From IMG/VR virus record IMGVR_UViG_3300045996_000340, positions 1 to 43,692 of that record: a stretch of DNA of 43,692 nucleotides; one strand, written 5' to 3'. Shown here one piece after another: positions 1 through 43,692 of this stretch. Numbering within the stretch: position 1 is the first letter of the stretch; each line of letters starts with the position of its first letter. The notes beneath the pieces are model-generated. The model saw only the letters and a program-made list of their open reading frames with translations. It was not told where the DNA came from and did not search any database. A program made the position numbers and the translations under genes. Source of the DNA: a virus.

Positions 1-93
1 CGTCGACCTTGGGGTGGCCGTCCTTGGTGAACTCCTGCGGCACCCAGCCCCTGAGCTTCTTCAGGCGGTCGGCGATGTGGTGCCGGCTGCTCG
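1..93. repeat. Contig-end duplication (identical to 43600..43692)
   Basis: Direct comparison: cgtcgaccttggggtggccg...gtgccggctgctcg is present at both ends. It lies inside the DNA polymerase reading frame. Confidence 0.9.
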
Positions 94-928
94 GGTTGAA
101 CTCGGTCAGCTCGATCTGGCTGTAGGCGCCCTCGACGTGGTTCCAGTAGCCCTGCTCGCCGTCCTTGTCCTTGCGCCGGTCTCCGCCGTCCCCGGACGAG
201 GTCCAGTAGCGGCGAGGCTTGGGGGGCTTGATGACGCCCTTGAAGGCGAACCACGGCTGGTAGAGGGTGCGGAGGCCGTTCTCGAGTTTGGCCTTCAGGC
301 CGGCCAGCTGGGCGTAGAGCTTCTGGCCCTGGGCTTCGTTGAACGGGTAGCCGTAGGTCTCCTGCTCGAACAGGTACTCGGCGAAGGCGTGCTCGATCTC
401 GACAGCATCGGGTGACGGCTTGCGGCCCATCAGGTGCTTGAACACCTTGAGCCCGAGGCGGGCGTCCTGGACCATGTAGTTGTGCATGGCCGGGGACCAG
501 GTCTCCCAGCCGCCCTTGTAGTCGCCCTTGTGGTCATTCAGCCGGTGGCCCCACGACTTCAGGCTGTGGGCGCCGACGAGGAAGCTGGGCAACTGGTCGG
601 GGTTGCTCTTGCGTAGGGCGCTGTCGGCCCGCTTGATGTCGGGGTAGACGAGGCGGCTGAGGACGAGGGTGTCGATCACCCTGCCCTTCGGCGACCAGTG
701 GGGGTAGAGCTTCTTGATCGCCGGGACGTCGAACTTGATGGCGTTGTGGAACGCGATCATGTCGGCCTCAGCGGTCAGCGTCAGGAACTCGTCGATGGGC
801 CGATAGCCGGGCTGATCGGCGAAGTCGTGCAGCTCCCCCGTGTCCACGTCCACCGCAACGGCGCAGTGGATCGTGGTCAGGTCGGGAAGCAGCCCATCGG
901 TCTCGGTATCACAGACGTACCGGGCCAT
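1..928 (-). CDS. DNA polymerase, T7 gp5-like family A, N-terminal (3'-5' exonuclease) part; the CDS wraps the contig ends and continues from 43599 down to 42569
   Basis: Hand translation from the ATG at 928 gives MARYVCDTETDGLLPDL (ExoI DxE), AFHNAIKFDVPAIKKLYP, SLKSWGHRLNDHKGDY and FNPSSRHHIADRLKKLRGWVPQEF. These blocks resemble T7 DNAP. The frame joins ORF 42569..43642 exactly once the 93-nt duplication is collapsed (928+1031=1959 nt, 652 aa). GAGGA lies 6 nt upstream of the ATG. It is not in the ORF track because no stop lies in this piece. Confidence 0.9.
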   Translation of the reverse strand, partial: MARYVCDTETDGLLPDLTTIHCAVAVDVDTGELHDFADQPGYRPIDEFLTLTAEADMIAFHNAIKFDVPAIKKLYPHWSPKGRVIDTLVLSRLVYPDIKRADSALRKSNPDQLPSFLVGAHSLKSWGHRLNDHKGDYKGGWETWSPAMHNYMVQDARLGLKVFKHLMGRKPSPDAVEIEHAFAEYLFEQETYGYPFNEAQGQKLYAQLAGLKAKLENGLRTLYQPWFAFKGVIKPPKPRRYWTSSGDGGDRRKDKDGEQGYWNHVEGAYSQIELTEFNPSSRHHIADRLKKLRGWVPQEFTKDGHPKVD

Positions 929-940
929 GTGGTATCCTCA

Positions 941-956
941 GGTGGATAGGAGGGGG
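941..956 (-). promoter_or_regulatory. Copy of the conserved minus-strand motif (CCCCCTCCTATCCACC), 12 nt upstream of the DNAP start
   Basis: Member of the roughly 13-copy CTGACCTATCCACC family (see findings). Confidence 0.45.
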
Positions 957-960
957 CAGC

Positions 961-1125
961 CTATTTGGCGATCTCCACCCGGATCGACGCGATCTCAGAC
1001 CGCGGCAGATCGGGCAGGCCGTTGGAGGCGATGTCGCTTGCGATTGCCCAGGAGGCCGCCAGGCCGGTGACCTTCTGGACGCGCGGCTTCGAGCCGTCCC
1101 GAGGGACGACGATGACGTTCAGCAT
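961..1125 (-). CDS. Hypothetical small protein (54 aa)
   Basis: Internal ATG of ORF 961..1176 (MLNVIVVPRDG...), preceded by GAGG. It starts 10 nt after the stop of 1136..1324 in a tightly packed same-strand array. Confidence 0.4.
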   Translation of the reverse strand: MLNVIVVPRDGSKPRVQKVTGLAASWAIASDIASNGLPDLPRSEIASIRVEIAK

Positions 1126-1135
1126 GTTGGGGACC

Positions 1136-1324
1136 TCAGTGTGCGAAGACGACGTGGAGACGCTCAGCGTCCTCAATCTCGACAGCCATCACCTCGATGG
1201 CCTCGTCGATCACCTCGTAGACGGCGGCAGTCAGGCAGGGGACGGCGACAGTGGCCTCGGGGTTCAGCCGGGCACAGGCCAACGCCATGCTCATGGCGAC
1301 GTGGGCGCGCTCCATCGGGTCCAT
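1136..1324 (-). CDS. Hypothetical small protein (62 aa)
   Basis: ORF track. Its ATG overlaps the stop of the upstream ORF (ATGA at 1322-1326). Confidence 0.45.
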   Translation of the reverse strand: MDPMERAHVAMSMALACARLNPEATVAVPCLTAAVYEVIDEAIEVMAVEIEDAERLHVVFAH

Positions 1325-1533
1325 CAGCCGATCTCGCTCAGCTGGCCGCCGATGTGTGCGGCGCTCCGGGCGATCTCGGTCAGACCCGCCTCACGCGCCC
1401 GATTGGCCAGGCTGGTGAAGCGTTCGTCGAGCTGCGGCAGGACCGCCTTCAGGACCAGGTACTCGTTGGTCAGCTGCTCGCGCAGCGCGAGGACCCACGG
1501 CTGCTCGGTCGGGGTGATGTTGGTCTGCTGCAT
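1324..1533 (-). CDS. Hypothetical small protein (69 aa)
   Basis: Internal ATG (MQQTNITPTEQ...) of ORF 1324..1692, preceded by GGAGGG. The upstream extension is Arg/Pro-rich and looks non-coding. Confidence 0.5.
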   Translation of the reverse strand: MQQTNITPTEQPWVLALREQLTNEYLVLKAVLPQLDERFTSLANRAREAGLTEIARSAAHIGGQLSEIG

Positions 1534-1730
1534 CAGCGAGCCCTCCTGGCATGGCGCTGTTCGACGACGGGGGCGTCCCGCAGGTACTCGATCTCGATCG
1601 AGGTGCGGGTCTCGCCGGGGACCTCGGGGCGGCACATCGCCGCCGATGCCAAGGCGACCTTGAGGCTGACGGCGGTGATCTCCCTCGACCACTCGCCGCT
1701 CACCACGCGGTAGGTGCGGAGCGTGTTCAT
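1533..1730 (-). CDS. Hypothetical small protein (65 aa)
   Basis: ORF track. The start overlaps the primase-helicase stop (ATGA). Confidence 0.4.
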   Translation of the reverse strand: MNTLRTYRVVSGEWSREITAVSLKVALASAAMCRPEVPGETRTSIEIEYLRDAPVVEQRHARRAR

Positions 1731-3379
1731 CAGAAGGGGCTCTCCTGGTTGTCGTCTGCGGTCTCGAATGGGTTGTCGATGACCTCGCCGTAGAGGCCGG
1801 TGCTCGGGTCGTACCGGATGGTCAGGACCTCGCCCGTCGAGCTACCCCGAGGGCGACACTTCAGGATGCGGAGGGTGGCGGTCTGCCGCTCCTCCGGGTC
1901 TTCAGCCTGCTGGTTGCGCTCCAGACCGAAGATCACGTGCGACCAGAAGCCGATCGAGCTGGAGCCCTTGAAGTTGCGGATGGTCACCCGCCCGCCTTCC
2001 TCGTGGGCCTTGCCGCCATCGTTGCGCGACAGGTGGCTCACGGCGTGGAGGACGATGCCCAGCTCCTTCGCCAGCATCGCCATGTCGGCCATGAGCTTCT
2101 CGATCTCCCGCCGCTCGTCGTCGGAGCGGGCGGAGAAGGCGGTGATGTGGTCGATCACCACCTCGTTGCAGTCCCAGGACTTGACGAGGTAGCGGATGTG
2201 GGTCTTGACCTCGTCCCAGTCCGTGGTGCCCCAGTTGTCGTAGATGATCAGGCGGTCCTGCGCGTTCAGCCACTCCAGCCGGGTGCGCAGCTCGTCCACC
2301 GTCCAGCCGGCGCCGGGGTGGTTGTAGAGCTTGCCGTCGATCTTGCTGGCCACGTACCGGGCGGTCTCGACCGGGTCGTTCTCGAACATGAACAGCCCGA
2401 TCTTCTCGGTCCCGCACTGCATGATGTGGGCGACCACCTGCATCAGCACGTCCGTCTTGCCGGCTCCCGTGCCGGCGCCCCAGGTGATCAGCTGCCCCGG
2501 CCGGCGCCCGTAGGTCAGGTCGGTGAGGCGCTGCCAGGGGTACGGGTTGCCCATCTCCGGGGCGGTGAGAGCGCGCTCGATGACGTCGCCGATCTTCAGC
2601 AGCCCATCGGGGCGGAACTCCTTGGCGCCCCACAGGCAGTTGATCAGCTCCTCCCCTCGGCCCGCGACCAGCATGTCGTTGGCGTCGTGGAGGGGGTAGC
2701 TCGCGATCTTCGCCTTGCCGGGTGAGAGGCACATGGCGGCAGCCTTGGCACTGGCGCGCCCCTGCTCGTCCATGTCGAACGCGATGATGACCTCGTCGAA
2801 CTTCTCCAGCCACTTCACGTGCCGGCCGATGTACTTGGTGATCTTCGCCGTGTGCTCAGGCTTCGCTGCCCCGCACCCGATCGAGACGACCGGCCACTTG
2901 TTGGACTGGAGCTGGCTGATCGAGAGGGCGTCGATCTCCCCCTCGGTGACGATCACCCGCCGGCCGCCATCCCGCCAGAGGTGCTGGCCGAACATGACCG
3001 CCGACTTGGCATCGCCGAGCCAGACGAACTCCTTGTTGGGGAACCGGATATGCTGGGCTACCAGGCTGCCGTCCTCGTCGAAGTACGGCGCGATCTGCAC
3101 CGTCTTGCCGCCGAGGGTGCCCACCGTGTAGCCGAACTTGGCGCACGTCTCCTGGCTGATCTCCCTCTTCTGGAGCGGCCGAACCTCGCCGGCCGGGATC
3201 AGGTCGGCTGTCATTCGGGGTTCCCTTCTGGTGGAAGTTGAAGGGGGAGCACCGTCCCCCTTCTCGTGGTGGCCGCAGCCGAAGCACCAGGCGTGCCCAT
3301 CGGTGTAGCGGGCCAGGTTGTCGCTGGACCCGCACTCCGGGCAGGGCTCGTGGTGCAGGAACTCGCTCTCGGTCGTCAT
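1730..3379 (-). CDS. Bifunctional DNA primase/helicase (T7 gp4-like)
   Basis: N-terminal Zn finger CPECGSSDNL...CFGCGHH, TOPRIM VIVTEGEIDALS, Walker A GAGTGAGKT, and a DnaB-like C-terminal half. 549 aa. It sits at the T7 gene 4 position. Confidence 0.95.
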   Translation of the reverse strand: MTTESEFLHHEPCPECGSSDNLARYTDGHAWCFGCGHHEKGDGAPPSTSTRREPRMTADLIPAGEVRPLQKREISQETCAKFGYTVGTLGGKTVQIAPYFDEDGSLVAQHIRFPNKEFVWLGDAKSAVMFGQHLWRDGGRRVIVTEGEIDALSISQLQSNKWPVVSIGCGAAKPEHTAKITKYIGRHVKWLEKFDEVIIAFDMDEQGRASAKAAAMCLSPGKAKIASYPLHDANDMLVAGRGEELINCLWGAKEFRPDGLLKIGDVIERALTAPEMGNPYPWQRLTDLTYGRRPGQLITWGAGTGAGKTDVLMQVVAHIMQCGTEKIGLFMFENDPVETARYVASKIDGKLYNHPGAGWTVDELRTRLEWLNAQDRLIIYDNWGTTDWDEVKTHIRYLVKSWDCNEVVIDHITAFSARSDDERREIEKLMADMAMLAKELGIVLHAVSHLSRNDGGKAHEEGGRVTIRNFKGSSSIGFWSHVIFGLERNQQAEDPEERQTATLRILKCRPRGSSTGEVLTIRYDPSTGLYGEVIDNPFETADDNQESPF

Positions 3380-3633
3380 CAGCCGCCGATGTGGCTGACC
3401 AGCGAGTACCGGGCGTAGGCCCGGCCGGTGACGTCGCGCTTGCGCTCGTCGATGATCATGTAGCCGCGATCACGCAGCTCGCAGATGCGGGCGGCCAGCC
3501 GCTCGATGCGGTACAGGTCGCGGGCCTCGTGCTGGCTGATGGTGCGGCGGGTGCCAGTCTTCGGGTCGCGCGAGCGCAGGTGGTTCAGGATCAGGTCGTG
3601 CTGGGTCGCGCCGTTGAACAGCTGGGTCGTCAT
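3379..3633 (-). CDS. Small winged-helix (HTH_39-like) DNA-binding protein
   Basis: 84 aa. The segment ISQHEARDLYRIERLAARICELRDRGYMI matches the pattern of small phage wHTH proteins as recalled. The stop overlaps the primase start. Confidence 0.55.
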   Translation of the reverse strand: MTTQLFNGATQHDLILNHLRSRDPKTGTRRTISQHEARDLYRIERLAARICELRDRGYMIIDERKRDVTGRAYARYSLVSHIGG

Positions 3634-3699
3634 GGGGATGACCTTTCTCGGTTGTCGAGGGCTGATGGAACGGGAGGCGGCCCCCGAAGGGGCGGGGAG

Positions 3700-4413
3700 C
3701 TAGGAGAGGAGGTCCCTGAGCAGGTTCAGGAAGCTCACCAGCTTGGTGGGCTCCTTGGGAGCGGGAGCCTTGGGAGCGGGAGCCTTGGGAGCGGGAGCCT
3801 CGGGCGTGGTGCTCTCGCTGATAACTGCATCCAGATCGGGAAGAGACACGCCGGTCAGGATCAGGGTGCGCTGCGCATCGTCGACCGCGAACTCGGCGAG
3901 CCGGTTCATCCAGCCCTTGCGGAAGACTTCCTGGCTGGGCTTGCGGGTGATCAGGTCGAGGTAGAACTGGCGGCGACGCTCCACGAGTGCGCGCAGCAGC
4001 TCCTCCTCCCCGATGTTGACGAGCAACTCCCGAACCCGCTCGGCGGTCTTCGGGCCGAGCTTGCCGTCGACCTCCAGGGGGCGGAGGTCGCGCAGGAGGA
4101 CTGTCTGCTGGACGAACCGGATCGCCTGCGTCGGGCCGTGGTTGACGGCGCAGTCGAAGACGAACGGCTGGATCTCGGCGGGGAGCAGGTTGATCCGCGG
4201 CGCGAAGTAGTAGTTCTGCGCGTAGATCGTCCGAGCTTCCTGCTTGGTCATCATGCGGACGTCATCGGCCGAGCATGACGCCAGCCCACGGTAGGAGGCG
4301 AGGGTGGTGTGGGTGATGCCGAAGTTGGTCGGGCCGCCCTTGTCGGCGGGGTTATTGATGTAGCCAGCCTCACGGCGGAGGATGTCGTCGATCATCTGGT
4401 CGACCGTCTTCAT
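3700..4413 (-). CDS. Endolysin: GH108-type muramidase N-domain plus PG_binding_3-like domain, (APAPK)3 linker and amphipathic C-terminal helix
   Basis: Internal ATG MKTVDQMIDDILRREAGYINNPADKGGPTNFGIT (GH108 signature EGGY-x-N-x-P-x-D-x-GG-x-T-x-x-GIT). It ends ...APAPKAPAPKAPAPKEPTKLVSFLNLLRDLLS. The ATG overlaps the endonuclease I stop (ATGA). It occupies the T7 gene 3.5 position. Confidence 0.85.
   Translation of the reverse strand: MKTVDQMIDDILRREAGYINNPADKGGPTNFGITHTTLASYRGLASCSADDVRMMTKQEARTIYAQNYYFAPRINLLPAEIQPFVFDCAVNHGPTQAIRFVQQTVLLRDLRPLEVDGKLGPKTAERVRELLVNIGEEELLRALVERRRQFYLDLITRKPSQEVFRKGWMNRLAEFAVDDAQRTLILTGVSLPDLDAVISESTTPEAPAPKAPAPKAPAPKEPTKLVSFLNLLRDLLS
3753..3797. repeat. Tandem 15-bp repeat x3 (ccttgggagcgggag) encoding the APAPK linker
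   Basis: Read directly from the sequence. Confidence 0.9.
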
Positions 4414-4877
4414 GCCTTGCCCTTCTTGGTGGCGCCCGACTGGCGGAACCGCTCGATCGCGATCCAGCGCTTGGGGCAGTTGGGCTCCTCCGCCCACTCG
4501 ACCGGGACGGTCTTGTCAGCGAAGGGGATGTCGAGGTGGCGGCAGAAGTCGGCGTAGGTGGTCTGGCTCTGCTTCGAGATGCGAGCCCTGGAGTTGGAGA
4601 AGACCATGCGGAGGTCGAGATCGACGTGCTGGGTGCGGATCAGCCGGATCTTCTGCCGATCAGCAGTGACCCAGCGCCCCTTGGTCTCGACGATGATGCC
4701 GTTGGGGAGCACGAAGTCGGGCGTGTATCGGGCACGCCGCGGTGGCACCTCGTACTCCCCGGTCAGCTCCTCGTAGGAGAAGCCGACCCCTTGCGAGGCC
4801 AGCTCCTTCGCTACGCGTTCCTCCAGCCCCGACCGCCAGCCATACTTCAGCGCGGCTGCGCGTTGGGGGCTTGCCAT
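4410..4877 (-). CDS. Holliday-junction resolvase, endonuclease I (T7 gp3-like)
   Basis: YGWRSGLEERVAKEL...YTPDFVLPNGIIVETKGRW...LRMVFSNSRARISK...YADFCRHLDIPFADK aligns closely by eye with T7 gp3 (FRSGLEDKVSKQL...YTPDFLLPNGIFVETKG...IRIVFSSSRTKL). Confidence 0.92.
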   Translation of the reverse strand: MASPQRAAALKYGWRSGLEERVAKELASQGVGFSYEELTGEYEVPPRRARYTPDFVLPNGIIVETKGRWVTADRQKIRLIRTQHVDLDLRMVFSNSRARISKQSQTTYADFCRHLDIPFADKTVPVEWAEEPNCPKRWIAIERFRQSGATKKGKA

Positions 4878-5569
4878 CAGAACTCGTCCTCGTCCCCGGC
4901 AGCGCCACCACCGTTGCCGGCGAAGGCGTTGCCCGCAGGCGCGTCGTCGTCGTCCTCGTAGCCCTCCTCCGCGCCGAAGCCGAAGTCGGACGCCGAGCGG
5001 CTGGTCTTGACGAGCTTCAGGACCTGGACAGCAGAGATGTCGAGCCGAACGCCGGCCTCCTTGTTGCCCGGCATCCAGGTGCTGCGGGTGGTAAAGGCGA
5101 CCTTGATGATCGAGCCGCCGTAGATGGCGTCAGTGATCGCCTCGCCCCGCGCGTTGAACAGCGGGATCTTGACCTCGATGATCTGGCCGTCCTTGCGCTT
5201 GATCTTGGCGTTCTGCTTGAAGTTGACCAGGAAGTTGCCGGTCTCGTCGCCGTCGTCGTCCATCTCCTCCTTGTAGGGGTAGGTCGCCTTGACGAGCTTC
5301 TTCTCCTTCGGGTGCTCGGTCTTGGCCTGCTCGACGGACGCGTCGACGAGCTGGTCGAGGAACGCCTTGAAGGTCAGGCCGTCGCGGTAGACGGACGAGG
5401 TGAACACGGCGGCCGGGATCTGGAGGCTGGTCTTGTAGACGCCACCCCACTCCTCGGCGGTCATGCCAGCCGGGACGAACTTGGTGTCCGGGCGGTTCAG
5501 CCACGGATAGACGGCCACTCCCTCACAAGAGATGTAGCTCGGCTTGCGGTTCTTCTTCGGTGCAGCCAT
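4877..5569 (-). CDS. Single-stranded DNA-binding protein (T7 gp2.5-like)
   Basis: 230 aa with an acidic C-terminal tail ending GDEDEF, like gp2.5, which ends in an acidic run plus Phe. It sits at the T7 2.5 position directly upstream of endonuclease I. Confidence 0.8.
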   Translation of the reverse strand: MAAPKKNRKPSYISCEGVAVYPWLNRPDTKFVPAGMTAEEWGGVYKTSLQIPAAVFTSSVYRDGLTFKAFLDQLVDASVEQAKTEHPKEKKLVKATYPYKEEMDDDGDETGNFLVNFKQNAKIKRKDGQIIEVKIPLFNARGEAITDAIYGGSIIKVAFTTRSTWMPGNKEAGVRLDISAVQVLKLVKTSRSASDFGFGAEEGYEDDDDAPAGNAFAGNGGGAAGDEDEF

Positions 5570-5586
5570 GGTGGATCTGTTCCTCA

Positions 5587-5601
5587 GGTGGATACGTCAG
5601 G
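5587..5601 (-). promoter_or_regulatory. Motif copy CCTGACGTATCCACC, 17 nt upstream of the SSB start
   Basis: CTGACCTATCCACC family. It is followed by TGAGGAACAGATCCACCATG. Confidence 0.45.
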
Positions 5602-5659
5602 GCGTGCGGAAGCGCTGGCCGGCGAGCGGCTCAGCCCGTTCGGAGCAGTCGGGGAAGGT

Positions 5660-5788
5660 TCAGCTGTGGGCGGCTTCGAGTTCCGAGAAGTCGACGCCCG
5701 CCTCGACCAACCGGAAGATCAGGTCGGTGGGAACGGGCTCGCCTCTGGTCAGTAGGGCGACTGCGCGGTCGATCAGGCGCTCGATCAT
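5660..5788 (-). CDS. Hypothetical small protein (42 aa, below the ORF-track cut-off)
   Basis: Hand translation MIERLIDRAVALLTRGEPVPTDLIFRLVEAGVDFSELEAAHS. The ATG overlaps the stop of 5785..6126 (ATGA). Confidence 0.4.
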   Translation of the reverse strand: MIERLIDRAVALLTRGEPVPTDLIFRLVEAGVDFSELEAAHS

Positions 5789-6126
5789 GCTTCTTGTCCC
5801 ACGATGGCGAGGGTCTCCCAGGCCTGCCCCACGGCGACCACGCAGGTCGGCCGCTTGGGGTAGGTCACGAGGATCGTCCAGCCCCCCTCGGGGGAGACCA
5901 GGACTTCGAGGACGCCGCCATCGGCGGACAGCCCGAGCGCCTGGGGGGTCTCGTGGTGGCGTTCTTCGAGGCGCTTGAGGATCTCGGTGCGGTCACCGCA
6001 GACCTGGCGGCTCACAGGAGCGGACGGCGCTGCTTCCTCAGCGAAGGCGGGGGCCGAGGCGGTGCAGGTTGTGGCGAGCGAGGCGAGGCTCGTCGCGATC
6101 AGGGCGTAGAGGATGCGTCTGTTCAT
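5785..6126 (-). CDS. Exported (signal-peptide) small protein, hypothetical
   Basis: MNRRILYALIATSLASLATTCTASAPAFA then a mature domain with 2 Cys. The ATG at 6126 overlaps the upstream stop. The ORF track starts 3 nt earlier at a GTG. Confidence 0.6.
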   Translation of the reverse strand: MNRRILYALIATSLASLATTCTASAPAFAEEAAPSAPVSRQVCGDRTEILKRLEERHHETPQALGLSADGGVLEVLVSPEGGWTILVTYPKRPTCVVAVGQAWETLAIVGQEA

Positions 6127-6386
6127 CACAGCTCCCAGCGCATGTACTCGGACACGGCGGCGAACTCCGGCCGGCGGCCCGAGGCGTGGTTCATCAGGTT
6201 GCTGGTGGCGGACATCACGTCCTGGGCGTCGAGCCCGAAGCGCTCGCAGAGCAGGACGAACAGGGCTGCCGACGCGAGAACCTGGGCCTCACGCGGGAAC
6301 CGCTGGATGGCGTCGAGCGCACCCATCGTGGCCTCGCCAGCGGTGACGAGGGGCATCGAGTTCAGGCGGTCACGGTTGATCAGCAT
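6126..6386 (-). CDS. Hypothetical protein (86 aa), first gene after the RNAP
   Basis: Internal ATG MLINRDRLNS... preceded by GGAG 8 nt upstream. The longer ORF-track start (6428) would include the promoter-like element. Confidence 0.5.
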   Translation of the reverse strand: MLINRDRLNSMPLVTAGEATMGALDAIQRFPREAQVLASAALFVLLCERFGLDAQDVMSATSNLMNHASGRRPEFAAVSEYMRWEL

Positions 6387-6405
6387 GAGGTGCTCCGTTT
6401 GGCAT

Positions 6406-6428
6406 GGTGGAGTGAGGGGGTAATTCAC
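6406..6428 (-). promoter_or_regulatory. Candidate phage-RNAP promoter P1 (GTGAATTACCCCCTCACTCCACC)
   Basis: One of three near-identical 23-mers. An AT-rich block plus CCCTCACT matches the layout of the T3 (AATTAACCCTCACTAAAGGGAGA) and T7 promoters. It lies 38 nt after the RNAP stop, like T7 phi1.1. Confidence 0.6.
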
Positions 6429-6458
6429 CCCGTCACCCTGGCATCTGATGACGGGGTG
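6426..6458 (-). terminator. GC-rich stem-loop between the RNAP stop and P1 (10-bp perfect stem caccccgtca/tgacggggtg, 13-nt loop)
   Basis: Inverted repeat read directly. There is no U-tract, so it could be a processing or stability element rather than a terminator. Confidence 0.35.
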
Positions 6459-6470
6459 GATTGGATCAGG
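6455..6470 (-). promoter_or_regulatory. Motif copy CCTGATCCAATCCACC overlapping the RNAP stop codon
   Basis: CTGACCTATCCACC family (degenerate copy). Confidence 0.3.
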
Positions 6471-8961
6471 CGAAGAAGAAGTCGGACTGCTTGATCAGCT
6501 CCAGGTCCAGGGTGCCCATCGCCGGGGGCTCCGGGAGGGGCGCGCCGAGGACAGCCTCGACGCTGGCCTTGAGGTCGGCCAGGACGTTGTTCTCCTGGTA
6601 GAGGTCGATGAACGCCTGGCGCAGGCACTGCCCGAGCATCTCGGCGTCCGCGGCAGGGCAGCCGTAGCTGTCGTGGACCATGGCGAACTCCTCGATCCCA
6701 TTGTCCGCCGCGTAGCAGACCGAGAGCTGGAGGGCGGCGGCATCGAGCGAGTGGACGAAGTTGGGCGGGAAGGCGTTGCCCTGCTCCCTCCCGTTGATGG
6801 TGGGCAGGTACTCTTGAAGGCGGGGCTTGATGATCCGGTCACCGAGGCGGGTGTCCACCTGCCGGGACTTGGTTTCGTAGTACACCTGATGCACAGGGAA
6901 CCCCACCGGGGTCACCCACTCGATCGGCAGCTGCGCCTTGGACGTGACGGCAGCCACCTTCTTGAGCCAGTCCATGGCCTTGCGGGCGGCCACGACCACC
7001 TCCCCGATCGCGGTCCAGACGAGACGCGTCAGGAAGAGGGTCGGCTCCAGCAGCTCACCCATCGGCCACGGCGGGGTGTAGCTCGGGTCGCGCAGCTTGC
7101 GTGCCTCCACCTCCTCCTCGACGTGCTCCTGGATGTACTGCCGGCAGGAATGGCGCGTGCCGCTGTAGGGCACCACCATGACCGGCCGCTTGGTGGTCTT
7201 GCGGGTCACCCCGAAGTCCAGCCACTGCTGCGCCAGCACCCGCTCGGCTTCCTCCTCGTCGTTGGTTCCCGCAGTGGATACGATACGGCGCAGCTTATGC
7301 AGCGTGACCGTGGCCACCTCCTGGTAGATGTCGGCCGGCTTGTTGGACGGCACCAGGTTCACCGCCTTGCCACCCCTCGGGTCGCGCAGCATGGCGGAGT
7401 AGTGCTGGAGGCCGTTGCAGCTTCCGTCCAGCGAGATGGGCAGCGTTGAGACGAAGCCCCAGCCGTGGGCCTGGAAGGCGGCCCACTCGAAGCAGAAGGC
7501 GAGGAACTGCCAGGGCTTGTCGGCCTCGGTCCACCACCGCTCCGAGATCGGGTCGGCGGCACAGGCGAGGATCTGCTGCTCGTGCTCCTGGACCCACGCG
7601 ATGCGGCCGTCGAGGCTCACCTTGTCGTAGCCGAAGACGCCGGCGCCGTGGATCATGAGCCAGCCAGCGGCGACGGTGTCATTGATCGGCTTGCCCTTGG
7701 CGAAGGTCAGCAGCCCCTTGGCCAGGTCGTTGCCTTGCGGGGTCAGGTACTGAGGCATCGGATACACCCGCCCGCGGAAGTCGAGCTGGTGCGGGAAGTA
7801 GATCGCCTGCTCGTCCTTGAACTTGTCGGCCAGCCAGAGGATCTTCCCCGCCTGGAGCCGCTTGGACCTGAGCTTGGCGTTGTAGCCATGGATGCGGGCG
7901 GCGTCCCGCTTCCAAAGCTTCTTCATCTCCTCGTCCCGGAGGTGCTCGTGATCCCCCTCCGGCTTCTGCCCGCAGACAGGGCATGGAGGGAGAGCCACGT
8001 CATCCTTAGCTGGGAGCTTGCCGACCGTGATGCCGGCATCCCAGTACCAGTGGGCCACCGCCAGCACGTCCTTCCGGACGAGCCAGCCGGTGCGGTCGAT
8101 GCGCTCGACGGCCTCACGCACGGTGGCCATCTCGTCCCAGGAGGCGGCCATCTTCTTGAGGGTGATGTTCAGACCGCTCGACGTCTTGAGCAGGCGCCGC
8201 TTGGCGCGGTTGGTGTGGTATCCGCCATCGGTCGGGCTGGTCCATGGCTTCGGCTCGACCAGCATGGGGAGGAGCATCGGCGAGAGCAGCTCGCACCGAG
8301 AGACGGTCGAGTTGATCCAGGTGAGGGCCTTCTTGGTCGGGATCAGCTGCACCCGGCACTCGCGCCGGAGCTGGATGGTCTCGGTCTCAGCGAAGCCTGT
8401 CGTCTCGATCATCATGTCGAGACAAGCCATGCCCAGATGCATCCGCTCCTGCTGAGACATGCTAGTGTAAGCGGTGCCGTACTTGTTGGCGGCGTAGGTC
8501 ATGACCTTCTCGCGGTAGCCCCGGTGAGAGGACCGGCGGACGCTCTCGGAGACCTTGCCGTAGAGCTTCGGCTGCTGCTGCTCGAAGGCCTGGTAGTGCA
8601 GCTCGTTGTCCAGCTGGGCGCCGATCGACATGGCCACCTTCGTGACCGGCGTCGTGCGGGTGATGCTGTCGAGGACCACCTTCATGATGATGAAGGCGGC
8701 CACCTGAGGGTCGATCAGGGACAGGTGCTTGACGGCGCTGTGCCTGCGGCCACGGCCGCCAGACATGGCCTTCTCGATGAACGCCTCAATGGCCTGGGCC
8801 AAGGGCTTGATCGCCCGGCTGACCATCTCGATACCGTAGGGGGTGGTGCTCTCCTCGTGGGTGTCTCGGGCTCGGGCGAGGCGGGCTCGGAACTGGTCGG
8901 TCCCGAGGCCCTGCATCTCCGCCTCAAGCTCGGCTTGGCGCTGCATCAGGGTGTCGTTCAT
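6466..8961 (-). CDS. Single-subunit DNA-dependent RNA polymerase (T7 gp1-like)
   Basis: 831 aa. HQLDFRGRVYPMPQ, DGSCNGLQHYSAMLRD, VMVVPYSGTRHSCRQY, PPNFVHSLDAAAL, MVHDSYG, and C-terminal DFFFA (T7 ends FAFA). Confidence 0.97.
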   Translation of the reverse strand: MNDTLMQRQAELEAEMQGLGTDQFRARLARARDTHEESTTPYGIEMVSRAIKPLAQAIEAFIEKAMSGGRGRRHSAVKHLSLIDPQVAAFIIMKVVLDSITRTTPVTKVAMSIGAQLDNELHYQAFEQQQPKLYGKVSESVRRSSHRGYREKVMTYAANKYGTAYTSMSQQERMHLGMACLDMMIETTGFAETETIQLRRECRVQLIPTKKALTWINSTVSRCELLSPMLLPMLVEPKPWTSPTDGGYHTNRAKRRLLKTSSGLNITLKKMAASWDEMATVREAVERIDRTGWLVRKDVLAVAHWYWDAGITVGKLPAKDDVALPPCPVCGQKPEGDHEHLRDEEMKKLWKRDAARIHGYNAKLRSKRLQAGKILWLADKFKDEQAIYFPHQLDFRGRVYPMPQYLTPQGNDLAKGLLTFAKGKPINDTVAAGWLMIHGAGVFGYDKVSLDGRIAWVQEHEQQILACAADPISERWWTEADKPWQFLAFCFEWAAFQAHGWGFVSTLPISLDGSCNGLQHYSAMLRDPRGGKAVNLVPSNKPADIYQEVATVTLHKLRRIVSTAGTNDEEEAERVLAQQWLDFGVTRKTTKRPVMVVPYSGTRHSCRQYIQEHVEEEVEARKLRDPSYTPPWPMGELLEPTLFLTRLVWTAIGEVVVAARKAMDWLKKVAAVTSKAQLPIEWVTPVGFPVHQVYYETKSRQVDTRLGDRIIKPRLQEYLPTINGREQGNAFPPNFVHSLDAAALQLSVCYAADNGIEEFAMVHDSYGCPAADAEMLGQCLRQAFIDLYQENNVLADLKASVEAVLGAPLPEPPAMGTLDLELIKQSDFFFA

Positions 8962-8974
8962 TGGCGCCTCGTGA

Positions 8975-9021
8975 TGGGTGGAAGTGATGGCTAGGTGGAT
9001 AGGTCAGGACACACGAATGGC
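8975..9021 (-). repeat. 47-nt leader repeat, copy A (upstream of the RNAP gene)
   Basis: About 83 percent identical by hand alignment to 9251..9297. Minus strand CCATTCGTGTGTCCTGACCTATCCACC...TTCCACCCA. Confidence 0.75.
8994..9008 (-). promoter_or_regulatory. Motif copy CCTGACCTATCCACC (consensus), 32 nt upstream of the RNAP start
   Basis: CTGACCTATCCACC family. Confidence 0.5.
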
Positions 9022-9022
9022 G

Positions 9023-9241
9023 TTACGCCAGGTCGGCTGGCTTCGACCGCAGGCAGCGGACCTTGACGAAGTGCCCTTCGAGCAGCCTCTCGGGGTACTG
9101 CGACGCGGAGAACTGCCCGCTCTGGAGGCACATGGCCGGGCTCGGCGCCGGCTCGGCGTACCAGTAGTCGGTCGCCGTGTTGGGCGTGCAGTCGCCCCCG
9201 AGGATGCCGAGGGCGCAGACCAGGATCTGGACCGTGAACAT
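9023..9241 (-). CDS. Small exported Cys-containing protein (72 aa), hypothetical
   Basis: Internal ATG MFTVQILVCALGILGGDC... has a hydrophobic N-terminus. The longer ORF-track form would cover repeat copy B. Confidence 0.45.
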   Translation of the reverse strand: MFTVQILVCALGILGGDCTPNTATDYWYAEPAPSPAMCLQSGQFSASQYPERLLEGHFVKVRCLRSKPADLA

Positions 9242-9250
9242 GCTGTCCCT

Positions 9251-9297
9251 TGGGTGGAAGAGGTGCCGGCGTGGATAGCTCAGGGCACACGAATGGC
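9251..9297 (-). repeat. 47-nt leader repeat, copy B (upstream of 9023..9241)
   Basis: Minus strand CCATTCGTGTGCCCTGAGCTATCCACG...TTCCACCCA. See copy A. Confidence 0.75.
9270..9284 (-). promoter_or_regulatory. Motif copy CCTGAGCTATCCACG
   Basis: CTGACCTATCCACC family, inside leader repeat B. Confidence 0.45.
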
Positions 9298-9303
9298 CCT
9301 GGA

Positions 9304-9987
9304 TCAGGCGGCTTCGAGGTACGCGCGCTCCTCGGCGTGCCACGCCTCCAGCTCGGCGACGCTGAACAGGAGGGTGTCGTGGTTCAGGCGGCCGAAGCGC
9401 TTGGCGTTCTTGGTCTTGGTCCGCTCGGTGAGCTGGCCGACCGCCATCCAGTACTCGCGCATCGGTAGCTCGATGCCCTTGGCCTTGAGGAACCGGTCGA
9501 GGCTGGTCCAGACGTCGGCGTCGGGGAGCTTGGCCACGAGCCGGGCCTCGAACTCGGCGACCGCCTCGGGGTGCTGCTCGCGCACCTGGTCGCTGATGTA
9601 GACGCCTGCCTTGCGGATCGCCGGCAGGACCTCACGGGCTACCCAGTCCTGGAACCGCCGGGCGGCCGGCTTGTCCGACCGCATGATCAGCTTGTAGAGG
9701 CCGCTCTCGGAGACGAGAGAGACCACCGGGGTGGTGCCAGGGAACAGCTCTGCCGAAGCGGAGCAGGTCAGAGGTGCTCCACTGTCCTTCCGCAGAAGCC
9801 GCCGCTCGTCAGCGCTGACGCGGTGCATGTGGTGGTCGACCGCACCGTTGGCCTTCGGCGTCAGCTCCAGGCAACGGCACACGTCCTTGGTCACGAACCA
9901 GGGCTCGGCATCGATGGTCACGACCCGGACCTCGTTGGCGCCCTCGAAGGTGTAGACGGTCAGGTTGCTGGTCATCTCGCTCTCCAT
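9304..9987 (-). CDS. Bro-N domain protein (phage antirepressor-like)
   Basis: LTVYTFEGANEVRVVTIDAEPWFVTKDVCRCLEL...VSESGLYKLIMRSDKPAARRFQDWVAREVLPAIRKAGVY is a typical Bro-N pattern. The start is either ATG 9987 (abutting the motif) or ATG 9975 (preceded by GGAGAG). Confidence 0.8.
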   Translation of the reverse strand: MESEMTSNLTVYTFEGANEVRVVTIDAEPWFVTKDVCRCLELTPKANGAVDHHMHRVSADERRLLRKDSGAPLTCSASAELFPGTTPVVSLVSESGLYKLIMRSDKPAARRFQDWVAREVLPAIRKAGVYISDQVREQHPEAVAEFEARLVAKLPDADVWTSLDRFLKAKGIELPMREYWMAVGQLTERTKTKNAKRFGRLNHDTLLFSVAELEAWHAEERAYLEAA

Positions 9988-10003
9988 GGTGGATACAAGT
10001 CTG
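9988..10003 (-). promoter_or_regulatory. Motif copy CAGACTTGTATCCACC directly abutting ATG 9987
   Basis: CTGACCTATCCACC family. Confidence 0.4.
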
Positions 10004-10203
10004 TCGGAACGTGGCTCCCCGCCTGGCTTTGCGAGCCGTTCTAGGGCCGAACGCAACACGGGTGGCGGGGTGAGCGGGGAGGCTAAGCGTTTGATTTTCC
10101 GTTCGACACATGCCGGCCTGGATACCATTCCACGGGGGCATGGCTGGTGTATGGATTTGGGCGTGAACAGGGTGGGAACACAGCGCCTGGACAGAGGGGG
10201 AAC

Positions 10204-10222
10204 ACGCAACAAATACGCAACA
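10204..10222 (+). repeat. ACGCAACA x2 (10204-10211, 10215-10222), candidate recombinase or regulator arm-type sites
   Basis: Read directly. The same 8-mer recurs at 10497-10504 and, inverted, at 20286-20293 and 20298-20305. Confidence 0.5.
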
Positions 10223-10253
10223 TGGCCAATCCACCCTTGCAGTCTGTCGGCAG

Positions 10254-10268
10254 AGTGGATAGCAGGTG
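10254..10268 (-). promoter_or_regulatory. Motif copy CACCTGCTATCCACT; an opposite-orientation partial copy (caatccaccc) lies at 10227-10236
   Basis: CTGACCTATCCACC family (degenerate), in the 385-nt gap between the tRNA and the antirepressor gene. Confidence 0.3.
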
Positions 10269-10371
10269 CGCAAGCTCGTCCGGCCGGACTGAAGCCGGCT
10301 GAAAGCCTACGCTAAGGGATCAGTTGGAGGGGTGCGTAGCAGGGTGCGATAGATTTTGAGTCCGTCGATCG

Positions 10372-10458
10372 TGGTGCCGGGGACGGGAGTTGAACCCGTA
10401 AGCCCTTGCGGGCGCTGGATTTTGAGTCCAGTGCGTTTACCAGTTTCGCCACCCCGGC
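10372..10458 (-). tRNA. tRNA-Leu (anticodon CAA), type II with long variable arm and encoded CCA
   Basis: Minus strand GCCGGGGTGGCGAAACTGGTAAACGCACTGGACTCAAAATCCAGCGCCCGCAAGGGCTTACGGGTTCAACTCCCGTCCCCGGCACCA. 7-bp acceptor stem GCCGGGG/CCCCGGC, anticodon stem CTGGA/TCCAG with loop CTCAAAA, variable-arm hairpin GCCC-GCAA-GGGC, T-arm ACGGG-TTCAACT-CCCGT. Confidence 0.9.
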
Positions 10459-10459
10459 C

Positions 10460-10504
10460 CGCAACATTCGCGACCGAATGCAACATCGCCGCAACAACGC
10501 AACA
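10460..10504 (+). repeat. Cluster of four (C/T)GCAACA repeats immediately 5' of the tRNA gene
   Basis: gcaaca at 10461, 10480, 10491 and 10499, read directly. Confidence 0.5.
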
Positions 10505-10524
10505 TGCCACGTCGGTGCATCAGA

Positions 10525-11025
10525 TCAAGTCTGATCGCGGTCCGGTAGGCCCACGAGTTTGAACTTGCAACGCCGATCCTGGGGGCAGTCCCGGAGCTTT
10601 CGGCGCGCTTCGACGACCGCAGCTGCGATCCGGTCCGCCGCGGCGACCACGTCTTCGTGCTCCCAGACGGTGAAAAGCGTCCAGCCCTCAACGCGCAGTC
10701 GATAGGCCGTATCTTCGTCCCTTGCGCGGGTGTGGGCGAGCTTTTCACGCCACCATTCGCCGTTGGCTTTTGGTATGACGCCATGTTGCGGGCAGTGGTG
10801 CCAGAAGCACCCGCGGACTTCCACCGCTATGCGGACGGTCCTGAAGACGAGGTCGATGTGCCTCCGCAAGCCGGGAACGGGTCGTTGGAACAAGCGGTAG
10901 CGGAGACCGCGCCGGTGAAGCTCCCGGCGCAAGGCCACCTCCGGCTTCGTGTCCCGTCGCGATTGTCGTTGCATCCGGTTGCGGACATCCGGCGAACTGG
11001 CAAAGCTGACGCCCTTTCGTACCAT
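10525..11025 (-). CDS. vsr: Very short patch repair endonuclease (Vsr)
   Basis: SRRDTKPEVALRRELHRRGLRYR, IAVEVRGCFWHHCP, PKANGEWWREKL, RDEDT...GWTLFTVWEHE: canonical Vsr blocks. Confidence 0.9.
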   Translation of the reverse strand: MVRKGVSFASSPDVRNRMQRQSRRDTKPEVALRRELHRRGLRYRLFQRPVPGLRRHIDLVFRTVRIAVEVRGCFWHHCPQHGVIPKANGEWWREKLAHTRARDEDTAYRLRVEGWTLFTVWEHEDVVAAADRIAAAVVEARRKLRDCPQDRRCKFKLVGLPDRDQT

Positions 11026-11124
11026 TAGGTCGTTTCCTCCGCCGCGATATCGCCAAGGGGTAGACTCCAGGATAGCGCTTGTGCCTTATGGCAACCACCA
11101 CTGCGCGAGTTCGGAGGTCTGAAG

Positions 11125-11796
11125 TTGCCTTCACATGTATTGGCCAGAGAGCCTGACCCACGCGGCTTCGCGAACGATCAGGCGCTGGCCGCGCTTGGGC
11201 TTCGCCGTGAGCAGATCGCCAACAGCATCATGGGCACGTACCGCCTCTTCGACCGCATCGACTCGACGCTGGCGACTGACGGCGTAGCCCCGCTGTGCCA
11301 GATCATCGAGCTGGCCAACCTCAGCAGCATGATGGGCAACATCATGGGCGCAGAGTTGGCGAAACACAGCGACGGGCTTTATCGCCGTAACGGCCCCCAC
11401 AAGTACCCCGATCTCCTGCCCCTTGGCGAGTTGGCGGTAAGAGGCGGCATAGAGATCAAGTTTTCGTTGAACCGCAATTATCCGAAGGGGCACCTTGCCA
11501 AGGAAGGGTACTACATCACCTGTCGGTATATCCTGGTCGGCGAGAATGGAGAGAGAATAGGAGAGGTGGCCGATCGACCAAAGGCGAGCAAGGCCGTCAT
11601 ATGGGAAGTCAGGACGGGCCATCTCGGGATCGCTCACTTCAACCTCAGCAATACCGAAGGCGACTCCGGTAAGACGGCTGTGATCAATGCTGCCGGCATG
11701 GAGGAGCTGAAGACAGTGTACGTCGACTTGGCCATGGTGCCCGGCAGCCAACGGGGTGCGCGCTATAAGGCTTACCGTTACCTCGTGGGCCGCTAG
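11125..11796 (+). CDS. PD-(D/E)XK nuclease, candidate Type II restriction endonuclease partner of the adjacent methyltransferase
   Basis: 223 aa. HKYPDLLPLGELAVRGGIEIKFS gives PD...E-x-K spacing. TTG start with GGAGG 8 nt upstream. It converges tail-to-tail (5-nt gap) with the C5 MTase and is divergent from vsr. No family was recognised by eye. Confidence 0.5.
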   Translation: MPSHVLAREPDPRGFANDQALAALGLRREQIANSIMGTYRLFDRIDSTLATDGVAPLCQIIELANLSSMMGNIMGAELAKHSDGLYRRNGPHKYPDLLPLGELAVRGGIEIKFSLNRNYPKGHLAKEGYYITCRYILVGENGERIGEVADRPKASKAVIWEVRTGHLGIAHFNLSNTEGDSGKTAVINAAGMEELKTVYVDLAMVPGSQRGARYKAYRYLVGR

Positions 11797-11801
11797 GGGG
11801 T

Positions 11802-13253
11802 TCAGTCCGACTCCAGAATTGCCTCGGCAATCAGCCTCCCGAGAAGGGGCGGCACCGCGTTACCGATCTGCTTCACCACCTGTGACCGCATGCCACTGAA
11901 TTCGAACGTGTCGAAGAAACCTTGCAGCCTGGCTCCCTCGCGAGGCGTGAGGGCTCGGTCTTGGATGGGGTGGATGCACCGGTTGCTCGCTGGGTGGACA
12001 AAGTTGACCGTGATGGTGTTCGCCGGCTCGTCCCCATCAAGCCTGCTGTAGCAGGTGCTGAACCCGGACGTCACCAACCCCGGTGGCAAACAGTTGATGT
12101 TCTTCCCAGCATGTCGAATGATCTCAAGCATCGCTGGGGTATGCGAGGTCGCGTCATGAAGCGTCAGCCGCTCAGCTCCGGCTCGGATCACCTCTGCATA
12201 GCGCGACACCGGGGCGTCCTCGTTGTATTCCGTCGCGGCCTCTCCCGAACGCACCGGGGGTAGGTCGCCGATTGCCTCCATAACGGTGACGGCCGGACGC
12301 GTGTCCCCGAGGAAGCCAGGATCGGGCATCAAGAGCAGGGGAGAGTTCCCGACCATCGACCGCCGGTCGTGATGGTGCGTGGGCTTCGGCCATTCAAACG
12401 CCTTTCCTCGCCGCGAACCGACGATGATCAAGCGTTCACGGCGCTGGGGTAGGCCGTGGTACGCGGCGTTCAGCACTCGGGCTGACACCCGATAACCCAA
12501 CGCCTCGAACGCCCCGAGAAGGGCCTGGTACACCTTGCCATCCTTGTGAGAAAGGAGGCCTACGACATTCTCGAAAACCAGCCAGTCTGGCTCAAGCGCC
12601 GCCACAATTCGGCAGAACTCTTCACCGAGATTATTGCGCGGGTCATGCCATTCGACATTGCGGAACGGCCGTAGAGAGGAAAACCCTTGGCAGGGTGGCC
12701 CACCGATGACAGCAAAGGGGGGTGGGTTTTCTGAAGCCAATGTCTCCGTCGCTAACTTGCGGATGTCCATACCGTATGCGTTTGCGGCGGCATGATTGGT
12801 AGCAAAGGTCTCCAGCCGGTCACCAAGCAGATCCACGCCTGCGACAACTTCGAACTCCCAGGTAGCTTCAAAACCAGCGCTGAGACCACCAATGCCGCAG
12901 AACAGGTCGATAACGGGGCGAAGACCAAGGTCAGGTTCTCTCCGGCGGCGCCGAACCGTCTCGGCTTCGGGAATGGCCGTCACGTATCCTTCGCCGGAGA
13001 CCGCCACGCTCGGCTTGACGCCGTTTAGGTCTGCGCCAAGCGCGCGCTCCAGGCGGCGGGCGTCTTCCTCCGATAGGGGGTCAAGACCGCGTTCTAGGCG
13101 CGCCAAAGCGGAAACAGTCATGCCGGCATGCCGTGCCAGTTCGCGTTGGGCAAGTCCTTTCGCTAACCTGAGCCGACGGATATCGATGTAGGCGTGGGCG
13201 CTCATTGATTTGCGATGCCTTCCTTGAGTGTTGAAGACATTCCGGGATCGCAC
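11802..13253 (-). CDS. DNA (cytosine-5) methyltransferase with N-terminal XRE-type HTH domain
   Basis: HTH LAKGLAQRELARHAGMTVSALARLERG. MTase motifs: I DLFCGIGGLSAGF, IV GGPPCQGFS, VI FENVVGL, VIII QRRERLIIVG, X GNAVPPLL. An alternative start MSAHAY at 13205 is plausible. Confidence 0.93.
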   Translation of the reverse strand: MRSRNVFNTQGRHRKSMSAHAYIDIRRLRLAKGLAQRELARHAGMTVSALARLERGLDPLSEEDARRLERALGADLNGVKPSVAVSGEGYVTAIPEAETVRRRRREPDLGLRPVIDLFCGIGGLSAGFEATWEFEVVAGVDLLGDRLETFATNHAAANAYGMDIRKLATETLASENPPPFAVIGGPPCQGFSSLRPFRNVEWHDPRNNLGEEFCRIVAALEPDWLVFENVVGLLSHKDGKVYQALLGAFEALGYRVSARVLNAAYHGLPQRRERLIIVGSRRGKAFEWPKPTHHHDRRSMVGNSPLLLMPDPGFLGDTRPAVTVMEAIGDLPPVRSGEAATEYNEDAPVSRYAEVIRAGAERLTLHDATSHTPAMLEIIRHAGKNINCLPPGLVTSGFSTCYSRLDGDEPANTITVNFVHPASNRCIHPIQDRALTPREGARLQGFFDTFEFSGMRSQVVKQIGNAVPPLLGRLIAEAILESD

Positions 13254-13439
13254 CTGCTCGGCTTTTTGGCCGCGGCGTCGATCAACTCGGGTTTCCTCCT
13301 TGCTCCAGAGCCAAACGGTACACTGGACGCCATAGCTGGCGCTACGCTATGCATCCGGTGCTGGCGCGCAGAGTTGTACCAGACTGTCTGGAGCGCGACC
13401 AGTGGTCGAGCTATTAGGCGCGGGTGGGGCAGCTCGGCC

Positions 13440-14465
13440 TTAGTTTGCTTCGAGGGCCTGAACCGCAGCCAGGAGGTTGGCCGGTGCCAGGTGCGCGTAG
13501 CGCATGGTGACCTGGATCGTCTTGTGACCCATCCACTCCTGGACCACCTTCAGGGGCACGCTGCGCTGGACCAGGCGGCTGGCGCAGGTGTGGCGCAGGG
13601 CGTGGGGCACGAACTGCTTGTCCTCGCCAAGCCCCATGGTCACCTTCGCCCGGTCCCATGGGCGGCGCAGCCAGTCGTGGTTGTAGGGGAACAGCCTGGG
13701 GCCGGAGCCGTAGGCGCCATAGGCAGCTGCGTGCATGCGGCGCTTGATCACCTCGTAGGCGCGCTTGGTCAGCGGCACCGAGCGAGGGTGGTCGGCCTTG
13801 TTCTCCCACACATGCAGGAGCCGCTGCTTTTGGTCGACGTCGCGCACCGTCAGGCGGAACAGCTCGCCGACCCGGAGCCCGGTGTCGATCAGCACAGTGA
13901 CGGCATCGACGTGATCCGGCAGGGACCACTGCTCCAGCAGCCCGAGCAGGGAGCGCTCCTCGTCCGCCGTGAGGTAGCGGATGCGGCCGACCCCCTCCCG
14001 CAGGCGGGGCAGCTTGGGCTTGTAGCTCAGCCCCCGACGATCGACGGCCACGGTCAGGACCTTGGACAGGGCGGCCAGCTTCCGGTTGATGGTGCCGTTG
14101 GCCAGCCCCTCGTCCTTGAGCGCCTGCACGTACTCGTCGAGGGCGTCGGTGGTGATCCGGTCGAGCTTCGTGTCGGCGCCGAAGTGGTCGAGCGCTGTCT
14201 GCGCGTTGACCTGGGCGGTGTGCCCTCCTCGGGTGTCAGCCCAGGCCACACGCAGGGTGGTGTCGAGCGCCCGCTGGAGGGTCCAGACCTCGAAGGCGGG
14301 GGCCGAAGGCTCGCCTGCCTTCAGCTCCCGTTGCTTCGCGATGGCCTCTTCGAGAGAGTGGCAGGTTGCAGTCTGGCGGGTGGGACCGGCACCTACCGAG
14401 ACGAGGTAGCTGTCGCCTCGGACACGAATGCCTCGGGGAAGTCGGATGCCGGCGACGACAGCCAT
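13440..14465 (-). CDS. int: Tyrosine recombinase / phage integrase
   Basis: Internal ATG MAVVAGIRLP.... Catalytic residues in TGLRVGE (R), HALRHTCAS (H-x-x-R) and MGHKTIQVTMRYAH (H...Y). There is an N-terminal SAM-like core-binding region. Confidence 0.9.
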   Translation of the reverse strand: MAVVAGIRLPRGIRVRGDSYLVSVGAGPTRQTATCHSLEEAIAKQRELKAGEPSAPAFEVWTLQRALDTTLRVAWADTRGGHTAQVNAQTALDHFGADTKLDRITTDALDEYVQALKDEGLANGTINRKLAALSKVLTVAVDRRGLSYKPKLPRLREGVGRIRYLTADEERSLLGLLEQWSLPDHVDAVTVLIDTGLRVGELFRLTVRDVDQKQRLLHVWENKADHPRSVPLTKRAYEVIKRRMHAAAYGAYGSGPRLFPYNHDWLRRPWDRAKVTMGLGEDKQFVPHALRHTCASRLVQRSVPLKVVQEWMGHKTIQVTMRYAHLAPANLLAAVQALEAN

Positions 14466-14830
14466 GCTGCGGTCTCCTCGATAGCGGGCGGTGCGGTGAG
14501 GGCCTCGTCGGAGGCTGCCTCGATTGTGGCAGTGGCCGCAGTGACTGCCATGAGGGCAGCCGCTGAAGCCTTCGGCATGGCAGGCATCAGGGACGACAGG
14601 GATGTCAGGGCCGACGCCTCGCACCAGACGAAGGTGAACGCTGCGGCGGCCGTGCTAGTAGCCTGGCGCGCGATGCGCCGGGCACTGGTTGCGATCAGGT
14701 GGAGGCGGCCGACCCACACGAACAGCTCGCCGTCCTCACGGTAGGCGTCGATGAACCGTCTCCCCCGGTTAGTGGGGTACTCGGCGAAGAGGGCGCCGAG
14801 ATTACGGATCTCCTTGTAGATCGAGAACAT
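14393..14830 (-). CDS. Hypothetical protein (145 aa) with an Ala/Thr-rich C-terminal half; overlaps the integrase start by 73 nt
   Basis: ORF track. The start lies 1 nt after the MarR-like gene stop codon (translational coupling). No motif was recognised. Confidence 0.4.
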   Translation of the reverse strand: MFSIYKEIRNLGALFAEYPTNRGRRFIDAYREDGELFVWVGRLHLIATSARRIARQATSTAAAAFTFVWCEASALTSLSSLMPAMPKASAAALMAVTAATATIEAASDEALTAPPAIEETAAWLSSPASDFPEAFVSEATATSSR

Positions 14831-14831
14831 C

Positions 14832-15182
14832 CTAGCTTTCCCCTTGTGCGATCGCCATCAGGCGATCTTTGAGTTGCTTGCCCCTCGGTGTAAGCGTCAC
14901 GATCTTGCGGCGCCGCTCGTAGGGGTCCTCAGTTGCCTTCACCAAGTCCAGACCCGGCTTCCGCAGCCGGTGTATTTTGCTCAGCGCCGAGACGTTCCTC
15001 GACATCGTCGACTGAGCCACGCCGAGGGCATCCGCAATGTCCTTCATCGTGCAGCCCTCATGCACCACGATGTAGAGGAAGGTGTTGACGGTCTGCGAGG
15101 GCAGCTCCTGGTCGAGCTTCCTGAACTCCTCGATGGCCTTGAACATCCTGTAGATGGGGGCGGTCCCATTCGTCTTCGCCAT
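14832..15182 (-). CDS. MarR-family winged-helix transcriptional regulator (candidate lysogeny or island regulator)
   Basis: LPSQTVNTFLYIVVHEGCTMKDIADALGVAQSTMSRNVSALSK...DPYERRRKIVTLTPRGKQL is a typical MarR wHTH plus wing. Confidence 0.8.
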   Translation of the reverse strand: MAKTNGTAPIYRMFKAIEEFRKLDQELPSQTVNTFLYIVVHEGCTMKDIADALGVAQSTMSRNVSALSKIHRLRKPGLDLVKATEDPYERRRKIVTLTPRGKQLKDRLMAIAQGES

Positions 15183-15244
15183 GTGACCCTCCGGGGGTGG
15201 GTGTGTCGCTCGTTCTGTCAGGTAGTCAGTCTGTCATCGGTTGG

Positions 15245-15260
15245 CAAGAGGTAACTCTTG
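15245..15260. promoter_or_regulatory. Perfect palindrome CAAGAG-GTAA-CTCTTG upstream of the MarR-like gene (candidate operator)
   Basis: Read directly, 63 nt upstream of ATG 15182. Function is inferred only. Confidence 0.25.
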
Positions 15261-15420
15261 AGGTTCCGCAACAGCCTCACTGACGACGTTCGTTCTTACC
15301 CCGTACTCTCCCAAGGTCCGCCGGCTCCGACGCTCAGAGCCAGCGGATTTCCTTCCACCGAGCATCTATGTGCTCATTCTGTGGGCACTGTTTGAGAGGT
15401 GCGTCAGGCTGCCGCACCGA

Positions 15421-15912
15421 TCATGCTGAGAAGCGCTCTGCGAGTATCTCTTGGGGGTAACAGTTGACCTCCTGGATGCCTTCTTCACGCAGGAAGCGAG
15501 GCGCCTCGACCTTGTAGACCGGCCGGCCGACCCGAGCGCAGGCGTGCTTGAGCGCCCAGCCATCCCGCATGGTGGCCTCGGCGGTCAGGTCCATCATGTC
15601 CAGCTCGGCGGGGAAGTGCTTGGCCATGTAGCCGAGCACCGTGTCGTAGTCGATGTACGGGATCGGCGAGATGAAGTCTCGGGCGGGGCGCCCGTGGATC
15701 AGCTGCTCCTCGACGACCTCCGGGTCGCTGCCGTCCGTCGTGAAGCCGGGGTAGCGCTCGACCTTGGGCGAGGCGCTCGGCTCAGGCGTGGCGGCGACCA
15801 TCAGGTGGGTGATGGCGATGCCCGTCAGGGCGGTCGCCTTGTGGTAGTCGCCGGCCAGGGCCGCCTCGGTGGCCTGGGTCAGGCAGCGGGCGGCGTTGAC
15901 GCCGTGGCTCAT
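15421..15912 (-). CDS. Hypothetical early protein (163 aa)
   Basis: Internal ATG MSHGVNAARCL... preceded by GGAGAG. No motif was recognised. Confidence 0.55.
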   Translation of the reverse strand: MSHGVNAARCLTQATEAALAGDYHKATALTGIAITHLMVAATPEPSASPKVERYPGFTTDGSDPEVVEEQLIHGRPARDFISPIPYIDYDTVLGYMAKHFPAELDMMDLTAEATMRDGWALKHACARVGRPVYKVEAPRFLREEGIQEVNCYPQEILAERFSA

Positions 15913-16181
15913 GTGGGCTCTCCGATGGTGGTGGTCAGAACGGCGGAGGTGAGGACAGCTTCGCGCTCGGCCTCGTACCTGTCGTAGGAGCCAAGGCACA
16001 GGCGCTCGGCCGCTTCCCGGAGGACGATGGCGGCTGCTTTCGGGCTGGACCGGGACCGTCAGAGGCTTGTCTCATGGGGCGTAAAATGCAATGACTGGTG
16101 GGCTTCGGAAGCCGCAAGCGGGGGAAATCCCAGTTTGGACGGTATGCCAACAGCCGACATCTGGCCATTAGCTGGGAGCAC

Positions 16182-16793
16182 ATGCCAATGACTACTCGCC
16201 GGGTCTTAGACTTAACTGTTTTCTGCTGTCTCGCGGCCGTCACCTTTTATTGCCATGACGCTAAGGCTGAAGAAGACCAACTGACCGGTTGCCTGCGAAA
16301 TGGTCGGCTTACACAGCTCCAGCTTGGCGACGAACCTCTACGCTCGGAATGTCCCCGCAAAAGCGAGCAGGTGACGATTGGCGCATCGGCTTTTGAAACT
16401 CCGTTCTCCGTCGCCATGACAGTAAGTGATCCCGATATCGTGGTCGGGAAGAATGGCCCGCTTGAAGTGGTCGCGCGGTGTTTTCCTTCGCCCGCTTCCG
16501 GCCTGCCGCGCTCGCGGTTACTCATACGCAGCAGCGTCGACGACTGGGCGATAACGCAAGCGATCGACCCAACCCGCAACGGCTTGTTCGACCTACCGGC
16601 AGGTGAGCAGCCGATTACCGGGACCACAACCTCGGCTCCCGCGATCGGGCTCGCGGGGGGTGTCTCGGCTATCGCGCCCGTTGGATCGGTGCTCACGGTG
16701 GATAACGTACTGATCGCGATGCACATCCTCGCCGGCTTCGACTGCGTCATGACCGGCGTGGTTACGGAGATCAAGGTTCCCATCGAGCCGTGA
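16182..16793 (+). CDS. Exported protein (signal peptide), plus-strand moron in the early region
   Basis: MPMTTRRVLDLTVFCCLAAVTFYCHDAKA / EEDQ.... GGGAG lies 4 nt upstream. Visibly lower G+C and different codon usage than neighbours. Opposite strand to the phage backbone. Confidence 0.6.
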   Translation: MPMTTRRVLDLTVFCCLAAVTFYCHDAKAEEDQLTGCLRNGRLTQLQLGDEPLRSECPRKSEQVTIGASAFETPFSVAMTVSDPDIVVGKNGPLEVVARCFPSPASGLPRSRLLIRSSVDDWAITQAIDPTRNGLFDLPAGEQPITGTTTSAPAIGLAGGVSAIAPVGSVLTVDNVLIAMHILAGFDCVMTGVVTEIKVPIEP

Positions 16794-16913
16794 GGATCTG
16801 GTCACTCGCGGGGTGCGGTAGCGGTAGGGCTCGGACGGACCGCTCGGCTTGACCGGGCGCCAGATCATGGTGTTGCCTTCGCGGACCAGGACGTGAACCT
16901 CGAAGGCTTCCAT
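16593..16913 (-). CDS. Hypothetical early ORF whose 3' two-thirds run antisense through the moron (possibly truncated or fused by the insertion)
   Basis: ATG 3 nt after the stop of 16917..17111. The first ~40 aa look protein-like. The remainder (inside 16182..16793 antisense) is Arg/Asp/Gly-rich. Confidence 0.25.
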   Translation of the reverse strand: MEAFEVHVLVREGNTMIWRPVKPSGPSEPYRYRTPRVTRSSRLDGNLDLRNHAGHDAVEAGEDVHRDQYVIHREHRSNGRDSRDTPREPDRGSRGCGPGNRLLTCR

Positions 16914-16916
16914 GGG

Positions 16917-17111
16917 TCAGGCCTCCACGCTGTAGACGGTGCCGTTGTCACGGACGCCGAGCCCGCAGATGTCGAGCGCCTCGACCAGTTCCTCGCGGGT
17001 GTGGAACAGGCGCTTGCCGCGCTGGAAGCGGTCGAGCGTCAGGATTTCGGTGCCTCCGACCACGACGCACCAAGCATCGTTGGCGGACAGGTAGCGGACG
17101 CGGATGCTCAT
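16917..17111 (-). CDS. Hypothetical small early protein (64 aa)
   Basis: ORF track, with balanced composition. Confidence 0.5.
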   Translation of the reverse strand: MSIRVRYLSANDAWCVVVGGTEILTLDRFQRGKRLFHTREELVEALDICGLGVRDNGTVYSVEA

Positions 17112-17182
17112 GGTGATCTCCTGAGCGGGTGAGCCTCAAAGGGAAGCGTCCCGTCTCACTCGCGGCGCTCTGCCTTCGGTGC

Positions 17183-17368
17183 TCAGGTCCGGTGGAAGGT
17201 GGCCCAATCGTCGTTGGCCCAGGCGCGCGCCTTGATGGCGAGCCGCAGGCAGGACGCCGCGGTCATCAGGGCAGGCACCGGGCTGCGCCCATCCTGACGA
17301 GCCTCGATGGCGCGTCGCATGGCGTCGGCGGCGCGGCCCGGGTAGTGGGACACGGGCAGGAACAGCAT
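17183..17368 (-). CDS. Hypothetical small early protein (61 aa)
   Basis: Internal ATG MLFLPVSHYPG..., 2 nt after the stop of 17371..17541. Confidence 0.4.
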   Translation of the reverse strand: MLFLPVSHYPGRAADAMRRAIEARQDGRSPVPALMTAASCLRLAIKARAWANDDWATFHRT

Positions 17369-17370
17369 GG

Positions 17371-17541
17371 TCAGGTCTCCGGGAGGTAGCGGTGCAGGTT
17401 GGGGCCGACGTAGGCGTGTGGGTCGGCGAGCAGCGCCGCGGCGATGTAGGCGAGTAGGGCCGCGAGGCGGGCCGAGTAGCCGAAGTCGTAGGCCTGCCGC
17501 TCGACAGGCAGGCCGGTGGTGGGTGGGTTGTAGCCGGACAT
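17371..17541 (-). CDS. Hypothetical small early protein (56 aa)
   Basis: Internal ATG MSGYNPPTTG... overlapping the upstream stop (TGATG). Confidence 0.45.
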   Translation of the reverse strand: MSGYNPPTTGLPVERQAYDFGYSARLAALLAYIAAALLADPHAYVGPNLHRYLPET

Positions 17542-17822
17542 CAGTGAGCCCTCCGGCGGCGACCCGCGGCGGTGCGCCACGTGCGGGAGCCCTCGGGGCG
17601 GTACTGCGCGCGCTTCTCGGTGCCGCACATGCGGGCGACGATCTGCCCGACCGTGCCGGGGCCGGCGGCGAGCGCATCCCAGCGTGCCATGATCAGCTCG
17701 CCGGTGATCGCCTCGAATGACCGGTTGGTGGTCCCCAGCGGGTGGCCGGCAGCGCTCTCGCGGGCGATCCTGGTGGTCACCTCGTCGGTCACGAGCGCGC
17801 GGAAGGTCTCGGCGTATGCCAT
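17541..17822 (-). CDS. Hypothetical early protein (93 aa)
   Basis: ORF track. A motif copy lies 19 nt upstream. Confidence 0.55.
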   Translation of the reverse strand: MAYAETFRALVTDEVTTRIARESAAGHPLGTTNRSFEAITGELIMARWDALAAGPGTVGQIVARMCGTEKRAQYRPEGSRTWRTAAGRRRRAH

Positions 17823-17839
17823 GGTGGAACTCCTGGCGG

Positions 17840-17856
17840 AATGGATTGGTCAGTCG
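17840..17856 (-). promoter_or_regulatory. Motif copy CGACTGACCAATCCATT (degenerate) overlapping the stop of 17850..18611
   Basis: CTGACCTATCCACC family. Confidence 0.3.
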
Positions 17857-18611
17857 ACGACGAAGCCGGTGGTGTCGGCCTTGGCCTTGCCCTTGGCCTT
17901 GAGCCCGACCACGACGCCGCGGTCATCCGCAAAGCGAAGGTCGCTCTCGTCGCCGTTGACCACCGGGTGGCCCATGAAGGTCTCGGGCAGGGCATTGCGG
18001 AATACCGCGGCCACATTCCAGCCCATGGCCAAGGCCTCGGCGGAGCGATCGGCCGCGGCCGGATCGTCCGAGTAGCTGTAGGTGAGCGAGTAGTTGGCCG
18101 GCAGGTTGGCGCGCTTGCTGGGGATGTGCTTGGTGTAGTCGTAGAAGGTCACGTCCGGGAACAGCGCCATGATGTTGGCATAGTCCTGGATCACCATTGC
18201 CGGCATCTTTGGGAACGCGGCCAGCAGGGTCTCGCGAGAGATGGTGACCCGCTCCCACAGAATGTCGGACGTGCCGTTCAGGCGGACCACAGGCTCGAAG
18301 CCCTCGCGGCGGGTCTTGGCGACGAAGCGCGTGATCTCGCCGATCAGTTGCGCCATGAAGGCGTCGCGGTTGCGGAAGTAGAACTGCGTCTTGGCAATGC
18401 GCGCCCTCTCGATCGCCTTGAAGACGCCAGCCCGGCCGGCAGTGTTCAGGCAGGCAGCGGCACAGCCCTTGCTGGCCATCGGGCAGACCTGGAAGCCCGA
18501 CAGCTTGACGGGCGCCAAGTAGAGGATGGCCGTCTTGAAGCCCTTGGCCTGTCCTTTGACCGTCTTGGCGTTGGCGTCCAGGTTCAAGAGGCGACCGGGA
18601 TAGCGTTCCAT
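17850..18611 (-). CDS. Conserved-looking early protein (253 aa) with Cys cluster CPMASKGCAAAC
   Basis: ORF track. LNLDANAKTVKGQAKGFKTAILYLAPVKLSGFQVCPMASKGCAAACLNTAGR looks like a folded enzyme-type domain. No function could be assigned by eye. Confidence 0.7.
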   Translation of the reverse strand: MERYPGRLLNLDANAKTVKGQAKGFKTAILYLAPVKLSGFQVCPMASKGCAAACLNTAGRAGVFKAIERARIAKTQFYFRNRDAFMAQLIGEITRFVAKTRREGFEPVVRLNGTSDILWERVTISRETLLAAFPKMPAMVIQDYANIMALFPDVTFYDYTKHIPSKRANLPANYSLTYSYSDDPAAADRSAEALAMGWNVAAVFRNALPETFMGHPVVNGDESDLRFADDRGVVVGLKAKGKAKADTTGFVVD

Positions 18612-18629
18612 GGTGTCACCTTGTGGCAG

Positions 18630-18646
18630 GGTGGATTGATCGGCTC
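18630..18646 (-). promoter_or_regulatory. Motif copy GAGCCGATCAATCCACC, 18 nt upstream of ATG 18611
   Basis: CTGACCTATCCACC family. Confidence 0.35.
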
Positions 18647-18696
18647 ATAGCGGCGGCCATCGTGCGTGGCACCGCGCGGATGCCACGAGGCGATGA

Positions 18697-18792
18697 TCAC
18701 CCGAGGTAGGCGAGGACGGGCGCCCACAGGCAGACAGCGGCGAGCGCCCATGTGATCGGCGAGGATGCGAGGCTGGCGGCGAGCTTGCGCAT
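18697..18792 (-). CDS. Possible 31-aa membrane peptide (MRKLAASLASSPITWALAAVCLWAPVLAYLG)
   Basis: Hand translation. The ATG lies 1 nt after the stop of 18794..18937. It has a hydrophobic core. Below the ORF-track cut-off. Confidence 0.3.
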   Translation of the reverse strand: MRKLAASLASSPITWALAAVCLWAPVLAYLG

Positions 18793-18793
18793 G

Positions 18794-18937
18794 TCAGTTG
18801 GCCGGCCGGAGGATGCGCCCGCGGAAGGCGGCGCGGCGCTCGGCTTGCCGAAGCTCGGCAATGGCCAGCTGGCGGATTTCTTCGGCCCAAGCCTCGCGAG
18901 CGTTGGCGTTGGCAGTCGCGACAGGGTGCTCGTTCAT
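18794..18937 (-). CDS. Hypothetical small early protein (47 aa)
   Basis: Internal ATG MNEHPVATANANAREAW... preceded by GGAG. The ATG overlaps the upstream stop (ATGA). Confidence 0.4.
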   Translation of the reverse strand: MNEHPVATANANAREAWAEEIRQLAIAELRQAERRAAFRGRILRPAN

Positions 18938-19134
18938 GGCATACTCCAATAGTTGGCGTTGAGGATACAGCAGGACAAAGCGATGGCGACGATGGCGAAC
19001 ATCGCGACCAGCGCAGTTGTCGGGCACGTGGCGAAGTGCCAGAAGGCGCAGACATTGCGCCAGCGGCGCGGCTGGATTGGCTCAGGGCAGAGCACGGTGG
19101 TTGTCCTGTAAGGTTGGCTCAATCTGGCCACCAA
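18934..19134 (-). CDS. Possible first early ORF with one TM segment (start uncertain)
   Basis: The ORF track gives a TTG start and no clear SD. The only support is the ATGA coupling to the next gene and the hydrophobic stretch ALVAMFAIVAIALSCCIL. Confidence 0.25.
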   Translation of the reverse strand: MVARLSQPYRTTTVLCPEPIQPRRWRNVCAFWHFATCPTTALVAMFAIVAIALSCCILNANYWSMP

Positions 19135-19693
19135 TGGCGAACTTGACGCGCTCGCGCTTCGATGCCCGCCGAACCGGTGTAGGCGGCATGGTGACCAGAT
19201 TGAGACAACCTTGCGGCAACCCGCGCCGCTGGCATTGTGGCGAGCTACTTGACGTAGCGGCCGATTGGCGAGCGTTGCGGGTTGCCGTAGGTGTCTGTTT
19301 GGCTAGGTGCCCGGATCATGCGAGCCACAAGGCCCATCCTTGCGGCAAATCCGGTGTCTCCGACGTCGCTACTTGGCCCATGGGATGGCGCCTTTGGCGA
19401 TGGCCTAGTGTTCCCCTAGCGGAACACTTTGGGTTAAGCTGGGCAAGCCTGCCCCATCCCTACGGGCTTCTAACCCGCCGCCCTAGTCAGCTGCTGCTGA
19501 CCACAGACGCTTGAGAACCAGGATGGGCGTTCTCTTGCACCGGCCCACGATCGCACCGTGAGCACTGGCATATCCAGCTTCGCGACCCCTTCCGGGCATG
19601 TCGGGCTGCCATCGGCAGCTCTGGGCTGGACCCGCCGGCCCGGTTGTCTTCCCGGTCCGGTCAACCGCGTCTCGTTAGATGTTGACTACGCGG

Positions 19694-19722
19694 AATGTAT
19701 GACCGCGGGCGACAGTTGTCAC
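19694..19722 (-). promoter_or_regulatory. Candidate host sigma70-type early promoter (GTGACA-N17-TACATT) with an upstream A-tract
   Basis: Minus strand CATCAAAAAACCTCGTGACAACTGTCGCCCGCGGTCATACATT. It is the only AT-rich patch in the region and faces the early genes. The host is unknown, so this is weak. Confidence 0.25.
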
Positions 19723-19983
19723 GAGGTTTTTTGATGGTGCGACACTTTTCTGTTTTTGGCCACGGTTCCTGCCCGGTTGAGGTTGACCGTTGTCGCACCC
19801 TTGGCCAGCCTTGACGCATTGACCCGCGCGCAGCCGCTACGTGTGCCTGCGTGGATGCGTGCGCGTGCGGTCTTGGCCTCGACGCGGGCGCGCGGGCGTG
19901 GGCGTGGCGTGGGCGTGCGGCGCGGCCGGCCGGCGTTCCCTTGTGGGCAAGCGCGCGCCGCGGGCTGGCTGTCAAGCCCTATC

Positions 19984-20009
19984 GTGACCCCTTGACGTGA
20001 CCCCTTGCG
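19984..20009. repeat. Tandem 13-mer x2 (gtgaccccttgac / gtgaccccttgcg)
   Basis: Read directly. Confidence 0.85.
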
Positions 20010-20080
20010 GCCGGGCTTGCCGGGCTCGCGTGCGTGGGCGAGCGCGAGGCGTGGGCGTGCGGTCTGTCCTCGGGCTTGCG

Positions 20081-20119
20081 TTGGGTGGCCACGTTGGGTG
20101 GCAACGTCGGGTGGCCAGC
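20081..20119. repeat. Tandem 13-mer x3 (ttgggtggccacg / ttgggtggcaacg / tcgggtggccagc)
   Basis: Read directly. Confidence 0.85.
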
Positions 20120-20285
20120 CCTCGGAACACAGATACAGGGGATCAAACGGTCGACTGGCCAACCTTGCGCGTGCGTGCGCGGCGCCCGAGGCGTGCGTGC
20201 GTGGCGCTGGCGCGTGCGCCCGGGCGGTGTCGGCAGATCTATGATCTGTCGCAACCCTAGGCTTTCCGCGGGTTACAGCCCGCCG

Positions 20286-20305
20286 TGTTGCGTGTCGTGT
20301 TGCGT
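20286..20305 (-). repeat. ACGCAACA x2 on the minus strand (tandem 12-nt period)
   Basis: gtgttgcgtgtc gtgttgcgtgtg on the plus strand. It is the same 8-mer as beside the tRNA. Confidence 0.6.
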
Positions 20306-20448
20306 GTGGTGCGCGCGGGTGGGTGGGCAGGCACGGTTTTCCTCGCGTGCGCGGGTGCCCGCCCCCACGGGGGGAAACGGAGACCGATGCCCTTGCGGAT
20401 GCCCACTCGGGTGAGCACACCAAAACATCCGGGGTTGCCCCTGGTCGA

Positions 20449-20582
20449 CCGAGCGAGCGAAGCGAGGAGGGAGACCAGGGGGAGGAGAACCAGGAGGGGG
20501 AAGGACTGAGGAGGGGGGATCAGTAGAGGGTGGGGAGCCAGAAGGCTCACACTACGTACCGAGGAGGAGGCTGGGAGGAAAC
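20449..20582. repeat. Strand-asymmetric purine (G/A) tract on the plus strand with GGAGG/GAGGAGG iterations
   Basis: gagcgagcgaagcgaggagggagaccagggggaggagaaccaggagggggaaggactgaggagggggg...gaggaggaggctgggaggaa, read directly. Confidence 0.8.
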
Positions 20583-20598
20583 CTAACGCTACTACGAG

Positions 20599-20626
20599 AG
20601 GTACCCCCTCGCAGGTACCCCCTCCT
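20599..20626. repeat. Tandem 14-mer x2 (aggtaccccctcgc / aggtaccccctcct) with an inverted partial copy at 20649-20657
   Basis: Read directly. Confidence 0.8.
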
Positions 20627-20725
20627 GTCTGTCCTCGGGTCTGACATCGAGGGGTACATCAGGGGGAGACCCTCCACTACACCACCTCAGAGGCTAGGAC
20701 CTATAGGGTGTGACCCTGGGAGAGG

Positions 20726-20748
20726 GGTTGAGTGAGGGGGTAAATCGC
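20726..20748 (-). promoter_or_regulatory. Candidate phage-RNAP promoter P2 (GCGATTTACCCCCTCACTCAACC)
   Basis: Its 17-nt core is identical to P3. It sits at the edge of the non-coding region, comparable to T7 phiOL/phiOR. Confidence 0.55.
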
Positions 20749-20772
20749 ACCCACGCCAGATCAAGCACTTAG

Positions 20773-20800
20773 CTCCCCCCGGTTTGGGGGCCGGAGGGAG
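20773..20800 (-). terminator. Stem-loop after the last late gene (10-bp stem CTCCCTCCGG/CCGGGGGGAG with one G:U, 8-nt loop)
   Basis: Read directly. It lies 17 nt after the stop at 20817 and 25 nt before P2. There is no clean U-tract. Confidence 0.4.
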
Positions 20801-20816
20801 CCAGCAGTGGGTGGTC

Positions 20817-21389
20817 TTAGGCGGCTGCGACAGCCTTGATGGCGTCGAACAGCTCGGCCACCATCGGGTTGTCCGAGTGGACGTAGCGGACGATGCCGTT
20901 GACGTTGGTGAACTTGATCGCCCCATCGCGCATGCGCTCGACGGTCAGCTCGGGCGTGCCCACGGTGTCGTTCAGGCCGACCGTGAGGACCGCGTTGGTG
21001 CCCGAGGCCATGCCAGTGACGGTCATCGAGGTGCCGGTCTTGGTGACGGTCTCGTTGCCCTGGGTGCCCTTGTAGGTCGCCGTCAGGGTGACCACACCGA
21101 CGCCGCCGTCCGTGGCCACGATCGCGAGGCCAGAGGCGTTGATCGCGGCGAGGAGGGTCAGGCTGGTCGCTTCCGCGCTGGCGCCGATGGCCACCGGGAT
21201 GTTGGGAGAGGTGGTCGCACCGTTGCTGTCCAGCTCGAACGTCAGGGCGTGCGTGCTGTCGCTGATGGTGACCGTATCGCCGTCCGTGCCGGCGCTGCCG
21301 AGGGTGATCGAGCCGGTCGCCTTGACGCCGGCAGTGGTGCGGTCGAACGAGAGGAACTCGACGACCGGGGCCGCAACTTCGATTGCCAT
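20817..21389 (-). CDS. Beta-rich Gly/Thr/Ala-rich protein (190 aa) after the large terminase; candidate tail or receptor-binding protein by position only
   Basis: ORF track. Composition (GSITLGSAGTDGDTVTISDS...TLTATYKGTQGNETVTKTGTSMTVTG) suggests a beta-structure. In SP6-type phages the tail spike gene lies after the terminase. Confidence 0.6.
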   Translation of the reverse strand: MAIEVAAPVVEFLSFDRTTAGVKATGSITLGSAGTDGDTVTISDSTHALTFELDSNGATTSPNIPVAIGASAEATSLTLLAAINASGLAIVATDGGVGVVTLTATYKGTQGNETVTKTGTSMTVTGMASGTNAVLTVGLNDTVGTPELTVERMRDGAIKFTNVNGIVRYVHSDNPMVAELFDAIKAVAAA

Positions 21390-21437
21390 AGGGGTTGTCC
21401 TTGGTGAGGCCCTCCGTCGAGGGCTACATCATGATGT

Positions 21438-23153
21438 TCAGAACCAGCCTTGCTGGGTCTGCGCGGAACCGAGGGCGTGCTCTAGGAAGCGGTCGATCTC
21501 GGCCTGGAGGTGCCGCTCCCGGCTCTCGTTGAGCCTGCGGTCTGCGTCTGCGGACATCTGCTCGACCCAGTACCAGACGGCCCAGGCGAGCGCGTCGAGG
21601 CGGTCGTCGTGGACCAGGCTGCCCTTCTCACGGGTGATCCGGGTCAGCTGGTAGAACAGCTGGTACTTGAGGGCCTTCTCGGGCGGGAGGTGCTGGGTGG
21701 AGGCGAAGTCCCGCTCGACGACGCGCCTGTCGATGATCAGGCGGTGGTTGTTCATGACGGGCTCCAGGATGTCGATGATCCTGGCTTCCTTGAATGCCCG
21801 GTTGCTGGCCTTGACCTCTTCGAGGGAGCACGGGTAGATGCGACCGAGCACCGGGGCGAACAGCTTGCCCCACATGCCATCGCCGAAGTTGCCCTCGTAG
21901 ATGACCTTCTTCACCCCGTGCTCCTTGGCCTTGCGCGCCAGGGCCTCCAGGGTCTCCATGTCGTAGCCGCCCACGAAGCCACCGGCGTCCGGGACGAAGA
22001 TCTGGCTGTTGAGCATCTTCGAGATGGCGAAGGAGGTCTCGTCCTGACCGCGGCCGGACGGGTCGATCGCCATCACGGCGCCACCGTAGGGCTGCCAGAT
22101 GACGTTGCCGGCTGGGTCGCGCAGGCCATCGAGGCCCATGGGTCGGTAGAACTTGTCCCCCTTGAGGCCGACATTCGGCAGCTCCTGCCAGGTCAGCTCG
22201 GGGGCAGCGGCCCACACCACCTTCTCGGGGGCGCGCTCGGGGTTCAGGTCCATGATGACCAGGTCGCTGAGCTTCAGCGGGTGCTTCTCCTGGTCGGATA
22301 GGCTGGTGTCCAGCATGTACTGGAGGCGGAAGCCGGAGCGCCCCTGCGAGGCCTCCTTCTCCACGATGATCAGCTCGCCGAACCGGCGGGGCTCGGTGGG
22401 CTTGCCAGCGAGGGTCGGGTCGCTCTCCAAGGCGGTGAGCACAGCGGGCGCCAGCTTGGCCCCGTAGCGGGCCTGCTCGGCCGGCGTGGGGAACTTGATG
22501 GGCCAGATGCGGGTGTTGTAGCCGCGCTCGGGCAGGACCTCGTAGAGGCTGTCCTCCAGCTGCGGCGTGCCGAGGTAGATGATGCGGTGGCCCGGCCCCG
22601 GCTTGATGATGTTGTCCAGCTCGCGGACCTTCTCGCGGATCTTCTCGCGCATGGTCTGCGTCATGCTATTGTCGGGCGTTTCGATGTCGTCAGGCACGAT
22701 GACGTCAGCTCGACCACCAGTGATGTTCGAGGTGATGCCCTTCGACCTCACCGAGGGGCTCTGCTTGACGGTGGCCCCTGCGACGTCGAAACCCTCCATG
22801 GACGCACGCATATCCCCCGTGGGGGCGAGGTGCTGGAGGATCGGCATCTCCCGGAGGAGCCGGAGCATGAAGGTGGTCTGGTCTCTCGCCTTGTCCGTCG
22901 AGGCCGAGACGATGAGGATCTGCTTGTCGCAGTCGTTCAGGAGCAGCCACAGGCAGTAGGCGCCCGTGATGTAGCTCTTACCCACCCCACGGAAGGCCTC
23001 GATGATCAGCCGGTCGGGGCCATGCTGTAGGGTTTGGGCGATGTCGAGCTGGATGGCATCGGGCGGAGGGAGCTGGAGATGGTCCCAGGTCACCCGCAGG
23101 AAGTTGTCGAAACGCTTCAGGATCTTCGCTGGGATCACAGGCGCGTTGGCCAC
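21438..23153 (-). CDS. Terminase large subunit (T7 gp19-like)
   Basis: FLRVTWDHLQLPPPDAIQLDIAQTL...LIIEAFRGVGKSYITGAYCLWLL...ILIVSAS aligns with T7 gp19 ([25 protein letters not shown]...ILQAFRGIGKSFIT...ILIVSAS). GTG 23153 preceded by AAGGGAG is preferred over ATG 23192, which would include a motif copy. Confidence 0.93.
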   Translation of the reverse strand: MANAPVIPAKILKRFDNFLRVTWDHLQLPPPDAIQLDIAQTLQHGPDRLIIEAFRGVGKSYITGAYCLWLLLNDCDKQILIVSASTDKARDQTTFMLRLLREMPILQHLAPTGDMRASMEGFDVAGATVKQSPSVRSKGITSNITGGRADVIVPDDIETPDNSMTQTMREKIREKVRELDNIIKPGPGHRIIYLGTPQLEDSLYEVLPERGYNTRIWPIKFPTPAEQARYGAKLAPAVLTALESDPTLAGKPTEPRRFGELIIVEKEASQGRSGFRLQYMLDTSLSDQEKHPLKLSDLVIMDLNPERAPEKVVWAAAPELTWQELPNVGLKGDKFYRPMGLDGLRDPAGNVIWQPYGGAVMAIDPSGRGQDETSFAISKMLNSQIFVPDAGGFVGGYDMETLEALARKAKEHGVKKVIYEGNFGDGMWGKLFAPVLGRIYPCSLEEVKASNRAFKEARIIDILEPVMNNHRLIIDRRVVERDFASTQHLPPEKALKYQLFYQLTRITREKGSLVHDDRLDALAWAVWYWVEQMSADADRRLNESRERHLQAEIDRFLEHALGSAQTQQGWF

Positions 23154-23171
23154 TGCTGGCTCCCTTGCCGA

Positions 23172-23187
23172 GGTGGATAGGTCTGGG
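23172..23187 (-). promoter_or_regulatory. Motif copy CCCAGACCTATCCACC, 18 nt upstream of the TerL GTG
   Basis: CTGACCTATCCACC family. Confidence 0.45.
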
Positions 23188-23301
23188 CGCACAGCGCCGC
23201 CACGCGGCCCCTGGGTAGGCCAGGCGACGCCGATGCGTCCGGTAGGGTGGTGCCCCGGAGAGGGAGCCCTCGCTGGTGAGGCTCCTAGAGCGATCTAGGG
23301 G

Positions 23302-23589
23302 CTATCTTCCGCCGAGGCGAACGACGTTGGTCTCTTCCTCGGGGTCGTAGTCCGGCAGGCTGTCGACCAGGCTGCCCAGGGCGGACCCCTTCGCGGGGAT
23401 GCCCTCGATGTGGTTGTCCTTGAGGAACTGGCGGATCACGTTGAGCGTCGCAGCCGAGGGAGGCAGGCGCTCGATGCGCTGGTCCTCGCCCTTGCCGACG
23501 AGCACGGGCTCGCCGTCGCGGATGCGCTTCAGCATGTCCTGCGCCAGCAGCTCATGGATCTTGTCCATGGTCTCTTCGGATGCGCGCAT
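23302..23589 (-). CDS. Terminase small subunit (T7 gp18-like)
   Basis: 95 aa (T7 gp18 is 89 aa), immediately upstream of TerL. Helical, charged N-terminal part. Confidence 0.7.
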   Translation of the reverse strand: MRASEETMDKIHELLAQDMLKRIRDGEPVLVGKGEDQRIERLPPSAATLNVIRQFLKDNHIEGIPAKGSALGSLVDSLPDYDPEEETNVVRLGGR

Positions 23590-23591
23590 GG

Positions 23592-23807
23592 TCAGTGAAC
23601 TCCGATCAGCTTGAGCAGGAACGACATGCCGGCGCCGGCCGCGGCACCCATGCCGAGCACTCTGGCTTGCCAGCGCTCCAGCCCGCCGAGACGGGCCTCG
23701 TGCTTGTCGAGCCGGCTCTCGTGCCGGGTCTGCGCGCCAAGGATGCCGTCCAGCTTCCCTTCCACCCGACCGATGGCCAGGAGGACTTCTCGATTGTGGT
23801 CGTCCAT
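23592..23807 (-). CDS. Small coiled-coil protein with a weakly hydrophobic C-terminus (71 aa), at the T7 17.5 position
   Basis: ORF track. ...ERWQARVLGMGAAAGAGMSFLLKLIGVH. Function unknown (a holin or antiholin is possible). Confidence 0.5.
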   Translation of the reverse strand: MDDHNREVLLAIGRVEGKLDGILGAQTRHESRLDKHEARLGGLERWQARVLGMGAAAGAGMSFLLKLIGVH

Positions 23808-23863
23808 TGGGGTATCTCAGGGTAGAGGTCCGCCCCCACCGTGTGGCAGAGGCGGACGTTGGG

Positions 23864-26800
23864 TTACTGGGCGAGGTTCAGGAGGGTGCGAACACCAGCA
23901 GGCGGCTTGCCCCGGAGGGTGTCGGCCGCAGACCGGCGATCCTGCTCGATGGCGGCCCGGAGTTCCCGGTCCTCCTTGATGAGCTGGTTCTTGGCAGCCT
24001 GGCGGTAGCTCTCGATGACCCGCTTGACGATCCTCAGCCGATGGCTGGTGAACTCGTCAGGCGCGTCAGGGACGGACTTCCGCTCGATGTCGTAGGACGG
24101 CTTGGTGATGGTGGCTTCGAGCCGCTCCATGAGGTTGTAGCGGCCGACCTTCACCTTGCCGTGCAGCTCCATCAGGCGGTCGTACTGCTTGGGCGACAAC
24201 TCGACGTTGCCGATGTTCCGCTCCGGCGGCGCAAACCCGTGCTTGAACCGGGCGATCTCGTTGATCACCACGCTCTTGCTCTGGTCCGAGATTGGGAACG
24301 GGCTGACCCGGTCGGGGTACATGACCAGGTCCTCGTAGGCGAGAGGCTCACCGGTGACCCACGAGCGCCTCGGAGGGAGGTCCTTCGAGAGGCCGGGGAT
24401 CTTGGCCCGGATGGCGTCGAACACCGACCGGATCTCGCGCATGTACTCGTCCCCGAACGGGGTCGCCGAGGCCACCTGCTGGAGGCCAGCCGAGAACGGC
24501 ACGAGCGATCCAGCGTGTCCCTGGACCCACTTCTCCATGAAGCGATCGGGCTGGGTCATGGCGTTCATGAACCGCGTCACGCCTTGGAGGTAGCTCTTGT
24601 TGGCCAGGTTGTGGGCGAGCGCCACAGCCATGCCGGTCGCGAGTTCGTCCAGCTCCTCTGCGCTGGTGTTCCCGCCCACCTCGACGAAGTCAGCGGCCAG
24701 ACCGAAGATCATCGCGAAGGGGTCGAGCCGGCCCATGTTGATGTACTTGTCGCCGACCCGCAGCGAGTAGGGCTGCCAGCCGGTCTCCATGAGACGCTGC
24801 CGCTCGTTGATGTCGGAAGGCCCAGCACCGGTGATCCGGCCACTGAGCGCCCACGTCGTCGCGGTCGCCCACATCATCGCGCCCAGGGCTTGGCGCCCCC
24901 TGGCGATGGCCACACGCTCGGCGTTGCCGGACGCGAGGTCTTCCATGAACTGGCGCTGGAGGCGGTTGATGCCGGGGGTACGCTGCCACACCGACCGGAG
25001 GATGTTTGTCGGCGTGCGGATGAACGGCATCACGACGCGGAGGCCGGGGTGAGCGGCTACCGCCTTCTGGAGGGTGCGGCCGAGGCCGTGCTCCAGATCG
25101 CGGGTGAAGGTGGCTTCCTCGGCCAGGCGCTTGGCCCAGGCGTCGGTGCCCTCACCGGTCTCCAGGAATGCCCTGTCGACCTGGTCCTCGATGTAGGCCG
25201 CCAGCTGCTTGCCCTTGATCCCCAGGTCGGAGCCGCGGACGTAGGCCTTGGAGTACAGCGTGGCGCGGTAGTTGATCTGCTTGAAGAACTCGTCCTCAGC
25301 CAGGAGGAACCGCGAGGGGATGCGGAGCACCTTGCCGAGGTAGTCCACCCCGGTGGCCAGGGTGCTGCCGTCCTTGAGGCCGAAGCTGCGGGCGGAGATC
25401 GCCTTGGCTGGGGCGTCGTAGACCATGTGCCGAGGGTCGAGGATGTTCTCCTCCAGCTTGAAGGCCTTGTCGGCCATCCGCCAGCTGTCGTTGAGCGCGG
25501 AGAAGATGCCGATGTAGTGGCGCCCCGCCTCACGGGCGACCGTCCAGTCCCCGTTGCGGATGCCGTGCTCGATGCCGCCGATCAGCTTCTCGGTCGGGAT
25601 CGTAGCCGTCTGCACCGCGTTCGAGGTCAGGTTGATCAGATGGGTCTTCGGGCCGGACAGGATCGAGTTGATCCAGTACTCGGTGTGGACGTCGAGGGCT
25701 CGGCCCCAACGGGTGGACCGGGCGAGACGCGCCAGGGCCTTGGGGTCGCCACCGGCAGCCAGCATCTTCCTGGCAACCTCGGCGGCCTTCTTCGTGCCAC
25801 CAACGGCGTTGAGCTGGTCGAGGATCTCAGCGGTGTCGATCTTCGCCCCACTGACGCTGTCGAACGTGCGGATGCGTCCGGCCGCGGTGGCCCGAGCTGC
25901 GCCCGTCTGGATGGCCTTCAGGTTGACCTGGAGGTCGCCCAGCTGCTGGATGCGCTGCACGAACTTGGCTGCGGTCTCGGCGTTGTTCGGGTCAACGACC
26001 ACCTGCTTGGAGAGGTCGTCGATGTCCCGAGCGAGGGACTGCATGAGCCGCTTGCCGGCCACCACACGGGAGGCGAGCTGCGGCATCCCCTCCGCCTTGC
26101 GGGCGAAGATGGCCATGGTCTCTTCGAGGCCGAGGTCCAGGCTGTCGGCGATGAACCGCGAGCCGTCCTGAGCGATCTTCTCGAAGCTCTGGACGCCCTT
26201 GGTCGCCTTCAGCACGTCCTCTTCGATCACACGGGCGGTGTGCTGGAGGGCTGCCTTCACGGCGTCCGGGCTGTCCATGTAGTCGAAGTTGAACAGCTTC
26301 GGGGCTGCATTCTCGAGAAAGGCTTCCTCGTCGACCAGGCCCGCCTTGACGGCGCCCATGGACGCGCGGACAGCCTCGTCGTCGACCAGCACCGGCTTCG
26401 GACGCTTGGCGCCGACACCGGCTGCCTTCATGTTCTGCCTTGCGGTAGCACCGGCAGCCTCCTCGACCACCTCGTCGGCACCGGCCACGACCTTCGCCGG
26501 GGCAGCGTCGAACAGGTCGAGCTGGATACCGCTCTCCTTGGCAGCCGCCTCGACCGCCTCGTCAACCTCGTCGAGGTGCTCGGCAGCGAACTTGGCAGCG
26601 GCCTCGGGGCCTTGCTCTGCGGCCACCTTACGGGAGGCCTTCATGAACCTGGCTGCCCGGAAGACAGCCTCGGCGGCGCCACCCAGGATGAGACCCTCGA
26701 CGGCGTTCTTGAAGCGGGCCTCGGCAGCGCTGTCCTCTTCGTCGGAGGCCAGATACTCGGTGATCGGGTTGGCCAGCATCTCGCTGGACTGGACCAGGTT

Positions 26801-27337
26801 GGACAGCCGGTCCTCGTAGGGGTCGAGCGCCACGGCATCGCCGAGCGCGCCGGCAGCGAACGGGCGGGCTACTGCCAGGGCCTTCCCACCGCCTTGCAGC
26901 AGGCGAGCGCCCTTGAGGAACTTGCCGGCCCCGACGAACCCAACGAGAGCCTGGGTGAGGCCGCGAGATACGCGACCCACGGTGGTCTCGCTGGTGGTCG
27001 CGCCGGGCAGCACGAGGGGGTTCTCCTCGGGGTAGTTGCCCCCGCCGAGAGTGCCCAGGGGGATGTGGGTCTCAAGCCAGGCGCCGGCTTCGTGGGTGAA
27101 GTCGACGGTCTCCTGGATGGCGTCACGAGCACCCCCAACGACGGACACCGCGATGTCCGTGAGGAAGCCGCGCTCTGAAGGTTGCTCAGGCTGGGCCGGG
27201 GTGGCGGCCGGAGCAGTGGCCTGCTGCGTCGGGGTGACAGGTGCGGTCTGGCCGATCGGCCGGAAGGTGTACCGGCGGGCCGGCCCGGAGGCCGACCCTT
27301 CGGTGGGAACGCCAGGGGTCACGGTGGTGGTCATCAC
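23864..27337 (-). CDS. Large internal virion / ejection protein (T7 gp16 position)
   Basis: 1157 aa, the largest ORF, following the gp15-like gene as in T7. No lytic transglycosylase motif was recognised by eye. Confidence 0.8.
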   Translation of the reverse strand: MMTTTVTPGVPTEGSASGPARRYTFRPIGQTAPVTPTQQATAPAATPAQPEQPSERGFLTDIAVSVVGGARDAIQETVDFTHEAGAWLETHIPLGTLGGGNYPEENPLVLPGATTSETTVGRVSRGLTQALVGFVGAGKFLKGARLLQGGGKALAVARPFAAGALGDAVALDPYEDRLSNLVQSSEMLANPITEYLASDEEDSAAEARFKNAVEGLILGGAAEAVFRAARFMKASRKVAAEQGPEAAAKFAAEHLDEVDEAVEAAAKESGIQLDLFDAAPAKVVAGADEVVEEAAGATARQNMKAAGVGAKRPKPVLVDDEAVRASMGAVKAGLVDEEAFLENAAPKLFNFDYMDSPDAVKAALQHTARVIEEDVLKATKGVQSFEKIAQDGSRFIADSLDLGLEETMAIFARKAEGMPQLASRVVAGKRLMQSLARDIDDLSKQVVVDPNNAETAAKFVQRIQQLGDLQVNLKAIQTGAARATAAGRIRTFDSVSGAKIDTAEILDQLNAVGGTKKAAEVARKMLAAGGDPKALARLARSTRWGRALDVHTEYWINSILSGPKTHLINLTSNAVQTATIPTEKLIGGIEHGIRNGDWTVAREAGRHYIGIFSALNDSWRMADKAFKLEENILDPRHMVYDAPAKAISARSFGLKDGSTLATGVDYLGKVLRIPSRFLLAEDEFFKQINYRATLYSKAYVRGSDLGIKGKQLAAYIEDQVDRAFLETGEGTDAWAKRLAEEATFTRDLEHGLGRTLQKAVAAHPGLRVVMPFIRTPTNILRSVWQRTPGINRLQRQFMEDLASGNAERVAIARGRQALGAMMWATATTWALSGRITGAGPSDINERQRLMETGWQPYSLRVGDKYINMGRLDPFAMIFGLAADFVEVGGNTSAEELDELATGMAVALAHNLANKSYLQGVTRFMNAMTQPDRFMEKWVQGHAGSLVPFSAGLQQVASATPFGDEYMREIRSVFDAIRAKIPGLSKDLPPRRSWVTGEPLAYEDLVMYPDRVSPFPISDQSKSVVINEIARFKHGFAPPERNIGNVELSPKQYDRLMELHGKVKVGRYNLMERLEATITKPSYDIERKSVPDAPDEFTSHRLRIVKRVIESYRQAAKNQLIKEDRELRAAIEQDRRSAADTLRGKPPAGVRTLLNLAQ

Positions 27338-27343
27338 GTTCCC

Positions 27344-29419
27344 TTACGGTGTGAGGTTGCTTTCCAGCTCGCTCGCCTGCTTGGCGGTCTTCTCGCGAGA
27401 GGACCGGAGGTCGATGAGCCTTGCTCGGATGCTGTTGATCTGATCGGCGATGTCCGCCGGGAGGTCCCGGAGGTCGTAGTCGAAGAAGCTGCTCTCGGGC
27501 GCCGGCTGGGTGGCTGGCTCCGGGGCAGGCTCGGGCGTAGGAGCAGGCGTGGGCTCGGGCTCCACGACGGGCTCCTCGATGACCAGCTCCAGACCGAGGA
27601 GGCTGGCCTGAGCAGCGATCAGGTCGTCGGGGCTCACCGCGAGGTGGTCGGCGAGGTTCTTCACCAGGCCGGTTCCGGTGGTCTCGAAGCGCTGTACCGA
27701 GGTCATGAAGGTATCGGCATCGGTCCACATCGGGCTGGTCTGCCAGGCCACCGATGCGGGCTCTCGCTGGAGTGCAATGGCGGGCGGGAGGTACTGCTCG
27801 ACGGGGGACGATGCGTCGACCTTGGCTTCGGTCGGGGTCTCATAGGTGGCTCCGTCCCCGATCCGCTGCTGGTTGTAGCGGGGGTTCTTGAGGAGGGAGG
27901 CCTGGAGGTCCTCGGCAGCGGCACGGATCTCGGAGCGGCGGGGCTTGCGCCCTTCCTTCTGCTCGAAGCCGTCGACCCAGTCGAGGAGGTCGGAGTTGAA
28001 GCGGTTCTTCGCCTGGACGCCCAGCTCGGCGAGCGCGGGGTCGAGGCCACCAGCGACCGGATCGCCACCGGCGATAAGCCGCTCAAGGTCGCGGGACATG
28101 CCAGAGATCTCCTCGTCGGCCATGTCCGCGGAGTACCGCTGAACCCGATCGAGGTCGTCGATTAGCGAGGAGGCGTAGTCGCTGTCGTAGGCCACGCCGA
28201 CCAGGGAAACGATGTCCCGGATGCTGGCCTGGCCCTCGTGGACCATCGCGCGCATGACCGAGGCGGTCTTGTGATCGGTGATCACGCGGGTGCGTGCCGA
28301 GATGATCGAGGACTGCGCCGCCAGCAGGGAGCTGGCCGCACCGGGGTCCACCTGGCTGAGCGCCATGAGGGCATCGTCGATGTCGGAGGTGTGGTCCTGG
28401 ATCAGGCTGCCCCAGGCGCCACGCAGCAGGCTGTCGACCTGTTCCTTCTGCCGCTGCTCCCGGAGGAACACCGCGAAGTGGGCGTCGCGCTGGTTGATCG
28501 AGGCGATGTGGTCCTCGGCCGCCTCGCGCAGCTGGCGGATCTTGGTGATCCCCGAGAGGGGGCCACTGTTGGTCCGCACGTCGTCGAGCACGTTCAGGAC
28601 CGACACGTCACGCATGGCGCGTGCCTGGACGGCTACCGCCTCGGCCGCGACCATGTTGGCGTCGGAGCCGGACATACCGTTGGCGACCGCATCGTCGACA
28701 AGGCGCTGGACCGAGTTGACCAGGTAGCCGTGCCGCAGCAAGGCCTCGTCCTGGAAGTTGCCCAGGTCGACGCCCTGCGAGGCGAGCGCCGTGGCCAGCT
28801 CGACGGGGTTGCCCTGCTCGACCGCGGAGAAGAGGCCGGTGACCTCCTGCTCCAGCGCCGATCGTGCCCTCTCCGAGGTGCGCCGGAAGCTCTCCCCGAT
28901 GTGGTACTGCATCAGGCGGTTCTGGCCAGACTGAGCAGCCGGGTCGAACACCTCCTGGACCAGCTCGGGGGCGTATCCCTCCAGGTTGGTCTTCATCCAG
29001 TCGGCGGTCTTCTGGCCGGCCCACTCGGGGATGGCATCAGCCTCGGCGTCCTGGATTGCACCGTCCTCCTGCCACTGCTGGAGAAGGAAGGTCTGGAACT
29101 CGTTGCCCTTCTGCCGCAGCTCGGACTTGAGGTAGCCGAGCTTCAGGTACGGGTTGGCGCCCTCGGGGATCAGGCCCTTGCGGACGGCCTCCTTGAGGGT
29201 GACCCGCTGCTCCTGCTGGAGCTGAGCACCAGTGGCCTCGTCCTCGGAGGCCTTGATGTCGTGCTCCTGCTTGAGGAACCGGTTGAGCGCGGGGTTGAAG
29301 TCGGCCAGGCCCGCCGCCAGGTCCTGCCAGGTGTTGCCACCGATAGTCGGCCCGAAGGTCCGGGCTCCCGGTGCCGCGTAGGTGTCGAGTACGCGGGCGG
29401 CCGAGCGAGGCTCTGCCAT
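27344..29419 (-). CDS. Internal virion protein (T7 gp15 position)
   Basis: 691 aa, helical and Gln/Ala/Glu-rich. Called on synteny. Confidence 0.75.
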   Translation of the reverse strand: MAEPRSAARVLDTYAAPGARTFGPTIGGNTWQDLAAGLADFNPALNRFLKQEHDIKASEDEATGAQLQQEQRVTLKEAVRKGLIPEGANPYLKLGYLKSELRQKGNEFQTFLLQQWQEDGAIQDAEADAIPEWAGQKTADWMKTNLEGYAPELVQEVFDPAAQSGQNRLMQYHIGESFRRTSERARSALEQEVTGLFSAVEQGNPVELATALASQGVDLGNFQDEALLRHGYLVNSVQRLVDDAVANGMSGSDANMVAAEAVAVQARAMRDVSVLNVLDDVRTNSGPLSGITKIRQLREAAEDHIASINQRDAHFAVFLREQRQKEQVDSLLRGAWGSLIQDHTSDIDDALMALSQVDPGAASSLLAAQSSIISARTRVITDHKTASVMRAMVHEGQASIRDIVSLVGVAYDSDYASSLIDDLDRVQRYSADMADEEISGMSRDLERLIAGGDPVAGGLDPALAELGVQAKNRFNSDLLDWVDGFEQKEGRKPRRSEIRAAAEDLQASLLKNPRYNQQRIGDGATYETPTEAKVDASSPVEQYLPPAIALQREPASVAWQTSPMWTDADTFMTSVQRFETTGTGLVKNLADHLAVSPDDLIAAQASLLGLELVIEEPVVEPEPTPAPTPEPAPEPATQPAPESSFFDYDLRDLPADIADQINSIRARLIDLRSSREKTAKQASELESNLTP

Positions 29420-29429
29420 GGGGTGTCTC

Positions 29430-30059
29430 CTAGTTGGTGGTCAACGTCGAGGTGTTCTGGCGGTTGACCAGCTTCGAGATCTGCTGGTCCCGGCGGTAGT
29501 CGGAGTAGGAGTTGAGGGCTCCGCCGCCGATCGTCAGGGCCGGCCCCAGGAGGGACGGGCCGCGGACAGTCGAGCCGGTGTAGGGCTGGAGCGAGGTGAT
29601 CCGGTTGGTGGCTTCCTCGTGGAAGGCCTGGAGGTTCCGGTAAGACTGCCCCTCCTCAGACTTGAGGTTGCCGAGGACGGTGTTGGTCTCGAAGCCGGCC
29701 CGGCCCATGATGTCCTGGATCACCGAGAGCAGGGAGTTGCCGCCGGCTCCGGTCTGAGCTGCGTTGCTGATGACGCGAGCCTTGGCCTGTGCTGACGCCT
29801 GGGCGATCCTGAAGGCCTCCTGGCTGGCGGCTGCCCGTACCTCGTCCATCCGCACGTTCTCAGCGACGTTCTGGAGGTTGTAGGCGGCCATGGAGCGCTT
29901 GTAGTTCTCGGCGATCTGGCGGTCGCGCTCCTTGACCTGTTGGGCCTGGTAGTCAGACTGGTCCTGCGCCGCCTGGCGCTGGCCCATGTACTGCGCGCCG
30001 GCCGACACCGCCGTGATGGCCAGGGACGCAAGAGGAAGGATCGCGGCTGGTCCGCACAT
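29430..30059 (-). CDS. Internal virion protein (T7 gp14 position) with an N-terminal hydrophobic segment
   Basis: 209 aa (T7 gp14 is 196 aa). MCGPAAILPLASLAITAVSAGAQY then a coiled-coil-like Gln/Ala-rich part. Confidence 0.65.
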   Translation of the reverse strand: MCGPAAILPLASLAITAVSAGAQYMGQRQAAQDQSDYQAQQVKERDRQIAENYKRSMAAYNLQNVAENVRMDEVRAAASQEAFRIAQASAQAKARVISNAAQTGAGGNSLLSVIQDIMGRAGFETNTVLGNLKSEEGQSYRNLQAFHEEATNRITSLQPYTGSTVRGPSLLGPALTIGGGALNSYSDYRRDQQISKLVNRQNTSTLTTN

Positions 30060-30510
30060 GGTGATGCCTCACGAATGGGATGAACTGGTGCCCGTTGATG
30101 GGCATGGGGGTGCCGAACTCGAAGCCGCACCACCGGAGCCACCTGAGGTGGACCTCGTTGCGCGCATCGACGACGTTGGTCAGGATTGGGTACTTGGCGT
30201 TCAGGGCTTCGACCCAGGTGCGGCACTCGCGGATGAACTGCCGCTTGGCCACTTCCACGAGCCCCTCGGTAGCGAGGAGCCAGACGTTTGCCGCCTGAGG
30301 GTGGTCCTCTCTGGGGACGGCGCCGAACATGCCGATCGGCTCACCTGTGGGAGCCACGATGGTGAGGCACGGGTCGGAGGAGATGAAGCCTTCGGCCAGC
30401 GCCCCGAGCGGTGAGTAGCCCAGGGCGCCGACCTCAGCTTGGTCTGCGGGGCGCATCGCTGCGGCTACTGCCGCCACGTCTGGTAGGAGGGACGGGCGGA
30501 CTGCTGCCAT
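29953..30510 (-). CDS. gp13-position virion-associated protein (185 aa); its 3' end overlaps the next gene by 107 nt
   Basis: ORF track. Called on synteny between the gp12 and gp14 homologues. The last ~35 aa (HHHVRTSRDPSSC...) look non-native. Confidence 0.55.
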   Translation of the reverse strand: MAAVRPSLLPDVAAVAAAMRPADQAEVGALGYSPLGALAEGFISSDPCLTIVAPTGEPIGMFGAVPREDHPQAANVWLLATEGLVEVAKRQFIRECRTWVEALNAKYPILTNVVDARNEVHLRWLRWCGFEFGTPMPINGHQFIPFVRHHHVRTSRDPSSCVPGHHGGVGRRAVHGPAPGGAGPV

Positions 30511-30519
30511 GGGATGCCC

Positions 30520-32931
30520 CTAGAAGCGGTTGGAACGGATGACGAAGTTCCCTTCCCAGCCGGCGTTGACGAAGTTGGCGGGGTACGGGTGGTTGACGAC
30601 GATCTTGATCGTGAGGGCGCCTTTGGCTCGCCCGCGCACGGGGAACTTGAGGGTGCCGGAGCGGAGCTGGTCGTTCCGCTTGGGGGCGGTGATCATCGGA
30701 CCCACGAAGGGGTAGGTCCTGGTGATCCCGTTCTCGGTCGTTACCCGGACCTCGAACCCGGCGGTCTCGGTGTAGTTGACCGCCCAGAAGTTCAGCGTCA
30801 GCTCGCCCTCGGTGATCGGGATCGAGGCTCCGCCCTCCGCACTCTTCTCGCGGACGGTGGGCATCGTGAAGACGTACTCGGCGGTGTAGGGGATGCCGAA
30901 CACGAGGTTGTCGGACGTCAGGTTGACGCCGTTGAAGGTAACCGTCTGCGTCGAGCCGTCCTGCGAGGTAGGCGTGAGGATCTCGCCGGCCGGCTTGTTG
31001 GTCTCGTCACCGTCATAGAGCCGCATCACCGTGACGCTCTTGCCGGTGCCACTCCAGGCGAACGGCAGGGTGAACGTGGTGTTGCCACCGCTATAGGACT
31101 GCTGCATCTGCGAGTGGTTCCGCCGGACCCACAGGTCCAGGTGGGGCATCCAGTCCTGCGCATACGGCGCGGCGTCGGGCTTCAGGTTGATCTCGGCGAC
31201 GTAGTATCGGGAGGTCGAGCCGCGATTGAACAGGATGACCATCTTGTGCTCTAGCGGGGCGACCAGCTCGATGTCGTAGGGGAACTCCCACACGGACCAG
31301 GAGCTTTGGACCTTCTCGCGCCCTTCGACCCTATCGGCCCACTTGTAGGAGTGGACGAACAGCTTCTTCGGGTCGTTGTCCGTCAGGACGAAGAAGATGT
31401 CCTCGGACTTGGCATGGGCGATCCGCCTTGCGTTGCTGTGGACGTACCCCGAGACGTAGTCGGTGATGTCGCTGCCGACGTAGCCCGATCCTGCCTTGTC
31501 CTCGGCGAACTCCCGGATGCCGGTGTCGTTGCCGCGCTGGAAGGCGAAGAAGATCGCGAGGCCCGAGGAGATCGGCTTCGTGTTGATGTTGCAGTCGTAC
31601 TCGGTGACCACCTGGAGGGCAGCCGAGGACGGCGTCAGGGGCTCACCGACCAGCCTGAACTGCACCCGGTCGGAGAACACGATCAGGTCGCCAGCGTGGG
31701 GCACGGCGTGGTAGAGCTTGGCCACCTTGTTGGTTGTGACCGTCACGTCGATCGGATCGGTGTCGAGCGCGGTGGTGACCGTCTTGCGGAAGAAGCTGAA
31801 CGGCCTGCCGATCTCCGAGAGGATCGCGCTCTCGCCTGCTAGGAAGCCCAGGCGGTTGCTGTAGTAGAACACGTCCTCGATCTTCCGGCCGACGAAGCTC
31901 GGCCACGGGTTGGTCGTGGCGTTGCCGGCCGCCCGGTTGGACCAGGTGGCCTGCTTGAAGGTGAACGTGCCGTCGCTCTCGCGGACCAGGATGTGTGGCA
32001 TGGTCGAGGCGTCGAGCTTGTACTCGATGCCCGGCGCCACGCATTCGACCCAGGTGACCTCACCAAGCGCACCCGAGGAGGGTCCGGTAGCCTTGACGTA
32101 GAAGTTGTCGAACCGAGTGCCGGGGTCGCCGGTGATCTCAAGGATCATGTTTCCGAACGCGCGCAGCGGGAGGTCGCCGAAGTTCTGAGTGGACTTGTGG
32201 TGCAGAGCGAGGCCATTACCGCCGATGCCATCCTCGACCCGCAGGGAAAAGTCGGCGCCATCGATGCGCTGAACGAGGAGCTGGTTGGAGCCGCTGGGGT
32301 AGGTCGCCTGCCAGGTGCCGTTCCCGACGATGTCGGTGTTCAGATCAGACGCAATCGCGGTCGTTCGGATGGTGGTAGGGTCGGTGTCCGAGGTGGTGTA
32401 AGAGGCGAAGGCGCTGCCCGTGGAGTTGTTGCGGATCGCGTAGTTGGTGCTGTAGGCACCCTGCTTGACCGTCACCATGGCCCCGTAGAGCCCGGTAGTG
32501 GACAGGGTGCTGTCCTTCGCGACCGTCTTCTTCTTGTTGACGATGAAGGTGTAGTCGCCAACGGTCACAGCACGGAGCTTGTCCTTCGGGTCTTCGGTTC
32601 CGGCGGTGAGGTAGGCGGTGCCATTGGGGGTCGCGACGGTCTTCCAGGTGAGGGTGTTCATGTCCCACACGTTGACCGAGCCATCGCTCTTGATCACCAA
32701 GATGTACCGCTCGGTGCTGTCGCGGTCGATGAAGTGGGTGAATGACCCGGTGCCTGGAGTGACCACGTCAGGCTTGCTATGGAACTGGGCCGGCGGGCGA
32801 TGGGAGAGGCCCTTGACCGTCGACGAGAGCATGTTCACCTGCTTCGCACCCTGGGTCGGGTGGCGCAGGACTTCCGGCTGCTGGGAGACGCCGTTCAGGA
32901 GGTTGGGGATGCTCCCCGAGCTGAGTGCCAT
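30520..32931 (-). CDS. Tail tubular protein B (T7 gp12-like)
   Basis: Internal ATG MALSSGSIPNLLNGVSQQPE.... 803 aa (T7 gp12 is 794 aa). The ATG overlaps the gp11-like stop (TAATG). Confidence 0.9.
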   Translation of the reverse strand: MALSSGSIPNLLNGVSQQPEVLRHPTQGAKQVNMLSSTVKGLSHRPPAQFHSKPDVVTPGTGSFTHFIDRDSTERYILVIKSDGSVNVWDMNTLTWKTVATPNGTAYLTAGTEDPKDKLRAVTVGDYTFIVNKKKTVAKDSTLSTTGLYGAMVTVKQGAYSTNYAIRNNSTGSAFASYTTSDTDPTTIRTTAIASDLNTDIVGNGTWQATYPSGSNQLLVQRIDGADFSLRVEDGIGGNGLALHHKSTQNFGDLPLRAFGNMILEITGDPGTRFDNFYVKATGPSSGALGEVTWVECVAPGIEYKLDASTMPHILVRESDGTFTFKQATWSNRAAGNATTNPWPSFVGRKIEDVFYYSNRLGFLAGESAILSEIGRPFSFFRKTVTTALDTDPIDVTVTTNKVAKLYHAVPHAGDLIVFSDRVQFRLVGEPLTPSSAALQVVTEYDCNINTKPISSGLAIFFAFQRGNDTGIREFAEDKAGSGYVGSDITDYVSGYVHSNARRIAHAKSEDIFFVLTDNDPKKLFVHSYKWADRVEGREKVQSSWSVWEFPYDIELVAPLEHKMVILFNRGSTSRYYVAEINLKPDAAPYAQDWMPHLDLWVRRNHSQMQQSYSGGNTTFTLPFAWSGTGKSVTVMRLYDGDETNKPAGEILTPTSQDGSTQTVTFNGVNLTSDNLVFGIPYTAEYVFTMPTVREKSAEGGASIPITEGELTLNFWAVNYTETAGFEVRVTTENGITRTYPFVGPMITAPKRNDQLRSGTLKFPVRGRAKGALTIKIVVNHPYPANFVNAGWEGNFVIRSNRF

Positions 32932-33566
32932 TAGAAGCCCCCCTGCCTGTCGAGGATGAAGGCCACGTCGTTGCTGTCGAAGATGGAGTAGTCGGCGGTC
33001 TCGCCCTCGGCCTCCCTCAGGGCGGCGTAGGCTTGGAACTCGTCGCGCTCCGTGAAGCCGCGGATGCTCTCCTGGCCGGACAGCATGGCGTTGGCGAACT
33101 GGCGGGCGGCGCGGATCAGGATGTACCAGCGCGCAGCCTCGGGAAGGTCTACGAACTCGTAGCTGCGGACGATGTCGACCTTGATCTCGGACAGGTCGGT
33201 GATCGTGAACGTGTGCGCGTCCTTGTCCCACACCGTCCTGGTGCCGCCATCGTCCCGGACAGTGAACCGGGGGCCAGGCCCCTTGCCGCTCGGGTAGAGC
33301 TTGCGCGGAAAGGTGACCTGCATGGCGTTGACGGGGATGGTGAACTTGTTGGCGGTCGGGGTCAGAGACCACTCGCGGTCGGTGTTGAACTCCCAGCCGT
33401 CCTTCTGGACCTCACGGGTGACCTCGGTGAGGATCGCGAGGGCTTCCTGGATGTCCTCTCGGGCGTCGGCTGCGGCGTTCGTGATGCTGGTCACGCGGGC
33501 GATGCCGATGGTGCTCAGCATTCGGTTCACCGCCTCAAGCTCGGTGGTGTTCGTAGGGTTGGCCAT
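32931..33566 (-). CDS. Tail tubular protein A (T7 gp11-like)
   Basis: 211 aa. The N-terminal TELEAVNRMLSTIG pattern is typical of gp11 homologues. Confidence 0.88.
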   Translation of the reverse strand: MANPTNTTELEAVNRMLSTIGIARVTSITNAAADAREDIQEALAILTEVTREVQKDGWEFNTDREWSLTPTANKFTIPVNAMQVTFPRKLYPSGKGPGPRFTVRDDGGTRTVWDKDAHTFTITDLSEIKVDIVRSYEFVDLPEAARWYILIRAARQFANAMLSGQESIRGFTERDEFQAYAALREAEGETADYSIFDSNDVAFILDRQGGF

Positions 33567-33585
33567 GGCTCGCCTCTGTGAAATG

Positions 33586-33631
33586 CAAAAAAGCAGGCCC
33601 CTCCCTGGGGTTAGCCAGAGAGGGAACCTGC
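33586..33631 (-). terminator. Strong intrinsic terminator directly after the major capsid gene (T7 Tphi-like position)
   Basis: Minus strand GCAGG-TT-CCCTCTCTGG-CTAACC-CCAGGGAGGG-G-CCTGC followed by TTTTTT. Confidence 0.7.
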
Positions 33632-33661
33632 CGGGTTGGGGTAGTCAGGTGGTGAGCTGGA

Positions 33662-34606
33662 CTAGCTCGACTTCACCTCGGCAGCCGCCTCGGGGCGCAG
33701 CACGCCGGAGCCGACGATCATCTTGCTGAGGAGCAGGGTGGCCTGCTTCTCGATGATCCACGCGCTCTCGGACGCGACGTCCATCAGGCGGACGGTGCCG
33801 ATCGCCGACTTGTGGCCGGCCAGGCAGACGGTGGTGCTGAAGTCACCATGGTAGGTGTTGTTCGCACCAGACGGGCTCGACGCGATGTTGGTGACCGGGA
33901 CGTTGTTGGTCTTCACGATCTCCAGGCCGGCGACCTTGAGGACCGTGCCCTCGGCGTAGGCGCCGTTGGCGACGTTCCAGTCGCGGTTCAGGACCTTCGT
34001 GGTCTGGCCGAGCAGGTAGTACTGGGCCGGCTTCACGAAGAGGCAACGGTCCTCGCTCGGGACGTCGTTCTCGTCGAACCGCTGCGCGATGTCGAACGCG
34101 ATCGAGGCCAGGGTCTCGCCGTTGGTGCCGGCGTTCGCGTTGGTGATCGCGTAGCCGTCCGGGGCGTCGTTGCCGAAGATGTCGGTGCCGCGAGCGGCCA
34201 GGGCCAGCACGATCTGGACGGTGCTGTCGAACGAGTTGGCGAGGGCGTCGGCCTGCATCGAGCTGTACATGCTGCGGACGTCGAAGTGGTTCACCAGCTC
34301 ATCCCACTGGGCGATGTAGTTCGAGCTGACCAGCGGGTAGTCGACGCCGATGGTGCGCTCGCCGTGCTTGATCACGCTCTGCGCAACCTCGTTGCCCGGC
34401 GTGACGTAGCCGGCGGTCGCGCGCCAGGTGGCGGGGAACTGAGCGGTCTTGGCACCACCGCCGAGCTGGCGGACCAGGTGCCGGGTGTTCATGACCGACT
34501 TGCGCAGGAAGGCCGTGAGGACCTCGCCAGCGAACTTCTTGAGGAAGAGGGCCAGGGCGTCGCCGGTGGCATTCGCCTGACCGAGGCGGGAAACGGTGTA
34601 GGCCAT
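33662..34606 (-). CDS. Major capsid protein (T7 gp10A-like)
   Basis: Internal ATG MAYTVSRLGQANATGDALALFLKKFAGEVLTAFLRKSVMNTRHLVR...AKTAQFP...NHFDVRSMYSS aligns with T7 10A (GDKLALFLKVFGGEVLTAFARTSV...GKSAQFP...NHYDVRSEYTS). Confidence 0.95.
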   Translation of the reverse strand: MAYTVSRLGQANATGDALALFLKKFAGEVLTAFLRKSVMNTRHLVRQLGGGAKTAQFPATWRATAGYVTPGNEVAQSVIKHGERTIGVDYPLVSSNYIAQWDELVNHFDVRSMYSSMQADALANSFDSTVQIVLALAARGTDIFGNDAPDGYAITNANAGTNGETLASIAFDIAQRFDENDVPSEDRCLFVKPAQYYLLGQTTKVLNRDWNVANGAYAEGTVLKVAGLEIVKTNNVPVTNIASSPSGANNTYHGDFSTTVCLAGHKSAIGTVRLMDVASESAWIIEKQATLLLSKMIVGSGVLRPEAAAEVKSS

Positions 34607-34791
34607 TGGAGTAGTCCTGTGAGACTGGGGTTGGACGGATGTCCGACCGGTCAGCCCCATCAGCCGCCACGCAGGGGTGTCCCGAAGGCCTCTCCCGCGG
34701 GAGAGACAAGCAGCGGGGCCAAGGTGTCTGCTACTGGGCGGTTGGTCGGTCCAGCATGCGCTGGGCAGCCCTCTTACGAGAGGCACTGCTC

Positions 34792-34819
34792 TTGACTCAC
34801 TCACGAGGGAATGTAAACC
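34792..34819 (+). promoter_or_regulatory. Candidate sigma70-type promoter of the plus-strand moron (TTGACT-N16-TAAACC)
   Basis: Read directly. GGAGGG SD at 34845-34850, 7 nt before ATG 34858. Confidence 0.3.
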
Positions 34820-34857
34820 TGGTAAGTTAGGGGGATCGGGAAACGGAGGGTCACCCG

Positions 34858-35469
34858 ATGAAGACAATGCTTCCTCTAGCCCTGGGGGCATTTCTACTGC
34901 TGTCCGCTGGCGAATCTGTACTTGCGGCTGATGTACGTTGCTCAGACGGAATAACGGCCTCCGATGCTCACACTCCCAACCTGACGGTTCGGGCGGATTC
35001 AATTCTCTTTTGCGTCAATGAAGACTCGGATCGAGCGATCCTCTTTTTTCGAGCATCTGCGATGGTGAACCGCAGCTTCCCGGATTACAATTCCGCTCCT
35101 TGGCTAGCATTGAGGGTGTTTGATGATCAGGGGCAAGAGATCTTCGCAGATCCAACCTTTTGGGTGGCGACCGTGGCGCCATGCGGAGGCTATCACCCCC
35201 ATGCAATTGCGGTTCCCCGGAAGTTTGACTTTGAGGAAGCCTACTCAATCGAAGTCCAGCTGACGGGAAATGTTGGTGGGCGGACCAATTGCGGCACTCG
35301 GCCATCGGGATTTTTTGAGGCGGCTTGGTATGACGTGCAAAACAAGGTCGACAAGTGGCGAAGATTAGAGTTCAGCGAAGCCGAAAAGATGGCGATCAAG
35401 GCATACTTTAGTGGCGGAGGCGCGGCGGCAGGGTCGGATGGTGCTGCCCTCGGTGGCGGCGGCTACTGA
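34858..35469 (+). CDS. Exported protein (signal peptide), plus-strand moron inside the structural module
   Basis: MKTMLPLALGAFLLLSAGESVLA / ADVRC.... 4 Cys and a Gly/Ala-rich tail. Strong SD. Visibly AT-richer than the flanks. Opposite strand. Confidence 0.65.
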   Translation: MKTMLPLALGAFLLLSAGESVLAADVRCSDGITASDAHTPNLTVRADSILFCVNEDSDRAILFFRASAMVNRSFPDYNSAPWLALRVFDDQGQEIFADPTFWVATVAPCGGYHPHAIAVPRKFDFEEAYSIEVQLTGNVGGRTNCGTRPSGFFEAAWYDVQNKVDKWRRLEFSEAEKMAIKAYFSGGGAAAGSDGAALGGGGY

Positions 35470-35565
35470 CCCAGGGATAAGGCCGGGTTCCCGCCAGGGA
35501 GGTCCCGGTGATCGCCCACACGTTATGTCGGCTTCGTGCCTGGCTGGGCGGCCCGTTGTCGGGTC

Positions 35566-36246
35566 TTACGAAACGCCGAGGATGGATTTGATGGCGTTGA
35601 CGCACGCCGAGGCGGCGAGCACGTGGCCCGCGGCCGAGGGGTGGACCTTGTCGGCCTGCCAGTGTGCCGTGGGCGTGGTAGGGTTCGAGCCGTCAGCCGT
35701 GAATGCTGCGTCGAGGTCGAACAGCCCACGACCTGAGGGGTTGCCGGCACGCATCCAGGTGTTCACCACCCCGTACTCGTCGATGAACGTGCTCTGAGTG
35801 CCGGGTGACCACGGGAGGACGGTGGTCAGGACAACGTGATCCCAGCCAGCCGAGACGCGGGCGTTGTAGTAGTTAGTCTGGTTCGTCTGCTCGTTCGCTG
35901 CGGTGGTCGTACCGGTGGTCGACAGGTAGTTCGTGCCTTCGAGCATGATCACCATGTTCGTCCGCTGGGCGTCCAGGAGGACGTCGACCGTCGCCGCGGC
36001 GCGCGTCACGAGAGATGGGGTGGTGATGCCGTCCGTGGCCACCTTGGTCATCACCACGTCCCAGCCGAGGGCGACCAGGGCGTCGTAGACCAGGTGCGGG
36101 TAGGCCTGGGTGGTCGGCGAGGCCAGCCCGAAACCGCGGGGGACCGAGTTGCCGTCGAACACGAGGTTGACCGCGGTGGAGAAGGACCGAACCAGGCCCC
36201 GCGTCAGGCTCCGCTTGATGGGGAGGATCAGGGGGCGCTTGTACAT
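35566..36246 (-). CDS. SGNH/GDSL-family hydrolase (esterase/deacetylase)
   Basis: Block I VFDGNSV (GDS-type nucleophile Ser), block III EGTNY, block V DKVHPS (D-x-x-H). 226 aa. Confidence 0.75.
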   Translation of the reverse strand: MYKRPLILPIKRSLTRGLVRSFSTAVNLVFDGNSVPRGFGLASPTTQAYPHLVYDALVALGWDVVMTKVATDGITTPSLVTRAAATVDVLLDAQRTNMVIMLEGTNYLSTTGTTTAANEQTNQTNYYNARVSAGWDHVVLTTVLPWSPGTQSTFIDEYGVVNTWMRAGNPSGRGLFDLDAAFTADGSNPTTPTAHWQADKVHPSAAGHVLAASACVNAIKSILGVS

Positions 36247-36251
36247 CGGCC

Positions 36252-36524
36252 CTACCCCGCGAGGCCGGCGTCAACGGTGCCAGAGGTGATGGTCGCCGAG
36301 AACCGCATCTGCGGCATGGCGGTCACCTGCTGGGCGCCGCTGGCGGAGAACGAGTGAAGGTCGACCCAGCCGAACAGGTCCGAGATGCGGCCCTGGACCT
36401 TCACGGTCGCCGTGGCGGTGATGTCGACCTGGGCGATGACGTAGGGCCGAGCGGCGAAGCTCTGGACGTGCTGAGCGGTGCTGTCGGCGGTGGACGCCTG
36501 CGCAGTGAAGTGGACTTGGTACAT
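36252..36524 (-). CDS. Hypothetical beta-rich protein (90 aa)
   Basis: ORF track. It ends 5 nt before the SGNH gene start. Confidence 0.5.
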   Translation of the reverse strand: MYQVHFTAQASTADSTAQHVQSFAARPYVIAQVDITATATVKVQGRISDLFGWVDLHSFSASGAQQVTAMPQMRFSATITSGTVDAGLAG

Positions 36525-36527
36525 GGC

Positions 36528-36719
36528 TTACTCCGCTGGCTCGCAGAGATCGAGCCATTTGGTGTTGTGGGTGAAGATGCCCCGCTTGGTCTCGTCCGTG
36601 TCCCGGCTCGACCAGGTGATGGGTTGGAAGATCAGGCAAGCGGATGCCGGTGGGTTAGTCCCGCTGGAACTCGCGCATCCGCTGAGCAAGATCACTGAGG
36701 TCAGCAGAAGCCATTTCAC
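36528..36719 (-). CDS. Outer-membrane lipoprotein, o-spanin (Rz1-like) candidate
   Basis: GTG start preceded by GGGGGA. M/VKWLLLTSVILLSGC is a lipoprotein signal with an LSGC lipobox. The short mature part has 2 further Cys. It starts inside the 3' end of the i-spanin-like gene in another frame. Confidence 0.55.
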   Translation of the reverse strand: MKWLLLTSVILLSGCASSSGTNPPASACLIFQPITWSSRDTDETKRGIFTHNTKWLDLCEPAE

Positions 36720-36882
36720 GTTCGATCCCCCGTGCAGCTTGAACTTGCTCAAGGGCCTCCGTGGCATTGGCCAGGCGGACCTCGTTGCGGCCGGACTGCT
36801 TGGCTTGCTCGTGGCGGTACAGCTCGAACAGGCCGGATGCGAACGAGAGGAGAGCCTTGAGGAAGGTCAGGATGGTGGCCAT
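36655..36882 (-). CDS. i-spanin (Rz-like) candidate: N-terminal TM plus charged coiled-coil
   Basis: MATILTFLKALLSFASGLF then a helical, charged region. It overlaps the lipoprotein gene as in Rz/Rz1 pairs. At 75 aa it is short for an i-spanin. Confidence 0.45.
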   Translation of the reverse strand: MATILTFLKALLSFASGLFELYRHEQAKQSGRNEVRLANATEALEQVQAARGIEREMASADLSDLAQRMREFQRD

Positions 36883-36900
36883 GGGCGGCTCCAGAACGCA

Positions 36901-36937
36901 GAAAAGGCCCCCTCCCAGCGTGAGCCAGGAGGGAGCC
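36901..36937 (-). terminator. Stem-loop plus short U-run between the holin-like gene and the spanin-like genes
   Basis: Minus strand GGCTCCCTCCTGG-CTCACG-CTGGGAGGGGGCC then TTTTC. The stem includes G:U pairs. Confidence 0.4.
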
Positions 36938-36961
36938 TCTACGGAACAGGATGGGGTGGAA

Positions 36962-37156
36962 CTACTGGGCCTTCGGCTTGGCGCCGACGAGGGCGGCCAG
37001 CTTGAACACGACGCGGTAGAAGACCGCGACGTACTCGTCGTCCTTCGGGGTCTTGGTTATCTTGGTGATCGCGACCGCGAGCGCCTGGGCGGCGATGACG
37101 ACACCGAGGATGGCCAGGAGGGTTTCCTGGCTGACGTACTGCTCGATGAACTCCAT
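36962..37156 (-). CDS. Holin-like small membrane protein (64 aa)
   Basis: TM segment LLAILGVVIAAQALAVAI, a charged loop, a second amphipathic or hydrophobic stretch and a basic C-terminus. It lies immediately upstream of the spanin-like pair. Confidence 0.45.
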   Translation of the reverse strand: MEFIEQYVSQETLLAILGVVIAAQALAVAITKITKTPKDDEYVAVFYRVVFKLAALVGAKPKAQ

Positions 37157-37163
37157 GGGGAGC

Positions 37164-37183
37164 CCTCCGGGTGAGGGTTAGAA
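37164..37183 (-). promoter_or_regulatory. Weaker promoter-like variant TTCTAACCCTCACCCGGAGG overlapping the scaffold stop
   Basis: It shares TAACCCTCAC with the T3 promoter and CCCTCAC with P1-P3, but the flanks diverge. Confidence 0.25.
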
Positions 37184-37978
37184 AGCGGCGTTGGCGATCT
37201 TGGCGTCGACCATCGCGTGAAAGGCGGGATCACCCGAGATGTACCGGGGGTCGTTCATGTCCCTGGTCATCTCCTGGACGCTCTGGTAGCCGACCGGCTT
37301 GGCGTTGGTCTGACCGGTGACCAGGTTCGGACGGATGCCCTCGGCCGCGGCGAACCGGGCGTGGAGCCCGCTGACGGCGAGCTTGGCCTGGTCCATCGAG
37401 CCCTTGGTGACCGCCTCGTTGTAGGCGGCGATCTCAGCATCGGAGAGGTTGGCGCCGGCCCACTCGGTCATCTTCGCGAAGCTCTCGGTACCGCCCGCCA
37501 GGCTGTAGAGGGCGTTGGCGTTGGCCTCGGCGAGCGCCTTCTGGCCAGCGATGTAGGCGTCGACCATCGGCTTCGGGATGCCGGCCTGCTCCAGGGTCTG
37601 GTAGCTCTCGGGCGCCAGGTCACCCTTCTCGGCGAACTCGGCCGACAGGGCGTCGAAGTTCAGGCCGGCGTTCTGCACCGCCTGCTGCGCCGCATCCGGG
37701 GTCGCCGGGGCCTCGGTGGTCTCGGTGATGACGGCCGGCGTCTCGGTCTTGGATGCGGTGCTCTGGCCGAGCTTGCTCTCCAGGGCCTTGTAGGCGGCCA
37801 GGAGATCCTCGGTCGTCTTGAACTTGCCGCCGATCAGCTCCGCGCCCTGCTGGGGCTGAGGTGCGGGGGCCTCGGGGGCCGCCGTCGATTGGGCGGCCAC
37901 CGTGGTGTTGGCAGGAGGGGCAGCCGGTGCGTCGGCACCCGAGGGGGCACTGACGAGCGTAGCGCTTGCGTAGGTCAT
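37178..37978 (-). CDS. Scaffolding protein (T7 gp9 position)
   Basis: 266 aa, Ala/Glu/Gln-rich, no Cys. It directly follows the portal gene. Confidence 0.75.
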   Translation of the reverse strand: MTYASATLVSAPSGADAPAAPPANTTVAAQSTAAPEAPAPQPQQGAELIGGKFKTTEDLLAAYKALESKLGQSTASKTETPAVITETTEAPATPDAAQQAVQNAGLNFDALSAEFAEKGDLAPESYQTLEQAGIPKPMVDAYIAGQKALAEANANALYSLAGGTESFAKMTEWAGANLSDAEIAAYNEAVTKGSMDQAKLAVSGLHARFAAAEGIRPNLVTGQTNAKPVGYQSVQEMTRDMNDPRYISGDPAFHAMVDAKIANAAF

Positions 37979-37987
37979 TTATCCACC

Positions 37988-38002
37988 CGTGGATTGTTCA
38001 GG
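37988..38002 (-). promoter_or_regulatory. Motif copy CCTGAACAATCCACG abutting the portal stop; forms the palindrome ATCCACCCGTGGAT (37981-37994) with an opposite-strand half copy
   Basis: CTGACCTATCCACC family. Confidence 0.4.
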
Positions 38003-39568
38003 TCACGCGGCTTGCGGGGCGCCTTGGGCGGCCTGCCTCATGAGGTCCATCGCCTTCGGCCCGAGCTTCTCGATCAGGGCCTGGAGCTGGATCTGCTGGT
38101 CGGCCTGCGCCAGCTCGTCGACGGAGCGGATCAGACCATCGGTGTCGATGCCGTCCATCGTGGCGAGACGGGAGACGAGGTTGTTGAGATGCACCACCTT
38201 GGCGAGCTGCTCGGGGCCGATCGCCTGACCAAGGGTGGCCAGGAAGTTGACCAGCTTGTTGCGGTCCTGCGAGCGCCCGAGGGCTTCGAGACCGGTGACG
38301 ATCTTCGGCTTCACGATCCCCTTGGGGAGCTTCGGCCAGCCGGCCCGACCGGAGGTACGCTTCAGCTTCACCCGGATGTAGGGCAGCTGGAACTCCTGCG
38401 AGAGGACCGAGTAGATGCCGCCGAGGCTGGTCTCCAGCTCGGTGGCCATGAGGCGGATCTCTTCGGCGGTCACGCGCTCGGCGTCCCGCTGGATCGAGCT
38501 GTTGAGCAGGAAGGCCTGCGCCAGGCGGTTCTCGATCCGGGAGATGGTCTCCAGGGCGACGCGGAAGTCGTTGAACTTCTCCATCTGGACGACGGAGACG
38601 TCCTCGGCGTTGCCCTCGCGGATGGCACCGTTGGGGGCCTGGGACAGGGTGTCCTTCTTGGTCGTGCCGTTGGGGTTGACCAGGATCAGCACCTTGGCTG
38701 CGGCAGCCGTGCCCTCGACGATCGCCTTCGAGAGGCCTTCGAGCGACTTCAGGTCGCCGTAGAACTCCTCGACGTAGCCGCGCCCGTAGTCCTCACCAGC
38801 GATGCGGACCATGCGGAGGGCGTGCCACGGCAGGGCGTCCAGGGGGTAGGTGCCCCGGCTGCCCGGAATGACCTCGCCACAGGTGACCTCCTGGTGGATG
38901 GTCCACTGGCGGGGAACCCGCTTGATCCAGGTGTAGATGTCGACCGTCGCGTTCGGGTCGGTGCTCGGAGGGGCGTCCTTCATGGCCGCCTCGCGGACCT
39001 CCTCGGGGAGGACCGTGGGGGCGACGCTCTCCTTGACCACGATCTCGACCAGGTTGCCGCGGGGATCGCGCTTGCAGACGAAGCTGTCGAGGTGGAAGAC
39101 CCGGAGGCCGACCTCCTCGTCGTCGTGAAGGAGGACGTTGCCGGGGATCAGGAGGTGCTTCATGGCCTCACCGAGAGCGACCCGATCGGCCTTGGTCTCG
39201 ATGTCGTCCATGACGGCCCGCTCGTAGCGAGCCAGGCCCTTCTGGATCTCAGTCGCGGCCTCGTCACCCCCTTGCAGCTTGGCCTGCTCCAGGACGAAGT
39301 CGTCCACGGCGAGGCGGAAGAAGGGGCTGTTGGGCGGCAGGAGCGACAGCAGCAGCTTCGAGGCGAGGTTGTTGACGCCTCGGGCGCCGACGCTCTGGAA
39401 GGTCTGGTAAAGGTTTGAGGTTGCGGTGTGCCCACTCTCGGGGAGCAGGCTCGGGATGGTCAGCTTCGAGATCTCCCGGCCCCGCTTGAGGTAGGGATCG
39501 CGGAGGCCGGCGAGCTGGAGATACCGCCCTGCGGCGGTTTCGTTGATGACAGGACCGGCCTCAGCCAT
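38003..39568 (-). CDS. Portal (head-tail connector) protein (T7 gp8-like)
   Basis: 521 aa. ...LQLAGLRDPYLKRGREISKLTIPSLLP...LYQTFQSVGARGVNNLASKLLLSLLPPNSPFFRL is typical of podovirus connector proteins. Confidence 0.92.
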   Translation of the reverse strand: MAEAGPVINETAAGRYLQLAGLRDPYLKRGREISKLTIPSLLPESGHTATSNLYQTFQSVGARGVNNLASKLLLSLLPPNSPFFRLAVDDFVLEQAKLQGGDEAATEIQKGLARYERAVMDDIETKADRVALGEAMKHLLIPGNVLLHDDEEVGLRVFHLDSFVCKRDPRGNLVEIVVKESVAPTVLPEEVREAAMKDAPPSTDPNATVDIYTWIKRVPRQWTIHQEVTCGEVIPGSRGTYPLDALPWHALRMVRIAGEDYGRGYVEEFYGDLKSLEGLSKAIVEGTAAAAKVLILVNPNGTTKKDTLSQAPNGAIREGNAEDVSVVQMEKFNDFRVALETISRIENRLAQAFLLNSSIQRDAERVTAEEIRLMATELETSLGGIYSVLSQEFQLPYIRVKLKRTSGRAGWPKLPKGIVKPKIVTGLEALGRSQDRNKLVNFLATLGQAIGPEQLAKVVHLNNLVSRLATMDGIDTDGLIRSVDELAQADQQIQLQALIEKLGPKAMDLMRQAAQGAPQAA

Positions 39569-39579
39569 GGGGGTTCACC

Positions 39580-39834
39580 TTACCGTGGGATTTGGAGACC
39601 ACCTGCGACGGCGCTGGTAGCAGCACCACCGGAGCGGCGGAGAGGGATGATCAGGCGGCTACGCCCCTGCCTCGGGTTATCACCCTGACCACCGATGACC
39701 GGGCTGAGCCGCGGGCCACCAGCCGGCACGAACGCAGGCGGAGGCGGTGGAGGAGGAGGAGGGGGCGGAGGCGGAGGAGGTGGGGCCACAGGCGCAGGGG
39801 CCGGCTTGGGGGTCTTGACCTTCGGGGCACACAT
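39580..39834 (-). CDS. Proline-rich small protein (84 aa) with a 16-residue poly-Pro run; T7 7.3-position virion protein candidate
   Basis: ORF track. MCAPKVKTPKPAPAPVA-P16-AFVPAGG... Confidence 0.5.
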   Translation of the reverse strand: MCAPKVKTPKPAPAPVAPPPPPPPPPPPPPPPPAFVPAGGPRLSPVIGGQGDNPRQGRSRLIIPLRRSGGAATSAVAGGLQIPR

Positions 39835-39839
39835 GGTGG

Positions 39840-40037
39840 CTACTCCAGGTCCCCATGAAGGGGTGCTTGTTGGGCATCGAACTGGTGACGGAGGAAGCGC
39901 ACTACCTGGACCGCACCAACCTTCATCCAGATCTCTCGATCGGTGAGCTTGGGGTCAGGGCAGCGGTCGGGGAACCGTCGCTCCAGCTCCTTCAGGAGCA
40001 CCTCGGGGACGGCGGGGAAGTCCTGATCGTCTTGCAT
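39840..40037 (-). CDS. Hypothetical small protein (65 aa), first gene of the late module
   Basis: Internal ATG MQDDQDFPAVPEVLLKELERRFP.... The longer ORF-track form would cover P3. Confidence 0.5.
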   Translation of the reverse strand: MQDDQDFPAVPEVLLKELERRFPDRCPDPKLTDREIWMKVGAVQVVRFLRHQFDAQQAPLHGDLE

Positions 40038-40057
40038 GGAGGTGATCCCTGTACGGG

Positions 40058-40080
40058 GGTTGAGTGAGGGGGTATTTCGC
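40058..40080 (-). promoter_or_regulatory. Candidate phage-RNAP promoter P3 (GCGAAATACCCCCTCACTCAACC) ahead of the structural genes
   Basis: A 23-mer near-identical to P1 and P2, about 20 nt upstream of ATG 40037. Confidence 0.6.
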
Positions 40081-40090
40081 AGAGACAGAG

Positions 40091-40110
40091 GGAGGCGCCG
40101 AAGCGCCCCC
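40091..40110 (-). terminator. Stem-loop GGGGGCGC-TTCG-GCGCCTCC between the dNMP kinase stop and P3
   Basis: Read directly. It is followed by CTCTGTCTCTG (pyrimidine-rich, not a clean U-tract). Confidence 0.45.
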
Positions 40111-40120
40111 ACTCTCTCGG

Positions 40121-40693
40121 TCAGGGTGTGAGCATGGCCCGCGTGCGACGGACCAACTCCTCGGGCGAGCTGGCCCGGATGGCGTAGTCGAAGCTGTGGT
40201 GGTTGAGCCGGCCCTCGCTGGGATGCTGGAAGCCCCGCGTGTAGCCGTCCGCCCGCTCGACCCGGACGCAGATGCCGCCCAGGGTCTTGATCAGGGCGAA
40301 CTCGTTCGGGTAGCGCATGTCAGAGACCACCACCGGGCCGCCCTTGAGGGCGCTCTCGATGACGCCGCGGGAGATGCAGAGCCAGATGTCCGGCCCAACC
40401 CGCTCGCGCAGCCCGTTGCCCAGGTGCTCAGCGAACACCCGGAAGCTTAGCCCGCCGAGGGCCGGGATTGGGGCCTCCTTCAGGTCGCCCTCAAGGGACC
40501 GTTCGAGGAGGCCCCCACAGCCGGCGGCTTCCAGGAGCCCAGCCCAGGCGCTCTTGATGGGCGCCGAGAACTGGTGCTGTTCATAGCCGAACTCGTCCAC
40601 GAGGATCTTCGCCACGGTGCCCTTCCCGCTCCGTGCCTCCGAGCTGTAGAGGCCGATCAGGCGCGGGCGTTCGTTGTCATCCATGTCACGCAT
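40121..40693 (-). CDS. P-loop deoxynucleoside monophosphate kinase (phage dNMP kinase-like)
   Basis: Internal ATG MRDMDDNERPRLIGLYSSEARSGKGTVAKIL (compare T4 gp1 GVKRSGKDT) and VVSDMRYPNEFALIK (the DVRFPNE-type block of phage dNMP kinases). Confidence 0.7.
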   Translation of the reverse strand: MRDMDDNERPRLIGLYSSEARSGKGTVAKILVDEFGYEQHQFSAPIKSAWAGLLEAAGCGGLLERSLEGDLKEAPIPALGGLSFRVFAEHLGNGLRERVGPDIWLCISRGVIESALKGGPVVVSDMRYPNEFALIKTLGGICVRVERADGYTRGFQHPSEGRLNHHSFDYAIRASSPEELVRRTRAMLTP

Positions 40694-40702
40694 AGTTGCT
40701 CC

Positions 40703-40718
40703 GGTGGATAGGTTCAGG
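40703..40718 (-). promoter_or_regulatory. Motif copy CCTGAACCTATCCACC, 9 nt upstream of ATG 40693
   Basis: CTGACCTATCCACC family. It is followed by GGAGCAACTATG. Confidence 0.45.
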
Positions 40719-41319
40719 CCGCAGAGAGGCCGTCGAGGTCGAGCAGGCCGGCCTCCATGAGCAGGCTCCACTCCAGCGGGAGCACGAGCTTCCAGCCGGG
40801 GTACTTCTGTGAGATCCGCTCGAAGCGCGTGATGGCGCGCTGGTAGCGGTTCGCGTCGGGGCAGAAGGTGAGGGTGAAGGTCTTGCGCTGGTGGTCGACG
40901 CCGTAGGCCAGCGTCTCGATCACCCGCTCGCCGTCGAAGCCGATCTGGCAGATGCCGAAGTCGATCCGCCCCAGGACGTAGCTCATGGTCACCGGCTCCC
41001 GGAGGACGATGACCTGGATCGTGGGGCAGCCGAAGAGGTTGTACTCGTAGACAGCCAGCACGTCGGTCATGCCGAGCTTGTAGGCACAGCCGCTGCTGAT
41101 CTTCGACTTCCCGGTCACCTCGAAGGCGGCGTCGAGCGCCTGCTTGGTCGCGTAGGGGCCGACGAAGATGTCCAGGTCCTTGACCTCGACGAAGTGCCTC
41201 AGGTCCCGCAGCGAGCCGCCGGCCAGGACCGCACTCTCGTCGACCATCTGCGCGCGCTTGAGGGCTGAGATCCACGCGGTGGGCACGCCCGTCCGCATGG
41301 ACACCATCAGGTTGTCCAT
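40714..41319 (-). CDS. Minimal nucleotidyltransferase-fold (Pol beta-like) protein, function unknown
   Basis: Internal ATG MDNLMVSM.... LAGGSLRDLRHFVEVKDLDIFV fits hG[GS]-x9-13-D-h-D-h. A third acidic candidate lies in GRIDFGICQ. 201 aa. Confidence 0.5.
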   Translation of the reverse strand: MDNLMVSMRTGVPTAWISALKRAQMVDESAVLAGGSLRDLRHFVEVKDLDIFVGPYATKQALDAAFEVTGKSKISSGCAYKLGMTDVLAVYEYNLFGCPTIQVIVLREPVTMSYVLGRIDFGICQIGFDGERVIETLAYGVDHQRKTFTLTFCPDANRYQRAITRFERISQKYPGWKLVLPLEWSLLMEAGLLDLDGLSAA

Positions 41320-41351
41320 TGAGCAGCTCCAGGATGTGGGAGGGGTGGCGG

Positions 41352-42110
41352 CTACGGGCGCCAGAGGATCGGGCGCTTGGCCTTGAAGTCGTAGTCGGTG
41401 GTGCGGAGGATGCGCGCGACGCGGGCCTGCACGAGGGCGTCCTCGGCAGTCAGGCCCCGCTTCTCGAAGGTCTCGACGACGGCGAGCCAGGCCGGCTCGA
41501 CGCCCCACGAGCGGATGAAGTCCGGGCCGCCGATGATGCGCTCGGCCTTGACCGGGCCGATGCCAGGGCAGCCGGCGTAGCAGTCGACGACGTCGCCGGT
41601 GAGGGTCTGGAAGAGGTGCCAGTAGTCGGCGGTGGGCTGGTCGACCTCGAAGGTCTGGCCGGTGTCCGGGTTGTGGTGGAGGGCCGGGACCGTCCGCATG
41701 TCCTTGTCGATCGCGACGATCACCTTCTTGCCCGGCACCAGCCGCGGGTGCGTGGCCAGGATGCCGAGGATGTCGTCGCCTTCGAGGGACGGCTTGATGT
41801 AGGACCGGTAGGCGGACTGGACGTGCTCGCGCAGGTCCGCCCACATGATCGGCTTCTCGGCCGGACGCAGGCCCTTGTAGGTCGGCAGGATGTCCTTGCG
41901 GTAGTTGTGCTCCGGGTCGGTGAGCGCCATGATGACCTGGTCACCCTTGAGGCGCTCCTGGAGCAGCTCGACGTAGCTGTCGATCCGCTTGACCGCAGTG
42001 CTGAGGTCGGTGTGGCTCGACACCACACCGTTGCCCCAATCGAAGGACTTCTGACCACCACACGCGAACCTGTAGACGACCGTATCGCCGTCGATCAGGA
42101 GTGTGGTCAC
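41352..42110 (-). CDS. 5'-3' exonuclease (T7 gp6-like)
   Basis: A GTG start overlapping the upstream stop (GTGA) keeps the N-terminal LLIDGD block. EGDDILGILA, VAIDKDMRTVP, ADYWHLFQTLTGDVVDCYAG, and C-terminal ARILRTTDYDFKAKRPILWRP (T7 gp6 ends ARILRFNEYNFIDKEIYLWRP). Confidence 0.92.
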   Translation of the reverse strand: MTTLLIDGDTVVYRFACGGQKSFDWGNGVVSSHTDLSTAVKRIDSYVELLQERLKGDQVIMALTDPEHNYRKDILPTYKGLRPAEKPIMWADLREHVQSAYRSYIKPSLEGDDILGILATHPRLVPGKKVIVAIDKDMRTVPALHHNPDTGQTFEVDQPTADYWHLFQTLTGDVVDCYAGCPGIGPVKAERIIGGPDFIRSWGVEPAWLAVVETFEKRGLTAEDALVQARVARILRTTDYDFKAKRPILWRP

Positions 42111-42364
42111 GCCTTGCCCCCCGGAGCAGGACGCTCGGCAGCGGGCTCCGCGGCCTTGTGGCCGACCTCCTGGGAGGCGAGGTCGCCCTCGATGATCACC
42201 GTCATGGTGAGCGACCGGCCGCGGTTGTCGTCCGCCTGGATGGACATCCGGCTGTTGGCCGGCAGGGTCTGCCCGGTGAGCTTCTGGAGGTAGTCGGCGA
42301 AGGCGTCCTTCAGGTCCTCCTGGTTGAGGACGAAGGTCTGGTTCTGCTTGGTGACGATCTTCAT
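42107..42364 (-). CDS. Hypothetical protein (85 aa)
   Basis: ORF track. The ATG overlaps the upstream stop (ATGA). Confidence 0.55.
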   Translation of the reverse strand: MKIVTKQNQTFVLNQEDLKDAFADYLQKLTGQTLPANSRMSIQADDNRGRSLTMTVIIEGDLASQEVGHKAAEPAAERPAPGGKA

Positions 42365-42684
42365 GCGAGGCTCCTGAGTTGCCAGAGCAGGGCGAGCCCG
42401 GCGGGGGTGATCCGCCAGGACCGGCCGAAGGTGTCGCGGGTGTCCTGCACGGTGAGCAGCCCGGAGGATGCGGCGCAGGCGATCTCGTCGGCGTTGGCCC
42501 GAGCGAAGTCGGACTTCGTGGTGAAACCGCCCGCCCAGGCCTCGTGAAGAACAGGCTCGAAGTCAAGCTCAGTGCGTTTCAGCCCAGTTCTTTCCGACCT
42601 TGTATTCGCCGTCCAACGGGCATCGGAACCCAAGTCGTTCTCCAGCTCGTCTGATAGACTGGACTGCTGACATTCCAAGTTCAT
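42361..42684 (-). CDS. Hypothetical protein (107 aa) starting inside the DNAP 3' end in another frame
   Basis: The only in-frame start is ATG 42684, with AGGGAGG about 10 nt upstream. The 116-nt overlap with DNAP coincides with a visibly AT-richer stretch. The stop is coupled (ATGA) to the next gene. Confidence 0.45.
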   Translation of the reverse strand: MNLECQQSSLSDELENDLGSDARWTANTRSERTGLKRTELDFEPVLHEAWAGGFTTKSDFARANADEIACAASSGLLTVQDTRDTFGRSWRITPAGLALLWQLRSLA

Positions 42685-43692
42685 TTGCGATGGCCTCCCT
42701 CGCCATGAGCTGTACTTCGTCGTGGACGTGGGCGGCCGGCCACCAATCCGTGGGGACAACCAAGCCCTGGGTGGATAGGTCACGGCGCAAGAGAACCGTG
42801 GCCGTCTTGAAGGCGATCGAGCCGGTGGATTGCAGGAGGGTGTTCAGGGCGCTGTGCTGCGAGCGCACCGGGACGGCACGGCCGTCGATGCCCTTCAGCC
42901 AGTCGCGGCCCTCCAGGGCCTTCGCCAGGTCACCCATGAGGGTGCCCTTCTGGCCGACCTTGCCGATGCCGAGGCCCTTCGCGAGGCGGTCGCGGACAGC
43001 CTTGCCGAGCTTCTGTGGGTTGGTGCTCGGCGGGGTGAGGCCCAGCCTGGCGTAGTACTCCAGCACGATCGTGCCGAGCTTCTTGTCGCCCGCCCCGTAG
43101 AGCAGGGCGTACATCTCGGTCTTGGAGCAGTCACGGTTGGGGCTCAGCTCTTGGAGCGCATCCATGTTGACCTGGTGGATGTCGCCTTCGAGCAGCTCCT
43201 TGATGAACTTCCCGTCGTCGTACCTTGCGAGGTAGTGGCCGAGGCAGCGCAGCTCCAAGCCGGACGCGTCGGCGCCGACCTGGAGGTAGCCCTCGGGGGC
43301 GTGGAACAGACTGCGGCATTCCCAGCCGAAGCCGCCCTCGATCCCCATGAGGATGACCTTCTTGCCGTCGACCTTCGTGACCTGGACCTTCGGCACCTGG
43401 GTCACGTTCGGCCTGCGGTGGGTGCAGCGATGGGTCGGCGTCCCGATCGGGATCACCTCGCCGTGGATGCGGCCGTTGGCCTTGACCGCCTTGAGCCAGC
43501 CTTCCTTGCCGTCGCCGAGCTGGCCCAGCCGCTTCGCCACCATGAGGTACTCCGCGAGCTGCGGCGCCTCCGGGTAGGGGAGCTGGCTGATCACCACGTC
43601 GTCGACCTTGGGGTGGCCGTCCTTGGTGAACTCCTGCGGCACCCAGCCCCTGAGCTTCTTCAGGCGGTCGGCGATGTGGTGCCGGCTGCTCG
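42569..43692 (-). CDS. DNA polymerase, T7 gp5-like, C-terminal polymerase part (continuation of 1..928; 43600-43692 duplicates 1-93)
   Basis: RRPNVTQVPK, DASGLELRCLGHYL, ALLYGAGDKKLG, HVHDEVQL, and C-terminal FRCPLDGEYKVGKNWAETH (T7 ends FRCLLDTEGKMGPNWAICH). Confidence 0.95.
   Translation of the reverse strand, partial: SSRHHIADRLKKLRGWVPQEFTKDGHPKVDDVVISQLPYPEAPQLAEYLMVAKRLGQLGDGKEGWLKAVKANGRIHGEVIPIGTPTHRCTHRRPNVTQVPKVQVTKVDGKKVILMGIEGGFGWECRSLFHAPEGYLQVGADASGLELRCLGHYLARYDDGKFIKELLEGDIHQVNMDALQELSPNRDCSKTEMYALLYGAGDKKLGTIVLEYYARLGLTPPSTNPQKLGKAVRDRLAKGLGIGKVGQKGTLMGDLAKALEGRDWLKGIDGRAVPVRSQHSALNTLLQSTGSIAFKTATVLLRRDLSTQGLVVPTDWWPAAHVHDEVQLMAREAIANELGMSAVQSIRRAGERLGFRCPLDGEYKVGKNWAETH
42770..42785 (-). 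promoter_or_regulatory. Motif copy CCGTGACCTATCCACC inside the DNAP coding region (codons RRDLSTQ), upstream of 42361..42684
   Basis: CTGACCTATCCACC family. It is the only copy clearly inside a long gene. Confidence 0.35.
43600..43692. repeat. Contig-end duplication (identical to 1..93)
   Basis: See feature 1..93. Confidence 0.9.

Follow-up and report, generated by a model that had tools for sequence, protein, structure and literature searches.

A short motif with the core CTATCCAC occurs in about 14 copies on the coding (minus) strand of the 43,692-nt stretch of phage DNA analyzed here (hereafter, the window), most of them shortly 5′ of genes. We conclude that this regulatory word is real, oriented, mostly intergenic and conserved, and that it evolves independently of the phage promoter. 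Its most likely role is as the putative operator set of a phage-encoded MarR-like winged-helix regulator, centred on control of the phage RNA polymerase (RNAP) gene, and we consider this reading about equally likely to be right or wrong.

The phage genome

The window has a G+C content of 65.7% and all of its core genes are on the minus strand. The DNA polymerase (DNAP) gene spans both window ends; the contig of this T7-like podophage is therefore complete and circularly permuted. It represents the complete genome of a temperate-type T7-like phage, and the gene order, based on Pfam annotation, is typical of T7-like phages:

Left end: about 1.9 kb of non-coding sequence
Early genes, including a GP88-family gene
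14832-15182, minus strand: gene for the proposed motif reader, a MarR-like winged-helix regulator of 116 aa
13440-14465: tyrosine integrase gene, adjoining the MarR-like gene
Inserted restriction-modification block, listed between the integrase gene and tRNA-Leu
tRNA-Leu, then a Bro-N protein gene, then the RNAP gene (6466-8961)
Genes for SSB, endonuclease, primase/helicase, DNAP and exonuclease
Genes for portal, scaffold, capsid, tail and terminase proteins

No cultured close relative was found in the phage collection by blastn and tblastn, with RNAP identities of 40% at most. A host search with the RNAP protein across genome contigs gave no match, and one with the exact 3′ half of tRNA-Leu matched only two unrelated MAGs. 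The tRNA was the sole Rfam match in the window.

Abundance, strand and position of the motif

The original prediction had listed 13 minus-strand copies by coordinate and sequence. All 13 are present, and the list missed a 14th, at 7273-7287 inside the RNAP gene. It had also counted (C/G)TATCCAC nine times on one strand, whereas the minus strand holds 10. The pattern GTGGATWG occurs 12 times in the window (1.87 expected), with 11 of the 12 on one strand, and none of 100 shuffles reached 12. Allowing at most one mismatch, GGTGGATAG was found 16 times against 7.0 expected, split 14 to 2 between the strands. A weight matrix of 19 columns, applied at a threshold of at least 11 bits, matched 14 sense sites and one antisense site. 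The strand specificity and transcribed orientation that had been claimed hold in these counts of both strands. Twelve of the 14 weight-matrix matches are non-coding, compared with a non-coding share of 25.5% for the genome under conservative gene calls (binomial P = 4e-6). Moreover, (C)TATCCACC is the top k-mer in the short intergenic gaps of the window and two related genomes.

The individual copies are as follows:

941-955, minus strand: CCCCTCCTATCCACC, 19 nt 5′ of the DNAP ATG; kept in relatives A_964, B_070 and L004
932-949: 18-bp form of the DNAP-upstream copy, CTATCCAC-ct-GAGGATAC, a near-perfect palindrome whose right half matches the ideal at 6/8 positions
5587-5601, minus strand: CCTGACGTATCCACC, 24 nt 5′ of the SSB start codon; also kept in the more distant relative L102
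6455-6469, minus strand: CTGATCCAATCCACC, at the RNAP stop codon, with its TGA being the real stop
7273-7287, minus strand: CGT ATC GTA TCC ACT, within the RNAP coding sequence, using the rare Val codon GTA; kept in 4/4 relatives
8994-9008, minus strand: CCTGACCTATCCACC, the top-scoring copy, 39 nt 5′ of the RNAP start codon
9270-9284, minus strand: CCTGAGCTATCCACG, 35 nt 5′ of a 72-aa gene directly upstream of the RNAP gene
9988-10002, minus strand: AGACTTGTATCCACC, a weak copy that abuts the ATG of the Bro-N protein gene
10227-10268, both strands: inverted pair 20 bp apart, with CTATCCAC on the minus strand at 10255-10262 and CAATCCAC on the plus strand at 10227-10234, located between tRNA-Leu/attP and the Bro-N gene
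17840-17854, minus strand: ACTGACCAATCCATT, 24 nt 5′ of the early gene 17541-17822, with TGA being the stop of the upstream gene
18630-18644, minus strand: GCCGATCAATCCACC, 25 nt 5′ of the GP88-family early gene
23172-23186, minus strand: CCAGACCTATCCACC, 25 nt 5′ of the terminase large subunit start; kept in A_964, B_070 and L085
37979-38002, minus strand: CCTGAACAATCCACG followed by an inverted half, immediately 5′ of the scaffold gene ATG; positions 37979-37996 form the 18-bp palindrome CAATCCAC-gg-GTGGATAA, matching at 7/8 positions
40703-40717, minus strand: CTGAACCTATCCACC, 16 nt 5′ of a dNMP kinase-like gene, with TGA being the stop of the upstream gene
42770-42784, minus strand: CTA TCC ACC (Leu-Ser-Thr), in the 3′ end of the DNAP gene, using the rare Leu codon CTA

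The palindrome near the scaffold gene and the inverted pair between tRNA-Leu and the Bro-N gene, both noted originally, are real. At the DNAP-upstream copy the right half, GAGGATAC, also serves as the Shine-Dalgarno sequence. The top-scoring copy at 8994 belongs to a unit of about 50 nt, a duplicate of which is found at 9242-9303. Downstream (3′) of the 6455 copy there is a hairpin and then a T3-like promoter (6411-6424).

Nearly all motif copies were originally placed 0-35 nt before start codons. For 10 copies the A of ATCCAC lies 7-39 nt from the next start codon. Both coding copies deviate from this, as do the 6455 copy (75 nt, with the hairpin and the phage promoter in between) and the 10254 copy (273 nt). 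The gaps between genes are 27-90 nt long. The TGA within the motif is the true stop codon of the upstream gene at only about three sites (6455, 17840 and 40703). Half of the copies (7/14) are between 10268 and 5587, and the surroundings of the RNAP gene are the densest region, with four copies upstream of the gene, one inside it and a further one at the stop.

In the window, position 1 of the motif is C, position 5 of the 8-mer is C in all 12 minus-strand copies, and position 9 is C or T. Across 41 sites in four genomes, further conserved positions occur downstream (+10 G, +12 A, +13 W, +17 W and +18 T). The upstream positions are G/C-rich (GYGYSCCTGA), in agreement with the original remark that an AT-rich block is lacking. 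Both coding copies are written with codons that are rare in this phage, CTA (1.1% of Leu codons) and GTA (2.3% of Val codons), and these rare codons are kept in all relatives, indicating that selection acts on the nucleotide word.

Distribution among related phages

Comparison with related genomes revealed orthologous copies in the IMG/VR relatives, and the core also occurs in LUZ100 and P-SSP7. In the more distant relative L102 we found about six copies, including sites upstream of the MarR gene and of the RNAP gene, at the RNAP stop and before SSB. LUZ100, whose RNAP is 40% identical to that of the window phage, has 10 sense and no antisense copies of YWATCCAC, against 2.35 expected. The position at the RNAP stop is also occupied in LUZ100 (6689) and L102 (14875). 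In addition, LUZ100 position 13195 corresponds to the same DNAP protein position as the window copy at 42770 and carries CTATCCAC-cc-GTGGATAC. Cyanophage P-SSP7 has eight sense copies of the word YTATCCAC, all eight in annotated intergenic gaps. The most widely conserved sites are those that flank the RNAP gene, on its upstream side and at the stop codon. The motif is older than the group to which the window phage belongs.

The motif is absent from Syn5 and from the first 8 kb of gh-1, which infects Pseudomonas and has no MarR. It is also absent or weak in four phages that do encode a MarR protein (HTVC019P, Lo5R7ANS, Pasto and MedDCM-S42-C7), and whole-genome k-mer ranking in the motif-less MarR-bearing phages revealed no substitute motif. 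In P-SSP2, four orthologous intergenic sites read ATACAC. Strand bias is seen there for YWATACAC (10:2) and for YWATMCAC (11:2), but the YWATMCAC total equals the chance expectation, and the P-SSP2 evidence is confined to the four orthologous sites. The absence of the motif from gh-1, Syn5 and other phages, its change in P-SSP2 and its fixed C favor a phage-encoded reader over a universal host factor. We looked for a protein common to the motif-bearing phages alone and found none. A literature search for the word CTATCCAC returned primer sequences only.

The motif is distinct from the phage RNAP promoters

T7-type promoters have about 19-23 conserved bp, an AT-rich block from -17 to -13 and a defined +1, and their bases from -12 to -7 co-vary with the specificity loop of the RNAP. 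The IMG/VR relatives encode RNAPs that are 85-87% identical to the window RNAP, and every one of these genomes contains T3-like sites in the same three places: its left end, behind the RNAP gene, and ahead of the gene that precedes the portal gene. These sites are identical within a genome and different between genomes (TACCCCCTCACTC, TACCTTGCCACTC, TACCTTCCCACTT and TACCCCCTGCCTT). The specificity-loop residues, aligned to T7 RNAP 746-758, differ in the same pattern, and the loops that differ among the four genomes read RQVD/RIIK, RRVF/NILM and RRVE/SIMR. The core CTATCCAC is unchanged across the four genomes at orthologous positions, and the MarR recognition helix is constant as well. Because the motif stays constant while the specificity loop changes, the loop does not read the motif. 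We identify the three T3-like sites as the promoters of the phage RNAP. They are of the same type as the experimentally mapped LUZ100 phage promoters, AATTACCACACAG (PMC10134795). The distinction that the original prediction drew between the motif and the T3-like promoters is borne out by this comparison.

It had also offered a second promoter class for the single-subunit phage RNAP as one option, which we now regard as very improbable. As with T7 and T3 RNAP promoters, the motif is multi-copy and strand-specific in an Autographiviridae genome, and about 14 copies before gene blocks resemble a T7 promoter set. The motif and the T3-like promoter at 6411 (TCACTCCACC) share a 3′ TCCACC, and the DNAP-upstream copy, CCCCCTCCTATCCACC, appears to be a hybrid of the two. 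However, the motif is fixed while the specificity loop and the T3-like promoters change together, and it lacks the -17 to -13 block. P-SSP7 and P-SSP2 share the promoter word CACACTCAT, yet their motifs differ. Finally, the LUZ100 copies of the motif are not phage-specific transcription starts, unlike what would be expected of T7/T3-type promoters.

Dyad structure and the host promoters of LUZ100

MarR-family operators are palindromes or pseudopalindromes of about 16-20 bp, and sigma-70 promoters combine a -35 and a -10 hexamer separated by 16-19 bp. The LUZ100 element has the form of an imperfect inverted repeat of 18 bp, CTATCCAC-NN-GyGsATAG. We scored the dyad by comparing the eight bases after the 2-nt spacer with the ideal right half, GTGGATAG. 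The LUZ100 right halves match at a mean of 4.71 of eight positions against a background of 1.98 (sd of the mean 0.32). The right halves of the window sites are weak, with a mean of 2.6-3.1/8 over a background of 1.9 and at least 6/8 matches at only two of 16 sites. In the window group it survives chiefly as +10 G, +12 A and +13 T. Near-perfect palindromes are found at LUZ100 13195, 34511 and 35000, and at 37979-37996 and 932-949 of the window.

P1 and P2 of LUZ100 are experimentally mapped sigma-70 host promoters (PMC10134795). In both, the element fills -27 to -10, between TTGACA and TAAGAT (376-393 in P1), which is a classical repressor-operator position. The LUZ100 copies at 3939, 3995, 6689, 6965, 11569, 22150 and 34511 are not annotated primary transcription starts, taking the LUZ100 annotation (ONT-cappable-seq) as a proxy for start sites.

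A sigma-70 consensus scan detected no promoter at the window sites, consistent with the original statement that the motif does not fit -35/-10 spacing. The window hexamer at +13 to +18 (e.g., TCACTT, CCTCTT, ACAGAT) lacks the essential A at its second position.

The MarR-like protein as candidate reader

The MarR-like protein encoded at 14832-15182 matches Pfam MarR_2 (E-value 5.8e-6; 26.8 bits, just below the curated cut-off of 27), phrog_9665 (E-value 8.9e-37) and a MarR family structure in the PDB (6pcp, E-value 7e-4). It shares 51% identity with LUZ100 gp10 and is the sole transcription-factor-like protein common to the window phage, LUZ100 and P-SSP7. The predicted recognition helices are:

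Window group (four genomes): SRNVSALSKIHRL, with I replaced by M in A_964
LUZ100: SRNVSALSRVHRL
P-SSP7: SRNTDWLSEFHRL

The SRNVSALSK/R-I/V-HRL helix is nearly identical between the window phage and LUZ100, and motif-less phages have different residues in the HRL region. Given that the motif is absent or weak in four MarR-bearing phages, this HRL correlation is only suggestive.

A homolog of this protein with 44% identity, P-SSP7 pMarR (PSSP7_011), is a dimer that binds multiple DNA sites with no defined consensus (Lambrecht et al., 2022, PMC9692554). It contacts the RNAP alpha subunit, the RNAP core comes down with it in pull-downs, and reporter expression increases in its presence (PMC9692554). 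The R in the conserved SRN that opens the recognition helix is the essential Arg of this protein, and the P-SSP7 genome carries YTATCCAC in eight intergenic gaps. In contrast to the repression proposed here for the window phage, the published account is one of activation through the alpha subunit. The published binding study used the host rne promoter region, and the phage EMSA fragments, according to the primer list, were P-SSP7_001 (978-1114) and P-SSP7_hli (PMC9692554). There is no motif copy inside the P-SSP7_001 fragment.

For temperate T7-like phages, a MarR-based control of lysis and lysogeny has been put forward (Boeckman et al., 2022, as cited in PMC10134795). The arrangement in the window resembles both that proposal and MarR-family operators (e.g., marO, SlyA and OhrR sites) in that the MarR-like gene adjoins the integrase gene. 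The motif clusters around the phage RNAP gene, the predicted location of MarR sites. Like a MarR operator, the 18-bp pseudo-palindrome of LUZ100 reaches into host promoters, overlapping both their spacer and their -10 element. The differences from MarR operators are that about 14 copies occur genome-wide, not one or two at one promoter, that they have a single orientation and, in the window, one well-conserved half-site, and that some are in coding sequence.

A genomic island of Ectopseudomonas (formerly Pseudomonas) encodes a MarR protein with 58% identity and the same SRNVSALS..HRL helix, and no ATCCAC was found near its gene. This counts partly against the link between MarR and the motif. 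Upstream of two neighboring genes in this island we noted a 25-nt repeat containing CGCATAGTT.

Of the two regulators that the original prediction had suggested, a Bro-like protein is unlikely to be the reader, given that P-SSP7 has the motif but no Bro-like homolog. The MarR-like protein is best supported, by the LUZ100 dyad, the location of the element in the P1 and P2 spacers, the clustering around the RNAP gene and the shared recognition helix.

Proposed mechanism and alternative explanations

Taken as a DNA-level protein site, each motif copy would be a strong upstream half and a degenerate downstream half of CTATCCAC-NN-GTGGATAG, bound by a phage-encoded dimeric regulator, most likely the MarR-like protein. 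The operators would be dispersed, densest around the RNAP gene, with the rest placed in the short gaps that precede most units of transcription or translation. Binding may repress entry and read-through by host RNAP, above all into the phage RNAP gene, and could serve prophage silencing or early shut-off. In LUZ100 the putative operator set would also control the early host promoters. The constant orientation might reflect that the downstream half shares space with the ribosome-binding site in the window, or with the -10 hexamer in LUZ100, within gaps of 27-90 nt that leave little room. Several observations count against a MarR reader. The window sites are in effect lone half-sites, an unusual arrangement for MarR dimers, and a 14:1 orientation is unexpected for a symmetric DNA-binding dimer. 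The four MarR-bearing phages in which the motif is absent or weak also speak against it, as does P-SSP2, which has a recognition helix close to that of P-SSP7 and yet has ATACAC sites. Moreover, the window sites overlap no recognizable promoter.

An unlikely alternative is that the transcribed word, CUAUCCACC, is an RNA-level gene-start signal located just 5′ of the Shine-Dalgarno sequence and recognized in polycistronic mRNA. A sequence-specific endonuclease, a binding protein or the ribosome could be the recognizer, and the effect would be processing, stabilization or enhanced translation of the downstream cistron. Strict orientation (14 sense, 1 antisense) and the location 7-39 nt before the starts of early, middle and late genes fit such a signal. 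The motif is predicted to be unpaired, in regions no more structured than shuffled sequence, and processed ends would be invisible among the LUZ100 ONT-cappable-seq primary starts. However, closeness to start codons is almost forced by the very short intergenic gaps. The right half in LUZ100 is a sequence-conserved dyad and not merely complementary, P1 and P2, the first host promoters, have copies in their spacers, which are not transcribed, and two inverted copies are on the other strand (10227-10234, and the right half at 37979-37986). There was also no Rfam match, and a candidate sequence-specific RNase common to the three phage groups was not found. A translation-linked RNA element, one of the options raised originally, is a possible reading for which no positive evidence was found. 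Another of those options, an RNase III-like processing site, is disfavored by the lack of predicted double-stranded structure. T7 RNase III sites are long irregular hairpins with little sequence conservation. Like the motif, the T7 sites (R0.3 to R18.5) are spread before early, middle and late genes, whereas the motif is a conserved sequence for which no structure is predicted. Folding of ten window sites left the motif mostly unpaired (z-scores -1.75 to +1.26), and the only strong hairpin was the one downstream of the 6455 copy; the original claim that the motif is not part of a hairpin stands, with no shared RNA hairpin predicted.

Two further explanations involve host proteins. The motif and the hexamer 7 nt downstream of it could form the core of host-RNAP promoters, with or without the phage MarR-type protein, but we consider this a long way from probable. 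In its favor, the mapped sigma-70 promoters P1 and P2 of LUZ100 carry the motif in the spacer and TAAGAT at +13 to +18, other LUZ100 copies have TAGGTT or TAGGTA at the same distance, and the window group conserves +12 A, +17 W and +18 T. The RNAP core pull-down and raised reporter expression reported for P-SSP7 pMarR (PMC9692554) would also fit. Set against this, the LUZ100 copies other than those in P1 and P2 have no -35 element and are not annotated starts, the window hexamer has no A at its second position, and the promoter scan was negative at the window sites. A start about 27 nt downstream would also fall within several ORFs, for which the distances are 16-25 nt. We give very little credence to the idea that the copies are host DnaA boxes (TTATNCACA) scattered through the phage genome. 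The DnaA box is the 9-mer TTATNCACA with a free fifth position, and CTATCCACC fits a relaxed form of the pattern. P-SSP7 has a perfect TTATCCACA at 650, and DnaA, being universal, could account for the motif across unrelated hosts. Yet the free position is always C in the window (12/12), the first base is C rather than T in the window and LUZ100, and DnaA boxes are not arranged as 18-bp dyads with a spacer of 2 bp. The hosts of gh-1, Syn5, Pasto and Lo5R7ANS, which lack the motif, and of P-SSP2, in which it has changed, also have DnaA.

Some other candidates were set aside. A Caulobacter-type promoter (TTGACGS-N10-14-GCTANAWC), as well as sigma-54 and MerR-type interpretations, were poor fits by eye. 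The motif is similar to the 3′ end of the 16S rRNA and not its complement, and pairing with the local Shine-Dalgarno sequences would be limited to 3-5 bp.

Implications for temperate T7-like phages

Temperate T7-like phages are a recent and puzzling discovery, and the question is how a genome with a self-amplifying single-subunit RNAP is silenced. A MarR-type protein is the only candidate regulator for this silencing. Neither the LUZ100 transcriptome paper (PMC10134795) nor the P-SSP7 pMarR paper (PMC9692554) defined a MarR recognition sequence. A broader proposal, which we put forward tentatively and consider somewhat less probable than its opposite, is that CTATCCAC-NN-GTGGATAG may be the sequence that MarR-type regulators of temperate T7-like phages recognize (those of the window phage, LUZ100 gp10 and P-SSP7 pMarR), forming a co-oriented, genome-wide operator network. 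The analysis yields a concrete 8/18-bp word that occurs in three distant lineages and whose conserved positions include mapped early promoters and the surroundings of the RNAP gene. Regulator operators are of a known kind, and the dispersed, co-oriented and clade-wide arrangement in T7-like phages is undescribed in the LUZ100 and pMarR papers.

The LUZ100 RNAP/promoter pair is under development as an orthogonal expression part, and operator-like sites overlooked in P1 and P2 would affect LUZ100-based expression designs. If instead the RNA-level alternative were true, the motif would mark gene starts in phage mRNAs as a new sequence-specific signal. If the regulator proposal is true, one small protein would gate every transcription unit, bracketing and silencing the phage RNAP gene. 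The same protein would shut off the host-type early promoters, and it would thus be the molecular switch that permits an Autographiviridae prophage.

Inserted genes and the presumed attachment region

A lower-GC insert (window 10525-13253), located between the integrase gene and tRNA-Leu, encodes the following:

10525-11025, minus strand: Vsr mismatch endonuclease
11131-11751, plus strand: ORF
11802-13253, minus strand: C5 cytosine methyltransferase carrying an HTH at its N terminus

The insert looks like a restriction-modification cassette, and an R-M pair occupies the same place in the MarR-bearing phage Lo5R7ANS. Two low-GC stretches (34607-35565 and 15913-16916) contain no minus-strand gene by codon usage. 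Their ORFs look like opposite-strand morons, and one of the two stretches sits immediately upstream of the major capsid gene. Examples are:

34858-35469, plus strand: ORF of 203 aa, in 34607-35565
16098-16793, plus strand: ORF of 231 aa, in 15913-16916

The tRNA-Leu gene is the presumed attP and is flanked by short repeats:

10372-10458: tRNA-Leu gene
~10040-10510, minus strand: about seven (A)TGTTGCG direct repeats, on both sides of tRNA-Leu

The repeats resemble integrase arm-type sites. A related copy is present in A_964, an IMG/VR relative.

Genome left end, hairpins and a proline-rich ORF

The non-coding left-end region (18938-20816, ~1.9 kb) has abundant CACGC/GCGTG-type short repeats and C-tracts; a single sigma-70-like match lies at 19722-19694. 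The genome ends, the terminal repeat and the host early promoters are probably located here. The region also contains a degenerate copy of the ATCCAC-core motif, CTGAGCCAATCCAGC (~19071-19085), which is kept in relatives.

Three further minus-strand features are:

33567-33661, minus strand: G+C-rich hairpin followed by a T-run, after the major capsid gene
36883-36961, minus strand: G+C-rich hairpin followed by a T-run, located after the 64-aa gene that follows the scaffold gene
39569-39839, minus strand: proline-run ORF with the start CCACC-ATG

By analogy with the T-phi terminator after gene 10 of T7, both hairpins are terminator-like. The ORF was absent from the gene-caller output; its product has ~17 prolines in a run (CCTCCTCCGCCTCCGCCCCCT...). 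In phage Syn5, an annotated "proline-rich protein" precedes the portal gene at the matching position.

A MarR-bearing island

A non-T7 genomic island of Ectopseudomonas hydrolytica (NCBI GCA_049534695.1, L104 8500-11700) encodes a 58%-identical MarR-like protein with the helix SRNVSALS..HRL unchanged. Next to the gene for this protein are genes for Bro-N and AntA proteins, together with a type I R-M system. The 25-nt repeat AGAGGCGrrCTATGsGTGTkCG occurs ~30 nt upstream of two neighboring minus-strand genes and, in gene orientation, includes CGCATAGTT, which resembles the right half of the inverted-repeat element of Pseudomonas phage LUZ100.

Phage RNAP promoters

In cyanophage P-SSP7, TTACACACTCATCA occurs five times on the sense strand (2504, 3526, 6028, 9424 and 12515), ahead of the RNAP gene and DNA-metabolism genes. 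These copies are probably the phage-RNAP promoters of P-SSP7. The word CACACTCAT is common to P-SSP7 and P-SSP2, with six copies in the latter.

The T3-like phage-RNAP promoters of the window are:

6411-6424, minus strand
20731-20744, minus strand
40063-40076, minus strand

Only three occur per genome, at conserved places, in the window and its relatives A_964, B_070 and L004. Each genome uses one form of the sequence, and the forms differ among relatives (CCCCTCAC, CTTGCCAC, CTTCCCAC and CCCCTGCC). Although the RNAPs are ~85% identical overall, their specificity-loop residues vary in step with the promoters. The RNAP/promoter pairs of the window phage and its relatives form a naturally occurring orthogonal series.

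Follow-up and report, generated by a model that had tools for sequence, protein, structure and literature searches.

T7-like phages were long regarded as strictly lytic and gene-poor. A restriction-modification system in such a genome raises the question of how a phage that replicates very fast can tolerate a nuclease of its own, and the phage described here offers a compact system for asking it. The window (the whole stretch of viral DNA that was analyzed, 43,692 nucleotides) is a circularly closed genome. A reading made from the sequence alone had proposed that three adjacent genes form a Type II unit together with Vsr, and this proposal is supported by fold, methyltransferase pairing and gene identities. 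The three genes are confirmed at 10525-13253 as Vsr (-), a PD-(D/E)XK nuclease (+) and an HTH-fused C5 methyltransferase (-). The block is interpreted, with a probability of roughly 0.8, as a Type II restriction-modification cassette of three genes that was acquired horizontally and is carried as cargo in a variable integrase/tRNA-Leu slot of a temperate T7-like phage (Table 1).

Table 1. Features of the cassette and the surrounding lysogeny region, with positions in the window.
Feature	Position	Strand	Basis
T7-type single-subunit RNA polymerase, downstream of cassette	6466..8961	-	PF00940, PF14700 (precomputed)
tRNA-Leu(CAA)	10372..10458	-	ARAGORN; alignment; conserved in each of the sister phages
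Vsr very-short-patch T:G mismatch endonuclease, 166 aa	10525..11025	-	TIGR00632, PF03852, PADLOC, phrog_13076
Cargo cassette, ~2.9 kb	~10540..13439	.	Between integrase stop codon and conserved stretch upstream of tRNA-Leu
Intergenic region of divergent Vsr and restriction genes; presumed promoters of both	11026..11124	.	Sequence
Predicted Type II restriction endonuclease, 223 aa, PD-(D/E)XK, EcoRV/NaeI-like fold	11125..11796	+	Fold, neighborhood, residues
C5 cytosine methyltransferase with N-terminal XRE-type HTH, 467 aa	11802..13205	-	PF00145, TIGR00675, PADLOC
HTH_3 domain, residues 25-76 of the 483-aa ORF	13026..13181	-	PF01381 1.7e-11, PF13560 3.5e-11
Methyltransferase upstream region, cassette-specific	13206..13439	-	Sequence; holds eight inverted repeats
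Tyrosine integrase, immediately upstream of cassette in transcription direction	13440..14624	-	PF00589 2.3e-28, phrog_1 5e-55
MarR-like regulator, lysogeny module with integrase	14832..15182	-	phrog_9665 9e-37, MarR_2 5.8e-6

The T7-type character of the host genome is borne out by a gene set that includes primase/helicase, a gp2.5-like SSB, portal, scaffold and RNA polymerase. The T7-type replication and structural genes and the single-subunit RNA polymerase all lie on one strand, and strand analysis leaves the nuclease gene as the one convincing gene on the + strand. The closest relatives of the RNA polymerase (85-87% identity) are found in three sister phages only, all of them free viral contigs from metagenomes, and the integrases of these sisters share 81-89% identity with that of the window. 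Relatives of the RNA polymerase on long bacterial contigs are distant ones (42-46%), and no integrated copy of the lineage was found, the close relatives all being viral contigs. Gene content suggests that the lineage is temperate, with tRNA-Leu as the probable attachment-site partner of the integrase. The order MarR, integrase, tRNA-Leu, RNA polymerase is common to all three sisters (L094-L096). Similar to LUZ100, Pelagibacter HTVC019P and Agrobacterium Pasto, the window presents a MarR-like regulator, a tyrosine integrase and tRNA-Leu followed by RNA polymerase (PMC10134795), and a tRNA-Leu beside the integrase is described for other temperate T7-like phages as well (PMC10134795). In contrast to the LUZ100-type phages, the window contains 2.9 kb of cargo between the integrase and the tRNA; restriction or methylase genes receive no mention in the LUZ100 paper (PMC10134795).

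Comparison with the sister phages defines the extent of this cargo. In DNA alignments with L094-L096, homology stops at the integrase stop codon and restarts at ~10539. The slot is empty in one sister, holds a PIN-domain gene (PIN_12) in another, and is occupied in the third by a different Vsr, a C5 methyltransferase and a 396-aa ORF. As noted from the sequence alone, the block lies between the tRNA and the integrase and is lower in G+C (0.60-0.62 vs 0.65-0.69 in the surroundings), and the GC3 of its genes is likewise reduced (0.68-0.76 vs 0.84-0.95 for backbone genes). The cassette is considered foreign on the basis of the three-sister comparison together with this lower GC3. A search for flanking direct repeats at the cassette found none. 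The triplet of Vsr, nuclease and methyltransferase is seen again in unrelated chromosomal and island contexts, and in other genomes the cassette is linked to integrases. The presence of restriction, modification and repair genes at a slot that varies among sisters suggests that this temperate T7-like group carries swappable cargo, as other prophages do.

A composition unlike that of the backbone would also be expected if a cassette from a bacterial chromosome had been misjoined to a phage contig during assembly, and the window is a single metagenomic contig whose restriction enzyme occurs on that contig only. Such an artefact is scarcely credible. Both junctions fall exactly at the edges of a slot whose content varies among three independently assembled sisters, one of which holds an analogous cassette there, and the contig is self-closing with a 93-bp overlap at its ends. 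Furthermore, the Vsr ORF crosses the cassette/backbone junction in frame, with the backbone supplying its stop codon and the 4-5 codons before it.

The methyltransferase aligns to PF00145 over positions 3-323 of 324 (2.4e-58), scores above the cut-off for TIGR00675 (1.9e-53), and matches PADLOC MTase_II at 5e-90. The motifs FCGIGG, PPCQGFS, ENV, QRRERL, TPREGARLQGF and GNAVPP are present, with motifs I, IV, VI, VIII, IX and X readable. These results, and the match of its N-terminus to HTH_3, bear out the earlier description of a C5 methyltransferase with canonical motifs and an XRE HTH. The ORF stays open to a GTG at 13253 (483 aa; 11802-13253); the most likely start is the ATG at 13205, as the closest homologues are also 467 aa long and AAGGAAGG lies upstream. 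The enzyme is 52% identical to its E. coli orthologue, including the target-recognition region.

The smallest of the three proteins is a Vsr mismatch endonuclease by sequence, as had been claimed. It scores 100.9 bits against TIGR00632 (cut-off 97.85), with further matches to Pfam PF03852 (7e-14), PADLOC Vsr and phrog_13076. Alignment to E. coli Vsr (1cw0; 4.7e-11) shows conservation of the catalytic and zinc-binding blocks, with the D (HIDL), GCFWHH and VWE blocks kept. Vsr is rare in phages, occurring in 14 of 50,697 records.

The identity of the nuclease has been probed through its residues, predicted structure and genomic neighborhood. Its gene starts at a TTG codon with GGAGG 7 nt upstream, and converges on the methyltransferase gene with the 5-nt gap between stop codons that the sequence-only reading had reported. 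The PD...E-x-K signature recognized in that reading also holds, as E62, P95-D96 and E110-x-K112 are invariant across 34 homologues and the window protein retains every one of the 47 residues that are invariant in the family, catalytic residues among them. No family was matched in Pfam (E <= 0.01), NCBIfam or PHROG, and comparison with PDB chains at the sequence level gave no match, profile search included; the protein matches PADLOC REase_II at 1.6e-4. The SinI/AvaII family (RE_SinI), which corresponds to PF09570 (PMC3424549), was considered and rejected, as no Pfam family was reached at E <= 0.01.

The AlphaFold (AF2) model of the nuclease (pLDDT 92.9) was compared with the PDB using Foldseek. 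The top matches were NaeI, BglI, EcoRV, PvuII, NlaIV and SwaI, all of which are Type II restriction enzymes, and matches at a probability of at least ~0.5 were exclusively restriction enzymes. The match to NaeI has a probability of 0.99-1.0 and a TM of 0.44-0.47; the likeness is moderate, with TM < 0.5 and a best E-value of 1.9e-3. Similar to the EcoRV/NaeI/PvuII/BglI branch, the protein displays the E...PD...(D/E)xK spacing (E62, D96, E110, K112), while sequence identity to this branch is 8-13% at the above TM. The nuclease forms a family of its own.

The genomic neighborhood provides a second line of evidence. Of 80 bacterial genome loci with a nuclease homologue, 79 have an orthologous C5 methyltransferase (49-80% identity) no more than 500 bp away. 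This pairing holds with or without Vsr, which is present in only ~13 of the 80. The loci follow two layouts. In layouts other than that of the window, a C-protein-type HTH precedes the nuclease homologue or is fused to it and a GACTATAGTC C-box is present, an arrangement that is a hallmark of restriction genes. Taken together, the fold matches to Type II enzymes alone and the pairing with a methyltransferase indicate that the 223-aa protein acts as the restriction enzyme in a Type II system that is widespread and unannotated. The family comprises more than 1000 sequence clusters, with members in E. coli, Klebsiella, Salmonella, Serratia and Vibrio cholerae. Public annotation lists them as 'hypothetical' or 'HTH transcriptional regulator', leaving an annotation gap, as these proteins are almost certainly restriction enzymes.

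The earlier reading had itself named membership of a non-restriction PD-(D/E)XK family, for example a repair nuclease, as a result that would count against a restriction unit. Under that alternative, the 223-aa protein would be a repair nuclease, or another PD-(D/E)XK nuclease without a restriction role, acting together with Vsr, and the methyltransferase would be solitary. Curated families give the protein no name, and PD-(D/E)XK folds are known to have many functions (PMC3424549). No repair family was matched, the credible structural matches are all to restriction enzymes, and it is the methyltransferase that accompanies the nuclease, far more often than Vsr does. These observations, along with the C-protein-type HTH and C-box of other layouts, make a repair role highly improbable.

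Regulation of the system has been considered in light of the fused HTH. The HTH-methyltransferase fusion is a trait of the family (37 loci, the window counted in), and the domain has a weak PDB match to a lambda-repressor-like protein. In some relatives a promoter palindrome is clearly conserved; in cyanobacterial relatives this is AATGATGAC...ATCATT, which lies beside a TTGAC(A) box. The suggestion that the fusion resembles that of autoregulated systems is well founded. The operator that had been proposed with it is not supported in its stated form. The repeat CATAGC-N9-GCTATG does occur at 13331-13351, yet the 271-bp stretch that holds it has eight inverted repeats of at least 6 nt in all, with ~0.75 expected by chance (own estimate), and this repeat was not conserved in relatives L091, L010, L002 and L093. 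It is statistically unremarkable and absent from relatives, and cannot be named as an operator. The likeness of 11026-11124 to the upstream repeat, as a shared second site, was not beyond chance (374 of 3000 shuffles). A consensus sigma-70 scan found no sigma-70-like promoter for any of the three genes, and scans of the relevant strands found no terminator between integrase and methyltransferase or between the convergent genes.

Based on these features, a mechanism can be proposed. The methyltransferase would place 5-methylcytosine on a short palindromic site in prophage and host DNA alike. The nuclease would act as a homodimeric PD-(D/E)XK enzyme of the EcoRV/NaeI structural branch, and is therefore likely a blunt cutter. 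Cleavage of incoming unmarked DNA would defend the lysogen against other phages and incidentally stabilize the prophage, while Vsr would nick the T:G mismatches that arise from deaminated methylated cytosines, preventing the loss of sites by mutation. Stabilization may instead be the main function, with the pair acting through post-segregational killing rather than defence, as Type II systems can act as addiction modules of this kind. The position of the cassette at the prophage end beside the integrase, and its linkage to integrases in other genomes, would suit such a role. Addiction is compatible with defence, however, and Vsr and regulated expression are suited to long-term residence either way; that it is the principal role is possible but doubtful.

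The arrangement of the genes suggests how fast-replicating phage DNA would escape self-restriction. The methyltransferase and Vsr genes share their orientation with all phage genes and come directly after the MarR-integrase operon in the direction of transcription, so that early read-through toward the RNA polymerase gene would make the methyltransferase message first. The nuclease gene is on the opposite strand, converging across a terminator-free 5-nt gap; consequently, the read-through would be antisense to it and would collide with its transcription. This order of expression, together with the autoregulation to which the methyltransferase HTH probably contributes, would limit self-cleavage. 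In LUZ100, read-through from a MarR-integrase operon to the RNA polymerase gene has been described for a temperate T7-like phage (PMC10134795). A broader proposal, which is tentative, is that the integrase/tRNA-Leu gap serves this lineage as a slot dedicated to the exchange of defence cargo and that placement in it is itself regulatory. Cargo would lie in the sole host-polymerase read-through path, which runs from the MarR-integrase operon into the gene for the phage RNA polymerase, such that the methylase would be made before anything else and the antisense nuclease gene would be silenced at lytic commitment. Integration at the tRNA would also sever the RNA polymerase gene from read-through. 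If this is true, the lysogen would restrict other phages while the lytic phage would never restrict itself.

The same position of the methyltransferase, co-oriented with phage transcription in the early read-through path, would also serve a phage that uses methylation mainly to shield its DNA from systems of the same specificity in new hosts, the nuclease being inactive or irrelevant. The genome avoids many palindromes, which points to strong restriction pressure, and among 80 other T7-like loci, 5 have a C5-methyltransferase match with no nuclease partner. Self-protection alone is nevertheless unlikely. The nuclease ORF is intact, with a good ribosome-binding site and the full set of invariant residues described above, and members of the family hardly ever occur apart from the methyltransferase, a pattern indicative of a toxic, active enzyme. 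An active nuclease could in turn be a lytic weapon that shreds the unmethylated host chromosome for nucleotides in the manner of chloroviruses, with methylated virion DNA. T7-like phages do degrade host DNA, and the phage DNA would bear a protective mark from the previous cycle. This role is improbable, as the nuclease gene alone opposes the direction of phage transcription and must rely on a promoter of host type, host DNA breakdown is already provided for by an endonuclease and an exonuclease in the phage genome, and the same cassette resides in ordinary chromosomes.

Restriction-modification on temperate phages, Vsr beside C5 methylases and methylases regulated by an HTH are each established arrangements, and the conceptual gain is modest for this reason; the cassette is a familiar kind of phage cargo in an unusual type of phage. 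The earlier remark that such a system is unusual inside a T7-type genome is correct, with the context that the phage belongs to a known temperate T7-like group, that a sister has a Vsr/C5-methyltransferase cassette there, and that a comparable trio exists in Burkholderia phage KL3. This P2-like temperate phage encodes an EcoRII-C endonuclease (gp45), Vsr (gp46) and an EcoRII-type C5 methylase (Dcm; gp47), and so carries restriction enzyme, Vsr and C5 methyltransferase as temperate-phage cargo. In contrast to the window, KL3 belongs to the Peduoviridae, its EcoRII-C nuclease is unrelated, its three genes are co-oriented and its methylase is annotated without a fused HTH.

In SsoII/Ecl18kI, EcoRII and MspI, an N-terminal DNA-binding region of the C5 methyltransferase carries out autoregulation. 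Similar to SsoII, EcoRII and MspI, the window methyltransferase bears an N-terminal HTH and has relatives with a conserved promoter palindrome, and similar to EcoRII its R and M genes converge; unlike the nucleases of SsoII, EcoRII and MspI, that of the window is unrelated (no Pfam match). The divergent-layout members of the nuclease family, such as an E. coli example (L098), instead resemble Eco72I in having a small HTH C gene that overlaps the nuclease start, along with the C-box. In Eco72I the C gene lies upstream of R (PMC2997769), and the PmlI site bears m5C (PMC8112702). In contrast to these divergent-layout members, the window has its HTH on the methyltransferase. CACGTG, the site of the Eco72I/PmlI type, is a weak lead for the recognition sequence. 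It is depleted in unrelated phage loci too (ratio 0.43). In 736 kb around members of the nuclease family, its observed/expected ratio of 0.37 is the lowest of 2075 hexamers, and it ranks third, first and second for depletion in three GC strata.

All three genes that had been read from sequence alone as a Type II restriction-modification unit with Vsr were recovered as open reading frames at the coordinates originally assigned to them. Alignment of the window Vsr with the E. coli Vsr structure 1cw0 reveals that the catalytic Asp and the GCFWHH and VWE blocks are retained, and all of the classical C5 methyltransferase motifs are readable in the translation of the methyltransferase gene. The true methyltransferase start is probably the ATG at 13205, which is preceded by AAGGAAGG and is favored because the resulting 467 aa is the length of the nearest homologues. 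The stop codons of the nuclease and methyltransferase genes are 5 nt apart. The block is lower in G+C than its surroundings (0.60–0.62 vs 0.65–0.69), as previously observed, and the contrast is sharper in GC3 (0.68–0.76 for the block vs 0.84–0.95 for the phage backbone).

Features of the cassette, of the corresponding slot in three sister phage contigs (L094–L096), and of the related E. coli system (L098)
Feature	Sequence	Coordinates	Strand	Description
Vsr	window	10525-11025	-	166 aa; TIGR00632 (NCBI curated Vsr model) 100.9 bits, cut-off 97.85 bits; Pfam Vsr match
Nuclease	window	11125-11796	+	223 aa; TTG start behind GGAGG
C5 cytosine methyltransferase (ORF)	window	11802-13253	-	full length; PF00145 2.4e-58; XRE-type HTH at residues 25-76
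Slot	window			2.9-kb cassette
Slot	L094	9075-9512		427 bp, no cargo gene detected
Slot	L095	8224-9603		459-aa PIN_12-domain protein
Slot	L096	9104-12081		Vsr, C5 methyltransferase and 396-aa ORF
Restriction-modification system	L098 (E. coli GMF054 chromosome)	4444-6562		376-aa methyltransferase divergent from C gene and nuclease

The identity of the 223-aa nuclease was probed using sequence, structure, and gene neighborhood. Searches of Pfam, NCBIfam, and PHROGs returned no family match, while a weak match to PADLOC REase_II was obtained (1.6e-4). Sequence searches of the PDB with the single sequence and with a profile were both empty, and the fold search alone was informative. More than 590 homologues of the window nuclease were found (>1000 with the E. 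coli member as the query), and E62, P95-D96, and E110-x-K112 do not vary in an alignment of 34 homologues, a pattern that corresponds at the sequence level to the E...PD...(D/E)xK arrangement of EcoRV-type active sites. The AlphaFold model built on this alignment has a pLDDT of 92.9 and a pTM of 0.90, and its best matches among solved structures are all Type II restriction enzymes, namely NaeI (probability 0.99–1.0, TM 0.44–0.47), BglI, EcoRV, PvuII, NlaIV, and SwaI. As the fold similarity is only moderate, the model places this nuclease in a family of its own inside the EcoRV/NaeI-type structural branch. An alternative is that the protein belongs to a PD-(D/E)XK family with a function other than restriction, such as repair. 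No match to a non-restriction family of this type was found in Pfam, NCBIfam, PHROGs, or the fold search, and the assignment as a restriction enzyme made in the sequence-only reading is upheld.

The gene neighborhood also bears on a possible repair role. Among 80 loci from species-representative genomes of many phyla, an orthologous methyltransferase (49–80% identity over the catalytic and target-recognition parts) is located within 500 bp of the nuclease in all but one (79/80), while Vsr accompanies the pair in only ~13. The nuclease is thus associated with the methyltransferase rather than with Vsr, making a role in repair less likely. Conservation, fold, and gene neighborhood therefore provide three independent lines that agree on a restriction enzyme. 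Public annotation does not recognize this large nuclease family as restriction enzymes; the E. coli orthologues and the members of the L098 cluster are all annotated as 'hypothetical' or in generic terms, and a literature search on plasmid pA15BP4 for a name of the E. coli orthologue gave no match. Identity with SinI/AvaII/Eco47I (GGWCC), an idea that arose from the ~230-aa size and an 'M.SinI' label in the Streptococcus phage phi-SsuHCJ31_comEC, was rejected, as the nuclease does not match the Pfam family RE_SinI (PF09570; PMC3424549). This Streptococcus phage carries a broken copy of the nuclease family in two pieces (4968-5517 of its locus, 116 aa annotated) adjoining another annotated endonuclease and a C5 methylase, and the 116-aa fragment is probably the top match in the viral structure library (36% identity, same length).

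Members of the family occur in two layouts. In the first, which includes the window cassette, the genes are convergent and the methyltransferase carries the HTH as a fusion. In the second, the genes are divergent and the HTH either forms a fusion with the nuclease or is supplied by an overlapping small C gene. The E. coli system is of the second type, with the gene for an 84-aa C protein overlapping that of the 210-aa nuclease and a C-box, GACTATAGTC / GAGACTATAGTCTC, located between the methyltransferase and C genes. There is no detectable homology between the HTH of the window methyltransferase and the E. coli C protein. The E. coli system is an enterobacterial version, found in an island flanked by integrase/IS, and its cluster includes Klebsiella and Enterobacter members.

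The carrier genome is T7-like in content and order, encoding a single-subunit RNA polymerase, primase/helicase, gp2.5-like SSB, endonuclease, exonuclease, portal, and scaffold, with the T7-type genes all on the minus strand. Positions 1-93 and 43600-43692 are identical (93 bp) and the DNA polymerase gene spans the join, indicating a circularly closed (or terminally redundant) assembly; the closed genome is ~43,599 bp, cut within the replication module. [quoted passage not shown] LUZ100 and other temperate T7-like phages have been described with this same lysogeny module, and in LUZ100 the host polymerase transcribes the MarR-integrase operon with limited read-through into the phage polymerase gene (PMC10134795). 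Based on gene content, the window phage is predicted to be a temperate T7-like phage of the LUZ100 kind; no integrated copy was found. Its integrase gene shares ~82% DNA identity over 157 bp with those of Ralstonia T7-like phages, and the closest cassette relatives are mostly alphaproteobacterial, as are distant relatives of the RNA polymerase on bacterial contigs. The cassette-carrying phage is known from one metagenomic contig.

The three sister phages are IMG/VR contigs closely related to the window. All three share the order MarR, integrase, tRNA-Leu(CAA), RNA polymerase, with integrases 81–89% and RNA polymerases 85–87% identical to those of the window. The DNA homology ends at the integrase stop codon and restarts at ~10539, ~80 bp upstream of the tRNA, and the intervening contents differ in each phage, suggesting that the integrase-to-tRNA gap acts as a cargo exchange slot in this lineage, which is new. 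The Vsr and C5 methyltransferase of L096 are 42% and 30% identical, respectively, to those of the window, and its 396-aa ORF, which has no family match, is possibly the nuclease of that set. In the window, the Vsr reading frame crosses the junction between cassette and backbone (10525-10540), such that the last 4–5 codons (…RDQT) and the stop codon are phage backbone sequence and the tail is ~40 aa longer than in homologues of 113–125 aa. Consequently, the insertion appears to have replaced or lost the original 3' end of the gene. No direct repeats or transposon ends were found at the junctions. The same triplet is present in six metagenomic alphaproteobacterial contigs (L002–L004, L010, L091, and L093) in ordinary chromosomal or integrase-linked contexts, indicating a mobile unit rather than an invention of the phage. 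A second variable spot lies between the RNA polymerase gene and the tRNA, where the window (9304-10212, minus strand) and L096 (12209-13025) carry a Bro-N/anti-repressor-like gene that L094 and L095 lack.

Type II systems on temperate phages are known, as are Vsr genes beside C5 methylases and regulatory N-terminal domains on methylases (SsoII, EcoRII, and MspI). The P2-like Burkholderia phage KL3 has an annotated restriction enzyme/Vsr/methylase trio similar to the window cassette. Every element of the cassette thus has precedent, and what is new, besides the exchange slot and the unrecognized nuclease family, is a T7-like genome as the host element of such a trio. Among 83 T7-like polymerase loci from IMG/VR, an integrase homologue is present in 28, some C5-methyltransferase match in 6, Vsr only in L096, and the window nuclease family in none. 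In isolated phages, Vsr was found in 14 of 50,697 records, with no T7-like phage among the 14.

In the proposed working of the cassette, the methyltransferase would place 5-methylcytosine on a short palindrome, the nuclease would cleave unmarked copies in incoming DNA, and Vsr would repair T:G mismatches arising from deamination of the methyl marks. The sequence-only reading had asked how the phage protects its own fast-replicating DNA from its own nuclease, and gene orientation may provide a simple answer. The methyltransferase and Vsr genes are co-oriented with every other phage gene, directly downstream of the integrase, and no terminator-like site was found downstream of the integrase on the methyltransferase strand; read-through from MarR-integrase would therefore be expected to yield methyltransferase message. 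The plus strand of the genome holds one credible gene, that of the nuclease, which meets the convergent methyltransferase gene across a 5-nt gap with no terminator. The same read-through would be antisense to the nuclease gene, such that methylation would be favored whenever the early region is transcribed, and nuclease expression would depend on its own host-type promoter, predicted in the Vsr/R intergenic region. The methyltransferase HTH probably adds autoregulation. Recombination in the tRNA would leave the RNA polymerase gene at the opposite end of the prophage from MarR, integrase, and cassette, physically uncoupling it from early read-through and possibly providing a built-in silencing of the lytic program.

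Candidate regulatory sites were also examined. The inverted repeat CATAGC-N9-GCTATG, previously suggested as an operator for the HTH, is present 126 bp upstream of the methyltransferase start codon. It cannot be identified as the operator, as the 271-bp stretch that holds it contains eight inverted repeats (~0.75 expected by chance) and no counterpart occurs in the nearest cassettes, in several of which another gene precedes the methyltransferase. A second candidate, ATAGCG-N9/10-TATGGC, found both upstream of the methyltransferase gene and between the Vsr and R genes, was dropped because an equal match occurred in 374 of 3000 shuffles (12.5%). A sigma-70 promoter scan of the cassette block gave no match. 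Upstream of HTH-methyltransferase genes in L006/L007, L018, and L063, the conserved palindrome AATGATGAC-TATnnGn-ATCATT adjoins a TTGAC(A)/TTGAT box, suggesting that it is likely the operator of the fusion in the cyanobacterial branch; AATGATGAC...ATCATT with a neighboring TTGAC(A) box precedes the fusion gene in cyanobacterial and other relatives. The nuclease in this branch also has its own N-terminal HTH. Elsewhere in the window, the octamer WTGTTGCR occurs ten times (2.6 expected); six copies flank tRNA-Leu on the minus strand, four just upstream (10460-10505), a block retained in the sister phages, and two downstream (10205-10223). These octamers may be arm sites for the integrase or operators for MarR, located at the attachment site or at the promoter of the polymerase gene.

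Palindromic sites, whose avoidance had been suggested as a check on the system, were counted in the genome. The window is poor in CTCGAG (2 observed vs 35.7 expected), GAGCTC (0 vs 27.4), CCCGGG (2 vs 19.7), GGGCCC (0 vs 13.0), and GGATCC (0 vs 11.9), and CTGCAG is absent (0 vs 8.0). The same avoidance of GC-rich 6-bp palindromes is observed across the 83 T7-like loci, a pattern that indicates heavy host restriction pressure, and the avoidance in the window probably reflects host restriction systems. From the window phage to E. coli, the methyltransferases are highly conserved in their target-recognition region, and a single site is therefore expected for the entire family. Of 2075 hexamers counted in 736 kb surrounding family members, CACGTG has the lowest observed/expected value (46 vs 126); its ranks are 3rd, 1st, and 2nd when three GC strata are taken separately, and it is also depleted in unrelated T7-like phage loci (ratio 0.43, rank 15). 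CACGTG is a tentative, and on balance doubtful, candidate for the recognition site of the family. Eco72I and PmlI cut CACGTG to blunt ends, which would suit an EcoRV-like fold. The PmlI source strain carries m5C on the PmlI site (PMC8112702), and 5mC at CACGTG blocks Eco72I (PMC4865653). A C gene also precedes R in the Eco72I system (PMC2997769), similar to the E. coli member of the window nuclease family. If CACGTG is the site, the phage would have only five copies to protect, at positions 1934, 2816, 17578, 19025, and 35620.

Follow-up and report, generated by a model that had tools for sequence, protein, structure and literature searches.

A layered accessory region with a candidate lysis trio between the scaffold and capsid genes of a LUZ100-like phage

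Analysis of the 43,692-nt stretch (the window) revealed a circularly permuted genome of a LUZ100-like, integrase-carrying, T7-like phage, the ends of which overlap and are spanned by the DNA polymerase ORF. The interval between its scaffold and capsid genes appears to be an accessory slot filled in layers, not a single insertion, a reading that we hold at a probability of about 70%. Judged from synteny, layer 1 would be an inherited lysis trio right after the scaffold gene (w64, w75 and a spanin lipoprotein), layer 2 the gene w90 together with an SGNH-type esterase gene, and layer 3 the oppositely oriented gene w203.

Gene content of the interval and its counterparts in relatives

The interval is 2568 nt (2.57 kb) long and is bounded upstream by a T7 gp9-like scaffold gene (37178-37978, minus strand; PF05396 Phage_T7_Capsid, 3e-15) and downstream by a T7 gp10-like major capsid gene (33662-34609, minus strand; PF21703, 6e-52). 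All six ORFs of the original prediction were present inside it at the coordinates given there, all on the minus strand except w203, which is on the plus strand. The trio lies directly 3′ of the scaffold gene, and the same slot is occupied by the trio in LUZ100 and in seven metagenomic or MAG relatives, including L011, L018, L019 and L015-17, among them relatives with capsids only 48-57% identical to that of the window. The out-of-frame overlap of the two spanin genes is retained in these six named loci, including L011 and L019, in which the lipoprotein has diverged. Among the relatives compared, w90 and the SGNH gene are clade-specific and w203 is unique to the window genome.

It had been predicted that scaffold and capsid genes are normally adjacent and that the head module had acquired a lysis cassette through a single 2.6 kb insertion. 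Adjacency holds for T7 itself but not for this branch, in which the gap exceeds 350 nt in 34 of 66 non-redundant capsid relatives; 24 of these 34 loci carry holin-like, TM and lipoprotein genes in the slot, those of other clades being non-homologous, and ProddE has an endolysin and a holin there. That one recent insertion moved a holin/spanin cassette between genes otherwise adjacent would agree with the arrangement in T7 and in the other 32 of the 66 relatives, and with the lack of a spanin gene between TerS and TerL in the window. We nevertheless consider it very improbable, because the trio shares its slot with relatives that distant in capsid identity, and because the three layers differ in phyletic spread and composition; in addition, the window o-spanin is homologous to the o-spanin found in the same slot of phage BOESR1. 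Synteny thus already contradicts a single insertion, and related phages have this layout already, so that it does not represent a new insertion.

LUZ100 (OP329100) resembles the window in having a T7-like genome with a MarR-like regulator, an integrase and a tRNA-Leu, in carrying the trio after the scaffold gene (gp37, ORF 20275-20511 and gp38), and in having a terminator after the w64 homologue. It differs in lacking w90, the SGNH gene and the moron, small ORFs and a tRNA-Asn being located there, and in possessing a gp17 tail fibre, a holin of the gp17.5 type and an amidase of the T7 type. Likewise, the Gyeongsanvirus BOESR1 (OR367448), a phage of Ralstonia, has, between its scaffold (head assembly) and major head protein genes, an annotated holin, a 100-aa hypothetical protein with a TMD and an Rz-like spanin, the last being homologous to the window o-spanin and a member of the same phrog_1275. 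However, the BOESR1 holin belongs to phrog_1356, has two TMDs and is not related to w64; the i-spanin there is 100 aa long with a clear TMD, the spanin genes are separated instead of overlapped, and the slot holds no extra cargo.

Accessory genes, capsid leader and transcription signals

The w90 gene (36252-36524, minus strand), closely flanked by the o-spanin and SGNH genes, encodes a 90-aa, beta-rich, possibly structural protein of a rare family, with only 4 clusters in a database of 5.8 billion proteins. Homologues were found in L015-17 and in L007, where the gene is located 3′ of the capsid gene and 5′ of a gene for a LamG protein classed as 'virion structural protein'. The next gene (35566-36246, minus strand) encodes a 226-aa protein predicted to be an SGNH esterase, and an SGNH/GDSL-type enzyme is supported: its match to PF13472 (4.3e-7, 31.0 bits) falls just under the gathering cutoff of 32.9 and that to PF00657 reaches 19.4 bits (cutoff 23.6), while the L015 homologue gave 26.4 bits and phrog_6102 'lipase' 8.6e-9. 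Sequence inspection located the catalytic blocks with Ser (I), Asn (III) and Asp-x-x-His (V) as FDGNS, LEGTNY and ADKVHPS, respectively. In L015 and L017 the esterase is fused to Laminin_G_3, a lectin domain matching 'virion structural protein' PHROGs, and in L016 a minor-tail-like gene follows the SGNH gene. In view of these lectin fusions and of the tail-like neighbour in close relatives, w90 and the esterase are probably a virion-associated module acting on host surface polysaccharide. In the window, L180 and L183, no gp17-type fibre occupies the canonical site.

Two other functions were weighed for these genes. That head-decoration proteins, or others associated with the capsid, are encoded in the interval instead of lysis proteins is suggested by the small size and beta-rich character of w90 and by the position of its L007 homologue just 3′ of the capsid gene, beside a 105-aa protein whose gene, in 10 prophage loci, comes 3′ of that for the capsid, the w90 and 105-aa families being joined by a weak profile match (53% probability, E 1.3e-4). 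We regard this as unlikely for the interval as a whole, since it would cover w90 and the esterase at most: the lipoprotein is a clear member of an Rz1-type family, lysis genes neighbour those of w64 and w75, which are membrane or helical proteins, and the AF2 model of w90 is too poor (pLDDT 53) for a decoration fold to be assessed from it. The esterase might instead be a lysis accessory which exits through holin lesions and removes peptidoglycan O-acetyl groups or cleaves envelope lipid esters, thereby aiding the GH108 muramidase. SGNH enzymes include peptidoglycan O-acetylesterases, the endolysin is of the muramidase-type GH108 family, and the gene belongs to the same densely packed string as the spanin genes, two places downstream; but the protein has no signal peptide or other export signal, no homologue was found in GenBank phages or in phage lysis cassettes, and the lectin fusion and minor-tail-like neighbour of its relatives point elsewhere, which makes a role in lysis improbable.

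The remaining gene, w203 (34858-35469, plus strand), has a GC content of 55.4% and a GC3 of 0.56, the phage values being 65.7% and about 0.9, and was not found in L015-17; low GC and absence from these relatives support the predicted plus-strand moron, a gene of foreign origin whose product is exported. An exhaustive phmmer search returned 36 homologues, the alignment of which has four conserved Cys, and the AF2 model (pLDDT 78) gave weak DUF1425/Cj0090 fold matches. As the third layer of the preferred reading, w203 would be a horizontally acquired, oppositely oriented gene for an exported, disulfide-bonded beta-sandwich protein.

The capsid gene is preceded by a structured 5′ leader (34610-34800, minus strand) with a GNRA hairpin and the palindrome CTCTCCCGCGGGAGAG, located exactly at the predicted 34690-34705. 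A 250-nt structured leader had been proposed; the structure stood, with 56 predicted pairs of which 4 have compensatory changes, while the conserved stretch is about 190 nt, with high conservation in four relatives. No Rfam match was obtained for it. The predicted stem-loop at 36901-36937 (minus strand), between w64 and the spanin genes, is real and is followed by a T-rich run, resembling a terminator or attenuator; the window and L015-17 do not differ in its 36-nt core, and its consensus fold has 20 pairs and -35.9 kcal/mol. Another terminator-like hairpin is located by the capsid gene (33598-33625). In LUZ100, the mapped terminator T13 follows the w64 homologue, at a site equivalent to that of the window hairpin, and phi7, the promoter of the capsid gene, is found downstream of the spanin genes; given these two elements and the window hairpin after w64, the proposed co-transcription of the membrane components with the capsid gene was not borne out.

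Eight minus-strand sites sharing TGYGCCCTGACCTATCCACC constitute the promoter-like motif of the phage itself. A T3-like promoter proposed at 37164-37183 was not supported: it is unlike this motif, and the best PWM score within 34500-37300 was negative. The resemblance came down to one 10-nt identity, TAACCCTCAC at 37180, to the T3 promoter core, and this 10-mer coincides in part with the stop codon of the scaffold gene and with the ribosome-binding site of w64.

The overlapping spanin genes

The o-spanin gene (36528-36719, minus strand, GTG start) encodes a 63-aa lipoprotein precursor. Its signal, MKWLLLTSVILLSGC, is composed of an n-region with a Lys, a hydrophobic core and an LSGC lipobox, in agreement with the consensus [LVI][ASTVI][GAS]C of spanin lipoproteins (Kongari et al. 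2018, PMC6139136). The mature protein of 49 aa begins with C-A-S, having at +2 an Ala and not an Asp, as expected for outer-membrane sorting, and contains two further Cys conserved in LUZ100 gp38, L018 and BOESR1. It belongs to the recognised family phrog_1275, Rz-like spanin (E 7.3e-14, compared with 1.6e-12 for gp38 and 5.3e-16 for BOESR1), and is 41% identical to gp38 and 30% identical to the BOESR1 'Rz-like spanin'. The gene overlaps w75 by 65 nt in a different frame, the overlap in LUZ100 being 86 nt.

The w75 gene (36655-36882, minus strand) encodes an i-spanin-like protein of 75 aa, unusually short for an i-spanin, with an N-terminal amphipathic, marginally hydrophobic helix followed by a charged helical region. 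It is 35% identical to the product of LUZ100 ORF 20275-20511, and homologues were present in all eight trio loci. The N-terminal segment of w75 has a maximal KD19 of 1.68 and a Hessa dG of +2.1, and the helices of the family, for which no autonomous TMD is predicted, range from 0.94 to 1.76 and from +2 to +8 with a high amphipathic moment; for comparison, the clear TMDs of BOESR1 and lambda Rz give 2.35 and -0.8, and 2.63 and -2.5, respectively. Neither w75 nor the LUZ100 ORF matched a PHROG or Pfam family, and hence they fall in no recognised i-spanin family; similarity of w75 to the 100-aa protein of BOESR1 is weak (1e-3), as are the Rz-like matches of that protein itself (1.3e-3 and weaker). 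The predicted spanin pair was supported, the o-spanin by the overlapped phrog_1275 lipoprotein with its LSGC lipobox; the TM segment proposed for the i-spanin is only marginal.

The pair resembles lambda Rz/Rz1 (PMC6139136) in that one gene specifies a helical protein with a hydrophobic helix at the N-terminus, and that its 3′ end is overlapped in another frame by the gene of an outer-membrane lipoprotein having periplasmic Cys and a lipobox that fits the consensus. Unlike lambda Rz, the i-spanin candidate has only 75 aa and lacks Cys, and the helix at its N-terminus is amphipathic and does not reach TMD thresholds. We infer an i-spanin topology for w75, and spanin activity for the pair. No spanin equivalents could be annotated in LUZ100 (Putzeys et al. 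2023, PMC10134795), in the annotation of which ORF 20275-20511 is missing and gp38 is 'hypothetical'; by sequence comparison, these two are a candidate pair for the 'missing' spanins.

The holin-like protein w64 and the distant endolysin

The w64 gene (36962-37156, minus strand) starts 21 nt past the scaffold stop codon and encodes a 64-aa protein with one strong TMD (KD19 2.50, Hessa dG -0.7), a K-rich flank (TKITKTPKDDE), an invariant T-x-T-P-[KR]-D-D turn, a C-terminal amphipathic helix and the charged end AKPKAQ. It thus shares with holins a small size, the presence of a TMD and a C-terminus that is hydrophilic and charged, and is 53% identical to LUZ100 gp37. The family has at least 120 relatives in IMG/VR; an endolysin gene was found within 3.5 kb in 48 of 68 non-T7 loci, and L169 has the gene order Rz-like i-spanin, w64 homologue, endolysin. 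In the window the spanins adjoin w64, and the endolysin is 33 kb away. Similarity to described holin families, LUZ100 gp50 and the BOESR1 holin included, was not detected; the matching phrog_9685 and phrog_402 are annotated as 'unknown function', and 7 members searched gave no Pfam family. The predicted holin-like membrane protein ahead of the spanin pair was supported, but its family carries no functional annotation. Gene neighbourhood indicates that w64 is most likely a holin or a holin partner.

A rival that we take seriously, while giving it rather less than even odds, is that w64 is an antiholin or lysis-timing regulator, a membrane tether or an exclusion factor, and that the true holin is w71 (gp50 in LUZ100). 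The w71 gene (23592-23807, minus strand) occupies the site of T7 gene 17.5 (holin) both in the window and in L183, where it is conserved, and encodes a 71-aa protein with a coiled-coil N-terminus, a C-terminal hydrophobic segment, a weak XhlA match (0.0094) and a match to phrog_5225 of unknown function. LUZ100 also has the T7-type holin gp50 besides gp37, a conserved terminator-like hairpin separates w64 from the spanins, the w64 homologue of RHEph21 has no annotated spanin beside it, and the w64 family is annotated as 'unknown function'. However, gp50 and w71 show no similarity, the hydrophobic segment of w71 is weak (KD19 1.65), the position equivalent to w64 in BOESR1 is taken by the phrog_1356 holin, and the strong enrichment of the w64 family beside endolysins and spanins in unrelated phages (the 48 of 68 loci above) argues for a holin function of w64.

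As predicted, the endolysin gene (3700-4413/4497, minus strand) lies away from the interval, after endonuclease I in the DNA-metabolism module. Its placement at the T7 3.5 position was correct, but the family is different: the protein is a GH108 muramidase with a peptidoglycan-binding domain (phrog_315, 5e-44; PF05838, 7e-24; PF09374, 2e-14), not a gp3.5-type amidase. Dispersed lysis genes, with the endolysin after endonuclease I, are shared with T7 (gp3.5 amidase, gp17.5 holin, gp18.5/18.7 spanins). In contrast to T7, the endolysin has GH108 and PG_binding_3 domains in place of Amidase_2, and the spanin genes are located after gene 9, with none between TerS and TerL, and are overlapped instead of embedded.

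The holin would let the GH108 endolysin, encoded 33 kb off, degrade the wall. The short amphipathic helix of w75 may anchor the protein at or in the inner membrane, with its helical domain reaching into the periplasm, and the 49-residue mature lipoprotein would be sorted to the outer membrane, which the spanin complex would fuse or disrupt after wall degradation. It is conceivable, although we put it forward tentatively and below an even chance, that w64 (phrog_9685) represents an unrecognised, widespread family of single-TMD holins, recognisable by the invariant T-x-T-P-[KR]-D-D turn and the amphipathic tail, and that w75 is a minimal i-spanin anchored by an amphipathic helix in place of a canonical TMD. 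If so, the two together would be the smallest holin/spanin module described, and the 'spanin-less' status of LUZ100 would be explained.

Genes following the scaffold gene

Examination of the 2,568-nt interval between the scaffold (37178–37978) and capsid (33662–34609) genes revealed the six ORFs, the palindrome (34690–34705) and the stem-loop of the original prediction, each in its predicted place; the observation was confirmed, and its interpretation, a single 2.6-kb insertion carrying a holin/spanin cassette, held in part only. The minus-strand genes were closely packed, with the start of w64 (36962–37156), a small membrane protein gene, 21 nt past the scaffold stop codon, that of w90 (36252–36524) 4 nt past the stop codon of the o-spanin lipoprotein gene, and that of the SGNH esterase gene (35566–36246) 6 nt past the w90 stop codon. 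The lipoprotein gene (36528–36719), encoding MKWLLLTSVILLSGC, has a GTG start at 36719 and overlaps w75 (36655–36882) by 65 nt.

The lipoprotein matched phrog_1275 (7e-14), as did gp38 of phage LUZ100 (1.6e-12) and the "Rz-like spanin" of Ralstonia phage BOESR1 (5e-16). Directly after the scaffold gene of LUZ100 (OP329100) were gp37 (53% identity with w64), a 78-aa ORF with a GTG start that lacks annotation (20275–20511; 35% identity with w75) and, overlapping this ORF, gp38 (20426–20617; 41% identity with the lipoprotein of the window). According to the LUZ100 paper (PMC10134795), no spanins could be found in this phage; gp38 and ORF 20275–20511 look like the candidate pair reported missing. 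Iterative searches over 94 capsid-anchored loci revealed the post-scaffold trio also in three close relatives (L015–L017, capsids 88–96% identical) and in L018, L019 and L011. Similarity of the L011 and L019 lipoproteins to that of the window was below detection; their lipoboxes were LTSC and IAGC, and the overlap with the w75 homologue was kept. The trio was therefore inherited, occupying the same site in LUZ100, L015–L019 and L011, which contradicts the proposal that a lysis cassette had been newly inserted here.

The N-terminal helix of the w75 family is amphipathic and falls under transmembrane domain (TMD) thresholds in every member, unlike the BOESR1 TM protein and lambda Rz, which have clear TMDs. 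No match of w75 to spanin families was found, and the BOESR1 TM protein aligned weakly to it. Judging from its position, the conserved overlap, the helical charged body and this alignment, w75 is probably an i-spanin-like partner whose anchor is marginal.

w64 and the holin

The endolysin gene of the window (3700–4497, minus strand) is located at the T7 gene 3.5 position and encodes GH108 and PG_binding_3 domains instead of the Amidase_2 of T7 lysozyme; therefore, the regulatory link between a T7-type lysozyme and RNA polymerase is probably absent. The w64 product combines a single strong TMD with an amphipathic tail and an invariant T-x-T-P-[KR]-D-D turn. All PHROGs that it matched are of unknown function, and it matched no Pfam family; tblastn against phages returned no matches, probably owing to low-complexity masking and the short query, and a word-index search returned only three proteins. 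The family became visible only by a motif-based locus search, which revealed at least 120 relatives in IMG/VR. Twelve of the 80 loci fetched were T7-like; in 48 of the 68 others an endolysin homologue, as detected by matches to just six endolysin queries, lay within 3.5 kb of the w64 homologue, compared with a chance expectation that we estimate at ~10–17% for a 40–80 kb genome. In one of these loci (L169), the gene order was Rz-like i-spanin, w64 homologue and endolysin.

This association with endolysins is good circumstantial evidence of a lysis role, most simply that of a holin. We consider some lysis-related membrane role likely (probability about 0.75), and give the specific assignment as holin roughly even odds. 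Against the latter, the holin of the window might be another protein, such as w71 (23592–23807, minus strand), a 71-aa protein at the position of the T7 holin gene (17.5), equivalent to that of gp50 in LUZ100, where this T7-type holin is present besides the w64 homologue; in addition, the w64 homologue of RHEph21 has no adjoining spanins. The w71 protein has a coiled-coil N-terminus, a C-terminal hydrophobic segment and a weak match to XhlA, and is conserved in the related locus L183.

Transcription signals, accessory genes and genome layout

Between w64 and w75, a hairpin of 14 bp or more was followed by a T-rich run, with a 36-nt core identical in four relatives; in LUZ100, the experimentally mapped terminator T13 occupies the corresponding position, and the capsid promoter phi7 is downstream of the spanins. 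The previously suggested T3-like promoter turned out to be an isolated 10-mer. Instances of TGYGCCCTGACCTATCCACC were found on the minus (coding) strand at 42780, 40713, 23182, 9280, 9004, 6465, 5597 and 951, these eight copies being mostly just upstream of genes and several at places expected for T7-like promoters (before RNA polymerase and SSB); they are probably promoters of the phage RNA polymerase. One of the copies (23182) falls within the called start of TerL, so that this start codon may be wrong. No copy was present within 34500–37300, and no sigma-70-like promoter was found in 33400–38100. About 190 nt of the capsid leader are conserved, with hairpins showing four compensatory pairs in four sequences; Rfam searches over 33400–38100 gave only sub-threshold noise, leaving the leader without a family match, and its motifs did not recur elsewhere in the window. 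It could be a processing site, a translation control element or a divergent promoter.

In three separate lineages, a tRNA-Asn(GTT) was located in the scaffold–capsid interval just upstream of the capsid leader (L016, 6725–6800; LUZ100, 20831–20906; RHEph21, 23109–23182); the window, L015 and L017 lacked it. ARAGORN predicted no tRNA in this interval of the window, ruling out tRNA remnants there.

The plus-strand moron gene w203 (34858–35469) had a GC content of 55% and GC3 of 0.56, versus a genome GC of 65.7% and GC3 of 0.89–0.95 in neighbouring phage genes (leaving out the overlapping spanin pair). With 36 homologues, and a product that carries a signal peptide and four conserved Cys, it is a real gene; among the relatives it was found in the window alone; at the same spot L017 had a different reverse-strand ORF with a signal peptide. 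Its AF2 model has a confident beta-sandwich core with weak likeness to DUF1425/Cj0090 lipoproteins, the fold matches being generic beta-sandwiches, and the family had no Pfam or PDB sequence match.

The w90 and SGNH esterase genes were confined to the close clade. Blocks I, III and V of the esterase are recognisable, with a score just below the Pfam threshold; no homologue was found in GenBank phages, and the sole PDB sequence match, to the lysophospholipase-like esterase 9otv, was marginal (E 0.13). The L015 and L017 esterases carry a C-terminal Laminin_G_3 domain (6e-11), downstream of that of L016 come a phrog_644 protein and a repeat protein of 488 aa that matches "minor tail protein", and L007 encodes, directly after its capsid gene, a homologue of w90 together with a LamG "virion structural protein". 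No gp17-type fibre was found between gp16(-like) and TerS in the window (23302–27337) or in the close relatives L180 and L183. Tentatively, the w90–SGNH module could be virion-associated and act on host surface polysaccharide. The w90 AF2 model (pLDDT 53) was too poor for fold searching. A conserved beta-rich 105-aa protein was encoded directly after the capsid gene (about 7930–8260) in L005–L010, L020, L021, L023 and L026, which are T7-like prophages of Melainabacteria/Vampirovibrionales MAGs; comparison with w90 gave 53% probability, and it may be a decoration protein weakly related to w90.

All phage genes of the window are on the minus strand. The DNA polymerase ORF spans its ends, where ~90 nt (about 30 codons) are repeated at 1–100 and 43600–43692, such that the peptide SSRHHIADRLKKLRGWVPQEFTKDGHPKVD is present twice in the joined ORF; the window is therefore a circular assembly whose ends overlap. 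A near-identity megablast search with the interval found no match among GenBank phages, and the top capsid identity was 50%. An integrase (13440–14624) and a MarR-like regulator (14832–15182) group it with "temperate-looking" T7-like phages such as LUZ100. From a tRNA-Leu(CAA) gene (10372–10458, minus strand) to the integrase, ~3 kb of lower GC (60–61%) contain plus-strand ORFs, e.g. 11125–11796; this stretch (10372–13440) could represent a second cargo island or attachment-site region. Downstream of TerL and an unassigned 190-aa ORF (20817–21389), the latter not seen among the listed high-GC3 plus-strand ORFs after TerL in L180 and L183, ~2 kb of GC-rich sequence (18650–20800) have no convincing ORF and probably harbour the physical ends of the genome or its terminal-repeat region. 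An 84-aa ORF (39580–39834, minus strand), just upstream of the portal gene, encodes a run of ~20 prolines.

The gene 9/10 junction in related phages

At the same junction, BOESR1 is annotated with a holin, a 100-aa TM protein and the Rz-like spanin, and phage ProddE with an endolysin and a holin. The scaffold–capsid gap exceeded 350 nt in 34 of 66 non-redundant loci, and a simple heuristic detected a lipoprotein and/or small strongly hydrophobic ORF in 24 of these 34, among them unrelated sets of holin-like, TM and lipoprotein genes in L027, L033, L037 and L075–L094. Also among them was L024, which encodes in this interval a 120-aa protein (6469–6831) resembling a unimolecular spanin, its lipobox (AAGC) being N-terminal and a hydrophobic segment lying at the C-terminal end. 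Together with the synteny of the trio, these annotations and gapped loci indicate a recurrent lysis-gene slot, which takes lysis genes and cargo in a large T7-like branch, many members of which carry integrases or are prophage-borne.

We found no paper on lysis genes at this junction; the layout is not new, since it is already in the deposited BOESR1 and ProddE annotations, and the understanding of lysis itself is unchanged. Two by-products are useful: candidate spanins for LUZ100, directly testable because this phage is cultivated, and a testable lysis assignment for phrog_9685, common small phage proteins of unknown function. Annotation by synteny with T7 as the model will overlook the lysis genes and cargo in this slot.
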